A DNA stretch of 59,646 nt, counting the filler, from Sphacelaria rigidula (lineage: Eukaryota), in assembly GCA_964200075.2 (NCBI GenBank). It is 8 parts of 8 records of this genome, joined end to end, with 100 filler letters (N's around TTAATTAATTAA, not from the genome) between each part and the next. Parts side by side here need not be neighbours in the genome. Positions count along the whole stretch, not along the records: positions 1 to 7,369 come from CAXNAA020015223.1; positions 7,470 to 14,838 come from CAXNAA020015224.1; positions 14,939 to 22,307 come from CAXNAA020015225.1; 5 more parts are not named here. One strand, 5' to 3'. The notes beneath the pieces were generated by a model that saw only the letters and a program-made list of their open reading frames with translations, was not told where the DNA came from and did no database searches. Of the stretch, positions 1 to 59,646 are shown in pieces. Made by a program: the position numbers and the translations under genes. Positions within the stretch are counted from its first letter, which is position 1. The number at the start of each line of letters is the position of its first letter.

Positions 1-625
1 GGGGAAACTGTGACCCAACGGGTTTTTTCTTGGGTAGACACGCGTAAAAAAAACCGGGTGGCCCACCCCCCCCCCCCCCCCCCCCGCGCGCGCAAACAAA
101 CAACGGTTATGACATACAACTCAGTAGCAGTATGCCATATACAACATTTGCACGCAAATATAGATATACACACACACTCTGTCCCACCTTCGTTCTGTTC
201 TGTGTTTACCGTACTTCACATTCCTTCAGGTAGTAGTAGTGTTGTTTCCGTTTTGTTTGTCTCGGGCACTGTACTATCATGTGACCACCACCCCTAGATG
301 CTTGCGGAATCAGTAAATATCGATGATCAATCAAATTTAAATTGATCACCAGTCAAGCCACTCACACAGCTCTGTAGTTTTTCGGACCAAAGGGTGCGAC
401 AACTGTGCATAATAGTGCCCCTGTCATACCCCGAGCATATCCCGTTGTTTTCGACCGTGATGCGCTCATAGGAAATGACTATATTCCCCAGCGTGATAGA
501 GGTTATTTTCTTCATCAGCATCTACAACACACTGAACACAGGAGCCGGTCCTACAAAACAACTCAAGCACGCCTACCAAGTAACAACCAACGCAAACCGA
601 GGATACACATACATCTAGCCCGCCA

Positions 626-914
626 AAGGGAGAAAGGGTACAGGGGTTATAGATAGCTGTTAGGATTAGAAACTGTAGCTATGTCTTCTCCAGGAGGTCC
701 CCGTCGCCCTACCGTGCGCCAGCCGCCGCCCTTCTTCTTCTCGGCCTGTGGTGGTCGAGCAACAAGGACCAGCAAGAGCAAAGAGGTACTGGTGTTCGTG
801 AAGGCGTGGTCCCATGCTTTGGTCGTGTATCTTGATTTCAGTGTCGTGCCTAGCTGACGCCGCGGTGCTGGGAGCGCGTCACCTCAAAATTATCACTGGA
901 TATCTGATCCTACA
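626..914 (+). mobile_element. Putative polypurine tract and 3' LTR remnant of an LTR retrotransposon
   Basis: Purine-rich tract AAAGGGAGAAAGGGTACAGGGG resembles the PPT of the Gypsy element at ~27066-27088 (shared GGGTACAGGG). The segment ends TGGATATCTGATCCTACA, similar to TGGATACTGAGCATGTCACA at the end of that element's putative LTR. Confidence 0.35.
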
Positions 915-3900
915 GATACATGTACGCGTAATCGACCGGCACTGTCTTTCGTGGCATGGAAGAAGGCAGGTCAATACATGTCCTGTTGTGTATATCTTAT
1001 AGTCCTAGGTTTCTATAATCTGTCCCTGCTTGCGGTTTTGTTACCGCGGTTGGGTGCCTTCATAAACGTCGACATTTCGACATTTTCCCACTTTTTCAAA
1101 CCTCATGTCTTGTCTCCCCTGTGAAATTGGGTTGCCACGTACTCATTCAGCATGAACCCGCACCAGCCAAAATATAAAAAACTGTCTGTTGCGTATCTCC
1201 ACGATGTACTCGTATATAACTCTACGGGTAGTCACAGGATGCGCATGAGAAAGCAAATGTGTGCTTTCAACTCCAACTCTGTACCGTTGCCATTCTACTG
1301 CATGCAGTGAGTCGTTTGTAATCGGAGAGGGGTGTTGCGTAGTTATTACAGCTCGTCAGAATTCCGCCCCTTCCTCGAGTATCCTAAAATACCTCTAATC
1401 TTTCCGCTCTGTTGAACTGCTGTACTGTGGATGGGACAACACTGCACTGTACAAATGTACTGTACTATACTGTTGATACTGTACTGTCAATGAATGTGCA
1501 CCGGATTCCATATTGTGAACGGCGACATATCATGATCGTTTGTTTGAGGCACACACTCGACTGTTCCATAATCCATGATGGTGTCGCAAGGACGCCGGGA
1601 TTAAAAAAAAAAATGATCATGTGTGATGAGGAATGAATGCGTGCGTCGCATCTTATTTGAGTGTAGTGGACATCGCGTTTCACAACTGCTTGTCCTGGGA
1701 GGTGAACACCTTCCCCCCCCCGCCCCTCGTGTACTTTAGCGGGCGCTCCTTTTGTTCTCTTGAATGACGGTTATCGATTATCCACCACGTCTCTTTAATG
1801 CAGGCATGTATTATAGTACTACTTACTGACTGTGTGTATAGGTGTCTCAACAAGAAAATCATCACAAGACGCAAAACCCTTGATTGAATCACCAACCCAC
1901 CTCTTCAGGTTTACGAGTACACCCTGAAGAAATCGCCTGTTTCAGGGGGCCACGCCTGCTCATGAATTTCTACGTATCTATGACCATCAACCCCTCTCCG
2001 ACGTCTCCTCCCGTTTCGTTCGCTGGTGTGTGCTAATATCTTGGTCGACCATGTGCTTCCGCGGGTGGTCCGCTGGCGGACCCAAAACACCAGAAGGCGA
2101 AACAAATGCCGCATTTCATAGGAACTGCCTCTCCACAACAGGGCCAGCAGACTGTCTGCGTGAAGTGCAATCGCCAGTTCAGGAGGTGAGCAGTGGAGAA
2201 AATGAAACGTAGCATCATGCAAAGTACATGTATTTGCCGTTTGTTTGCTTTTTACGTGGTGCAGTCGGGTGAGGGTGATGTTGGTGCGTGTTCCTGCTTC
2301 GGTGAGAAACCACGTTTCCGTGGAGCACTCGCACACGCAGGGAAGAAGCATCGAGCCGAGGAGATTTATCTGGACTGCGGTACGATACTTACTATTGTCC
2401 TACGGGCAGAAAAAAGGGACGGCACGTACTCTGTCCTGTACACTCTAAAAACAAGTACAATAAACAAACTTACACTCTGTACAAGCACTCGTGTGGCGTC
2501 TCAAAACATTTTCGTTGGAAAGAAACTGGAAATACGAAACACTGAAGGGCACGGGTGAAACGGCACGACTAACTCGCTGCCGGAGGACACGAGACAATCC
2601 TCTCAAGTGTGTATGCACACAGGCACGATGGGTACGGTACCGTCGGTATCGTACTTCTCTCTTGGTTTCTCAATTTCTGGGCGATTTACCCGTTGATGTA
2701 GGATGTGCATACCACACGCCCTTTGCGACAAACCAATCTACAACTCATGTCTACAACACGGTTCGGCATTGTGGTGCACATCCCGACGGGGCAGTCTGAC
2801 CGAATCATGCTTTGTCGTCAGACATGTTTCGTTGGGGCACGGGGCAGGTATCGGTATCGAGTCCGAGGAATCTCACGCTTCTTACTTTCCCCACCAGCCG
2901 CTCCTGTGAAGAAGACTGCTTTGTTGTGTTCGTGCCACCAGGGCAACAAGTTCGCACACATACCACACGCTTGCCGCGCTGAAGCCGTGTCTCGCCGAGA
3001 CAAGTAGAATATATCTACAAAATGTGTTTGCAAATAGATCGGTCCAGATGCCAGACGAAACTGCGCTCAGATGCTCACCACCCACGCGCATTAGCCTAAC
3101 CGATAGCTCTTTCTCATCTGCACACAGCAGCGTTTGAGGGAAATCTGTCCCATTTTGGAGGGGCGGTGACTGCACGTGCCGTTGACGCCCTCATGTTTGG
3201 GTGTCTCCGACGCTGGCCTGACACGAACTACCGTTCTCTCTTGGAATTATGAACCGATTTGGTCGGAGCGAAGAACAAGACGCTCAGTTCACTATCAGCT
3301 ACGGCTCGAGCCATGTACCCCTTGTTCGCGGGGGTAATGACAATCCTCAGTTTCAGTCCATGTGTATTGGGTTGTGCGTCACACCCTTGCACGTGCTCCA
3401 CGTCTGTGCTTCCCTCGAGCAAACAGACTGCCGTTTCGCTCACACAGATTTTGAAGGATATACATCTGTTCTGCCTTTCGGAACAGAATACTGTACTTTG
3501 GTGCGCAATAAAGTGCGTCCGCGTTTGATTTGGCCGGACTGCTGCTCTGCTCGTTGTCCTGTTTTGTTGAAATGCGCTGCTGTGCCGCGTCATGAGTTGG
3601 TTGGCGCCATGTTAGGCGGGCGGGCAGGGTGCACGTGACTTTGGCTCGTTTGCCGTGCTGTAGTGCACTTGCAGCAGACGCACATGAATTTGAAAAATAA
3701 TGTCTATGGTATACAGTATGGTGCCCCACGGCTCCATGACAATCAACCATCTCGCGTCAGTACTGCACTGGAGGTGTGTTACGAAGTGGTGAACACTATT
3801 GCTGCACTGTTACTGTGGGACTCGCAGTCAAACCTTGGGGAATGGGATATTTGGGCATGTTGGCGTTTTTGTCCGTGGGATTGGGGTGACAAGCTCTCAC

Positions 3901-4449
3901 TTTCCTGGATGACAAGCCCACAACTCCCTCAGCGCTCTGAAAAGTTGTTTCGGAAGGCGACGGGTTGGCGAATTATCCCATTTCGAAGATGACTTGTTTT
4001 ACTCGTACGTTGCCCGATGAAATTTCATCACACGTCTTGGACCTTCCGTACAGGCTGGTTCACGCTCTTGGCCCAAAATCCACCCATCAGCAAATGGCCT
4101 CCGCAATAGCTCCATAACAGTCGCATACATGATCATCGTTTGACGGCTTCAATTACACTCGTAAAAACTATGCATGACCCAGCTGGACTACTCTCGCGAG
4201 CAAGGGGTTAACCCGTAGACCGCGGGGGTAGTCCGATCGAAGTCGAAGTAAATACAGGCGGAAAGGTGTCTCGACCAATTAGCGGCCTTCAAAACTGTTC
4301 TGAAATTGAAAGTAAGAATTCCCAACTCATTCGCTTCTCAATTTCCACATGCTTCAGGTCGTGGTAACCGCCATCGGCTCGGAAATGTAACGGCAAGTAC
4401 CAGATGTGGAAATTGTTATAATGGGCCAAAATAATACCCCACAACGTCG

Positions 4450-5049
4450 TATTTCCGTGCTGAGGGGTGTTGAGGTCGTCGGATTTCGATATGATCAGCA
4501 CCAAAGACTCGAAAGGCCTTCTGACGGTTTCCCATACATGTGTCGTAAAAATTCTCCAACCACACTCAAATTTGGCAGTTCGATAGGTATTGCTGCCCCC
4601 AATATGAAAATGTCTCGTTGATGATCATTTTATTTTTTCTCCACCCTTCACCGGCTTCCGGGGGTCCCAACGTGAAGACCCCTGTAAGCAGGTACGGAAT
4701 GTCACGTGAAGGAAGAATAGAGTATTGCATCTCGGGATAGTCCAAGGAACCCATTTAACATTCGTACACGGCCGCGTTGCGAAACTCGAACACTTGATGC
4801 AGTTTCTCATCGTTTTTGAATATGCCCAAAAAATACCACTTCCTCGCATGAAGGAGGCGCGAAACTTCACACCGGGTTATGGAGTTAGAGTCCAACTACT
4901 TCTACCCATGTACTGTGGGCCATTGCAAATCTTTCGATGGATGAGATTTTCTTGATTCTAGAATTTTCACCGGTTTCCGGGAATTTCAGAGGCACAGAGA
5001 ATATTGGGACCCCTGGAAACCGGTGAAAACATCGAACAGTGAAGAAAAC
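4450..5049 (+). repeat. Dispersed repeat family C (further copies at ~20980-21240 minus and ~46140-46955 plus)
   Basis: Shared blocks CTCAAA(T/C)TTGGCAGTT and CCGGCTTCCG..CGTGAAGAC(C/A)CC occur on three different contigs; the right part forms a foldback. Confidence 0.65.
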
Positions 5050-6040
5050 CGAGGGTAGGTCGAGTAGAGTATACTCAATATTCAGTATTTTCGAAGAGTC
5101 AAACTTTTGTACTCAAACTGTGAGTAGAGCATTTGAGGTCGTACTTAATCTACCCAATTTTTTTAGTAGCGTAGTTGAGACCATACTCAATCTACGGTAC
5201 TCGAAATTTGAGTAGAGTATTTGAGGTCGTGCTCGATCTACTCAAATTTTGAGCCGAGTATTGGACGTCGTGATCGACCTACTCAAACTTTGAGTCAGGT
5301 ATTCGAGGCCGTACTCGACCCACTCAAAACTTTGAGTAGAGTATTTGACGTCATACTCAATCTACTCACAATTTGAGTGGAAAATTTGCGGTCATACCCG
5401 ATCTACCCAAATGTTGGGTAGAGTATTTGAGGCCCGACCCGATGCACCGAGAATCTATAACTTTAACTTCAGTGTTCAAGTTCGTACACAAGATACTCAA
5501 ACTCGGGTAGAGGGAATACGGAGGAAGTATTGGGCAGTCGAAGTCTTGCACTGTTCACTCTCCTACACGCTTACTTGATTTTTTTATGGCTATCATTCGC
5601 TCATACTCCTTGTAGCCTGTAACGCAACGCCACCCATCTAATTGAAGGCCATCGTTCGCCCATGTATTCAACATAGTCTGAAGTGACGTCACGAAGTCGC
5701 CGACGGTCACGGATACTCACCATACCCAAGTGATGCTCTATACTCAAGTATTACTGAGAGTGCTTACTCAAAATTCGAGTAAAGTACTTGAGGTCGTACT
5801 AGATGTACTCAAAATTTAACTAGAGTATTGGAGGCCGTGCTCGACCTACTCAAAATTTGACTAGAGTATCGAGGTCATACCCAACTGATATTCTACACTC
5901 AAGTATTTCTGAGGGTGCTCACTCAATATTTTAGTAGAGTAAATTTGAGTCGAGTATTTGAGGCCGTACTCGACCTACTCAAGTACTCGAGTATTTTACT
6001 CGAGTACTCACAAAAACATACTTTACTCGACCTGCCCTTG
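5050..6040. mobile_element. Non-autonomous TIR element (hAT-like) with arrays of a 41-bp internally palindromic repeat
   Basis: Imperfect ~21-bp TIR (GAGGGTAGGTCGAGTAGAGTAT / ATACTTTACTCGACCTGCCCTTG). Tandem unit GAGTAGAGTATTTGAGGTCGTACTCGATCTACTCAAATTTT at ~5100-5510 and ~5740-6010. Degenerate A-rich 8-bp flanks. Confidence 0.7.
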
Positions 6041-6786
6041 GAAAAATCTCGTCCATCGAAATTTGTAACGATCTAAATGAAGTACATGTGTACACTTTGT
6101 CAGTGTCCAACTCCAGAGAAGGGCGTGAAGTTTTGCCGATGAGTACATTTGGGGTGAAAAGCGTGATACCTTAAAAAAAACGGCGGGGAATTTTGCCGAT
6201 GGATGTATGTCGGATGATGAACGTGATACTTGGAAGAACGGTGTGAAATCTTCCGGGTGAAAATATCTCGGTTGATGAGCGCGGATTCGCCTGTACGCCC
6301 TCCGTGACTCTCGCGGAACTGCAAGTTTCCCGTACATCCGTATATCCAAAAGCCCAGAGAAGAACGAGCAGTATGCTGCTGCACTGGTTTGATCCGAATG
6401 AGGGTTTGCGTGACGAATTAATTGTGCGATCGAAAGTCAAACTGGTGGTACGGAAGGTAAATTGGAGGTACTATCATGGAGTACAGCTCGCTACATCTTC
6501 TGGAAATGACGCCGTTCGCCAACGAGCCCTCTCTGCTCTTACAGAAATCGACTCTCTCTTGTAGCTGGGATTGGCGTCTTCGAGGAATACTTGACGGCAA
6601 TGACGACCGTGATTTTCACATACCTCGACAGGCGTAACACGCATTCTCGTACTAAATCCCCCCCCCCCCCCCATGCTCCGTCTCGAAAGGGATGCGTGGT
6701 CAATGGTNNNNNNNNNNAAGGGGCGTCGGGCTACTTGCCGAAACAGAAAGTCAAACAGAGAAGACAGCCCCCCCCCCCCCCCCCCC

Positions 6787-7083
6787 ATGATGAGACACCC
6801 ATGAGGCAGCGTAAAAGCCGTGACTGTCTCTGGAGGTGGCGATACCAGACGGTAAAGCAACTCATTGTAGGCTGTCATCCAAATGCAAGATATTCAGTAG
6901 GCTTGAACAATCTTGGCAGGATGCAGCTCACCCGTCATGCGACTCGCCTAACACACCATGGCGCTTCGCGCTTGGTGGTTTGAGTGCGAGCCTGGTGCGG
7001 CGAAAACCCGGCGTGCTCCGTCCCGGCTCTGTAGGGGTGCGAGGTCAATGGTCAGATGACTGTGGCATGCATGATCATAAGTA
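6787..7083 (+). mobile_element. Poly-C-flanked repeat family A, 5'-truncated copy
   Basis: Aligns with the copies at 11546-12064, 14371-14798 and 21851-22307; C-runs at 6768-6786 and 7084-7091. Confidence 0.85.
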
Positions 7084-7369
7084 CCCCCCCCTCTCCCACT
7101 TCTCATGTTTTGGATGTCGTTCGATTCCACTAGTCCAATAAGAGGGGTGTCAGCGCGTCGCCGGTTGACGCGTAGTCTGTCAACCGCGGCCGTAGCGGAC
7201 CTGTCCGTAATGTATCGACGTGTTTCGGTAAAACGACTTTGATTTTCGGTCATACAGATCGCTCAGCTGCAGGGTAGAGAGATGAAACCCCCCCAAGGAA
7301 GAGTGATGCGGAAGAGACCCCCCCAGCCCACCCCACCCCCCAGGGGACCCGAAACAGCCAAGCGCCGCC

Positions 7370-7469
7370 NNNNNNNNNNNNNNNNNNNNNNNNNNNNNNN
7401 NNNNNNNNNNNNNTTAATTAATTAANNNNNNNNNNNNNNNNNNNNNNNNNNNNNNNNNNNNNNNNNNNN
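7370..7469. other. Artificial contig spacer
   Basis: N44-TTAATTAATTAA-N44, with stops in all six frames. Confidence 0.99.
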
Positions 7470-7705
7470 GGCAGGCATGGTTAATGGTCAAACGACTAAG
7501 GCAAGCAACAAATGAGTACGCCCCCCCCCGCTCGCCTCTCCATTTCGACCAGATTTCGTCATCGCAGAGTGCCAAGTCATTATCCACCAGCCGATGTTTG
7601 CTCCATCTTCGAGTACAACCACCCGACATCCTGACCCCAAACTCTTTCGACCTCCCCGAACACCTCCCCCCCTCTTCCTTCCTCGTCTCCCCGCCGCATG
7701 CTCAC

Positions 7706-7999
7706 CTGCGCGAGATACTTGAGGCTCTGTATTTGATCTATCGGGATGTTAGTGTTGATCTCCGGCTTGGGTTCTCTCGGAATGTCGAGCTGCTTCCGCA
7801 TACGCCCCGTCAAACTCTCCCCCATGCCCTTCTGGAACGACCCCATGCTGCTCTTCCGCCGTAGCGGCGCCGTGGCTTGGATACTCGAATCCTCGCTCGC
7901 GGGGATAGAGGCTAGCTTCTCCGCCTCCTGAGGAATGGCAGGAATCGGTAGTGGGGGCATCGAGGCCGCCCCTGGTGCCGGTGGCAGCTGCTGTTGCTG
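7706..7999 (-). CDS. Exon of a probable protein kinase gene (ends at the start of a putative catalytic domain; gene truncated by contig end)
   Basis: Pyrimidine tract plus AG acceptor and CAG|GTGAGC donor; phase matches the upstream exon. The exon ends NIPIDQIQSLKYLAQ, which resembles the lead-in to the kinase glycine-rich loop (inference). Confidence 0.65.
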
Positions 8000-8904
8000 C
8001 TTGGAAAAAAAAAAGAAGAGGAAAAGCGGCGACAACAAGAACGGCCGTAATAGGAAGAGAAGGGGAAGACAGGTGTTAACCCTGTTACCGCCCGCGGTCT
8101 TCTGTTCCGAGGATCCGGCCTCGGACAGATCCGCCAGTTTTTGGAGTATGATTATCGTGTGAACGTCGATGGCTCCTAGTAGGCAGGATAGGCGCTCAGA
8201 TCAAATTGTGAGCAGGAGTGTGTACGGAGGAAATTGCGCTTTTTTCCCTTTTGCTCTGAGATCAACAGTAAAACGAGTTTGAAGCAAAGAAGGACAAAGA
8301 AAACAGCTGATTCTGACGAGGAATCAAACCAACGTGTTCGCGTTGCAAAATACATCGTCTTCCTCCCTCAGAAGCCAACTTGAAGAAAAAAATCGTGTTT
8401 TGAAATCCGTGGAAAATTCGCCACGGATTACGCTGTAAATCCGTACCAGGAGCCGTACTATGAGTCCGTCCGAAGCGGAATGTGCGCGGATCGAGTCCCC
8501 GCACCTGTTACTTTTTCGTGTTCCTTCTTTTATTCATGTTTCTTTTTCGTTCTGACGCTACAGTCTTCAATCCGTAGAACCACGGTTTTATCCGTACATA
8601 TCTCTCATTGTGAGTTTGACCAATGGGGTTGCAGCGCCCGACTGTGAGGCAGCTCTCTGCCTACACGGTAAAAACGCAAAAGCCGATCGAGGTCGCGCTC
8701 CCTTCCCCAACCCAGCTCTCAATGCCACGAGCCCTCGCTCGGGCAGCGGGTGTTCGTGAGGGGTGCAAGGTCATCGTTGCGGTTCTACGCGCGTTGCTTC
8801 AGAGAGAGAGTCAACGTGCCGTGCTCCTCCTGTATCCGTTGGCTCTCGAGAGGGGGGGGGGAATGTCCGCCAGCCTTGAGACACAAATCACAACATCACC
8901 TGAC

Positions 8905-9117
8905 CATACCGCCGTACCGTACGAATGAATCCTTTGACTTTGTTTTCAGCGCTGTAACCCACGTACGCGCACCCCACGCACGTGGAATGGCGTAAAGATT
9001 GCGTGCATCGTAGACTTTTTTCGACCCTGCATCCACCGTTCCCCTCCCTTTCGAGCAATCACGCCTCAGAAGTCGTAGATGTAGTATTCGAACCAACGGT
9101 AATTACTCCCTCTCTTG
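8905..9117 (+). mobile_element. hAT-like MITE family H, degenerate or truncated copy
   Basis: Similar to 51108-51366 (TCCTTTG..AGCGCTG(T/C)AACCCA..CACGTGGAATGGCG). Confidence 0.7.
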
Positions 9118-9372
9118 AAATACCTGCTCTTCTTCGCAAGTCACCCAAAGGAGAAAATGTACAACATCTGTGTACCGCAATGATGACCTCTCGATATTTT
9201 CAGGTTATAGCTACTGTACCTGTCCGCAGCGATGTCATGCACTTCCCTATATGCGATAGGGGTTTGCGCATGAGAGTAGTGAAACAAATCAGGGGTGAAA
9301 ATCACACTCTCAGGAGGGAGGGCTTGGTGAGGACACTGAAGAGTATGGCTTATGCGATAACCCCCCCCCCCC

Positions 9373-9444
9373 TCCTGCTCCGTCTCGAAAGGGATACGTG
9401 TTAAATGGTAAAACGACAACTAAGGCAAGCAACAAATGAGTACG
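9373..9444 (+). mobile_element. Short poly-C-flanked repeat family B (homologous to the 3' end of family A); other copies at 6673-6707, 7470-7520, 13147-13212 (minus) and 14294-14348
   Basis: CTCCGTCTCGAAAGGGAT..GACTAAGGCAAGCAACAAATGAGTACG between C-runs. Confidence 0.85.
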
Positions 9445-9491
9445 CCCCCGCCCCCGCCCCCCGCCCCCCCGAAAAAAAAAAAATACCTTAC

Positions 9492-9871
9492 CGCTTGTCC
9501 CATACCCTGGACACTCTGCTGTCGTTTGAGCATGCCCATCATGTTGGACGGTGGCACCGGCGCCGCCGGAGCCGGCGCACCGTCACTGCTTCCAGCCCCG
9601 CCGGTCATGCCGCTGTGCGAGTCGGGGGCCGCCAAAACCGCCGCCGCCACCTCATCCCCAGTCGGCTGAAACACTGGCTGATGGCCGCCCATTGCTCCCC
9701 CCGTGGTTGTGACCGTGCTGGTTGTTCCGTCGCTACTTCCGGGGGTCTCCGGTTTCTGTCGCGCCCAAACCTTGTGCACGGTGCGGATGTGGTGTGCAGT
9801 GGTGCTGGAGCCGACAGAAACCGAGGACGGACGGGCGCCGGCGGCTGCGGCCGGGGCGGCTGGAACAGGCA

Positions 9872-9911
<40 letters not shown>

Positions 9912-10030
9912 GCTGGTGGTGGTGGTGGCGATGAAGGCCGGCGAGGCGTGGTCGCCGCACTCTTCGCCTTCGCCTTCGTCTGTCGTGGAACCTGTTTCGC
10001 TGCCGTCTTGAGGACCTAGATTTGCGCTCC
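9492..10030 (-). CDS. Low-complexity exon (poly-Asn, Ala/Thr/Gly rich) of the same probable kinase gene
   Basis: Open frame (ORF 9420-10040); CAG acceptor, with an in-frame alternative acceptor at 10015; GCG|GTAAGG donor; phases 1 then 0 fit both neighbouring exons. Confidence 0.7.
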
Positions 10031-10561
10031 CTGAGGTCAATATTCACAGCGTATTCACATAGGTGTGTATGTATATATATATATATATATGTATTAGGGT
10101 TAGGGGTTGGGGGATATATGCATACATGCAGTGCATGTGTATTTTGTTTGTGTGCAGTGGTTGGTATGATAGTGAAAAGTGAATTGTAAGTGATGCGCTA
10201 CACGACCCGGACATCATATCGTTTCTTTTGCGGTGTGTGTGTGTATGTGTGCGTACGTGTGTAAATATCTACACACGCACTACCTCTGTCAACGAAACAG
10301 TCTCAAGTATTTTAATGTCAACTTACTTAAACCCGGCATTCTCGGACGGTTCACCGCTTTTTGGTGGAATCCATCAACGGGAAGGAAAAAAATTGGAAAT
10401 ATAAATGTATGAATCGACCCCTCCTCCCTCCCAAAAATATAATCAATTTTGGCACGTTATCGGACAAAATGCTGAACTTTTGGCCGGTAGCTTCCATCTT
10501 AGGCCCACACAAATGCCTCCATTCTCTCCCCCCGCCTGCTTCCGCTTCGCTCGTCACTCAC

Positions 10562-10688
10562 CGATAGACTCCATCTTATGGAAGAGGTCAACGATGGCGA
10601 AGGGGTCGCTGGGTGTCACGCCTTCCGCCGTGCTATCGCGGTTCTTGTGCTTCACAACCTTATTCTCATCCATCTCCGCCTCACAGCT
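10562..10688 (-). CDS. Upstream exon of the same gene (SCEAEMDENKVVKHK...DLFHKMESI)
   Basis: CAG acceptor and G|GTGAGT donor; phase 1 joins in frame to the exon ending at 10030. Confidence 0.65.
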
Positions 10689-10961
10689 CTGTCGCGTCGC
10701 AACAGAAAACAAGGCAAAACGCAAATACACACACACAAGCACAAGGAACGCGCATATTTTACTCAGGGGTACGGCTAAGATAACTATACCGTACCGTACC
10801 GTACCGTACCGTACAGACAGTGCCGTCTGTACAGGTAACACGTCGTTCGAGACCTTGATTTGACCACAGTGATGTAAAATATACATGCGCACTTGAATAA
10901 TTTTGTCTTCGTATTTTTAATCCATGGTTCACTGTATGCCTTATTCACCACTTCACACGAC

Positions 10962-11210
10962 AACATTTTCTACAATAGCCCCCCCTCCCCCCAAACCGGC
11001 CCAAAACTGTCACGAAAAAAATGGTCAGTGCCTGATGCTTGGTTTCAGGCTGCATGAAGCGCCTCATACGGGTGATATTGGCGAAAAGGAACCCAAGCGT
11101 GGGAATCCCCAGCTGCTCGTTGTGTTCGACTTGCTTCATTTCGATTTACACGTTAGATTTTGCATCCCCAAACCAGTCACTTTTGTGGGAAGGCTATCGT
11201 AGAAAGTGTC
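10962..11210 (+). mobile_element. MITE family G (GA..TC termini, 4-bp TSD family)
   Basis: TIR AACATTTTCTACAATAGCC / GGCTATCGTAGAAAGTGTC; body matches 54042-54444. TSD is degenerate in this copy. Confidence 0.8.
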
Positions 11211-11545
11211 CAAGCGAACTAAAAAACTGCGCAATGATGCATCATACGCGTTTGCGCGTCGCACTAGCGGAAAACCGGCAGTGTTAAAACGGTGGTATCT
11301 ATGCTCATTACTTAGGGTGTCGGCGACAGACGAACGCGAGGAGCAGAGTAGAACCTCGTCCTCGACACGCCCACGCACACATGCGTCTAGACATCGACAC
11401 TCCGCATGTTGCCGGAAATGTTACCATGGAGCGGATCTTCCGTCACCAACCAACAGTCTGGGCCGAAGATTCAATCCCAGCCTCTGAGAACTCGGCGCTA
11501 CGATCTTAGTCACCAGTTCACCTATATTCTAAAAACGGAGGGGGG

Positions 11546-12064
11546 CGTATTCATCAACTTGTGTGCTGTAGTGACAACATCATTGATCTCGCATCCCTAT
11601 AAAGCCGGGACGGGGCATGCCGGGTTTTCGCCGGAATCAATCATCAAGCGCGAAGCGTGCCGTGATGTGTTCGGCGAGTCGCATGAAGGGAGAGCTCCAT
11701 CCTGCTGATATTGTTCGGTCGGAAGCGTACTGATTACCTTCCATATAGATGACAGCCTCCGATGAGCTGCTTCATTTTCTGGTATCGCAACTTCCAGACA
11801 CAGCCACGGATTCCACACTGTCTCACACATGTCTCACCATTTGAACACCACGTAGTAAGATCATCCCCTATGCGCGGATGTTTGTTCGGTCTCCACCGCA
11901 CAAAACATTTTCTCCACCGCAAAATATGATCTAGCTCGACCACCATCACGATTACCGCAAGAAAAAAACGTAAGCGCAAAACCCGCCGGTAATCTGGCTG
12001 CCTAGCTTACGCGGTGAGTGGCGTGTTTTACAGCGCCGTTGCCAACCGACGTCAACCCTCAAAT
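11546..12064 (-). mobile_element. Poly-C-flanked repeat family A, near full-length copy (~520 bp)
   Basis: The reverse complement aligns end to end with 21851-22307 and carries the common 3' end; G-runs lie on both sides. Confidence 0.85.
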
Positions 12065-12897
12065 GGAGGGGGAGGGGGATTAATGTTTGGCGGGGTATTA
12101 TTGTTCATCACGTAAACCGACATCAAGAAAAGTCAGCACTCGATCTGACTTCGTGGAGACCACAGCCGACGATTCCCATATGGACGAGGATCTCCACTAC
12201 CCACTACCCATGTCGAATGATGAAAAAAATTAATTAGTCAAGGATGTCAATCCCTTCGCCGTCAGGGTAGGGTCATCTGTTGAACATGCATCATCTTCAT
12301 TTCCAAAATAAATATATTGAATAAGATCGCAGATAACCCCACCCTGGCGGTGAAAAGGGTTACATGTACAGGAAGCGAGTACAGCCCGTGCATATGACGA
12401 TTTCGAAATGAATCTTGAGTGAAAAGAGAGAAAGAAAAAACGCTTATGTACAGCACACTCGAGGACCAATTTTTTTTGACGTGGTGTCTGGTGGGCAACT
12501 GTAACTTGACTAAAATAACTGACAATCAACACAAATCTACTTCCACGACGGAGGGTGGAAAGTCGTCGTCTACTTCACTGGAGCTGATCCTTGCGATCGC
12601 CAAAAGTAGTGTGCGGGACTCGTGTGTTGCGTCATACAGAACGAGCGTTCATGCCCGCAGCACACAGATTCACAACAAAAGCAACCCGAGACGTATCCTG
12701 TGCTACAACATCCGCAAGATCTCTCGCACCCCTCCGTGATCACAAACGTAGGCTCGCCTTTCCAGTACCGTCCCCTACTATTGCTTGCATGGGTGTATAC
12801 TGTATGTATTAAAGGCAGTATTGAATAACGACGAAAATGTACAGCAAAGAAAGCTTCAAGCCCAGAAAGCCTTGCTCGTCGTGCAGCTTTTGCAACT

Positions 12898-13253
12898 GGC
12901 ACTTTCTACGATACCCCCATCCCCCCCCCCCAAAAAAAAAAGTGGCTGATTTAGGGAGGCAAAATCTACACGTGAATCGAGATGAAAAGAGCCGAGCACA
13001 ACGAGCTGCTGGGAATTTCCACGCTTGGGTTTGTTTTCGTCAATGTCGCCCATATGAGGCGCGTCATGCAGCCTGCACCCGAACATCAGGCGCTGTATCA
13101 CTATTTCGTTCGTGACGATCTCATTTATTTATTCATTTTTTGGGGGCGTACTCATTTGTTGCTTGCCTTAGTCGTTTGACCGTTGGCCACGCATCCCTTT
13201 CGAGACGGAACATTGGAACATTTTTTGGGGGAGGGGCTATCGTAAAAATATTC
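12898..13253 (-). mobile_element. MITE family G copy containing a nested family B insertion (13147-13212)
   Basis: TIRs GGCACTTTCTACGATA / GGGGCTATCGTAAAAATATTC; flanks AACT/AACC (3 of 4 match). Confidence 0.75.
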
Positions 13254-13444
13254 AACCAGTAGAACTTCCGACCGTCATCATTGTCCTGTCGGTCGCGTAT
13301 TCAACGTTCGTCTTGAATTTTCATTTTTTCAATCGTGTACAGTAAGTTCCTTGCTGTCGACAGCCTTGTGATCCAAGAGCTTCGTGTACACTACCGTAAG
13401 GAGCATTAGTTTTCACAACATGAACAAGTACTTTCATTTTAATG

Positions 13445-14130
13445 TGAGTAGAGTCGTGGGTTCGAATCTCGGTGCAGTCACCCGGTCTGGGGATTTTCCT
13501 CAGACAATGCCTTAACAATGGAGAGCGACTATGTTGTGGGTAGACAAAATTCGATTTCACGGTCGACGAGGCAGGGGATTTCGCGGAAACCCTCTTGCGA
13601 TAAAAAAAAGAAAGGCAAGCACCGCAGAAGGTAAGGTGAGTACGAAAATCAAATGAAAAGAAAAAAAATCGTGTGTTGCCCTTCGTCCTGTGTGACCCCG
13701 GCTGATGCGCCCACATATATCAAAAAGCGTAGACTGGCGTCCAGAATAGATGGGATGGCAACACACACATTGTAGTTGGTAACGTCAGCATCTTGGGAAG
13801 GTTGGGACGTGGGTTCGAATTTCTGCGAAGTCACATGGTCTGGAATTTTCCCCTCACATCATACCACAGTAGTGGAGTGCGACTATGTCATGGGTACGCA
13901 AAGCTCGACTTTACGGTTGACGAGGGGGAGGGAATGCTGAACCCTTCTCGCGATAAAAGAGAGGGAAACAACGCACAGGAAAGGTGAAGAACCAGGAATA
14001 TATATATATATATATATATTGAAAACATCTCCTGTGTTGACCTTCCTGCTGTGTGACCCCGGCTGATGCGCCCACAAATTCCGAAAAGTGAAGACTGGCG
14101 TGCAGAATAGATCGGTATGGCAGCCCACAC
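13445..14130 (+). mobile_element. Two head-to-tail copies of a tRNA-derived SINE-like element (~13445-13768 and ~13774-14130)
   Basis: Each starts with the B-box GGGTTCGAAT (the second copy also has an A-box-like AGTTGGTAA) and shares TGTGTGACCCCGGCTGATGCGCCCACA..AGACTGGCGT..AGAATAGAT. Confidence 0.7.
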
Positions 14131-14370
14131 AATAGGGTAGTCTACCGCAATCAGTTTCAGTATACGTATAGTTACATGAACATTTGCACTAGGGCACATA
14201 CATACACTGGCAACGAGCACGAGCACTCTACCGTTCAACACCGAACAGTTCATATGTCCGCTGAATATCGTGCATTCTGCTCCCTCCCCCCCCGCTCCTT
14301 TGCGATGGTCAATGGTAAAACGACTAACGCAAGCAACAAATGAGTACGCCCCCTCGCCCCCCCCTCCCCT

Positions 14371-14798
14371 CTTTTTGCGCGCTTGCGTTTTTCTCACGGT
14401 AATCATGATGGTGGTCGAGCTGGATCATATTGTGCGGCGTGGAAGAACCTCAATTCCGTGAAAAGGGGATGATCGTACCACGTAGTATTTAAATGGTGAG
14501 ACACCCATGAGGCCATGTGGAATCCGTGGCTGTCTCTGAAAGTCGCGATACCAGAAAATGAAGCAACTCATCGGAGGCTGTCGTCCACATGCAAGATAAC
14601 CAGTACGCTTCGGGTCGAACAATCTTCGCAGGATGTAGCTCGCCCTTCGTGCGACTCGCTGAACACATCACGGCGCTTCGCGCTTGACGCTTGATTGCGA
14701 GCCTGGTCGGCGAAAACCCGGCGTGCTCTATCCTGGCTTTGTAGGGTTGCGAGGTCAATGGCCTCATGTAGGACTACAGCATGCATGATCATGAGTAA
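14371..14798 (+). mobile_element. Poly-C-flanked repeat family A, 5'-truncated copy directly after a family B copy
   Basis: Homologous to the other A copies; C-rich runs at 14349-14369 and 14799-14815. Confidence 0.85.
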
Positions 14799-14838
14799 CC
14801 CCCCCCCCCCCCCCCGGCGCCCCGCCCGGCGTTCGCCC

Positions 14839-14938
14839 NNNNNNNNNNNNNNNNNNNNNNNNNNNNNNNNNNNNNNNNNNNNTTAATTAATTAANNNNNN
14901 NNNNNNNNNNNNNNNNNNNNNNNNNNNNNNNNNNNNNN
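14839..14938. other. Artificial contig spacer
   Basis: N44-TTAATTAATTAA-N44. Confidence 0.99.
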
Positions 14939-15544
14939 CAGTTGAGGGGGGTGTATGAGAGATTAAACACTTGTAGAGGCCTTTTTGACATGCGGAATGA
15001 AAACAAATACGTATGGTGGTGACCTAACCGTTGCTAGTGTGGCGCATAGGAGTCCGTCCATGCTGTAACCTAGAGCACACGCTGGTCGCGCGAACACCTG
15101 GGTACACTACGAGTAGCTTCCCAGAATTATTCCGATATCAGGAGGTCATGCATCTCAAGCTGGACGAGAGTACTTTACCATCAAGCACTTGCCGTTGAAT
15201 TTGAGACCCACGCCATCAACCGCCGACAGCAAAGGTGACACGCAACGCTGTCGGTAGTACGGCCGGCAGACCCGATCATAACTAGCTTTCGTTGCTACCG
15301 TACTCACTCCCGACCGGAGTTCGCAGTTCAATGTTTCCACTCGGCACGCGAAGCCCGTCAGAAAATGGAGCCAACTAAGGAACCAAAGATTATTGTGGGC
15401 CCCGTAAAGATCGGAAGATAATAATGCAGACTAAAACCAAGTATTTTTCAACCAAAAGTTTGAGGAGCCGGGTGAGAGAGAACTTCTACTGAAGAACTGT
15501 GTGGGCATGCTTCTTCATAACCAGCGCAAGAAACGACATATTGA

Positions 15545-15974
15545 AACACGAGATTTTACAAATTGGGGATGGATCCTTTATTGGGGATGAAAACCCGGAG
15601 AATTAAAATCTTCGTATCCACCAAATCCTCGAAGTATTCTTCCATTTCTTCACTTGCTGGTAGCTGTTGACAACTACTACACGCCATACAAATTTGGATT
15701 TCGATAACGGAAATGTCGAGGGCGTAGGTGAAAAAACGTTTTTGGGGGATTTTAGGTGTCCGATCGGACGCCAAAATTGGTTTTTCACTTAGGACCCTGA
15801 CGTTTCGGTTATCGAAATCCAATTTTTTATGGCGTGTAGTAGTTGTTAACAGCTACCAGGAAGTGAAGAAATGGAGGCATACTTCGAAGATTTGGGTTGG
15901 ATTCGAAGATTTCAATTCTTCGGGTTTTCATCCCCCAGTACAAGATATATCCCCAATTTGTAAAATCCCGTGTT
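15545..15974. mobile_element. Foldback/MITE with ~190-bp inverted arms
   Basis: AACACGAGATTTTACAAATTGGGG...CCCCAATTTGTAAAATCCCGTGTT; the arms pair throughout (e.g. CTGGTAGCTGTTGACAACTACTACACGCCATA with TATGGCGTGTAGTAGTTGTTAACAGCTACCAG). Confidence 0.85.
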
Positions 15975-16159
15975 CTTGGCCCCTTTTTTGTTGAATTGTC
16001 ATGATTCATATGTAAAAAAAATAGGGTGAATTATGCCGATTCCGATTCAAGACATCGCCAACGCTGGCGGTCAAAGGGTCAACTTGGAGCACGACAGCGC
16101 TCGTCGGATTTTTCGCATCAATATCGAGGGGCAAGGGGCCTCCACGTCCCGATGTTCTG

Positions 16160-16470
16160 ATGGTCTCAACTGACGCCGTTAGGGTGGAGAGTACGCCGGT
16201 TCGATTCCCGCTCCTACATGTGTTCGACCTTTTCCCTCGAGGTATCTCTTTTCGGCTGTTGGAAGCGTGAGTGACAAAATGAGTGCCACTGAGTTTGTTG
16301 AACGAGAATTGACGCGGTGCGGGAGTGCTGATCATGTCCGCAAGACCGAAGTGCAAAACGCGTACGAGGGAGAGATGAGTTGAACCCCTTGAGACTACGG
16401 CTCGTTCCGAGGAAATGAAGGGAGGGGTCAACAATGTGACGGGAAAGAAAAGGTGTAGAGATCAACTTTG
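16160..16470 (+). mobile_element. SINE-like repeat (related segments at ~39320-39555, 44812-44890 and 49925-50010)
   Basis: B-box-like GGTTCGATTCCC near the 5' end; shared 3' block GAGAGATG(A/G)GTTGA..TTGAGA..ACGG..CCGAGGAA. Confidence 0.55.
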
Positions 16471-17562
16471 ATGAAATATGTGTGTGCCCCTAGATAAAAC
16501 TATCGAGGCATTTTGTTTCTCATGCTTACATTTCGTTATTCCCAGACACTGTACTGTTCCAGAAAAGAGGCAAAAGTACCCTGGCCATCGAAGTCTCCGT
16601 GCCTTTTTACAGATACATCATATCCTTCGTATGAACATACATATTTCGTCGTTGTAAAACATGGAGTCATCAGTACGATATCCATACAATGAGCTGAATA
16701 AGAGCTAAATTCAACACAAACGGGGTGGGGAGGGGGGATGTTCACAACTTTCCGGTAGACGCCGTATTCGATGAATTCTACAAGTTCTCCGATCTACCGC
16801 AACAATACAACAGACGAAACGTTCGGGTCACTTGGCAATTGTGCTTCATGACGTCCGGGAGAGTCCACCATTGGCCGAGAAGCACCCAAAATCTCAAGAC
16901 AGCTACCATGCTCCTCCGCCTCGGTCCCTCTACAAGACTTGTACGCGGGGGCGGACAGAAGAGCAGGTGCACCCTATTTGGGGTTCATGGCTTGCCGAGA
17001 CCGCACCCACTCACAAGCGCCCTCGCGGTACGTACCACAGAGCAATAGCGGCGAAATCAACGTTACCAACTATAGTAGCTCGACAAAATGTGAGGGAAGT
17101 CCAACAACAATGTGTGTGTCATCATCCTCGCTTTAACTCGCAGTAACGACCTCCCTTGCCCCAGACCCTCTCGCTCCCGTCATGGACAAGGCCGATCAAG
17201 GAAGAAGTATTTTCCCCATCATCACAACGTTGTACACCCCGATTTTCTCGACACGATGCGAGGAGACGCGTCAAGTAGCGGCTAGCATCGCACTTAAAAA
17301 AAATCAGACAAACCAGCGCACTCGGAAGCACTCGACATATTTCCCCCCCGCTACACTCCCAGCTTCTGATGCGGGCACGAGTAAGCGCCAAGGTCGCCCC
17401 TTTCACCGACAAAGTAGCGACTGGGCTCTTGTGTCGCTGCTACGCGGTACAAGTCATTCGCGATGATCCCCCGTCAATCAACCGACCCATCAACCGACGA
17501 TCGATCGATCGACAAAAAACGGCGTAGCTCATGAACCATATTGAGCCTCATTTTTGCCCGCT

Positions 17563-18504
17563 TCATTCGATATACTCCTCGGAACTCCCTTCCTCTTCCT
17601 CGTCGCTGACCTCGCCATCGTCACTCGCTCCCTCCTCTTCCCCCGCTTCTGACGAAGACAGCGGAGGCGACGGCGATGCAAATCCCTCACCACCTTCCGG
17701 TGCGCCCAGCTCCTCTCCGAACTCTTCGAGCATGCTCTCCACCTCTTCGTCAAACTCCTCCAAGTCTTCAAGATCACCCTCGTCACCCCCACCCCCACCC
17801 ATTCCCCTCCCAACGCCACCACCATCATCATCATCGTCAAACGAAAAGTCTCCATCCTCTTCCTCAGTCTCCCCTTCTCCCCGTTCGTCAGTCTCCTGAT
17901 CCACATCCTCCCGCCCTAACTCCCCATCATCACCATAGTCATCATAATCACTTTCCTCAATCGTTCCGTGGTCATTGTCTTCGTCTGTTTCATCACTGTC
18001 CGCACTACCGCCATCTCTATCCTCGTCCCCGTCGTCCTCCTCTTCATCATCTTCAGAAGACGTCGCCCCTTCCTCGTCCCCGCGGACGTTCGCCCGCACG
18101 GCTCCAACCCTTCCCGGTCCCCGCTCCCGTCCAGCAGCAGCATTCATGGAGGTATTGGACTGTTGCCCTTTTGCCACCGCAGCTGCCCCCTCCTCCCTGA
18201 GAGCGGTTGCCTTCGCCCTTTTGTCGGCTGCCAACATCACCCCCACCGCGCTGTCGTCATCGCCAACGTCAGTCTCAGAGGCTGCGGCAGGATCGTCGGG
18301 GTCGTCAGACGGCGAATGGGTATCCTGTGATGCTTCCTCGTTGTCGATTTCATCTTCATCTTCGTCGTCGTCGTCGGCATTGAAGGGGACATCAATATTG
18401 TACTCCTTGCCGACACGGGCGTATTCTGCCTTGAGATAGGCGTTGTTCCTGAAGAGGTTGACGAGGGGCTTGGGTGCCTTCGGCAGACCTTTTAACGAGA
18501 GCAT
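17563..18504 (-). CDS. Derlin (Der1-like) gene, last exon: end of Derlin domain plus ~280-aa Asp/Glu-rich tail
   Basis: GCAG|ATG acceptor in phase 0 joins YSWQ to MLSLKGLPKAPKPLVNLF, which resembles the Derlin C-terminal LKTP..L..LF segment; the frame is open to the stop at 17563. Confidence 0.8.
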   Translation of the reverse strand: MLSLKGLPKAPKPLVNLFRNNAYLKAEYARVGKEYNIDVPFNADDDDEDEDEIDNEEASQDTHSPSDDPDDPAAASETDVGDDDSAVGVMLAADKRAKATALREEGAAAVAKGQQSNTSMNAAAGRERGPGRVGAVRANVRGDEEGATSSEDDEEEDDGDEDRDGGSADSDETDEDNDHGTIEESDYDDYGDDGELGREDVDQETDERGEGETEEEDGDFSFDDDDDGGGVGRGMGGGGGDEGDLEDLEEFDEEVESMLEEFGEELGAPEGGEGFASPSPPLSSSEAGEEEGASDDGEVSDEEEEGSSEEYIE

Positions 18505-18718
18505 CTGCGAACATGTCAACATAAAAACAGCAGGATCTCCTTTGCTCATCAACCATACGTGGTAGAAGAGGCGGAACGAGCTTAAATTTTGACCTCTTCA
18601 CAATTGATATCAAGAACGGCACCAAACCCCTCAGAGCAACAATGACATTTCAAGCTCAAGTTTGCTTCAAAAATGGGTTCTCAAAATGGGTTTACACATA
18701 TTTAACCCCTCCTCCCTC

Positions 18719-18972
18719 ATGAGCTAGTGTACCCTATGACTGTCTCTGAAAGTGGAGATACCAGAAGACAAACGCATTCGAGGTTGTCACATGCAAAATA
18801 ATTAGTACGCTTCGGGCCGAACAATCTTGACAGGATGCAGCTCACCCCTCATGCGACTCGCCGGACACATCACGGCGCTTCGCGCTTGGTGATTGATTGC
18901 AAGCCTCGTCCAGTGAAAAACTGGCGTGCACCGCCCGACTTTATAGGGATGGGAGGTCGAATGTCTCAGTAC
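18719..18972 (+). mobile_element. Poly-C-flanked repeat family A copy inside a Derlin intron
   Basis: Homologous to the A copies; C-rich on both sides. Confidence 0.8.
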
Positions 18973-19058
18973 ACCCCCCACCCCCCTCCGGCCCCTCCCT
19001 CCCTCTGGCCGCGGTTCAGCGGGTCGCTCAGCAAATGTACGGCTAGAGTATACTTCAC

Positions 19059-19190
19059 CTGCCATGAATAACCGATCAAAAGGCCGGTGATGTCCACCAG
19101 AGAAACAGCGCCCTCCGTCATATAGGTCTGCAGCACGAAGAAGTAGGGCAAGACCTCGGTCGGAAGCTCGAACATGTCCAGCACGTTCAC
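19059..19190 (-). CDS. Derlin (Der1-like) internal exon
   Basis: VNVLDMFELPTEVLPYFFVLQTYMTEGAVSLVDITGLLIGYSWQ matches Derlin TM5-6, including GxxxG; CAG acceptor, CAG|GTGAAG donor, 132 bp, phase 0/0. Confidence 0.85.
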
Positions 19191-19433
19191 CTGTATGTAA
19201 AGAAAGACAAACATATAAAATGAGCTGATATTGGCCCTGCAAGTGTCGCCGTGCTCCTCTAGGATGACACGAACAACCCAGGATACTCGGCGAATGAAAC
19301 AGTTAGAGCGACCGACCGGGCATCATTTGCTCAATTACTACAACCACAAGCAAACGAGAACCCTAAACGGCGTAGTCCAGCGTAACAATTATCGTCACAT
19401 AGTCAGTGCCAAGAGCTGCGTCTGGTCCGTCAC

Positions 19434-19545
19434 CTTGGTTCCCGCATGCTTTCGGCTCCAGACCATGACCAAAAAGCTGCCCAAGCTGTGGCCCAGCGTG
19501 TATGTAGAGTTCGCGTCGCCTATAAAGTATGTTTGGATCAAGAGA
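19434..19545 (-). CDS. Derlin (Der1-like) internal exon (upstream exons not identified)
   Basis: LLIQTYFIGDANSTYTLGHSLGSFLVMVWSRKHAGTK matches the Derlin LG....LVYVWSRRN motif; CAG acceptor and AAG|GTGACG donor. Confidence 0.85.
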
Positions 19546-20697
19546 CTGCGCGCGCCAAGATGAGAAGACGAAAGTAAGCGGCACATACATTCACCAGACG
19601 CGGGGGTGGGCGGGTGGGATGTGTTTTCAGAGTTGAGAGCATTTTTTTCTATTTCAGGGCGATCAGGGAACAAAATATCTACCCGAAAGGCGGGGCGAGC
19701 GGGCGGGTCAAACAAGGTGCTCATGTACACGAGGGGCGGTGGGGTCGGGGGTGCTATCGTTGGTGCGACGGATGGTAGCTCGTGGAGACGGTATCCGGTG
19801 TTTTTGAAATCGTCTATATACATAAACAAATAAAGCAGAGGAAGCCATAAGGTCGCACCTTGTGGGGTAGAAAAGTTATGACTCAATTTTTACATACCCC
19901 CCCCCCCCCGCGGCCGCGCCCCCTCCCCGCTGCCGACGGGCGCGCGGTCCACGGTCTCCTGACTNNNNNNNNNNTTCGTAGGGATGCGAGGTCAATGGTC
20001 TCATGACTATGGCATGCATGATCATGAGTACACCCCCTCCCCCTCCTCCCACGAGGGATGGACAAGTAACACATCACATCACACGTCTCAGTCGTGACTT
20101 CAGTGGGCCGCATATACAGTTTTTGAAATCACGATTGACTGTTCGCAAAGCACGACTGCATGTAGTGGAACGAAAAAGGCAGCGGTCACAGGCGACGACG
20201 TACGTCTACGCCCCAACCGCACATCACAGTGACAGGCTCTCTCCTAGCAAGATCAACCAATGACTCGAGCTGTAAGTCTCAACCAGCTGAGTACGGTGCG
20301 CTTCGTATGGGTCGCACGTTTATCAAAATGAAATGATACCCGATCAGCTACACCGAACGCGCGCCAAATATGACCCGCACAAGCGTCCAACACATACATT
20401 TTTTCACCAACTCTTTCTGGCAAGCACGCGGTCACCTCTCCTCCATTAACATTTAACGGACTGGTGCGTCGACGAGCAAGGCCTCATCCCCAGATCTCAT
20501 GAGCTTGTGCTGCAGTTGTCTGCGTGTGAGAGGTATTCGGTGCTCTGTTGCACGCTTTGCATGTGTTTCAGTCGCCTGTGTTATACCAGCTCCTCTTCCG
20601 CTAGACTAGCCACTGATACAGGTTGGGTCAGGGTGAGCGACCGGAATTTACTCCCCGGCGATCCTTCACGCCGTTTCACCGAGTTATACCCTGAAAG

Positions 20698-20892
20698 TTT
20701 GCACACCGGAGCTCTGAGATATCAAGAAAGGCTGTATGAATGGGGTCTGATCGATTTTTTTTCGTCCGATATCCAGGGTCCCATGAGGCGCTGTCAGGTG
20801 ACGCCTCCCGGGACCCCCGATATCTGGCGAAAACAATCGAAAGGCCCCACTCATACAGCCCATCCAAATATCTCCGAGTCCCTGTGGGCAAA
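20698..20892. repeat. Long imperfect inverted repeat (foldback)
   Basis: GGCTGTATGAATGGGG..GATATCCAGGGTCCCATGAGGCG pairs with CGCCTCCCGGGACCCCCGATATC..CCCCACTCATACAGCC. Confidence 0.7.
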
Positions 20893-21793
20893 AATTATCG
20901 GTCTATCTTAAAAAAAACGGTATAAAGGATCGCCCATATGCGCGTTGAAGTACACAAATATACGTGCGACGAAGAAAACTGTGCCGGCATCTGGGTGTCT
21001 TCACGCTGGGACCCCGGAAGCCCGTGCAGAGCGGATAAGATTTAAAATAGTATTTCACGCTTTTTTTCCCTTCAACTCGTAGCACCCATATCCACCAAAC
21101 TGCAAAGTTTGAGGATGGTCCGAAGTTTTCACCCAAAGTTACGAGGGAAAGCGTGAAGAGGCTTTCCGGGACTTCGATGCATATTATAGTATCAGTGGAG
21201 ATCCGATGACGCCAAGACCCCACTTCACCAAAACACCAGATTTTGGGGGTATACCTCGATCCTATGCTGACCGCTTTTATCTTTATTTTTCTGCGTTAAG
21301 CCTCATAGCTGATGGCGGTTGTTAAGGTTTGATACGTGATGAGATTGGAAACAAATTGAGTCGGGGAGTCACATTTTCAATATTAGAGCAATTTGAAGTC
21401 CCCTGATTGGCCGAGAAACATTTGCACTTCCAGCGCCACGGCGAAGGACGCAAGAAAAATTCTGGCCGTGCCACACTGTTCCCTTGCTCGTGAGGTGCGC
21501 TATGATACGAAATATGTTTCAGTCGGGTCAGTTTTTGCGTTCTGTATCTGGTGGGGCATGACGTTTGGGCACTCATCCTGAAGCAGCAGCTTGTAGAAGA
21601 AACGACAAAAACAACGAATCTTGAGAATCTTCAAGCACATCAGAAAAACGTTCTGTTGTCGGTAAGACTCTACATTGATTATTGTATGTGGGCAAAAAGT
21701 CACAGAGAAGGCAATCTCGATTCGATTCGGGTCGTGACTTGTTCACTTTAACATGACACAGTTTGCCTATGTGAATTGCCCCCCCTCTCCCCA

Positions 21794-22307
21794 GCCTGGT
21801 CCGGCCAGAACCCGGCGTGCTCCGTCCCGGCTTTGTAGGGGCGGACCCCCAATTGGGTTGGCGTCGGTTGGCGATGACGCTATAAAACACGCCCCTCACT
21901 GCGGAAGCTAGGCAACCAGGTTACCGTTTAATTTTGCGCACTTACGTTCTTTTTGCGGTAACCATGATGGCAGTCGAGCTAGACCAAGTTGTGCGCCGTG
22001 AGAGAATCTCAACTCCGCACAATGGGGATGATCGTACCACGTAGTGTTTATGGTGAGACACCCATGAGGCAGTGTATAACCCGTGGCCATCTCTGCAAGT
22101 CGCGATACCAGAAAATAAAGCATCTCATTGGAGGCTGTCATCCAAACGCAAGGTAATCGGTAGGCTCCGGGCCGAACAATCTTAGCAGGATTTAGCTCAC
22201 CCTAAATGCGACTTGCAGAACACACCACGGCGCTTTGCGCTTGGTGACTGAGTTCGAGCCTGGTTCGGCGAAAACCCAGCGTGCTCCGTCCCGGCTTTGT
22301 AGGGATG
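21794..22307 (+). mobile_element. Poly-C-flanked family A: short fragment (21794-21840) followed by a copy with an intact 5' end, cut by the contig end
   Basis: 5' end GGGTTGGCGTCGGTTGGC matches the 5' end of the 11546-12064 copy; each part is preceded by a C-run. Confidence 0.85.
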
Positions 22308-22407
22308 NNNNNNNNNNNNNNNNNNNNNNNNNNNNNNNNNNNNNNNNNNNNTTAATTAATTAANNNNNNNNNNNNNNNNNNNNNNNNNNNNNNNNNNNNN
22401 NNNNNNN
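22308..22407. other. Artificial contig spacer
   Basis: N44-TTAATTAATTAA-N44. Confidence 0.99.
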
Positions 22408-25400
22408 ATTCCCCGCATTGATGAAGTCTTCGACTCCTTAGGCGAAGGCAAAATATTCAGCACCTTCGACCTCGCTTCTGGATTTTTCCAGAATGCTATA
22501 CACCCTGACACAGTCCCACTGACGGCTTTTTGCATCTCGTCCGGACTCTATGAGTGGCTTCGGATGCCACAAGGCGCCGCCACTGCCCTAGGATGCTTTC
22601 AGCGCTTAATGCAACGCGTCACCGAGGGCCTCGAGCACATCATCATGTACTTGGATGACGCTATCGCTTTCTATGCCTCACCTATTGCACATATACGCAC
22701 TCTACGAGAATTTCTCTCTCACCTACTTACGCACGGTTTGAAACTGTCTCCATCCAAAGCTCGCCTTGGCGCGACTGACTTGGATTTCTTGGTGCATTCC
22801 ATTTCGCCAGCAAGCCTGCATCCGGATACAAACAAAGTCAAGGCGATGACTGATTTGCCGATGCCAACTAACATTTCTCAACTTCGCTTATTGTTGGGTG
22901 GGCTATCCTACTACCGCAAAATTTTACCCAATTTATCAAAACGGATTCGCCCCCTTACTGAGTTACTCAAGAAAGGAGTCGCGTTTTCTTTCACCACAGC
23001 AATGGAGACTATCACCCGCGAATTACTCAAGACGCTTACCGAAAAGCCCGTACTTTGGTTTCCTGATTGGGAGGCAGTACAAGATGGCTCCCGCCTTTTC
23101 CAACTCCATACTGACGCCAGCACAAATGGGTTTGGAGGAGTTTTGAATCAACCTCAGGTTGATGACTCTGTCCGACCCATCCTTTATATCAGCCGCGCTA
23201 CCTTGCCCAACGAGGCCAATTGGAGCCCGCTAGAACTGGAAGGCGGAGTAGTCACTTGGGCCATTAAGCGCCTTCGACAATATCTGTTTCACGTGCCCTT
23301 CAAGATCTATACGGATCACGTAGCACTTGAACAACTCGCTAAGGTTGGTGAACACAACCCTCGTGTATAACGATGGTTGGAGTTTCTAACAGCATACCAG
23401 TATACCATTAAGCACCGTCCAGGCAAAGCCAACGGGAACACGGATCTTCTTTCCCGCCTGCCTCTGCCACCTACGGCCGCAGATTCCAGCCCGGCTTGTC
23501 GTTCAACGGAACCCGATGAACCCGGAATTTACGCGATCAGACGTTTTTCAACGCCCGTTTACGCCCTAGACCTCCATTGACCGGCAACAGGTATGCATAT
23601 GGGAGGACCTCGCCCTCTACCATATGACGCCGTCTTGGGTGGGTTAAAGCCCACTACCCCCGATTTTGTCGATTTTCGCACTTTCGGTACTCGCGCGAAA
23701 CTCTTCGCGGAGACACCCCCAGTCACCCACCTTATCTCCGACAACACGCGCTCCCGGTCCGCCGCCCGCACCACACCGAGTGCCTCGCCGCCACCGACAA
23801 CACCTGCAACCTCTACGAGCCACCCGACACAAGTTCCGCGGACCAACACGCAAAGCTCCGCGAAAACGTCTGCACCGTGCGCCACGCGCCGCAGACAACC
23901 TTCGCCGCGCACTGAAACAACCCCGCCGCCAATGACGGCGCCGCAAACATCTTCTGCCCCCGAGCACGGAACTGACGACTCGTCTTCTGCTCCCAAGACA
24001 GACATTGACGTCGGCATTTCTGCCCCGTCGCCTGTTCCCCCGCCGCCTGCCCTACCATGTGTGGTCGGCTCGCCAGCGGAAGGCCAACTACGCGAGTTTC
24101 TCGCCAGCTACTCCCACCGTGATTGGGCTTGTGAACAAAACGCATAACCGCTATGTCGCGCAGCCATCCGGTACTTGAAGCTTGACTGCCCAGTCCCTTT
24201 TCCGTCCACACTTCTGGCCCGGTTGGGACACTGCCACCGCCAGTTATTTCTGACGTAAACGAGCTCGTGCGTAAAGGCACCCTTTTTACTACGGATGAAG
24301 GCGTGCAACTACTCGTACGTCGGCCCACGCCCTTGGCAGGCGCAATTGCCGTCTCAACTACGGGACGCACCGCTCGACTACTCTATGACGAACCAACGGG
24401 CATATATGTGCCATTATTAATGCGCCCCTGGGTCATGAAAGGCTGCTATACAGACTTGTCATGCCACCTTGGCGTCACCCGCACCCTCGCTCTCTTGGAA
24501 CGCTTCTACTGGTGGGTGGGCATGGAAATTTCAACCCGCTTCTAGATTTGGTGATGCTTTAAATGCCAAGCCCGAGAACCTTGACGACAGACAGTACGCT
24601 GGCCCGTGATCTCTATGGGACTCCCCGACGAGTCCGGCCACCTTGTGTCCTTTGACTACTTCGGCCCTATCCTGACCACAGGTCGCGGCAACACCTATAT
24701 CTTACTCTTCACTGACCGCTTTAGCCGCCACGCGTCCATGTACGCTGTAACCGCCGCAGATTTCACTGCCGCCGGAACGGCTGACGTACTGGTCAATGAT
24801 TACATTAAGCACTACGGCTTCCCGAAGCGACTACTTTCAGACAATGGTCAGCAAATTTGTTCAGACCTCTCGGATGAGCTTTACAAGCTCCTGGGCATCC
24901 GCAAAATTGCCACGAGCGCCTACCAGCCGAACGGTAACGGTGGTACAGAAAGAGTTAATCACACCATGGCCCAGATACTCTCTATGGTTGTCAATGACCG
25001 CCAAAATGACGGGGACCTACATCTCTCGCACATCATGTTGTCCTACAACAACTCGGTTAATGCTGCCACAGGCCTTTCTCCGAACGAACTCCATCTTGGA
25101 CGCTACCCTCGGCTGCCTAGTACCGTGTTCGAGCGACACACGTTCAACGGACACCAAGGATTGGATCAGGATCAGATATCCTACAACGAGCTCGCACATG
25201 CACGACAACGCAAAGCGTTCACCCTCGTGCGCGAACAACACGCTATCAATGCCTCACGCCTGGAGAGATATGACACTGCTCTCTACAACCTCATGCACAA
25301 ACGCCCTAACTGGAAAGTTGGTGACTGGGTTTGGATCTACAACAGCTTGTCGACCATCCGCCAAGGTACCAGCAAGGCAGCCAACGAAACAATTTTGAAG

Positions 25401-26546
25401 ACAAAATTGTCCCTCAATGGGACAGGACCTTTCAAGATCCTGACAGTCGGACCTTCGTCATCATCACCGAATGGAAAAACCCGTTGGTGACAAACTGCTC
25501 TATCTCGACATGCCTCACGACTTCCAGGGCAAAGACACCAAGCCCCGCGTCTCCGTGCACAGATGCAAACACTGCACGAACCCGCATGATACAAGCGACA
25601 TGCCCAAGTACCTGCCGGCCGGACCCACACAGTATGTTCTCAACAGCTACTCGACCAAGTCCCCGCCCTACCACGTTACAACCGACGACGTGACGGAACA
25701 GCCCCTTCGGTTGGCTGTGTCCTCCATTTCCGGCCACCAGATAACCCGTGGCCGAGGAGGCAAGATCGCTGTCATGTATAAGACACACTAGGACGGTCTT
25801 CGGAGAGCGTCTTGGGAACGCGAATCCGACCTGCAATTGCACCGTCGTGCAATTCTCTCTTACTGGACGCAATCCCAACATCAGCATCTTGCTCACAACA
25901 CGACTGCTGCCGAGATAGCCCCCCCCTCGAGCCGGCCAAAAATGTGCACGGAGGCGATGATCATAAATGCCGTTAGAGCTGGTTTCGTGTTCCACGACGC
26001 GATTTATTTGGGTGTTATAGCTGATTTCGGACTGCTACAAGCCTTTGATGTGGGCGGAATTGCTGCCAACGAGCTCAAAAGTGGGATCGCAGCCGGTTTG
26101 TCGGACGGTCTCCCTATCTCGTCATTAGTCACAAGAAATATCGCAACATGCGCCGTGGCGCAGCAGCTCGCGAACTTCACCACAACCAGGGAATACGCTT
26201 TGTCGCCGATGGTTACGAAAGTGTACCCTCCAAGACTTGTAAGACGAAGTTCTTTGCGAACCAGCGACTCCTGCCCAAGGGCAGCTACCTTTGGTTCAAA
26301 AGCAGCGTCACCCTCTGGTGGTTGGGTCAGACCCACTCCGCTAACCTGGTTTCGGCCGACGCATACATCGTGCGCTTCATCGATGACCCTGGACCCACAC
26401 AGCTCAAGCTTCGGCCAGCGCTATACACCACCAGTCCATCTGCACCACGCGGATCCTGGTGCCTCCAGCGCCTCGAGTCCAAAGGACTTCGCCGCGGTCT
26501 CCAGCGCAACATCGACCACACCCACGACGTCCACGCCCCGCTTTGA
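22408..26546 (+). pseudogene. pol: Gypsy pol pseudogene (reverse transcriptase, RNase H, integrase, chromodomain, C-terminal extension)
   Basis: IPRIDEVFDSLG..FSTFDLASGFFQ..MPQG..YLDD (RT); LHTDAS..ELE..YTDH (RNase H); HLG..FYWW..CFKC (zinc finger); FDYFGP..SDNG..NGGTERVN (DDE); GPF motif; ISGHQ..YKTH*DG..SWERESDL (chromodomain). In-frame stops at 23368, 23578, 24145, 24543, 24552 and 25789, plus frameshifts. Confidence 0.95.
25902..26130 (+). mobile_element. MITE (family G relative) inserted in Gypsy pol
   Basis: TIR GACTGCTGCCGAGATAG / CTATCTCGTCATTAGTC; flanks ACAC/ACAA; removing it plus 4 bp restores the pol reading frame. Confidence 0.85.
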
Positions 26547-26800
26547 ACCACGCTTCTTTGTCGGACTGTTGCCCAACCCCCATTTTTTCTCGTAAGCATT
26601 GTGTGCCCCCCCCCCTTCTCCACCATGACCCTCTTCTACTACACAAGAATAGCGCGACCTACATCGGACGACGATCAAGAACTACTGACACGACCGCTAC
26701 CTACGACTACTGGAGCCATGGCATCCCCTTCATCTGGCCCTCGATCTCGTTGGATCACCGATTTTCAGCTTTTCGATCTTGCAGTTTTCAGCACTTTTTG

Positions 26801-26922
26801 GATTCCCCCAAGTTGAAGCTCTGCTCCCTGTGGTACCTTTTGATTCCCCCAGGTTGAAGCTCTGCTCCCTGTTGTACCTTTGGCTTCCCCCAGGTTGAAG
26901 CTCTGCTCCCTGTTGTACTTCC
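26801..26922 (+). repeat. Three copies of a 41-bp tandem repeat in the Gypsy 3' untranslated region
   Basis: TTCCCCCA(A/G)GTTGAAGCTCTGCTCCCTGT(G/T)GTAC in units starting at 26801, 26842 and 26883. Confidence 0.9.
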
Positions 26923-27764
26923 CTGTTTTCCCCCTTAACATTTGCTAAGACGCCGAAGCAATTTTTGCTTCTTCGTAAATCGCTTGCACGCCGAAGCAGT
27001 TTGTGCTTCCGCGTTTTGGAGCAGTTTTTTCTGCTTCTCGAAGCAGTCTATGCTTTCCTTCTTTTGAGGTGTGGGAGTGGGTACAGGGTTGTTGGTACGG
27101 GAATGTTAGGTACGGGAGTGTTCATTTAGGTATGCTTTATTAGCCGCTCATGACTTGAACAGTAAAGAAAAACCTTAGTTTTCGCTGCTTTGAGGATAAA
27201 TCCTCGCAGCTGTAATAAAGGTTCGTCTAGGTGGGTTAGTGTCATGAAGATACATACTAGCCTGTTGTCATGCCGCTTCAGACCCGTTGTCGAAGTCTGG
27301 CTTTCGTTGTCGAAGTCTGGCCTTCGGTAATATTGGGAATCCCCGTAGATAAGGAATCCCGGTAGACAAGACTACAGGTCTGTTCAGAGTTGGTCGGATA
27401 CGAATGTGAACCTGTATAATTACAGGGATGGCTTTGTCTTTGATCGTGCTTCACGATCAAAGCCCGCCCCCATCAACCACTATCAACTGCTCCCCTCTGC
27501 TAGTCAGCAAAAAGAAGTCTAACCATCGGTGAGAGGTATTGGCTGGTCTGGGTAGGATTGATTGAGTGGGTATTGGAGTTAGAATCAAGATAATCACGAG
27601 AGAAGTGAAGAACCTATTGCGTGAACCTCGTCTAATATTTGGATACTGAGCATGTCACACGGTATGTACAAGTTGAAACAGCCTGACGGTTGTACACTTG
27701 CCTGCCAAGCTTGTGCCTTGGGTTGCAAGCTGTGTCCTTGCATTATACTGCCGCTTGCTCTTTT

Positions 27765-28052
27765 TTACACATATATTATATTTCATATATTATATTTCAT
27801 ATATTACATTTCATATATTACATTTCATACATTTTATATCATATAATATATAAATATAGGTCTACATTATACAAATGCTTCTTCTCCTTCATGTACACTA
27901 TATTATATATTATAATCAATATGTTTATATATTGTATATTTATATATATGAATATTTATCAAGGGGCAGTATATATACTATATTATATAATTATATCTTA
28001 TATATGCTATATAGTATATATGATACTTATGTAAGAAAATATATTTATATAC
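27765..28052. repeat. AT-rich degenerate (TA)n low-complexity tract
   Basis: Near-pure ATAT/TTATA sequence. Confidence 0.9.
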
Positions 28053-28445
28053 ATGTGTGTGTAAAGGAGCAGAAGCAAATATAGACCCCGCAAAGCCCGC
28101 CAAAAATTTAGGGTGTTGTCAATGTTCATTGATCAATTTCTTGCAACAAAGTCAACAAAAAATATTGAAAAAATCAGGATACTTTTGATCGTCTAAAAAA
28201 TGCCCTCCGGCATCTGAGGTCATCGGGACAGAACGGGCAAGGAGCAAAAGCAGACATACAAACCCCACAAAGCCCACCAGAATTTTCGGTTTTTGCCAGC
28301 GTTTACTGGTCAATTTCTTCTGAAAAAGATGACATAACAAATCAAAACAGTGTTTGTTGATCAATTCCTTGCGACTAACTTGACGAAAAACAAAATCGAA
28401 AAAAACATGACAATTTTCGAAAAAATGCCCTGCGGGAGAGGGGGG

Positions 28446-29695
28446 CACACGTGGACAAATAGCATCCTGTGGGGCACGTCTACAGGGTTCAGGGAAACTG
28501 TGTAGTGTTTCTCGCGGGGATCTGGCTGTAGTTGTTTTTTTAGCGCCCCACAGGACGCTTCACAGGGTTTCAGGGAACTTGTGCAGGGTTTCTCGCGGGG
28601 ATTTGACCGTATGGTATTATTTTGTGCCACACAGGGCGCTTCACAGGGTTTTGTCACTCCGTGTAAAATCCATCGCTGTTAATATGCTGTACAGCCTCGA
28701 CAGCGCACATACAATGTACTTCATACAGAATGGGCATGGTACAAAGCAGTAGGACCCGAACTCACGATTTTGTGCATTGGAGTACGTCAGTGCGCACATT
28801 GAGCTACCTGGCTTGTTGTGATGTGATAAGTTCTTTGTGCTTCTAGTATCAAGCAAAAACCTCTCTGCACAAAAGCATACTCGGTTGAGTGATTTTGGTA
28901 GAATGCGCACCACGGGGTTTTCAAAAGCAACGTGCATTCATATGCGAGTTATACACCTTTCCACCAGCATCTCATCACGCCGAGTTTGTGCCGTAAGCAC
29001 AGGTGTGGACGTACACTCGTAACCAATGTGTGGGATCTCTACTCAGCGAAAGCTGTTGAGAAATATCCATCCTTTGAGGCTATAGGATGAGTTGCTCTCA
29101 ACAACTTTTGTTACGTGTATGATCCCATACGCTGGTAACGGTGCAGTATGCGGGATATGCACAGCTGACGCTGCTTGCAATAAATATTTTCTCTTCTGCT
29201 GTTCTAATCCCAAATCTGCCAGTGTGCATGGGATTTGCGCAGCAAAATAAGCTGTTTGAAATGAAACATTTTTTCTCCCCAATTAAATGGGCAAAAAAAG
29301 GATCTATTTTGAATAGGTGCTTCTGCTGTTCGAAATAGATTTTTTTTTGCCCAAATAAAAAGGGCGAAAAAAGGATCTATTTCGAATAGCTTCTCCTGCT
29401 GTCCGAGATAAAGTCATTTTTGCCTGATTTGAATCGGGCAAAAAGAGGATTTATCTCGGACAGCAGGAGAAGCTATTCAAAAATATATATATGTACAGAT
29501 TTTATGCCAAAATAATTTGGAATTTTCGAAATTGGGAAGGCCTCTCCACAGGGTTGCTTGCAGGGTTTCGACAAAAACGCTATGCAAAATGCTATTACAG
29601 GTGCAAGGGTTTGCAAATGCTGTACAGGGGTTTTCACAAAGACTGTGGAGAACTCTGTGCAGCTCGTCCTATAGGGTGCTATTTGTCCACGTGTG
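28446..29695. mobile_element. Non-autonomous hAT-like element (1250 bp)
   Basis: TIR CACACGTGGACAAATAGCA / TGCTATTTGTCCACGTGTG; perfect 8-bp TSD GAGGGGGG; subterminal CACAGGG repeats; right end duplicated at ~29717-29770. Confidence 0.85.
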
Positions 29696-29775
29696 GAGGG
29701 GGGGGCTACGTGTCCGACTGTGGAGAACCCTGTGCAGCTCGTCCTTCAGGGTGCTGTTTGTCCACGTGTGGGGGG

Positions 29776-29875
29776 NNNNNNNNNNNNNNNNNNNNNNNNN
29801 NNNNNNNNNNNNNNNNNNNTTAATTAATTAANNNNNNNNNNNNNNNNNNNNNNNNNNNNNNNNNNNNNNNNNNNN
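29776..29875. other. Artificial contig spacer
   Basis: N44-TTAATTAATTAA-N44. Confidence 0.99.
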
Positions 29876-29909
29876 TTGGGTGTGTTGCGCGGGACGCGCT
29901 CCGCGGCGT

Positions 29910-29946
<37 letters not shown>

Positions 29947-30326
29947 CGTTCGTTTGGCTTGTTATATCCAACAAACATTGCTTTGTGACGGTTACACAGC
30001 GGTAGAACCTACAGGCGGTGCAATGGGAGAAATCCATTCTGCGTTGAAGACTGGTGATGTGTTTCCCGGACACTCCTTCATCGTCTCACCCCTCGACCCA
30101 AGTTAATACAAGCTATCCAACGACACGACCTGCAGAGGACACGTCAACCAGGTCCCATATGTACGAGATATCAAATAGGATTAAGGGCATGTTGGTTTGG
30201 ATTGCGCCTCAATAGCGATAATATCCACATATCTGCTGCGCCGATTTGCTAATGTAAATAGTATCGTAAAATCCTACCGTTACACAGCCCCAGTCATTTG
30301 CCACTCATCAGACTCTGACCGCGCAC

Positions 30327-30497
30327 CTGAGGAACGATTTCCCCGAAGATTGTGATGATTACAGTCGCCAAGGCAAAGCCAACAAGCCCAGACGTGAGCT
30401 GTGCCATCACGATCGACAGCAATGCATTCACGGCCACATTGCCCAGCAGCAGGGTACACAGCAGGAGGTTGCCATCCGCTCGCACCGGTTGGATTCT
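30327..30497 (-). CDS. CNNM/DUF21 metal-transporter family protein, exon 2 (gene continues past contig end)
   Basis: [38 protein letters not shown] carries the DUF21 LLCTLLLGN and FGEIxPQ motifs; CAG acceptor, CAG|GTGCGC donor, phase 0/0. Confidence 0.93.
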
Positions 30498-31843
30498 CTG
30501 ATCAGTACGCGATAGGGCACGAACAGGACGGGGGATAACGTTTCAGAGATTCTAGGGAAAGAGAACAGTTCCTTGGCTTTCCAGAGTATATTTGCCATTC
30601 TCAGCATTCCACAGCACTTGCAGTACTGACGCTTCCAAAGCACCGAGTACGCCAGGGTACCCCTAGTACCCATCTCTCGAAATACTCGGTGCGGTAATCG
30701 GAAGCACTCAGTAACGCACCGAGAACTTTTAGTACCTACGAGATTACATATTCAGCGTAGTATCGAGTTATCCACTCTACATACAGTTTTGAACCTTCCA
30801 AAACACTGACACCGTACTCGACGGTTCTCAGTAATGTCCTGAATATTCCATAGCACGCGGAGAAGCAACTGCCAAAAGACTGAGCATTTCTGGTACCTGG
30901 CGTATCGACACCTCGGAGTACCCGTACTCGACTTGTACCCTACCCGAAGTACCCATGGAAAGTTCGATGGCGCTGTGCATAGCGACTCTCCTTCACTCCG
31001 AATAAGCGTCCTTTTGGACGGGTGTGTTATTCGGAGTGCTGACTGGCGGGTTGCTCGGCGTGTGCGCGTGTCACCCGGTCGTTCACATGCAAACGATGAC
31101 ACACGACACACAAGACCTCACCAGCCGGTCTATGGTTTGGTTGAAACGGACCACGCTATCAAACATTATATTCAACTGATAATCGACACCCGGGAAGGCG
31201 AAAAGGTAGTTCAGGAACACAGCCAAGCAAATGCCAGTTCATTCTATCCCGTATGGATCGCGGGTGGGAAGTAATTTCATTTGATTCATGCCGGACGAAT
31301 CACAGATGGAGAAAATATGAGCTAACCCTGAGACTACATGCCTCGCCTCGGGACAGTTTCGCCGGCTGACAGTCGGGGGATACCCAGGGATCTCCAGCGG
31401 GCGGGGGGTGGTGAGGGGTGGGTTGGCGCCTGTTACTCGATCAACCAAAAAGCTCAAGAAGCCAACCATGCGTATTTGGAAGTTTCCAGAGGAAAGTTTC
31501 AAACGGAGGCGAGATACCATTTCGACTGTTCCGATTTTCAAAGTTGGTCATTTCACTCCTCTACAAAACACTACCTCGCACCCAAGCCGTGATCGGACAC
31601 GTAAGTACCGACCACTCAATCATTCAAGCACGCGAAAAAGGAGCCGATTCTTTGCTCCATGCGTCGTCATTGCCCTCCGCCTGGCCCCCCACAGTGGTGC
31701 CAAGATAGCTGCACACTGTCTATTTTGTTATCTTGGAACACTAAGAAAAAAAAACAGCGTGCAGTAAAAACTCTAGGAAATGGAGGGCGATGACATGCTG
31801 ATTGCTCATACCGTTGCGTTCGGCCGCCGTTGAAGAAAAGTTT

Positions 31844-32080
31844 CACGGTTAGGACGAATCATCACGGGTTTGAATAACCGAATCCACGATTTCTTCGGCC
31901 TGATTGCCNNNNNNNNNNCCAAGGGGTATCCACGCAACTCTTGCGCCATTCCACATGTCTGGATTGCGTGTACCTGGGTTGCAACGCTGAAAACAAAGCC
32001 TAGGGATTGATTCGTCCGATTCGAATCAATTACACTTACCAAGTTATTTCTAGATCTATCATTGATTTGTCCGACCCTTG
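31844..32080 (-). mobile_element. hAT-like MITE family H, in the CNNM intron
   Basis: Termini CACGGTTAGGACGAATC / ATTTGTCCGACCCTTG; perfect 8-bp TSD AAAAGTTT. Confidence 0.9.
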
Positions 32081-35000
32081 AAAAGTTTCCACAGTAAAAC
32101 AGAATGTATATTAGATGGTACAGCAGCTGGCTGTACTATTAATAATATTATAGTATAGTTAGCAGCACCACTAGTAAACCACAAAATCGCCGATGATGAA
32201 GGTTGTACGCTTTGAGGAAATTCCTGAGTGTACTATTAACTGGGCCAGCAGTAAATCCCGCACTTGCATGTCACACCACAACTCATCAAGTTTACCAAAT
32301 CAGCCCGACTTGAGCAGATCGCTGTGAACTGCAGACCAACCTGGTAACGCACGGCATCGCCGCTGGTCGATTGGCGCTGTTTTGGCGATGATGTTTTGGT
32401 ACGGCATCGAGTACCGGGTACGTCTCGTGTCGTTGCGTGATGACACGTCCCGTTTCACGAAATGCGGTGGAATTACGATAGACATTTGCGCCGCACAGGC
32501 AAAAGCACACTGGTAGTGCTGCAAGATGGCCTCAAGCTCGTCAACAGCTCCATCATGGGAGAGCACCTCCGAGCCGACTGTCATGTATCGCCGGAAGAGG
32601 GAGGACTACGACTTGAAACAGCGCTAACCCCCCGCAAATACTAGACCGTCACCAGAATATCGAGACCCTTTGCAACTCGGGAGGGAGCAGAGATTATGCA
32701 CTATTTGATTATTCACAAAAAAAGATGTCGTGTCGTGATTCGAACTCGTGACCTGTGTAAATAGAGGCTGTTGTATCCGTTTGACTACCGGGGCGCAGCC
32801 GTGTCACACGGAAAGCGCCTGACTGCGCCCAATTTCAGGTATTTTCGGCCGAAATTTTACCAGGATCTCCTACACCAAAGTGCCCACAACATTTCGGGGG
32901 ATGCCGCCGTATTTCTTAATTTTCACGGAGTCATGACATTTTTTTACTGTTTTTGCTGAAACTTCAAATCGCTCTAACTTGCTGTTTGTATTTTTTGGAT
33001 CCCGCGACATGTTGCGCGTTTTGAAAATGAAATGTCGTGTCAAAATATCAGCGTCTAACTCTTTGATTTTACCACCAGCCTGCCCCGAAAATATTCGAGA
33101 ATCACTGTCAGCTGGCCCAGCTCGTACTTATTATTCTCGCACACTGGTCCGATATCTCAAACCCGTGGTCACAGACGTACGCTCGTCTTCCCCATACCGT
33201 CCATGCTATTTGTTACAAGATATAGAGTCCTCGTCATTATTTTCTGCAACTCTATTAACCCTTTTGGGACCGGACCTCCAGAACGACCAATGAGGCTGGT
33301 CAGGAATGACGTGTCTGGCGTCTGCACGAAACAACAACGGCGTGTTGCTGAAAATCCGCGTACGTAACCGCAGGGTTATGACGAAGACCGAAAGTTCCAA
33401 TCTATTTTCAGGTGCAGGGTGCGCATCAGGTGGTGTACATCTGATGTAGCAAGCAGTATGGGTCGTGGTAGAGAGCTTCCAATAGGATGCGGCGACCGGC
33501 GGGCCGCCCGCCACTTCTGGCTTTGGATGATACGTTTGTCCCCATCACCTTGCCACACAGCTCTTTGTGGTCGGGGTGGGCCGCCATTTCCCCCCTTACT
33601 ACATGCGGCAAATTCTCTTCGAAGGGTATTAGCGTTGCGACACGCACGCATACAACAGCATAGTACAGTACAGTGTAGTACGCCTCTCCAACTGAAGCAG
33701 CAGCTCCCGCTGCATACTTCCTCGCACGTTCTAGGCAATTCTCAGCTACCGAAATCAGCTTCGTCATTCCCGTGCACAACATGTGGACTGCTGACTGCAT
33801 GTCATTCATGACGGTAGCTCCTTTTGTATTTCCACAGCCCACCTGAATTTTCTGCCTCGTGAAAATGACCACATGGTGGCCTGTACACTCGTTCCCGGTT
33901 TTTTCCGGTCCACCCTGTGTTGGTGTAAATTACTACGTTTCAGAACAGAATTGGGACCCAAAAAACACTCCGGAAAAACTCGGGAGCGGTATACTGAGTG
34001 CAAGTTATACCATAAAATCAAGCCGCGACCACCCTGCACTTGGAAACCTGGCGAGGCTTATCTGGGCCAGGGATAGGGCCCCCACACGATCAGTGGCATT
34101 ACAATCGACAACAATCCCCGCGCTGGTCGTTCGGGTCTGGTCGATAATTTTCGCCTCGCCGTGATTGGGCAGGTCGCTCGAAGACATGTTTTTCCATCAT
34201 TCCACCAACACAGGGTTGACCCTGTGTTAGTGGGGGTCCGGTCCCACAAGGGTTCGTATATCTTCCGTGTTGTACAGTATCATCAGTCTGCACTGATGGT
34301 TCCAACTCGAGACGGAGAAGTGATGGACGAGTGTGCCATCTCCGAACCTTCCGCGGATGTGCAAATCTGGCAATACTCTACATTCGGCGAATGTATCTTA
34401 TAGAAACAGAGAAACCAGTATGTATACTTGACGAACTTTCGGTCGGTCAGCAGTCGTCAGCTTACCTACTTTGAGTCCAAAAGGACTGAGCATGAAACAA
34501 CGATGAACCCATGCGAACAGTTTTGCGAAGATATACAACATGCACTCGGCTACTGGATGAAAACCGGTTGGGGTTGCCAGCCCTGATTGATACAACATCC
34601 AGGTGTAGATGAGAAAATCACTGTACCCCAAAATGTGCCATAAGCGATCTGAGGAGATCCCCGGGGAAGGGTCGCAGCCTGACGGTTAATCGTGTGAAGT
34701 ACAGTACAGTACAGTACAGGTGGGGAATGCATACGTATGATTTATGCCGTACGAATCACTTGTGAGGAAGATGTGCGTATGATTTATGCCGTATGAGTCA
34801 CAGGTCACAGGCGAGACAAATGCGCGCTTGATTCACAGGACGTGAGTGACTGGTAGAAAAAATGTACAACAGAGGTGTGCGCCGCGTTTGAAATAGGACG
34901 CCACGAAACACGTGCCCGAAACATGCACGGCTCATTTTCTTGTACGAATCGCATGATGATTCATTCAGATTCATTCAAAGTCAAGTTGAATATTGAATAC

Positions 35001-35727
35001 AGACTCGTCATGTTTCATGTCGTTCTCCGAATGCGACGCTTAATTCCCTGCGACATGTCAATCAGCCCTTTGCGTTGAACTTGTGGCGACCGCGGTTGTC
35101 CCCGAAATATCAGGGAAAAAGCTACGTGGTCAGCCATAACTCAAGAAACAGATCATTTGGAATTTCGGAAGGAATCTGCCACTGATTGTCCAGAGTTGGT
35201 TCCGGCGACGGTTGCGGACCCATGCACGAAAAGTACGTGTGTGAAGAGCGTCTCGGGGGTGCCAGCAGGTTGCTTTGCCTTCCGGTAATGAGAGCAGAAC
35301 CACGTAACAGTGCGGAGCTACGATTATCCTAGAAAATCCAACTGTACGAACGGGTCACGGCTTTCGAGGAAAAAATTTGTGAGCACCGACTACTGTAGTA
35401 CTCGACATTTCAACAGCACTAATGCACGACAGGACCGCGCACTGAAGGCAGAGCGCTACAGCGCTGCGCACGGAACGCCAAAGTAAATCAAATAACGACA
35501 TGCAGAGGCAGCGGCTCCCGATCTTTTCGGTTTTTATCACAGTGGATGCAACATTGCCTTGTGACAAGAGTTTGTCATACAGCTGGCAGCGTCCAACCCG
35601 TTGCCAAGATTCAGATTCCGTGTGAAACGTAAATGGGACAGAGTACTTATATGCAGTCCGTGAGCGCAGAATGCAACATGTCCATACACCTAGACAATCC
35701 CCACACTGTGAAGTCGCGTCATCTCAC

Positions 35728-36000
35728 CTTGGCGAATGCAGCCATGCGCGGCTCGTCTCCATTACCGATAATCTCCAGCCCAATCTTATCGAGGCCCAGC
35801 AGCCCCAACGTCAGACCAGAGAACAACCCCGAAGCCACCACCAACACCACAATGAGTAAATACTGGAGTAGTGTGACCCATGCTGGCGAATCTTCGTCGT
35901 CATCCTGGATTGGGCTAGTATCCGAAGACGTAGCTTCTTGAGCCAACGCGAGGTGTGGCCCAGCGCAACACAAGGCGAACAGTAGGGTGACACTTCCCAT
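35728..36000 (-). CDS. CNNM/DUF21 protein, probable first coding exon
   Basis: Signal-peptide-like MGSVTLLFALCCAGPHLALA, then LIVVLVVASGLFSGLTLGLLGLDKIGLEII (DUF21 SGLFSGL motif); the AAG|GTGAGA donor joins in frame to the exon at 30497. An upstream in-frame ATG (~36231) is also possible. Confidence 0.9.
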
Positions 36001-37148
36001 CAAGAAAGGCCGGCTGGTGGATGCGTTGGACCGTGTACGGGGAAAAGGGGCATCGGTGTAACATGTCTGTACTGCGCCATGGGCCCGAGATTGAGCCAGT
36101 GTCACCGCGCTGGAAGATGGAGGTTTTCTAGAAAAGTTATGTGCCCCCCCCCGGGGGGGCACACCGGGGACGCGGCGTGAGGATAGCGCAGGTTCAATCA
36201 CACAGGCAGTGGTGCCTGGAGAACATTCCATGGAATTGGAAACGTTCGTGTGCGGGATGCTGCGATGCCGTACCAGCGTACTATACAAGAGGCTTCGTTG
36301 GCCTATATGCGACGCCAGAGGGCAAGGCAAATGAGAATTCGAAATTCCTCGTTATGATTAAGTCGCGAACGTTGTAGGTTTAGCCATTGGACAATTAAAC
36401 ACGGAACCAGACAGTCTCACGGCACACACACTCGAGTGTTCGAGTTGCTATTGCATACACCCACGGCGGTGCAGTCCACCGGCTCTCTTTTCGCGGAAGT
36501 AATGAATACTTTGGATGAGTTCTGAGATCATGCTTCTGAGTAGAGGGCTTCTAGTCTCGAAAACGGCATATATATTACGACAACAGACAGAGGTGCAGTA
36601 CCGTGTCGCGTGAGCTTTATATCCTCGACATGAAGAAGAGGTGGTGTAAGCATTGAATATAGCTTGCGGGGGTACCGCTGGTAGGCGGCGGCCCTTTAGG
36701 CTCTATCACGACTCTGAGCAAAGGACATGGAATAAGAGGCCCTCCGCTGACGCCATACTCTTTCGCTCTGAGACGCACGCATCGATATGATTAGGCCTCG
36801 GATAATAGAAATACAGGACGAGTACTCTACGGTAGTTTATGTGGAAAGAGTTCTCCGATCGTGCGCCCCCCACCTGAGGGGGGTTCCAAGTAGCGATCGA
36901 AAAGCCTGGCATAGTAGCCAGCCTTCAGCACGTATTAGGCGCAGCAGCATACTCATCCATGTTTGCTTTGCGACTCTACTCACTGCATGGTTTCGCGCTG
37001 TCTTGTTGCTCCTGTTTTCTTTCATCTGGTAACTGCGCCTGGCACGAGAGAACAGTTGTTGGCCCATTGATCGCGAGGAGGGTAGGTAATCTGGCCATGT
37101 TGTTGTTGTGTTGTCGTCCCATTTATTCTGGGCACCAGTGAGCCGGTC

Positions 37149-37243
37149 GCCCGGGTGGCTCAGTTGGTAACCTCGTAACCTTCTGATGGTTGGGTTGTGG
37201 GGTTCGATTCTCGGAGTGATCTGGGAATTTTTCTTCCACCATG
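37149..37243 (+). mobile_element. tRNA-derived SINE head (same family as 13774-14130), cut by the contig end
   Basis: A-box TGGCTCAGTTGG, anticodon-like arm TAACC-TTCTGAT-GGTTG and B-box GGTTCGATTC, with no closing acceptor stem; downstream TCTGG(G)AATTTT matches the 13774 copy. Confidence 0.7.
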
Positions 37244-37343
37244 NNNNNNNNNNNNNNNNNNNNNNNNNNNNNNNNNNNNNNNNNNNNTTAATTAATTAAN
37301 NNNNNNNNNNNNNNNNNNNNNNNNNNNNNNNNNNNNNNNNNNN
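37244..37343. other. Artificial contig spacer
   Basis: N44-TTAATTAATTAA-N44. Confidence 0.99.
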
Positions 37344-39179
37344 CCCCCCCCCCCCCCTTCCCTTGTTCTGAAGGGGAGGGGGGGTCTAGGGCCCCCCGAC
37401 AAGGGCAAACAACAAATGGTCCCCCCCCCCCCCCCCCCCCTCCCCTTTTCACTATGCATCGAACTTGTTGAAAGAGATGGATGAACAGGATCACCACTTG
37501 ACTGAGACTTGATGCAATTACAAGGTTCGATACACCCGCAAGTTATGGATATCGCGTTTAACTTTTTGGGAGTTTTGGTAGGCTCGCTTTTAACCGTAGG
37601 TAAAATAGTCAAGATTTTCTTCGGGTTTGTTCGTCTCAATCCAAGACGTAGTGGGAGCTTCGCATGCTATCCGGGCACACAGTTCGACCTTCCGATCCAC
37701 CAGTGTCGAAGCATATCAATCATCAATGGGCACCAACAATTCACATTTCAAACCGTCTGTGCGGTGTTGCGTAGTGCTGCAGTCTACGTACTTTTTCCCG
37801 ATGAAGCGCAACGGAGTTGTACTGTTCATATACCTCAACATTGAGGAACCGAAGCTGATGAGCGCCCAGATGCAAGGCTGTCAATAGTGATGGATAATGA
37901 AGAATATCGCAGAAGAAGCAACGACCAGCGTAGCGATTCGCGTGGAAAATGCGTGCATATTTTACTGACGTCATTGCTCTGCGAACTCAACTGTACTGCT
38001 TCGTGCGGCTCTCAGGCTATGTGGGCTCTGTTCAGGGGGTCGCGGACCTTCTTTTCAAGGAATACTCATACGTCCTTCGCTCTGCCCAAATCCCAACCCA
38101 GATTCTGCACGGCAGTCTTGTGCTCTCGTCACTGAACAACAGCACCCTCATTAAAAGATCATGTTGGACACGAGGACTGATGAACGCAGCCTTTAGTTGC
38201 CACTGGTCACAATACCCTACTCTACGTCACAGTAAGGGGTTGCAGCCTTGACCTACGCACTGCATCAGGGTAGCGGTAGGAGTTGATGATGGTGACAGCT
38301 TTTGATAACTTACTGTTCTTGTTTCGAGCCGCAGTACTGCACAGCTGTAGATATCTCTCAATGTTCGGCGGAGTGCTGAGTTCATTTTGTGCCACGACTG
38401 ACTGAGAGAGGCAGCACGTGCAGGTTCTGATACCGTTCTTACAGACGGGTGTATTCTGCGCATCATAGTGGCAACGCGACGATCTAAGTGACTGACAGGG
38501 CGTTGACCAACCCCGCCGAGCTTGCTGGGTAAATTACCCATCGCCCCCTAGTCTTGAACAAACACAAATCGATCGAAGTACAGCAGAGTGTGTGCTTGGA
38601 GAATGTTTGTTCCCGAAGAGTTGTGAATACTGAAGAAGAAGCTGACAGTGGATTCACAACTTGAAGAACGTTACAGCGTTTCAGAAACTTCGAACAAAGA
38701 ATCACCCCGAGGCACTGCGCCGAAACTTTTACGCAAAATACTGTCGATAATTTTCGGCGCAAGCGATGAATGTTGCCCATTCTCAGGTGCTCTATGGACT
38801 CAGACACAACATGGATGAGCCAGTTGCTTGGTCGCAGTAAAAGTAATCGGGGTGTTTTTCAACCTCGACGCTATTCATGTCAAATAATTCATTCTCCGCG
38901 TGGAAAGATGGCCCTTGCTTGCCCAAGTAGCTTTTTGATACAATGATTTCGACGAAATCTTTCCGACCTCACGGCTGTCTGCGGCGTGGGCATCACCCAC
39001 TGATGAAAAACAAATTGACGACCCGCGGTGGGTATACTCCGCATTGCACTTACGTTGTTGGAGTGCATAGATGAACAAAGACCACAAGTCTCATGCTGTA
39101 GGCAGTTGGTCTCCACGGCTTTTCGAGTTGAAGTTCGTAGCGATCAACACTATTATAGCAGGGTGGATGGTCGTTGCAG

Positions 39180-39282
39180 CCTGCTAGCCCTGTACCCTCT
39201 GAAGAGAAATTCGCGGCCAATAAAATCTCAAGAACATGGGATCAACCATGAGGATCTGAGTGGTCTGCCGTCTGAAAGACAG
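39180..39282 (+). CDS. Candidate kinase exon with GC donor
   Basis: TGCAG acceptor; LLALYPLKRNSRPIKSQEHGINHEDLSGLPSERQ; CAG|GCAAGT donor in phase 0 joins to 39791. Confidence 0.45.
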
Positions 39283-39790
39283 GCAAGTAGTTGACAATGT
39301 TTGTGACTTGTATCGCTGAAACCTGTTGGGGCCGATGGTTGAGGGTTGGAATCCTGGCGGACGCATTTCGAGATTTTTGTGAGAAGTATCTATTTTTTTC
39401 GTCGTTGAAAACGCGAGGACGTGAGTAAAAAACAAAGATTATTGAGCACGAGTTGACGCCGCGTGGCAGTGCTGGTCCGATCCCCGTGTGCCGGTGGAGA
39501 GGTAGATCGATCCCGAGGAAGGGGAGGTTGTGAAGGTTTCACGAAAAACAAATGGTCTACCTGGTTGTAGATCGTCCCAATCGCCAAGGGATCACCCACT
39601 GTAGCACTGGGTAGATATACTCGCGGGTGGATTCCGATCAATATTTTGGATGCTGTATCTGAACGGTGGATATCCTGGCGCGGGGACTATGAAATGAAAC
39701 TACTCGCGATTTTCGATCCTCCCCAAGCTTACACGAACATTGCCTTCCGTTCTGCCCGTCCGCCCGGTCCGTCGCTCCTCTCTTCGCCAG

Positions 39791-41806
39791 ACGTGCAAGT
39801 TCATCAGGTCCATGATCGATCCCAACCCCAACAAGCGACCCCACATGTGTGAGGTGGTCGCAGCGTTCCTTTACCTATCGGTTCGGGTCAAGAAGGCCAC
39901 TCCGACCAGAACATCGTTGCCCGCGCACTCGAATCCGCACCCGCCGTCCGTACAGTCACCCCATCCTGTGCCGCTCGCTGCGACGCGAGTATTCGACAGC
40001 AAGGTGTCAGCCATCGGCGGCAATGCGAGGGCGGGGCTTACAACGCCGACAGATAAGATTCGCACCGCGGCAGCCGTTGATGTTGTTGCCCCCGATCGCA
40101 CCTTTGGTGGCCTCCCCGCCCGTACACCAGAGACAGCGGTGAGAAGGTGGAGTGGCTGTTTCCAGTATCAACCGCAGTCGCCCGGTGTGCGCTTCCTGGC
40201 GAATAACGAAATATCTACCAACGCTGAGCCGTCGGCACATCGATACCCGTCATCGCCGCCGCCGCCGCCGGTGCGGCAGGTGCACTCCCCCAAGCCCGCA
40301 CGATGTTGGCCGGCGGGGACTGTGGACGATTCGATGGCGATAGTTGCAGGGGGGTGCTCAGGGGGTTGGTGGGCACGGGCGACGGGATTGACTACTGCTG
40401 GGGGTAGCACAGTCGTCTCTGTCAACCATAGCCCATACCATGACTGCTTATCCGTCGGTGTGCCGACGCCGACGGGACGTGAGATTAGTGTCGGGCAACG
40501 AGTGTGCCCGCCGTCCAGTCATGAGGGACAGGTCGCTTCCGACGCCGGGCGACTTCAGCGTCACATTCGACGAAAGGAGACACCGATGCACGAGGGATCA
40601 GCGGCCACGGGCACGACCCGTTCGACATCTCGGTGCCCGCCTGCACCATCGCCCGTACAATTTTTGGACTCTAGCCCGTTTTTTCAGCAGACGGAACTGG
40701 AGGGCCTCGCTTTATCGTCGGTGGCTTCCGGTGGCGCGGGAGGTTCTCCTGCAGCTGCTGACCTTGAGTCCATGCGGCAAAGTTTACCGGTCGCTGAAGG
40801 AGCTTTGGTACGAGGGTCAGCCGGCTCCAGTCAGCAACAGCAGCCGCCCCAAGCGCCCCCACTGGCACATGTGCGAGATCTAAGCACCAGCGAAGGTGAA
40901 CACGATTCCCGCCGGAGTATGGTAATGGCGACGTACCGTACGGGCGTATTGGGGTCCCGTCCACTTCCCACGCAGACCTCCGGTAGCAGCCATAACCACA
41001 GCGATTGTGCCCTGCCGGGCGGGAAGGAACACGGGCAGAGGGGCGTCGAGGCTTCGCCGACCGCTACTCCCAGTACGCGGCGGCGGTTAGTTCGGTGGTC
41101 GGATGACAATGAGGGGCGTGACACGGCCATGAAGTGCTCTGGGCTTCGGGTTAAGGCAGCACTGCCCCGTGAAGGCCCTCTCACCGACCCTTGCACAACA
41201 ATGGTAGCACTAGAGTCAACCTTCCTCGAGGAGAACATAATGAGGGAGTCTGCACGATTGAAGCAGGTCGAAGCCGAGCTCAAGGCTCTAATCGGAGTTG
41301 CCGGGGGAATGTCGGTGTCAGCAGATAGTGAAAATCCTGTGGCATCGGTACCAGCGGCGGTGAGTGTTCCTCGGCCTTTTACCAAATGTATCCCGTACTC
41401 GGCGCAGTCGCGAAACCATCTGGCCGAAGGAATCCTGAAAGATGTGCTTGGCATGGCAACGGATGGCACCGGCGTTTGTATGCCCGACAAACGGCAAATC
41501 AACGCCAAGACGACAATTATCGATACTCCAGCAGCAGATGACGGAGGGGGCAGCGCCGGGAGAGAGGCGGCACTCGTTTCGATCCAAGCCCGCGGGCGTC
41601 GCTTATCAGGTTCCAACCGTCGCCGCCGGTCTATGGCGCAGTGTGGGCAGGACGGGGTGGTGGTTGAAGAGACTGCCCCCGTGCTTGAACCTGATGCGAC
41701 CCACGATGGCAAAGGAGGGGATAGGGTCTGGCAGTCGTGTGGTGATGCGGAGGTGGACATTGCATCGGGGCTGGAGTTGGCTTGGGTCGTGCAGACGGAT
41801 GGTTAG
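39791..41806 (+). CDS. Large exon: probable protein kinase subdomain XI followed by a ~650-aa low-complexity tail
   Basis: 688-codon ORF; pyrimidine tract plus CAG acceptor at 39790; starts TCKFIRSMIDPNPNKRPHMCEVV, matching the kinase L..ML..DP.KRP...EV motif. Confidence 0.75.
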   Translation, partial: TCKFIRSMIDPNPNKRPHMCEVVAAFLYLSVRVKKATPTRTSLPAHSNPHPPSVQSPHPVPLAATRVFDSKVSAIGGNARAGLTTPTDKIRTAAAVDVVAPDRTFGGLPARTPETAVRRWSGCFQYQPQSPGVRFLANNEISTNAEPSAHRYPSSPPPPPVRQVHSPKPARCWPAGTVDDSMAIVAGGCSGGWWARATGLTTAGGSTVVSVNHSPYHDCLSVGVPTPTGREISVGQRVCPPSSHEGQVASDAGRLQRHIRRKETPMHEGSAATGTTRSTSRCPPAPSPVQFLDSSPFFQQTELEGLALSSVASGGAGGSPAAADLESMRQSLPVAEGALVRGSAGSSQQQQPPQAPPLAHVRDLSTSEGEHDSRRSMVMATYRTGVLGSRPLPTQTSGSSHNHSDCALPGGKEHGQRGVEASPTATPSTRRRLVRWSDDNEGRDTAMKCSGLRVKAALPREGPLTDPCTTMVALESTFLEENIMRESARLKQVEAELKALIGVAGGMSVSADSENPVASVPAAVSVPRPFTKCIPYSAQSRNHLAEGILKDVLGMATDGTGVCMPDKRQINAKTTIIDTPAADDGGGSAGREAALVSIQARGRRLSGSNRRRRSMAQCGQDGVVVEETAPVLEPDATHDGKGGDRVWQSCGDAEVDIASGLELAWVVQTDG

Positions 41807-44134
41807 CCGGGGTGCTGGGTCTCGTCATTTGGTGGCGACGGGGGCGCAGTGATTGAACGATATTGGAGATATATTTTTAATCAAGCAAGCTGTGATCGTG
41901 CTTTTTGGGGGCGAGAAGGACACGATGCCTGAAACAAGAAAGTTTGGCGACCTTCTTTCTTGTCGTGGTGGCTTTCTGTTCATGTTCACAACAGATCAGA
42001 CTATCATAATTGCTTGTTTCATTCCTTCTGTGAATGCATCACGTGTGCAACGTGTGGCGATCAGTGGCTAAGGCGACGTCGACTACCGGCGAGCACTAGA
42101 TATAATTATCATTTTTCGTATGTATGGCAACCACTATGCCGGGTGCTGGCGTTTAAGCTGAGGTTGGTTTGTGAGAGATCCCTGGGTGTGCCGTAGGTTG
42201 CGCGGCGGCGTTCATTATTGTTGCATGGATGTGACTCAGGCGACAAAACGATTTAAATAAGGAGAACGCGAGCACATCCCGTACGTTACCGTGCACATGT
42301 GGTATGTGCAGGGGGCGTTGTGTTTCAGTTCAAGACGTATTTATTCATTTCGTGTGTGTGTTTAAAGGTAAGAGCAGTTTACCGTTTTGTGCTATGGGTG
42401 CAATCCAAAGGTCATCGCTTCGTTTAATGTATCGCGGAATTACTGAAATCCTCAAGTAGACATCGTTGATGGTAAAAATTCCTAGTGTGTGCTGTATTCG
42501 GGCGTACAAAGGCTGTTCTGCTTTGCGTCCCGCGAATGAGAGGAATGCAAAAAATCGAAATAGCGCCATTACTAGGTCGCTCATTTTTATTCCTCGGAAT
42601 TGGGCGAGACGTAAACAAATGAGAGTAGAATTCGAAGTAGGTTCGGTGCTGTTGGATATCGGAGTATGAGAGGATACTGTTTCGTCTCCTACGTGCTGTT
42701 GTCTCGCCCTTCCGATAAATGGCCACATTTTATATTTATTATGGCTCCCAGTGAGCGCCTGTATGTGTCAAAATTACGGAGATTTGTGTGTTGGGGTGTG
42801 AAGTGAGCAGATAGACTTCTTGTGTTGACGGAGAAGTTCGCACTTCAGCTAGGAGAACCGGCAGCGAGCGAGAGGTTCGATGCATTTTTTATTTTGAATC
42901 CAGAAACACATTTTTCTGACCTACGTGAGGCGCAGCATTCCTGTATGCATCTAAAGTACAGCGTCACATACTGGCTATCACTGACCTTTTCCGGTGTGCC
43001 CTGAATCACTGACGTGGTCCTTTACAATGTAGCCTCGGGGCTACTCTATTTTATCCTCATTCAGACTCGGTGTTCGGTTCTCGAGCCGTTCTTGTTGCTG
43101 TGCGCTTAGCTAAATCATTCTGAACGTGCTGAAGAATCTCCACTTGCAACTGTACTCAAAATGATACGCCCAGTGCGTTATACACGACACATGTCTTACG
43201 TAAGCATGTGGCTACAGGCTCTCCCATGAGAATATTATGGCGGTTGAGTAGGAGCTCAAACGCTCAATCTCGGCGTGTTAGTACTGAATTAAGATGCCCA
43301 CTATCATCAATGCACTCAAAGCCGCCTGTTCAAACTACCCGCCAGTTATTCGATCGTGGGTGCGTACTCCAGGTTGGCAAGCTTCTTCAAATGTCTTCCG
43401 GTCTACACTTGGGCTTAATTTCCACATGCCTCGTATGTCCCCTGAATCCTGTGATGGCTGCTCACTGGATCGCAACGGGATTGGCTCATGCCCACGGGGT
43501 TACATCCAACGGTAGTCCCAGCCCCCCTAGGAAACCTTTGATGCGCAGGCCGTGTCTCATGCCACGCACCATTACCGTCCATTCCACCTCAGATCTTGAC
43601 AACGCGACTGAATCTTTCATTTTGCATGCCCAGGTAATGAATAACTTGACAAGCTCCAGCGTAATTCTGCGCCCTCCGCGCAGTCGGCGTCTGGTCAGCC
43701 CGTAGTGACTTCTTGCTTGCTCTTCGTGTCGCCAGCACTCTAACGCGAAATAGTATGTTGGAGTCCTCGCCAGTGTCGAGGGGAAGCGTAGGCGACCCGG
43801 CGCCCATTTTCGCAAATGCCATTGGAGATATCTGGTTTTTTCTTACCTGCTCGGAGCACAGGTCTCCCTAGAGTTGGCGCTCAAGGAACACGAGAGGGCT
43901 TCAACTTTTCATTATACTCCCAACTAGCTCGAAGATCCACGCCCGGGTCGAGAGGTGTCCTGGGTTCTGCGTATGCCGGCCGAATCCCTCCCTCCCCGAA
44001 CAATGCTCCCGGGGTACCGTGGTCGAGACTTGTCCTAGGTTTGAGTACACTGACCGAATCCATATATCCCGCAATCATGCTTTCGGCGCACGGTGTTGTA
44101 CCCCGGGTAGGGCCGTGCTTTTCCATCTTGATAC

Positions 44135-44374
44135 GAGTGATACCGCACAAGACCCTCCCTAACCAGCCCCAGAACTGTCACGAAGAAGACGATCATGCAG
44201 TGCATGATAGCTTGTTTCATATTGCATGAAGCGCCTCATATGGCGACTTCGGCGAAAGTGATCCCAAGCGTGGGAGTGTCCAGCTGTGCTCGGCAGTTGT
44301 CCGATTGATTCACATGTGCATTTTGCCTACTTAAACCAGCCACTCTTCTAGGGGGAGCTATCGCGGCATCGTTC
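44135..44374 (+). mobile_element. MITE family G, divergent copy
   Basis: Body matches 10962-11210 (AACTGTCACGAA..TGCATGAAGCGCCTCATA..CCCAAGCGTGGGA); termini GAGTGATACCGC / GCGGCATCGTTC; perfect 4-bp TSD ATAC. Confidence 0.8.
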
Positions 44375-44711
44375 ATACTGTCACCGAGTGGTTTATTCGG
44401 CACGCCCAGGCCGTGATCCCACACGCGCTCGGAAAAAGTACACGCATGCACTCCATCTCGTTGTCGTCGTAGCCAGTGAGAAACGTAATCAACATGACTC
44501 ACAAGAACGGCGACTGGTAGCTACCGGTATCTCGCGTCAGGCAAGAGCATGTGGTGGCCTTGTCAAAGTGAATGGCGATCGAAAAATTGAAAATATGACA
44601 CTTATCCCCAATCCGCAGGTCAGCGGTCATATGACTACGGTAAACAGTGTTTTCGTGAGATTGAGAGTAGATGATACGATTGAGAGTGGCTTTGATCATT
44701 CGCTTTAAGTG

Positions 44712-44811
44712 NNNNNNNNNNNNNNNNNNNNNNNNNNNNNNNNNNNNNNNNNNNNTTAATTAATTAANNNNNNNNNNNNNNNNNNNNNNNNNNNNNNNNN
44801 NNNNNNNNNNN
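44712..44811. other. Artificial contig spacer
   Basis: N44-TTAATTAATTAA-N44. Confidence 0.99.
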
Positions 44812-45937
44812 AGAGATGGGTTGATCCCTTGAGACCACGGACCCATCCCGAGGAAGGGGAGTGGTTCAAAGTGCGAACAAGAAAAACTGAGTCTGATGCT
44901 CATGGTGAATGGATATCAATACTATATCGTGACGGTACTATACATTGTTTCATAATTCATATCGAAGATCGTTCATAATAATGTTCCACGTCCAAACAAG
45001 CAGAGACGGGAAAAAAAAAGGAAGGGGAGGAAAGAAGACAACAAAAAGTGGGGGGTCGCAGGAGGCAAACAAAATTTTCACATATCTGCCCACGCACAGG
45101 GATCTGAAACACTTCTCTGCACTGCCGAATGACAGTTTCGAAATCGGTGTAGAGGGTGAGGCAGGTATCAGGGCCTGGTGTTAAGAACATGTCATACCAT
45201 ACCGACACCGACCCAATCGGGTATTTCAAATGTCATACCTACGATACCTACGATACTACGGTATTGCGAGATGCTAGTACCTACCGTACCCGCTCAATCG
45301 GGTATTTTCAAAACTCATATCTACGATACCCACGCATACCACGGTATGGGACACCCCGGTGAATACGGGCGGTACGCTCGGTACTGGACCTAAGCTACGG
45401 TTCCTGTGGAAGGTTTTGCTGATCAGACCCGCAATAGTTATGAACGCGAAACACGACCGACCATGGAAGTTCGAAATATTGGCGCCTGGAGCCTGTCGGC
45501 CTGTCTAATGACGAGTCATGCCACATGGAGTACTTGTGGGCAGCTGGCTGCAGGAGGCGCATAAAGAAGTATCGCAACTAACTTTATGCGCGTGCTATGC
45601 GCGGTTTCAAGCACGTTAAGCTCGTTTCATGTATATCAACTGAGCTGGTTATAGGTTTTGCGATGAAAAGGCCTACTTGAGCTTGAAACCCCCAAAATAA
45701 GCTAAACTTTATGTGCGCTAACGGAACTAAAGCCTACTTGATCTCGCGGTGGAAACCCCTCTTATAGCAAACAACTCAACGCGACCACTTTTCCCAAGAA
45801 GTCGGAAGGGCTGGAAAGAACTTTCCCATAATCGAGTTAGACGATAGAAGCACTGGGTCTTGTCAGCTGCAGCGTTGGCGAGGGGAAACACGGACGATCG
45901 CATCGAGAGACTTTCGAGCTCAATATAACACTTCTTT

Positions 45938-46023
45938 TGTTCGTCAGAGGGGTTTCAACGCTAGACCAAGACCAAGTAGTCGGGTGACTACTTGGTCTAG
46001 TGGTGATATCCCTCTGACGAACA
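45938..46023. repeat. Compact hairpin (~38-bp stem, 4-nt loop)
   Basis: TGTTCGTCAGAGGG..CTAGACCAAG(ACCAAG)TAGTC-GGGT-GACTACTTGGTCTAG..CCCTCTGACGAACA. Confidence 0.8.
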
Positions 46024-46302
46024 GTACCTGTATACCCATGGCCTATGTAATAGGCTTCGCTGATGTGATCACCGCTGCTGCTGCTTACGCTTTCACCGAG
46101 AGGGTAGGTAATCCGTTGAATCGGCACCGCTTTCATTTCATTTATTTCAGTGATGCGGGGTTTGGCGTCGTCAGATATCCTCTCATGATTCGCACCAAGC
46201 ACCCAGAAAGGGTCCTGACTGCTTTCCCTATGTATGTGGTAGGAAAGCTCCGATCGCCCTCAAACTTGGCAGTTCGGTAGGTGTGAGTCGTCGAGACTAT
46301 TT

Positions 46303-46481
46303 CACGGTTAGGACTAATCATCACGACTCAAAATCGCCAAATTCACGATTTCTTCGGCCTGATCGCCTCAAAGACAGAAAAAAGTTTATCGCTGGTCCAA
46401 GGGNNNNNNNNNNGTCACGAGTCGACTCATCATACTAAAACCAAGTACTTTTCAGACGAATCATTATTTGTCCGACCCTTG
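46303..46481 (-). mobile_element. hAT-like MITE family H nested in a family C repeat
   Basis: Same termini as 31844-32080; perfect 8-bp TSD GACTATTT; contains a 10-N gap. Confidence 0.9.
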
Positions 46482-48640
46482 GACTATTTCGAAGCTTCTT
46501 CGCCCATTACCGGCTTCCGAAGGCCGAGGATCCCCCGCGTGAAGACCCCCGGAAGCCGGTACAGAATGCCTATTTACATATAATTAAGAAATCGTCACAG
46601 TGGTGTAGTCCAACAAAACGTTTGTATGGTGAAGTGTACCCATGCACCAGGGTCGTTGTAGCTTCACAAGAACCCAAAAGGGTCGTTTCATTAGGAAAAT
46701 CAATACTAAAACGAAGTAGTGAGGAACTTGTACCTGTCGAGCCCACTTTGTCGCATAAAAGCCTAAATATTCACGCCGATTCTTGGAGCTAGGCTGAAAA
46801 ATTGCATACAGATACCACGGGGCATTTCGGAAATTTCAGCGAATGTTTTTTATTTCGCCGAATGTCGCGAGTCCAAGAATATGACATGCGACTTCCCAGG
46901 ACCCTGGTGCCCCGATAACCGGCGAAAACTAAGAAACCATCAAGAAAACCCTCAGAAGTTTTGGAATGCCCATAGTATTATGTGTGCAGAGTTTTAGAGT
47001 TGAACTCCTACGATCGGCGTGAACATTTGCGGACGAGTGAATTTTGAATTTTGGGTGGAACTCGTGAACCAGCCTGTACCATGCTTTCGATCGCAGTTCG
47101 TTCTCATGGAAAAATCTAGGTCTGGGTCGTCCAAATTCGATATCTCCTTCCGGGAGTTTTTTTTCACGGAGTACTTCTTTACTTTTTATACAAGCGTTGT
47201 GTCCTCAACGGAAACAGGATGTTCCCAGGCTCGGACGAATAAATCGCGGTCCGTATGCAAATGATGATTCGCATGAGTTTCAGACTCACGATTCGTGTGA
47301 CGTTACGCGAGACGTACACATTCCCACACGTCAGTCATGCGGTGCACTGTCGAAGGTACAGTACGTTATCTCTATCCGTGAGTCATACTGCATGAATCAT
47401 CGGTACATATTTCCCACTCGCGCCTCGTGCGGCATGAATCACTTTGACATTTTTCCTGCCAGTGATTCGTACATACATTGCACTCTTTGGTCGTGTGGCA
47501 TTATTTGGAGCGTACACATTGCCGTCTGTAATTCGTGCGACACCACGCTAAACGTACAAGTTCATCATACGTGATCCACACAGGATGACTCTGTAACATG
47601 AACTGCTCTCAACATTCATGAGGATTCAACCCGTATGAACTCTGATTTGCCCGACCCGTGAAATATTCCGATTTCCGCGAAAATTCTATCCGTCTCAGTA
47701 GGGGCCACTTCAGTTCGGCCGCAGATCAGCTTTTGTTTATTCTAAACTGTACTTGATTTTCAGAGTGGATAATCTTTATAACGCTCAGTTCCAAGCGCTC
47801 GCCCAGCGTGCGCGCAGCATGCGCAGTATCGCGCGCTTTGGCTGAAGTCGGTTCCCCAGGCACCATTTTTGTCTGAAAGCAAGTACACGATGCCTATGCC
47901 CCTTCAAAGTACCTCCTTTATCCCAGAGTTGTCGGTCTGCCTCGGGTTGGGATTGGGAGAAGCGTCTGGTCTATGTCCCGTACCATTGGGCGACGCAGCT
48001 ATACATGTGGCCATGCATGTGCGAATATTCCTAGCAGTTGGAGCAGAAAAATGAAGAACCAGCAGCAGCATCAACACGGATAGCAACTGTGTCTCTCCTC
48101 CCTCAATCATTGCGAAACGCTGTCGCACGTCCAGCAGCTGAAATGTTTTCGGAGATCGTTTATACTGGGAGTAATTCGCAAGAGAAGGAAAATTGTCGAA
48201 AATCAAGAATCGGGACTAAAGTTGGACGCCGCGCTTGCTTGGGCTGCAGCTCTGTACGATAACTAAACGGCTTTCGATTACCCGAGATCAAGGCGAAAAA
48301 GCGAACACGGGGGATGTGATCTGATCCGTACCCGACGGATTTTATCCGGATGTACCACATCCGAACATATGATCCGTGCCCTCTTCCAAGCCCGCGGATG
48401 CCTCCGAATTTCAACGCGGAATCGGAGTGACGGTGAAAATTCGCCATCTGTCAGCTTAAATCATGCCCCAACACACGAACAGACTCAAGCCCGAGCGCCT
48501 GGAGACGCTAACGTTTCATATTTTCATGTTTTGTGCGACGATGCTCATACCCCACTCGCAGCACAACAAGCCTGAAGGATATCATGCATACTGTGTGAAT
48601 GTGAAATCGTACCGAACCCCGAATGATATTCGTATGTCTA

Positions 48641-49518
48641 CCGTAATATCCTCTGTGAACGCCCCCCCTTTGAGAACACCCCCCCCCAAAAAACAAATCG
48701 TTTTTTGACGCCAAAAACCTTGTTTTCACCCCGAGGCGCTATGTTTTTTTTGCAAAAAACAAAATCGCCTCTCTACCTTTGTGTTCACCCCGGGGCGTTC
48801 TTTGTTCGCCCCCCTTTTTTTTGCGCCCCCGGGGTGTTCGTTCGTTTTTCATGGCTCCCCACGGGACGTTGTTTCAATCAGCTGCCTTCGCTACTGCTGC
48901 TGCTTCAGCTGTCCTGTAGCTCCTGTCTTGTTTGTGCTACTGGTACTGCTGACTGTGCTGTTTGTCGGTCCTATTGTTGTTGTTGTTGTTGTTGTTGTTG
49001 TTTTTGTTGTTTTTGTTGTTTTTGTTATGGTTGTTGATGTTGTTCATGTCTTTGCTGGTACGAGGAGCACCCCTTTGGCCCGGTGACTCTCGTGAGGGCA
49101 AAGTTGGGCTCAGGGTACACTCGTCTGAGCGGATCTTTTTGTTTTTTGTTGGAGGGGCCGTCATCCCCATCCTCCTTCTCTTCACCACCCTGCAGACGAC
49201 GCAAGCTCCCCCAATCACAAGCCTTTTTGCGCCTCTTGAAAGCTTGCCCGTAGATAGCGTCGAGGCCCGACATCGTGGGTTCCAAAACGAGAGAGGTCCG
49301 CGTAGACGTGCTGTGGATGTTGTGCAGGTAAAAACTACAAAAGACCCGGGGTGTTCTATTTGCCCAATAGAATAGCCGGCGCCCGGGGCGAAAAAGCCCC
49401 GGGGTGTTTTTTCTTTTCTACGGAAGATCGCCCCTCTACCTTTGAGAACACCCTGGGGCGATCCTCTGACGACCGGATTTTGACGCGCCCCCCGGGGCGT
49501 TCACAGAGGATATTACGG
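48641..49518. mobile_element. Non-autonomous Tc1/mariner (pogo/Tc2-like) element
   Basis: Perfect ~26-bp TIR CCGTAATATCCTCTGTGAACGCCCCC; TA on both sides; subterminal CCCCGGGGCG repeats; internal (TTG)n tract. Confidence 0.9.
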
Positions 49519-50027
49519 TACATTATGCATCTTTGTTCCCGAATCCGTCGATCCGCCGACAGAAAAAAAAACGTCTGGACAAAACTGTGACGGATTCCCA
49601 CGAGTGTCTCGACCTCCGGATATCCTCTGGAACGTTCCGTACGCGGATTTGATCTGGATCTTGTCACCAAAAAAAAACGTAAATCCGATCCGTCGGCGAC
49701 TTTGGCCACGGGTTGCATGTATAGCGGAAACCAACAAATGCCCAGTCATCGAAAAGGATGAGCCCATTCATCGAAATAAATGCAAACGCATGCTCAACAT
49801 TCCAGCGCATGCAGCGTCTTGTGTATAGATATCTGCAGTAGTGGGAGGCGCACGCATCCATATGCAACCTGACTCGGCAATGATACAAGGTCCTTTGAAC
49901 GAGTGCTTTTGCCTCTGTCACGGGGGAGAGATGGGTTGATCGGTTGAGATCACGGACTCGTCTCCAGGAGGAGAGGTTCACAGTGCGACACGAAAAAACA
50001 ATTGAAACATCAAGTGAGATATATTAT

Positions 50028-50246
50028 TATCAAAAGAGAGTTTCGGAAAACGCTTTTTTTTGTCATTTCAGAGTGCAACTATCTCAGGATCAGAGTGCAA
50101 AATGAAAAAAAAAAATCATCGAAAAAAATTGAGGGGATACCACATCTATTTGACGGAGGGAGAAATATTGTTTCGTTCCCCTCTGATCCTGAGATATTTG
50201 CACTCTGAAATGACAGAAAAAAAACGTTTTCCAAAAATCTCTGATA
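50028..50246. mobile_element. MITE-like element with ~65-bp inverted arms
   Basis: GGAAAACG..TGTCATTTCAGAGTGCAA(C)TATCTCAGGATCAGAG pairs with CTCTGATCCTGAGATATTTGCACTCTGAAATGACA..CGTTTTCC. Confidence 0.75.
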
Positions 50247-51107
50247 GGCGTAAACGCGTAGACGCGTACTTGGGTAATTATTGTCCGGCCCGAAGTGTCG
50301 ATCTTGGCGACATCGACTGATTCTCCGGGCTTTTGCGCAGATGGTCATTGCAACCTGATTCTGCGACGAATCACACGCCATATCAAGCGCATCATGCGTG
50401 CTGGACTCATATCTTGAAATCTAAATCTAAATCGAAAGCAGCACATCTGCGGACTCCAAACATGTCGACGCCACGTGTGCGTGTGCCCCTTATCGGCGCG
50501 AATTACTCATCGTGACCCGTGAAGAGGCTGTGAACTACCAGTACCGAAGCTATCCCCTCCCTCCCCGTCCCCCCGATCTCTTATGCTACGTCGTCCCTGC
50601 ATGCAGCCATCGCCTATAGTGTTTAGTGAAAAGTTGGGCAAGGGGCACTAAACGACTATGGGCATCTCTATGACATCCTGGCTGGGGGCGCTTGCTCTCC
50701 TCTGCATGCATGCATTACTGTCCTCCGCTGAGTGCAATACCACAACGTACTTCAGTCTCAGGTGAGCACCCGCATAAAAACGCGCGCAGCATGATGCGAG
50801 CAAATGAAGGAAGATAAATAATTTTGGCAAGGTGAATTTCGGTATTTCTTGATTCCTCAAACCGGGTTGGATTCTCTGGGTTCACGTAAGAGAAAAAAAG
50901 GCAGAAGCATGCTTTCATAAGGTTAAATGTATTCGAACTGTTCGAAGAGCTTCGACCCAGTTTCTTCGCGCTGCACCTTTCTGCTCTGTTGTGTTTTTCG
51001 TTCACGTAGGTTCAACTCTCGCCCCAGTCACATACAGTAACGGCCCTATGACCATGCCTTACTCCATTGGAGTTAGCGTGGTGGTCGTTGCTGAGACTGA
51101 ACACTTC

Positions 51108-51366
51108 CAAGAGTCGGGCGAATGAATTATTCGTCTGGAAATTACTTGATTTTAGTGTAATTGATTCATACCGTACGGATCAATCCTTTGGCTTTCTTTT
51201 TAGCGCTGCAACCCAGGTGCGCGCAGCCCAGGCACGTGGAATGGCGCAAACGTTGCGAGGAGACCTTTTTGACCAGCGGTCAACTTCGTTTCTCTTTTTT
51301 GAGCAATCATGCCTGAAAAATCGTGGATTTGGTGATTCGAACCGGCGATGATTCGTCCCAACCGTG
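51108..51366 (+). mobile_element. hAT-like MITE family H, gap-free copy (259 bp)
   Basis: CAAGAGTCGGGCGAAT..GATTCGTCCCAACCGTG; flanks AACACTTC/AGCACTTT (6 of 8 match). Confidence 0.85.
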
Positions 51367-52179
51367 AGCACTTTCATATTGGTGGAAAGCTTGGCCTAAC
51401 TTTCTGACAACCTCGTTCCTCGTGAGGCGGCCGCTACTGTGTGTGCACCGTACATGACTGGGACTTATGAACCATACCCGCAGTGTACAAGGTTGACCCC
51501 TTCACACTCCGCTTCGATGTAAAATGGATAGATGTCCATGACCTGCAGCATGGTCGTCGCGATAATGCCAGACAGTTAGACCTCAACCTGACGTGATCAT
51601 TGGTGAGACCGGTTCTCATGACGATCAAGCGAACCAAAAACATTATGTAAACCTACCGCTACGGCTCTTCTGCGTCTTTTCATGCTTCTAGAAGAGCGCG
51701 AGGATCAATGCTACGGGTATGGTTGTACGTTTTGCGCAAAATCTTGTCTGCTTCAGGGACTCCAACTGAATCGAGATCCCCCTTCACAAATAAATTCATT
51801 TGGGATATCCCTAGCACATTGGAACAGTAATCCTGGCGTACTCTCACATATTTCATAAGTCGTGTTTTGGATGAGATGGAGGGCTCCTAATAATAATAAT
51901 CTTGGGAAATAAATGTGGTGGGCTTTTGACACCTCGGAATGACTGGCTCTACTCGATGAGACGGTGTCAAGACACCTTTGCGTTTCCCGATGGCTGCAGA
52001 GTTTGTCTTCGCCAATTTTGCATTTTGTCCAAGAATGGTAAAAAACGGTCAGGTAGAGAAAAAATTGCAGTATTATTGATTTTTGACTTGAACGCCCCTG
52101 GACAAAAGTGTAAGTTCGACCCCCCCCCCCCCGTAGCCTGGTCCGGCGAGAACCCGGCGTGCTCCGTCCCGGCTTTGTA

Positions 52180-52279
52180 NNNNNNNNNNNNNNNNNNNNN
52201 NNNNNNNNNNNNNNNNNNNNNNNTTAATTAATTAANNNNNNNNNNNNNNNNNNNNNNNNNNNNNNNNNNNNNNNNNNNN
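52180..52279. other. Artificial contig spacer (preceded by a family A fragment at 52135-52179)
   Basis: N44-TTAATTAATTAA-N44. Confidence 0.99.
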
Positions 52280-54041
52280 GGGGGTCCATATGAAAGTCGT
52301 TTGTCTTGAATTTAGTTCAGGGAAAGCACGGCTTTTGAGTTAAACCGCATTTTGTTTTCAACCCTATTTTCGAGAATCGGCTGTTGTTACAGGGGCTTGC
52401 TGCCAGGAAGACCCACGCGATTTAAATATATATATAGATATATGTACATGTATCATTTCACTTTTTTCACCACTTTTGCCGAGTTTCCTCAGGCGGCAAG
52501 GCATATTATCACGCACTTTTGTTTGCAGTGCACGAAGAAGGTGCAGCGGTACATCACCTTTCAGGTTTGGGTGTCATCTGATACCTGTGGCGCGTGTTCT
52601 GGCCATCGAACGTCGCCCACACTGGCTCTTTTTTGCGGGGTGTCGATCCCGAACCAAAAACGCCTCATCATAAAAAACTTCGAACAGGAACCCGAACCAC
52701 AAAAGCCTGTTCATGGCGGGATATTTCTTTGCGTTCTCGTTGATTCGGGAGTACGAAGATAGCGGTCGTGAAGCAAATGTCACGAGAACATGAAAGCAAA
52801 GCAGTTAAAAACAATTAAACATTGCCTTCGCCTTAGTCAGCAGCAAAACCAAGACGGTGCAATGAGCCGTTGGCGAGTTGAACAAGGCACACACGTGGGG
52901 AAACGTCCTCGCTGTGGGTCAGCTGTGCTCGACAAGCGCAGAGGGGTGACGAAATCCCTGTGGCCATGCAACCCGTGAGAGAGAGTTCCCTCAGAGGATT
53001 CACCTGTGTGAGGTACCGACGCAGGAATGTCCTTGTGACAGGGATGACAGAGATGTCTTCGTGACAAGGATGCATCCCTTGCACAAGTACTTCACCGAGG
53101 GGGCTTGAAAAATATACGTAAACAATGGTTGGTGCTGTGGAGATGCCACCAACCCTAACGCTAACCCGAGCACTAACATCGACCAAGGCATACCGAGAAC
53201 TCTCGGGCAAAGGGGGTGCAGTTTCGTAGCTAAAGCGTGCGTTGCGAGAACTCAAATCGACGCCTTTCGAGAGCTCAAATCGACGCCTTTGAGCCGATTT
53301 TGAACCAAAACACGTTCTGGACGACCTGGTTCTTCTGCACCGCACTCCTCACCTGCCCCAAATCATGATTTTTCTAAGACCTTTATTTGATCTGAAACCA
53401 AGTCAAATCGAGTACCAATCGTTGTTCATGTACATTTCGTTAGGTCTACCAGTGTCGCACTACAGGCGAATGCATCTATGCATGCGCAGATAGATGCATA
53501 CACTTAGACATGTTGAGGGGCTGGACGGCCGACGCGGTAGCAAACTGGCACCGGTGGTTCACCACTTTTGCCGAGTTTTCCCTGCCAGCAAGGCATTTTC
53601 CCTCACGCTGTCTTTTGCAGCACACTGAAAAGGCATACGGAGTATATTTTATACTTTCAACTTGCGTCACCCGCGGGAGGCCTGTATCAACCTCCCGAAG
53701 GGGAACCTTGTATATATATATATATATATATATACATAAATTCGACACTTTGTTTCCCCTCGGAAGGGGAAAAAACACGGCCATTTTGGGGCCGACTACT
53801 CTTTTTACAGCCGTTCGGAGGCACGGTTCAAGCACGAGCTGCAAATTTCAAACAGATTTTCTTCACCCAACAAACACCGTGGAGTTCATTAACAAAACGA
53901 AGAAAACGATCGGACATAGTCAAGGGCCCGTAAAAATTTAGGTATCTTCCCTTGTGGGACAGAGGAAAAATGAAAATAGCTGGTAACGGTGGACCTAAAA
54001 TAAAATGGACAACTGGCACCCTCGTCACCAGTTCCAGTTCA

Positions 54042-54444
54042 GACACTTTCTACGATGCCCCCCCCCCCCCCCCCCCCCAAAAACCCCCCTAAAAAGGCCC
54101 GACAAAAACACTCATGCACCCGCCGGNNNNNNNNNNGCACCAAAAAAAACACGCACGCCCGCCCCCCCCCCCCCCCCTCCACCGAGACATCTTCTTGGGC
54201 GGCCCCCCCCCCCCCCCCCAGAAAAACCAGCTTAAAGTGTCACGAAAAAAATGGTCATTCAGCGCCTGGTGTTCGGGTTCAGGCTGCATGAAGAGCCTCA
54301 TATTGGCGACATTGGCTAAAACGAGCCTAGGCGTCGGAATTCCCAGCTTCTCGTTGTCCTCGGCCTTTCCCATTTCGATTCACGTTAAGATTTGGCCTCC
54401 CGAAACCATGCACGTTTGGGGGGGGGGCTATCGTAGAAAGTGTC
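54042..54444 (+). mobile_element. MITE family G
   Basis: TIR GACACTTTCTACGAT(A)GCCCCC / GGGGGCTATCGTAGAAAGTGTC; perfect 4-bp TSD TTCA. Confidence 0.9.
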
Positions 54445-55653
54445 TTCAACTCCCACTTCCAGTATAATCGACAGGATTCACTGGTCCAGTTCACAGCCCG
54501 AGGAAAAACACAGTACTGAGTCGACGAGGTGGTACGTGAGAACAAGTAGGAGAAATTTCACGTGCGGTTGACTGGAGGCCACACGGCCGGTAGGGGTCCT
54601 CCAGTACTGGTGATTCAAATGATAAAGTTGTCCACATCGACTTTTTCGTCATACAAGTAGGCTCGTGCCATATAATGTTGGCTTCAATACTGTACAGATG
54701 CTTGCGTAGGTGGTAAGCACTGCTCCACGACCACCAATCAGCACCATTCAGTGATGATACTGCCATGCCATCTAAGTTACGGGGTGGCGGTCGAAGCGAT
54801 AGTTGAGAGGAACTCGCGGGATTGGATCGAGCGAGGGGAAGTACCTACGAGCCACAACCTGGGATGTGTACTACGAGTAGGGTCTACGACGAACGGTTAG
54901 CCCGTGATAACTCGTTGCTCCAGCGATAAACATTTATTTACATGTGTGTCTGGTGGTGTTGGTATATCGATTCAAAAATATTGAGATCAAACGTCCACCT
55001 CGTCTTAAAGAGGCGCCCGCTACTAGTAATAAAAAGGCCGCCAACGTTTTCATGCTTCGGCCGCTGTCATATGCTTTCTTATTAGCTGTCATGTTATTTA
55101 TTTTGCGGCAGTTTTCATCAGGTGCCATTTTCTTCACCGTGTTCTCTTACTGGCGAATAGAAGAGCTGGTGGTGTGGAATAGCCCGGGTCTTCGTGAAGC
55201 GTGCATGGTATACTGCTGCACGACAATTCCCCATGCGCTACCCAGCGCAGGCTATGCTTTGCTGGTATTGTTGTTCTCAGCATGAGGAAAATACTGAAAC
55301 CTGGCATAACCATGTGATGCTAAATAATACCAGCATGTCACATGTTTCCTCTTGGTTGATGTCGAAATTTGATATGTCTCTCTAATTTATACTGTAGTGG
55401 ACCACCAGTACCATATTTCGTATCGTGTCGTGGCCGGGTGAGCATGCTTCTTAGTTTACAATCGACCACTCTTTCTTTGGAGAGTCATTCCACCGAGTGG
55501 TAACATGACCTCAATATGACGACCCCCTTATTTAGCGGTTTCTCATCTCGTGACAGGTTTCGAGGTCTCTCACTGAGGTCAAACTTCGTACTTGCTCGTA
55601 GATGGAGGCATTTTTTCCTAGACCCATTATGTTCGACAGTGTTTTCCTCAGAA

Positions 55654-55843
55654 CCTGTCTTAGCACATTAGTTTTTGATCGAAATTGTGCGGTGGGAAGC
55701 AAAAATCCCGATCTGATGGGTCATGATTTCAACCATTTTCAGAATTAATTAACGATGATGATGATTGAAATTACGACCCATCAGATCGGGATTTTTGTTT
55801 TCCACCGCACAATTTCGATCTAAAACTCATGTGCTAAGACAGG
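55654..55843. repeat. Long near-perfect hairpin (~80-bp arms)
   Basis: CCTGTCTTAGCACAT..GATCGAAATTGTGCGGTGG..CAAAAATCCCGATCTGATGGGTC is mirrored with about 7 mismatches. Confidence 0.9.
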
Positions 55844-56588
55844 GCCTAAGAGGTGTCAGAAGTTTTCAGGGTTTTCGGACTCTACATTCAGACTTCTCCG
55901 ATAAAGAAGCGGCGTGATTGTTTTTCGGGAGCTTCATTTATTTTCTGGAGAAATCAGAAAAATTCGGTCTGTAACGCAGTACTTCGGGGAGCTGCCCTGT
56001 GATTACACCGTGGAAATCGCAAGCTTTCGAGAATCATCAGGTATCTTGCCAGTGCCGATAATTTCCGAGATCTCCGAAAAAACATGCGGCGATAAAAATG
56101 GGCCATAGTATAACATGTTACTTGGTACAGCGGCCGACTTCTGTTGGAAAAATCTAGACGATGTAGTCTATATTCATTATGTTTTAATGAAGTTGTTGCA
56201 ACAAGAGATAGCGGTACAATCTGTTGCGTGTCAACGAAACAACGAACCACGTAAGACCGTTTCATAACGAGAGACGATGCTGCTGTAGTGGAGAGACCCA
56301 AAACACGCGGAACAATCAATCGCTCATCACCGAACATTCTCCGTTCCTTGTTGACTACGTAGCGCTCAATGCAGACAGCAAGGCTTAGCTCTCTGCGCCG
56401 TCCTTGCGGCAGTTCACGGTGATGCAGATAGTCCGCTCTTATACTCACTCCGCCGTTGGAGTGTATTTGTCTGCACGGAGAAGACGCCGCTTCTACGACT
56501 TTAAAACATTGGCTGACGTTTTTTACACAAGGCTAGTTTGTGCAGTATTCTCAGGTCCGTCCCATGAGACATGCGGTAATGCGTGGAA

Positions 56589-56764
56589 GGACCACGTGCT
56601 TTTTGGACCGCATCGGAATGTGGACACCTTAGGATCAATGTCTTTGAAGACTGCTCGGGCCAGTCCCTGCAGGGACCACGCCCCTGGCCATAACCCTAGC
56701 CCTAACCCTAGCCCTAACCATAGGGGTGTCTGAACTCCGATGCGGTCCAAAAAGCACGCGGTCC
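56589..56764. mobile_element. MITE carrying internal telomere-like (CCCTAA/CCCTAG) repeats; second partial copy at 59436-59502
   Basis: TIR GGACCACGTGCTTTTTGGACCGCATCGGA / TCCGATGCGGTCCAAAAAGCACGCGGTCC; TAACCCTAGCCCTAACCCTAGCCCTAACC inside the right end. Confidence 0.8.
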
Positions 56765-57732
56765 ACCCACGAGTTACGATGCTTTGTGTAGCCCATTATT
56801 GAAGTTTTGAGAAACCCGAAAATGTGTGCAGCATGACATGAGTATTCTCTGGTATGAATATTCCGCTCAGTGCAGCAACATTGGGTGTTTCATTGACATT
56901 TTCGGCGCCAAGGAATAAATCTGGCGAACCGGCATCATCGCCACAAGAATAAGAGCAGACGCAAGACCCCGATGATCGATTGTCGTCGCACGCTACTCCG
57001 CCCGCGGATCCTGCAATAATATTGAATGGTGAGGATGCGCTGGGTTTATCTGCGTGAGTGAGTTCAAACGCACCCCGAGGATTATTCGCGAATCATGAAC
57101 GCAAGCAAATGAACAGCTGATGTGCCTGATGCTAATACGGGTGTAAAGGTGACCGCAGCCCATCCCGTTACCCCACCAGCCATCTCGGGCCCATGTGTGC
57201 TAGAACGAGCCGATACTCTGCATCCGCGGACCTTCGGCGCTTGCGAAAATTGCCAGGTTCCAACCCTCGAAGGGGACCATCCCTCGCGTGGCTATAGAGC
57301 AAAGAGTATGAAAAAGATATCATCAAGTGTCGGTCTCCATCAACAGTTGCAAACCCTGACCGGTACCAACGGTCATGATAATCCAGCGACGAACGCGATC
57401 GCATGTTTTCTTCGCTCTCCCCTCACCTCTTACCTTGCAAAGTGGTGGGAGCTCAAATCCAGTCCAAGTACCTTAACCAGCTACATCACCCTCATTTTTC
57501 CACGTGCGCACCTCTCCGCCTATTCGACGGAGTTCCTTGGGACGTGAGAAGTGTTGGTTCCTGATCAACCCTTGCACGACGAAACGGAGTCTGCACATAC
57601 CATCCAACCGTTTCTGCCGTGTGTACAAGAGTGCACGTTCATATTGCGGTCGTGGTGCGCCGAAGGAGGTTTCACAAGGCCACGATCGCTATCGACAGCG
57701 TGCTCAGCACTTTCGCCGGTGCTAGAAGGGCC

Positions 57733-58009
57733 ATGACTAGCATGCAGCGCTTCCGTGGCCGACGAAGAATCGTCTCGCTTACACGCGTGCTGCTTACTAC
57801 GTTGCTGATATCATTACTTGGCGGCCCATTCACTCGAAAGTCGGACGCGATTGGCTTTGGTTTCGAGTCGAGTCAAAACGACTTGAAACCGAGTTGCACA
57901 TCGACGGATGTATTAGGGCGAGAATATTGTCCCCAGTTGATCGACATATTGCCCACCCTTATGGAGAACAAGCGAACTCTTCTTCGGCTCGCGTTAGATG
58001 CGATTGCAG
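57733..58009 (+). CDS. First exon of an uncharacterised signal-anchor or secreted protein
   Basis: ATG, basic stretch RFRGRRR, then hydrophobic VLLTTLLISLLGG; CAG|GTGAGA donor in phase 1. Confidence 0.65.
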
Positions 58010-58495
58010 GTGAGATCTAGTAATACATGAATGCATTGATGGGATAAAGTTGGCTAGCACTGATTTGGGCCCAGCTACAACCCATCCCATGTTTGAAAAG
58101 TAATGCGCCAAATATTATTGGCGTATGTAGTGAATCGGATTCATTTTATTTTTCAAAGTGGTCCACCCACGCGTTTGTCAAGGTCAACGTGAAGGATACC
58201 GGGGTGTGCATTGCTGACCTAGCCATCCCAATTTGAGGTTTCTATTACTTACTTCTACAAGAACCAATAGCCCTACCCTGTGGAGCTGGGCAAGAGTCGT
58301 CATTGCAACAGGGTCGATATGTCGCGAAGTTTGGGGCACATGTGCTTTGTGAGGCGCATGTAACACCTGTCGCATGAAATAGCGTAGGATATGGAATAGA
58401 ATGGTGAGCGAAGAATTGGTCGCTATAAAGAAAAGCGCATGTTACCCGCGGTGACAGTTGTTTGTTTTCGTCAACGGTCCTACTAATCACGGCAG

Positions 58496-58631
58496 GTTCA
58501 GGTGATGGAGAGCCATTACAGCTGGTGCACGTACTGGCGAACAATACGGCTGATATCGTGTATTCACCTATCTCGGACGATCGCCTAGTGTGGAACGCGG
58601 GTCTGCCAGAAGACACGCTCTTGGTTGATCA
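58496..58631 (+). CDS. Internal exon of the same gene (GSGDGEPLQLVHVLANN...LLVD)
   Basis: TACTAAT branch-like motif plus CAG acceptor; GTAAGT donor; phases 1 then 2 fit both neighbouring exons. Confidence 0.65.
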
Positions 58632-58802
58632 GTAAGTGCCAACGGTGTGTTGAACAACCCGACAGACGAAATACCATGCAGCAGCGTTAGTATTGAACGG
58701 TGAATTTGACAGCTGTGTTGCTAAATTTGATCGTTTCCTTGTTGCCGTGTACGTACTCCTGTGAATGTCTGCGCCTGCACTCCATCGCCCACACGCTTGC
58801 AG

Positions 58803-59178
58803 GATCCAGAAAGTCTACACAGAGAAACTGCACCGTAGACGACCGGTCTTAATTCATGTCACAGGTTCAGACGTATGTTCCTTGTTGGACGCGTTGACGA
58901 CACCAAGTCAAGAGCCACCTAGCAGTGGGGATATGCCCGACAGTGCCGAGCTCCTCGTAACCTTTGACCCGATCGAGGAAAACAATACGGGACTAACGGA
59001 CGGGGAGGGTCGCCTGGCAGCGATGCCTGTGTCGCTCATGACTGCAGGATGGGATGCCGCGGGATCGCCGCTGGATATGCCCGAGCATCGTAGCTGTTCC
59101 ACTGCCCTTTTGGAGCTGCCGCAAGTTGTACAATGGTTTGTTTCGCACGAGCGCCACCACACTACCCGCGTACCTAAG
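58803..59178 (+). CDS. Further exon of the same gene (gene continues beyond the window)
   Basis: TGCAG acceptor in phase 2, open frame (ORF 58765-59214) and AAG|GTGAGC donor. Confidence 0.65.
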
Positions 59179-59646
59179 GTGAGCCAGCAAGCGCTTCTTC
59201 TCTTCCATTACTAGAATGTAAAGTGAGTGGTCGGAATGCACAAACAGTTAGCGGTGCGTTCACGGTGCTTCAGCGCTGCAGCGGTACTGCGACGGCGTAT
59301 ATCTCGGCAAAACGTTACATCTTCAAGATGGAGAGGGAAGCTGGTTTTCCTCCACAACACGGCGATCGAAAGAGCGAGGTTAGCGCTCCGGCGCGTCTCA
59401 TGATATTTGCCTCCCTTCCCAATTTTTGCATGAGAGGACCGCGTGCTTAGAGAACCGCATCGGAATTTGAACACCCCTGTGGTTAGGGCCAGGGTTAGGG
59501 TTAAACACTATATTCGTGAGATTCAGAGGGTAGTTTCAGATTCAGAGTGAGACCCGAAACAATCGATTTTCCCGTTGATTTTGACATCGCCACAGCTCGA
59601 GGAGTAATGCGCCCAGCTGGTGAAGCGGTGGCCTCAATGAAAGCTG

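What the first reader, a model, noticed from the sequence alone, without database searches (positions are those of the whole stretch)
6658..22307. Abundant 3'-coterminal, 5'-truncated element family sitting in poly-C tracts
Seen: about 13 copies (A: 6787, 11546 minus, 14371, 18719, 19975, 21794, 21851, 52135; B: 6673, 7470, 9373, 13147 minus, 14294). A (~520 bp at full length) and B (~75 bp) share a homologous 3' module, CTCCGTC..AGGGATGCG.GGTCAATGGT..GACTA.GGCA.GCA..ATGAGTAC, followed directly by a C-run wherever the 3' end is assembled (21794 is the exception). The 5' ends begin at many different positions, but nearly all follow a C-run. There are no TIRs, no poly-A tail and no obvious Pol III boxes. 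Copies stack in tandem (B then A at 14294-14798), and one B copy lies next to the internal C-run of a MITE. Established: fixed 3' ends with variable 5' truncation typify target-primed reverse transcription, and some non-LTR elements target simple repeats. Inference: a non-autonomous retroposon that targets, or generates, C/G homopolymers. This could explain the many poly-C tracts in the window.
Basis: partly seen in the sequence, partly recalled or inferred. Interest (0 to 1): 0.72.

Follow-up and report, generated by a model that had tools for sequence, protein, structure and literature searches.

The report
Algal poly-C-targeting LINE and its parasite
These repeats are short leftovers of a jumping gene that copies itself through RNA into runs of C, plus a small parasite that borrows its enzyme; the same kind of element was described in the brown alga Ectocarpus in 2025, so this is mostly a known system in another genome.

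Summary
The window is eight ~7.4-kb contigs joined by linkers, and 5 of 12 copies are cut by assembly gaps. B is not a separate family: it is the last ~66 nt of a ~6-kb single-ORF endonuclease/reverse-transcriptase LINE, whose ORF stops 5 nt before a (C)n end. A is a ~561-bp non-coding partner carrying 41 nt of the LINE's 5' end, an unrelated body and the LINE's 3' end; 21794 and 21851 are one full-length copy. Both insert by target-primed reverse transcription into existing C-runs: C-rich target duplications of 10-23 bp in 35 of 138 copies against 12 of 1370 mismatched controls, and empty paralogous sites carry a single C-run. They account for about a quarter of long C-runs (34 of 143), not most. 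The anatomy matches Ectocarpus RTEX-1/-2 and RTEX-N1 (PMC12477816) feature by feature; identity to those consensuses could not be tested. Not found in my searches: short copies start mostly at the base of a predicted 3' RNA domain whose stems, unlike its loops, are conserved between LINE and partner. The scan's index held no earlier finding of this.

The parts
6674..6707 (+). B: LINE 3'-end fragment, starts at the 5' breakpoint cluster; 3' side cut by an N gap; C15 upstream
6786..7084 (+). A copy, 5'-truncated (model 258-561); C19 upstream, C8 downstream
7470..7519 (+). B: LINE 3' end; 5' side cut by contig start; C9 follows
9376..9443 (+). B: LINE 3' end (last ~20 codons and stop), between C-runs
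11547..12058 (-). A copy of the headless, more diverged form (model 63-561), starting at the LINE-5' module; 12-bp C-rich target duplication with one mismatch
13148..13213 (-). B: LINE 3' end inserted in the C-run of a MITE-like repeat terminus; 13-bp target duplication
14306..14347 (+). B: 42-nt LINE 3' end, followed in tandem by an A copy
14369..14798 (+). A copy, 5'-truncated (model 136-560), inserted in the C-run after B; C17 follows
18718..18972 (+). A copy, 5'-truncated (from model 272), with a deletion inside the tail
19975..20031 (+). A 3' end; 5' side cut by an N gap
21793..22307 (+).
21793..21840 (+). 48-nt head, a direct repeat of the subterminal block (about 22257-22304)
21852..21893 (+). 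Module homologous to the LINE's 5' end (35 of 41 identical between majority sequences)
52135..52179 (+). A 5' head (model 1-46) after C13; cut by contig end

Best explanation
An autonomous ~6-kb LINE with one ORF (AP endonuclease plus reverse transcriptase, ~1,360 aa in intact relatives) ends 5 nt after its stop codon in (C)n. Its endonuclease nicks the G-rich strand of an existing C-run, the freed G-run primes reverse transcription on the RNA's C-ending 3' end, and second-strand cleavage about 15 bp away gives a target duplication that starts with the C-run. B copies are this LINE truncated to its last 20-100 nt. A is a non-coding RNA that carries the LINE's 5' module and 3' recognition domain around an unrelated body and is copied in trans by the same protein. 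Each insertion leaves a C-run on both sides, which become new targets, hence the tandem stacks. Shown: partner, shared ends, duplications, C-run targets, 3'-coterminal profile. Inferred: nick position, G:C priming, trans-mobilisation and RNA folding.
For: B extends upstream into an ORF remnant. One contig (L061) runs from endonuclease to the B end over ~4.1 kb and aligns with intact protein P0001 residues 1-1360. Pfam RVT_1 passes its cut-off in 3 of 7 stretches given (E 4e-20 to 8e-12); the endonuclease families match 3 stretches below cut-off; 1 has no match. P0001 is precomputed as PF00078, PF14529 and PF03372. Window B copies translate to P0001's last 11-19 residues. All 4 metagenome loci that reach the ORF end (of 5) finish in the same end plus C-run. 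Search candidates fall toward the 5' side: 1417, 533, 333, 327 (lower bounds). Anchored duplications of at least 10 bp with at least 4 matched non-C bases: 35 of 138 against 12 of 1370 swapped-flank controls; unselected sample only, A 3 of 17 against 0 of 170 and LINE 7 of 21 against 1 of 209. Empty paralogues: 7 unfilled copies of the repeat hit in L014 carry its duplicated C-rich site once; 14 of 14 rows (13 distinct) of unfilled MITE-like termini carry a C-run. The LINE's 5' end follows C-rich sequence in the 21 stretches printed, and A 63-103 matches it at 35 of 41 (score 58, shuffle maximum 35). The 5' module lies 0.8-1.8 kb upstream of LINE 5'-region hits on the same strand in 7 contigs.
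Against: 103 of 138 copies show no duplication by the strict test; pure-C duplications are invisible to it and A copies are 6-18% diverged, but this was not modelled. No orthologous empty allele was seen in the one 3-kb stretch laid on 4 runs. No intact ORF was found in this genome (longest open stretch 330 aa), so current activity is not shown. Some copies lack the 3' domain's interior (window 18718; L163 keeps 13 nt). About 385 nt of A have no match in the LINE parts compared.
Confidence: 0.9

Rival explanations
1. A is a true SINE with an RNA polymerase III head of unknown small-RNA origin and a LINE-derived tail.
For: Size, copy number, LINE-derived tail and no ORF over 49 aa. Dinatale et al. 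leave this open for RTEX-N1.
Against: No A or B box at 1-2 mismatches, and internal T8 and T7 runs that would be expected to stop Pol III. No tRNA. No Rfam family reaches its gathering score. The 5' module matches the LINE's own 5' end.
Confidence: 0.1
2. The elements create the C-runs (tail synthesis or slippage at random sites) rather than seeking existing ones.
For: Every intact end is C-rich; the 3' run is longer than the 5' run in 17 of 32; long C/G runs outnumber A/T runs at 10 or more bases, 77 against 37.
Against: The upstream copy of the duplication already holds the C-run (mean 6.2), unfilled paralogous sites hold C-runs, and 109 of 143 long C-runs have no recognised element end beside them.
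Confidence: 0.1
3. The ~66-nt B copies come from a separate tiny master element, not from repeated truncation of LINE RNA at one spot.
For: 10 of 19 short LINE ends start in a 7-nt window; many B copies are near-identical and stack in tandem (selected by the query).
Against: B matches the LINE end with no diagnostic differences seen, starts vary by several nt, and lengths form a continuum from 18 nt to kilobases.
Confidence: 0.15
4. A is a terminal-repeat element (TRIM, Penelope-dependent retrozyme, MITE or Helitron).
For: A 48-nt direct repeat near both ends.
Against: The repeat is not terminal at the 3' side; duplications are 10-23 bp; no inverted ends, no hammerhead core and no HDV-like motif in my descriptor search; both ends match a LINE.
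Confidence: 0.02

Closest known systems
RTEX-1_Ec32 / RTEX-2_Ec32 (Ectocarpus sp. 7; PMC12477816, supplementary file 3)
   Same: Single EN-RT ORF, (C)n 3' end, C-rich duplications, 5.5-5.9 kb. Ectocarpus-labelled proteins are the nearest named hits (54-64% identity for the top five); one 90% cluster with Ectocarpus members ends in nearly the same C-terminal peptide.
   Different: A different genome (244 Mb draft). Copies here are degraded (75-85% pairwise). The 5' UTR holds a 62-63-nt tandem array that the rows I saw do not mention. Sequence identity to the Ec32 consensuses was not testable.
RTEX-N1_Ec32 (604-607 bp, over 6000 copies, 2.48 Mb)
   Same: Non-autonomous, C-rich duplications, tandem copies, 3' ~60 bp at 83% to the LINE (here 54 of 66 = 82%), and 'weak homology to 5' of RTEX-2' (here 35 of 41).
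   Different: 561 bp here. The 48-nt duplicated head, the headless older form and the breakpoint clusters are not in the text and rows I saw. It may be the repeat earlier called Sower (~2.5 Mb, PMC3145265): my inference from the matching total size only.
Bipartite non-autonomous LINEs (RIME, NARTc, Bov-A, RTESINE; PMC5786205)
   Same: LINE 5' and 3' ends without the ORF.
   Different: A's middle is not LINE-derived in the parts compared, so it is not a simple internal deletion. That 2018 paper lists only RTE, Ingi, Vingi and R2 as sources and does not mention RTEX.
L1/Alu poly(A) system (recalled, no call)
   Same: A homopolymer end primes on a complementary nicked strand, ~15-bp duplications, insertion beside earlier copies.
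   Different: C/G instead of A/T, and a specific shared 3' sequence inside the coding region rather than a poly(A) tail.

Membership tests
Non-LTR retroposon (TPRT) | Fixed 3' end, variable 5' truncation | tested here: met
   18 of 23 A hits reach the 3' end and 2 of 23 the 5' end; LINE candidates fall from 1417 to 327 toward the 5' end
Non-LTR retroposon (TPRT) | Variable-length target-site duplication | tested here: met
   35 of 138 against 12 of 1370, 10-23 bp
Non-LTR retroposon (TPRT) | Autonomous partner with endonuclease and RT sharing the 3' end | tested here: met
RTEX-1/-2_Ec32-like LINE | Single EN-RT ORF, (C)n 3' end, C-rich duplication, 5.5-5.9 kb | tested here: met
   One ORF of ~1,360 aa in relatives, about 6 kb from 5' module to end
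RTE-X clade | Placement with named RTEX references in an RT phylogeny | not testable with these tools
   No clade-labelled references among the 120 listed hits; the paper's FASTA supplements are unreadable
RTEX-N1_Ec32-like element | ~600 bp, non-coding, 3' ~60 bp about 83% to the LINE, C-rich duplication, tandem copies, weak match to LINE 5' end | tested here: met
   561 bp, 54 of 66, 35 of 41
RTEX-N1_Ec32-like element | Sequence homology to the Ec32 consensus | not testable with these tools
   MOESM1 .fa cannot be read
SINE (strict, Pol III) | tRNA, 7SL or 5S-derived head with Pol III boxes | tested here: not met
Bipartite non-autonomous LINE | Carries the LINE 5' and 3' ends, no ORF | tested here: met
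Bipartite non-autonomous LINE | Whole element derived by internal deletion of the LINE | tested here: not met
   No match above shuffles for the rest of A 1-485 in five LINE stretches
MITE / TIR transposon | Terminal inverted repeats, short fixed duplication | tested here: not met
Retrozyme / ribozyme-headed element | Hammerhead, HDV-like or twister motif | tested here: not met
   My descriptors found none; no Rfam ribozyme match at E up to 10; atypical ribozymes are not excluded
Helitron | No target duplication, CTRR 3' end (recalled) | tested here: not met
   Duplications present; end is GAGTAC plus C-run

The most novel reading that the evidence does not exclude
The last 66 nt of the LINE RNA, lying inside the coding sequence, fold into a closed three-way junction that the RT grips. 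RNA trimmed back to that protected domain is itself a complete template, so the most common short insertion is exactly this domain. A likewise keeps the domain and a 5' pseudoknot-like module that marks the RNA's start. This would be a compact, portable signal for a C-run-specific insertion enzyme, and would explain why the C-terminal peptide motif persists in distant relatives (22 of 120 hits). Basis: GTGCTC at the breakpoint cluster pairs with terminal GAGTAC (pair probability 0.95-0.99 for the LINE, 0.74-0.77 for A, on the isolated domain); LINE and A differ at 1 of 42 predicted paired and 11 of 24 unpaired positions (P = 2e-5); 10 of 19 short ends start in that 7-nt window. Against: folding z-scores are only -0.8 to -1.0, two metagenome ends and longer windows fold otherwise, there is no two-sided compensatory change, and shorter copies exist.
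Probability: 0.3. Interest if true: 0.55.

Novelty: new member of a known kind. Interest (0 to 1): 0.3.

Why it matters
For annotation: about 10,000 A copies and 11,000 LINE 3' ends are expected in this genome (extrapolated from 22 and 25 per 540 kb). They sit at about a quarter of long C-runs and at many contig breaks, so gap-cut copies mimic truncation. For retrotransposon biology: it is a C/G counterpart of the poly(A) system, and it supplies the LINE-5' match that the Ectocarpus study noted only as weak. If the 3' domain is a real minimal template, it makes RNA recognition and target choice by this lineage directly testable with a 70-nt RNA.

Tried and rejected
Rfam: whole window at E up to 1 gave 3 sub-threshold matches, none on a copy; one full A copy and five LINE 5' ends at E up to 10 gave 2 and 2 sub-threshold matches. 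Whole-element folding is unremarkable (z -0.6). Resemblances to HDV, hammerhead, twister, tRNA and SRP Alu motifs were considered from recall and not supported. An unanchored duplication test was weaker (28 of 138 above the control's 99th percentile) and was replaced by the anchored one. The A tree is star-like and does not resolve headed from headless copies; only divergence differs (6-14% against 8-18%, with search-derived copies biased low). A first profile search of LINE 5' UTRs found no A match because the stretches stopped short of the 5' end. Sequencing runs: no RNA holder listed. Laying 4 runs on window 10830-13900 showed no orthologous empty allele; the joints seen come from paralogues, and summed depth is not a copy number. 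'Sower' is absent from the Dinatale supplements read. The scan index gave nothing by sequence and one unrelated note by words.
Full report
The window. It is not one locus. N-TTAATTAATTAA-N linkers recur about every 7,469 bases, and 7470-14838 is contig C15224 of a 244-Mb, 27,214-contig draft. The host is probably a brown alga: this is inference from Ectocarpus being the nearest named source of RT relatives.

Element A. A genome search gave 5,715 first-look candidates. Flanks of 30 loci showed that the full element begins with the same block that lies just before its tail. Ten full-length copies gave a 561-position profile with a mean 92% identity to the majority sequence; positions 1-48 repeat 466-513 at 47 of 48. 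So 21794 and 21851 are one copy and 52135 is a head. A has no ORF over 49 aa, no Pol III boxes, internal T8 and T7 runs and no inverted ends, no tRNA and no Rfam family.

Element B. Several B hits continue upstream for more than 1 kb into a decayed reading frame. Walking 5' gave endonuclease and RT stretches. The best database relative, P0001 (1,360 aa, 74% identical over the RT query), aligns along one contig from residue 1 to 1360, and the window's B copies encode its last 11-19 residues. The ORF stops 5 nt before the C-run. Four of five metagenome loci reach the ORF end, and all four finish the same way. The LINE's 5' UTR holds a 62-63-nt tandem array (6-15 units) and a defined 5' end. That end lies 0.8-1.8 kb upstream of LINE 5'-region hits in 7 contigs and follows C-rich sequence in the 21 stretches printed. 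A 63-103 matches LINE +15 to +55 at 35 of 41; the rest of A 1-485 matched nothing in five LINE stretches. A is therefore LINE 5' module, unrelated body and LINE 3' end, with a duplicated head in the less diverged copies (weak tree).

Insertion mechanism. I sampled 54 evenly spaced 10-kb stretches (540 kb, from contigs over 10 kb only). Of 262 distinct profile hits in all loci held, 138 had an intact 3' end and uncensored flanks; the other 124 were dropped. An anchored test needing at least 10 bp and at least 4 matched non-C bases found duplications in 35 of 138 against 12 of 1370 swapped pairs; lengths are 10-23 bp and most start with C's. In the unselected sample the counts are 3 of 17 (A) and 7 of 21 (LINE) against 0 of 170 and 1 of 209. 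Most copies fail the test, as expected for pure-C or decayed duplications, though I did not model this. The upstream copy carries the C-run, so the run predates insertion. Empty paralogues agree: the repeat interrupted in L014 has its C-rich site once in 7 unfilled copies, and the MITE-like terminus hit at 13147 has a C-run in 13 of 13 distinct unfilled termini. No orthologous empty allele appeared in 4 runs over one 3-kb stretch; those runs do show 815, 480, 142 and 74 contigs leaving the B 3' end into C-rich sequence. Nicking of the G strand and G:C priming are inferred from established target-primed reverse transcription, not shown.

Poly-C tracts. 34 of 143 runs of at least 8 C in the sample lie at an element end, against 0.45% of positions in such zones; in the window, 9 of 26. 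The link is strong, but most runs have another or an unrecognisably old origin.

5' ends are clustered. Of 23 A hits, 8 start at 52-70 (the LINE-5' module), 6 at 464-477 (the start of the repeated block) and 2 at 3. Of 19 LINE ends starting in the last 100 positions, 10 start at model 1433-1439. A hand-merged count (11 of 21) gives P = 1e-6, with the window chosen after seeing the data; C-rich flanks can blur starts by 2-3 nt, and several of these copies are in tandem stacks. That spot is the 5' strand of a predicted stem that pairs with the terminal GAGTAC and closes two hairpins in both LINE and A. Using the LINE fold alone to define pairs, A differs at 1 of 42 paired and 11 of 24 unpaired positions, plus two loop insertions (my hand alignment; P = 2e-5). 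Against this: z-scores are near -1, alternative folds appear with longer context, and no change is two-sided. The 5' module can be drawn as a hairpin with a pseudoknot, where the common variants keep pairing on one side only. Both structures are leads.

Comparison with the literature. PMC12477816 (seen: passages, section 5 part 1, rows of supplementary files 3, 4, 5 and 8; FASTA files 1-2 unreadable) describes Ectocarpus RTEX-1/-2 as single EN-RT ORF LINEs with (C)n ends and C-rich duplications. It describes RTEX-N1 as a ~605-bp non-autonomous partner with a 60-bp tail at 83%, weak homology to the RTEX-2 5' end and tandem copies. Every listed feature is met here. Clade placement and direct homology could not be tested, so the system works like RTEX-1/N1 and is very probably a relative, but membership is inferred. 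The unread FASTA and figure 1C may already show the head repeat or the 5' match. PMC5786205 (passages) defines bipartite non-autonomous LINEs and does not mention RTEX. PMC3145265 (passages) mentions Sower at ~2.5 Mb. Six answered searches (listings only, apart from those three papers) showed no account of the breakpoint clusters or the 3' domain; the library lacks Repbase Reports and most subscription journals.

Verdict. A real feature and a new member of a known kind, with a few testable mechanistic details. Interest 0.3.

Noticed in passing
window 7370-7469, 14839-14938, 22308-22407, 29776-29875, 37244-37343, 44712-44811, 52180-52279: Linkers joining size-sorted ~7.37-kb contigs; neighbours across a linker are unrelated, and many contig ends are poly-C or repeat ends.
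   Followed up: yes
window 10979-11210, 12900-13116, 44154-44347, 54206-54444: A ~230-bp MITE-like repeat with a C-run just inside each terminus; a second source of poly-C tracts and a target for the LINE.
   Followed up: partly
window 13455-13769 and 13808-14131: Two tandem copies (73% alike) of a high-copy ~330-bp repeat with a B-box-like motif near the 5' end; other copies run into (CA)n at the 3' end. Possibly a tRNA-derived SINE of another LINE partner.
   Followed up: no
window 22408-23500 and beyond: By eye, a decayed Ty3/Gypsy-type pol fragment (RT and RNase H-like motifs) at a contig start; not searched.
   Followed up: no
window 8915-9110, 31843-32083, 46300-46367, 51105-51367: A further dispersed repeat of about 200-260 bp, in both orientations.
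   Followed up: no
L182 51-961; L185, L186 (reverse strand): The LINE 5' UTR holds a 62-63-nt tandem array of variable copy number (6-15) after a pyrimidine tract, recalling promoter monomer arrays of other LINEs.
   Followed up: partly
P0012, P0017, P0024, P0029, P0037 and others: Relatives only 34-40% identical still end in a CVVNG-like motif (22 of 120 hits); a conserved peptide or a conserved RNA signal inside the ORF.
   Followed up: partly
L163 (reverse, near 7599) and window 18718-18972: Copies that keep the extreme 3' end and C-run but lack the interior of the 3' domain.
   Followed up: no
window 37395-37440: A possible degenerate very short LINE end before a C20 run near a contig start; below profile threshold.
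   Followed up: no
window 5110-5982, 28482-28651, 29251-29464, 20630-20780: Local tandem or inverted repeats; the 29.3-kb one gives sub-threshold microRNA-precursor matches.
   Followed up: no
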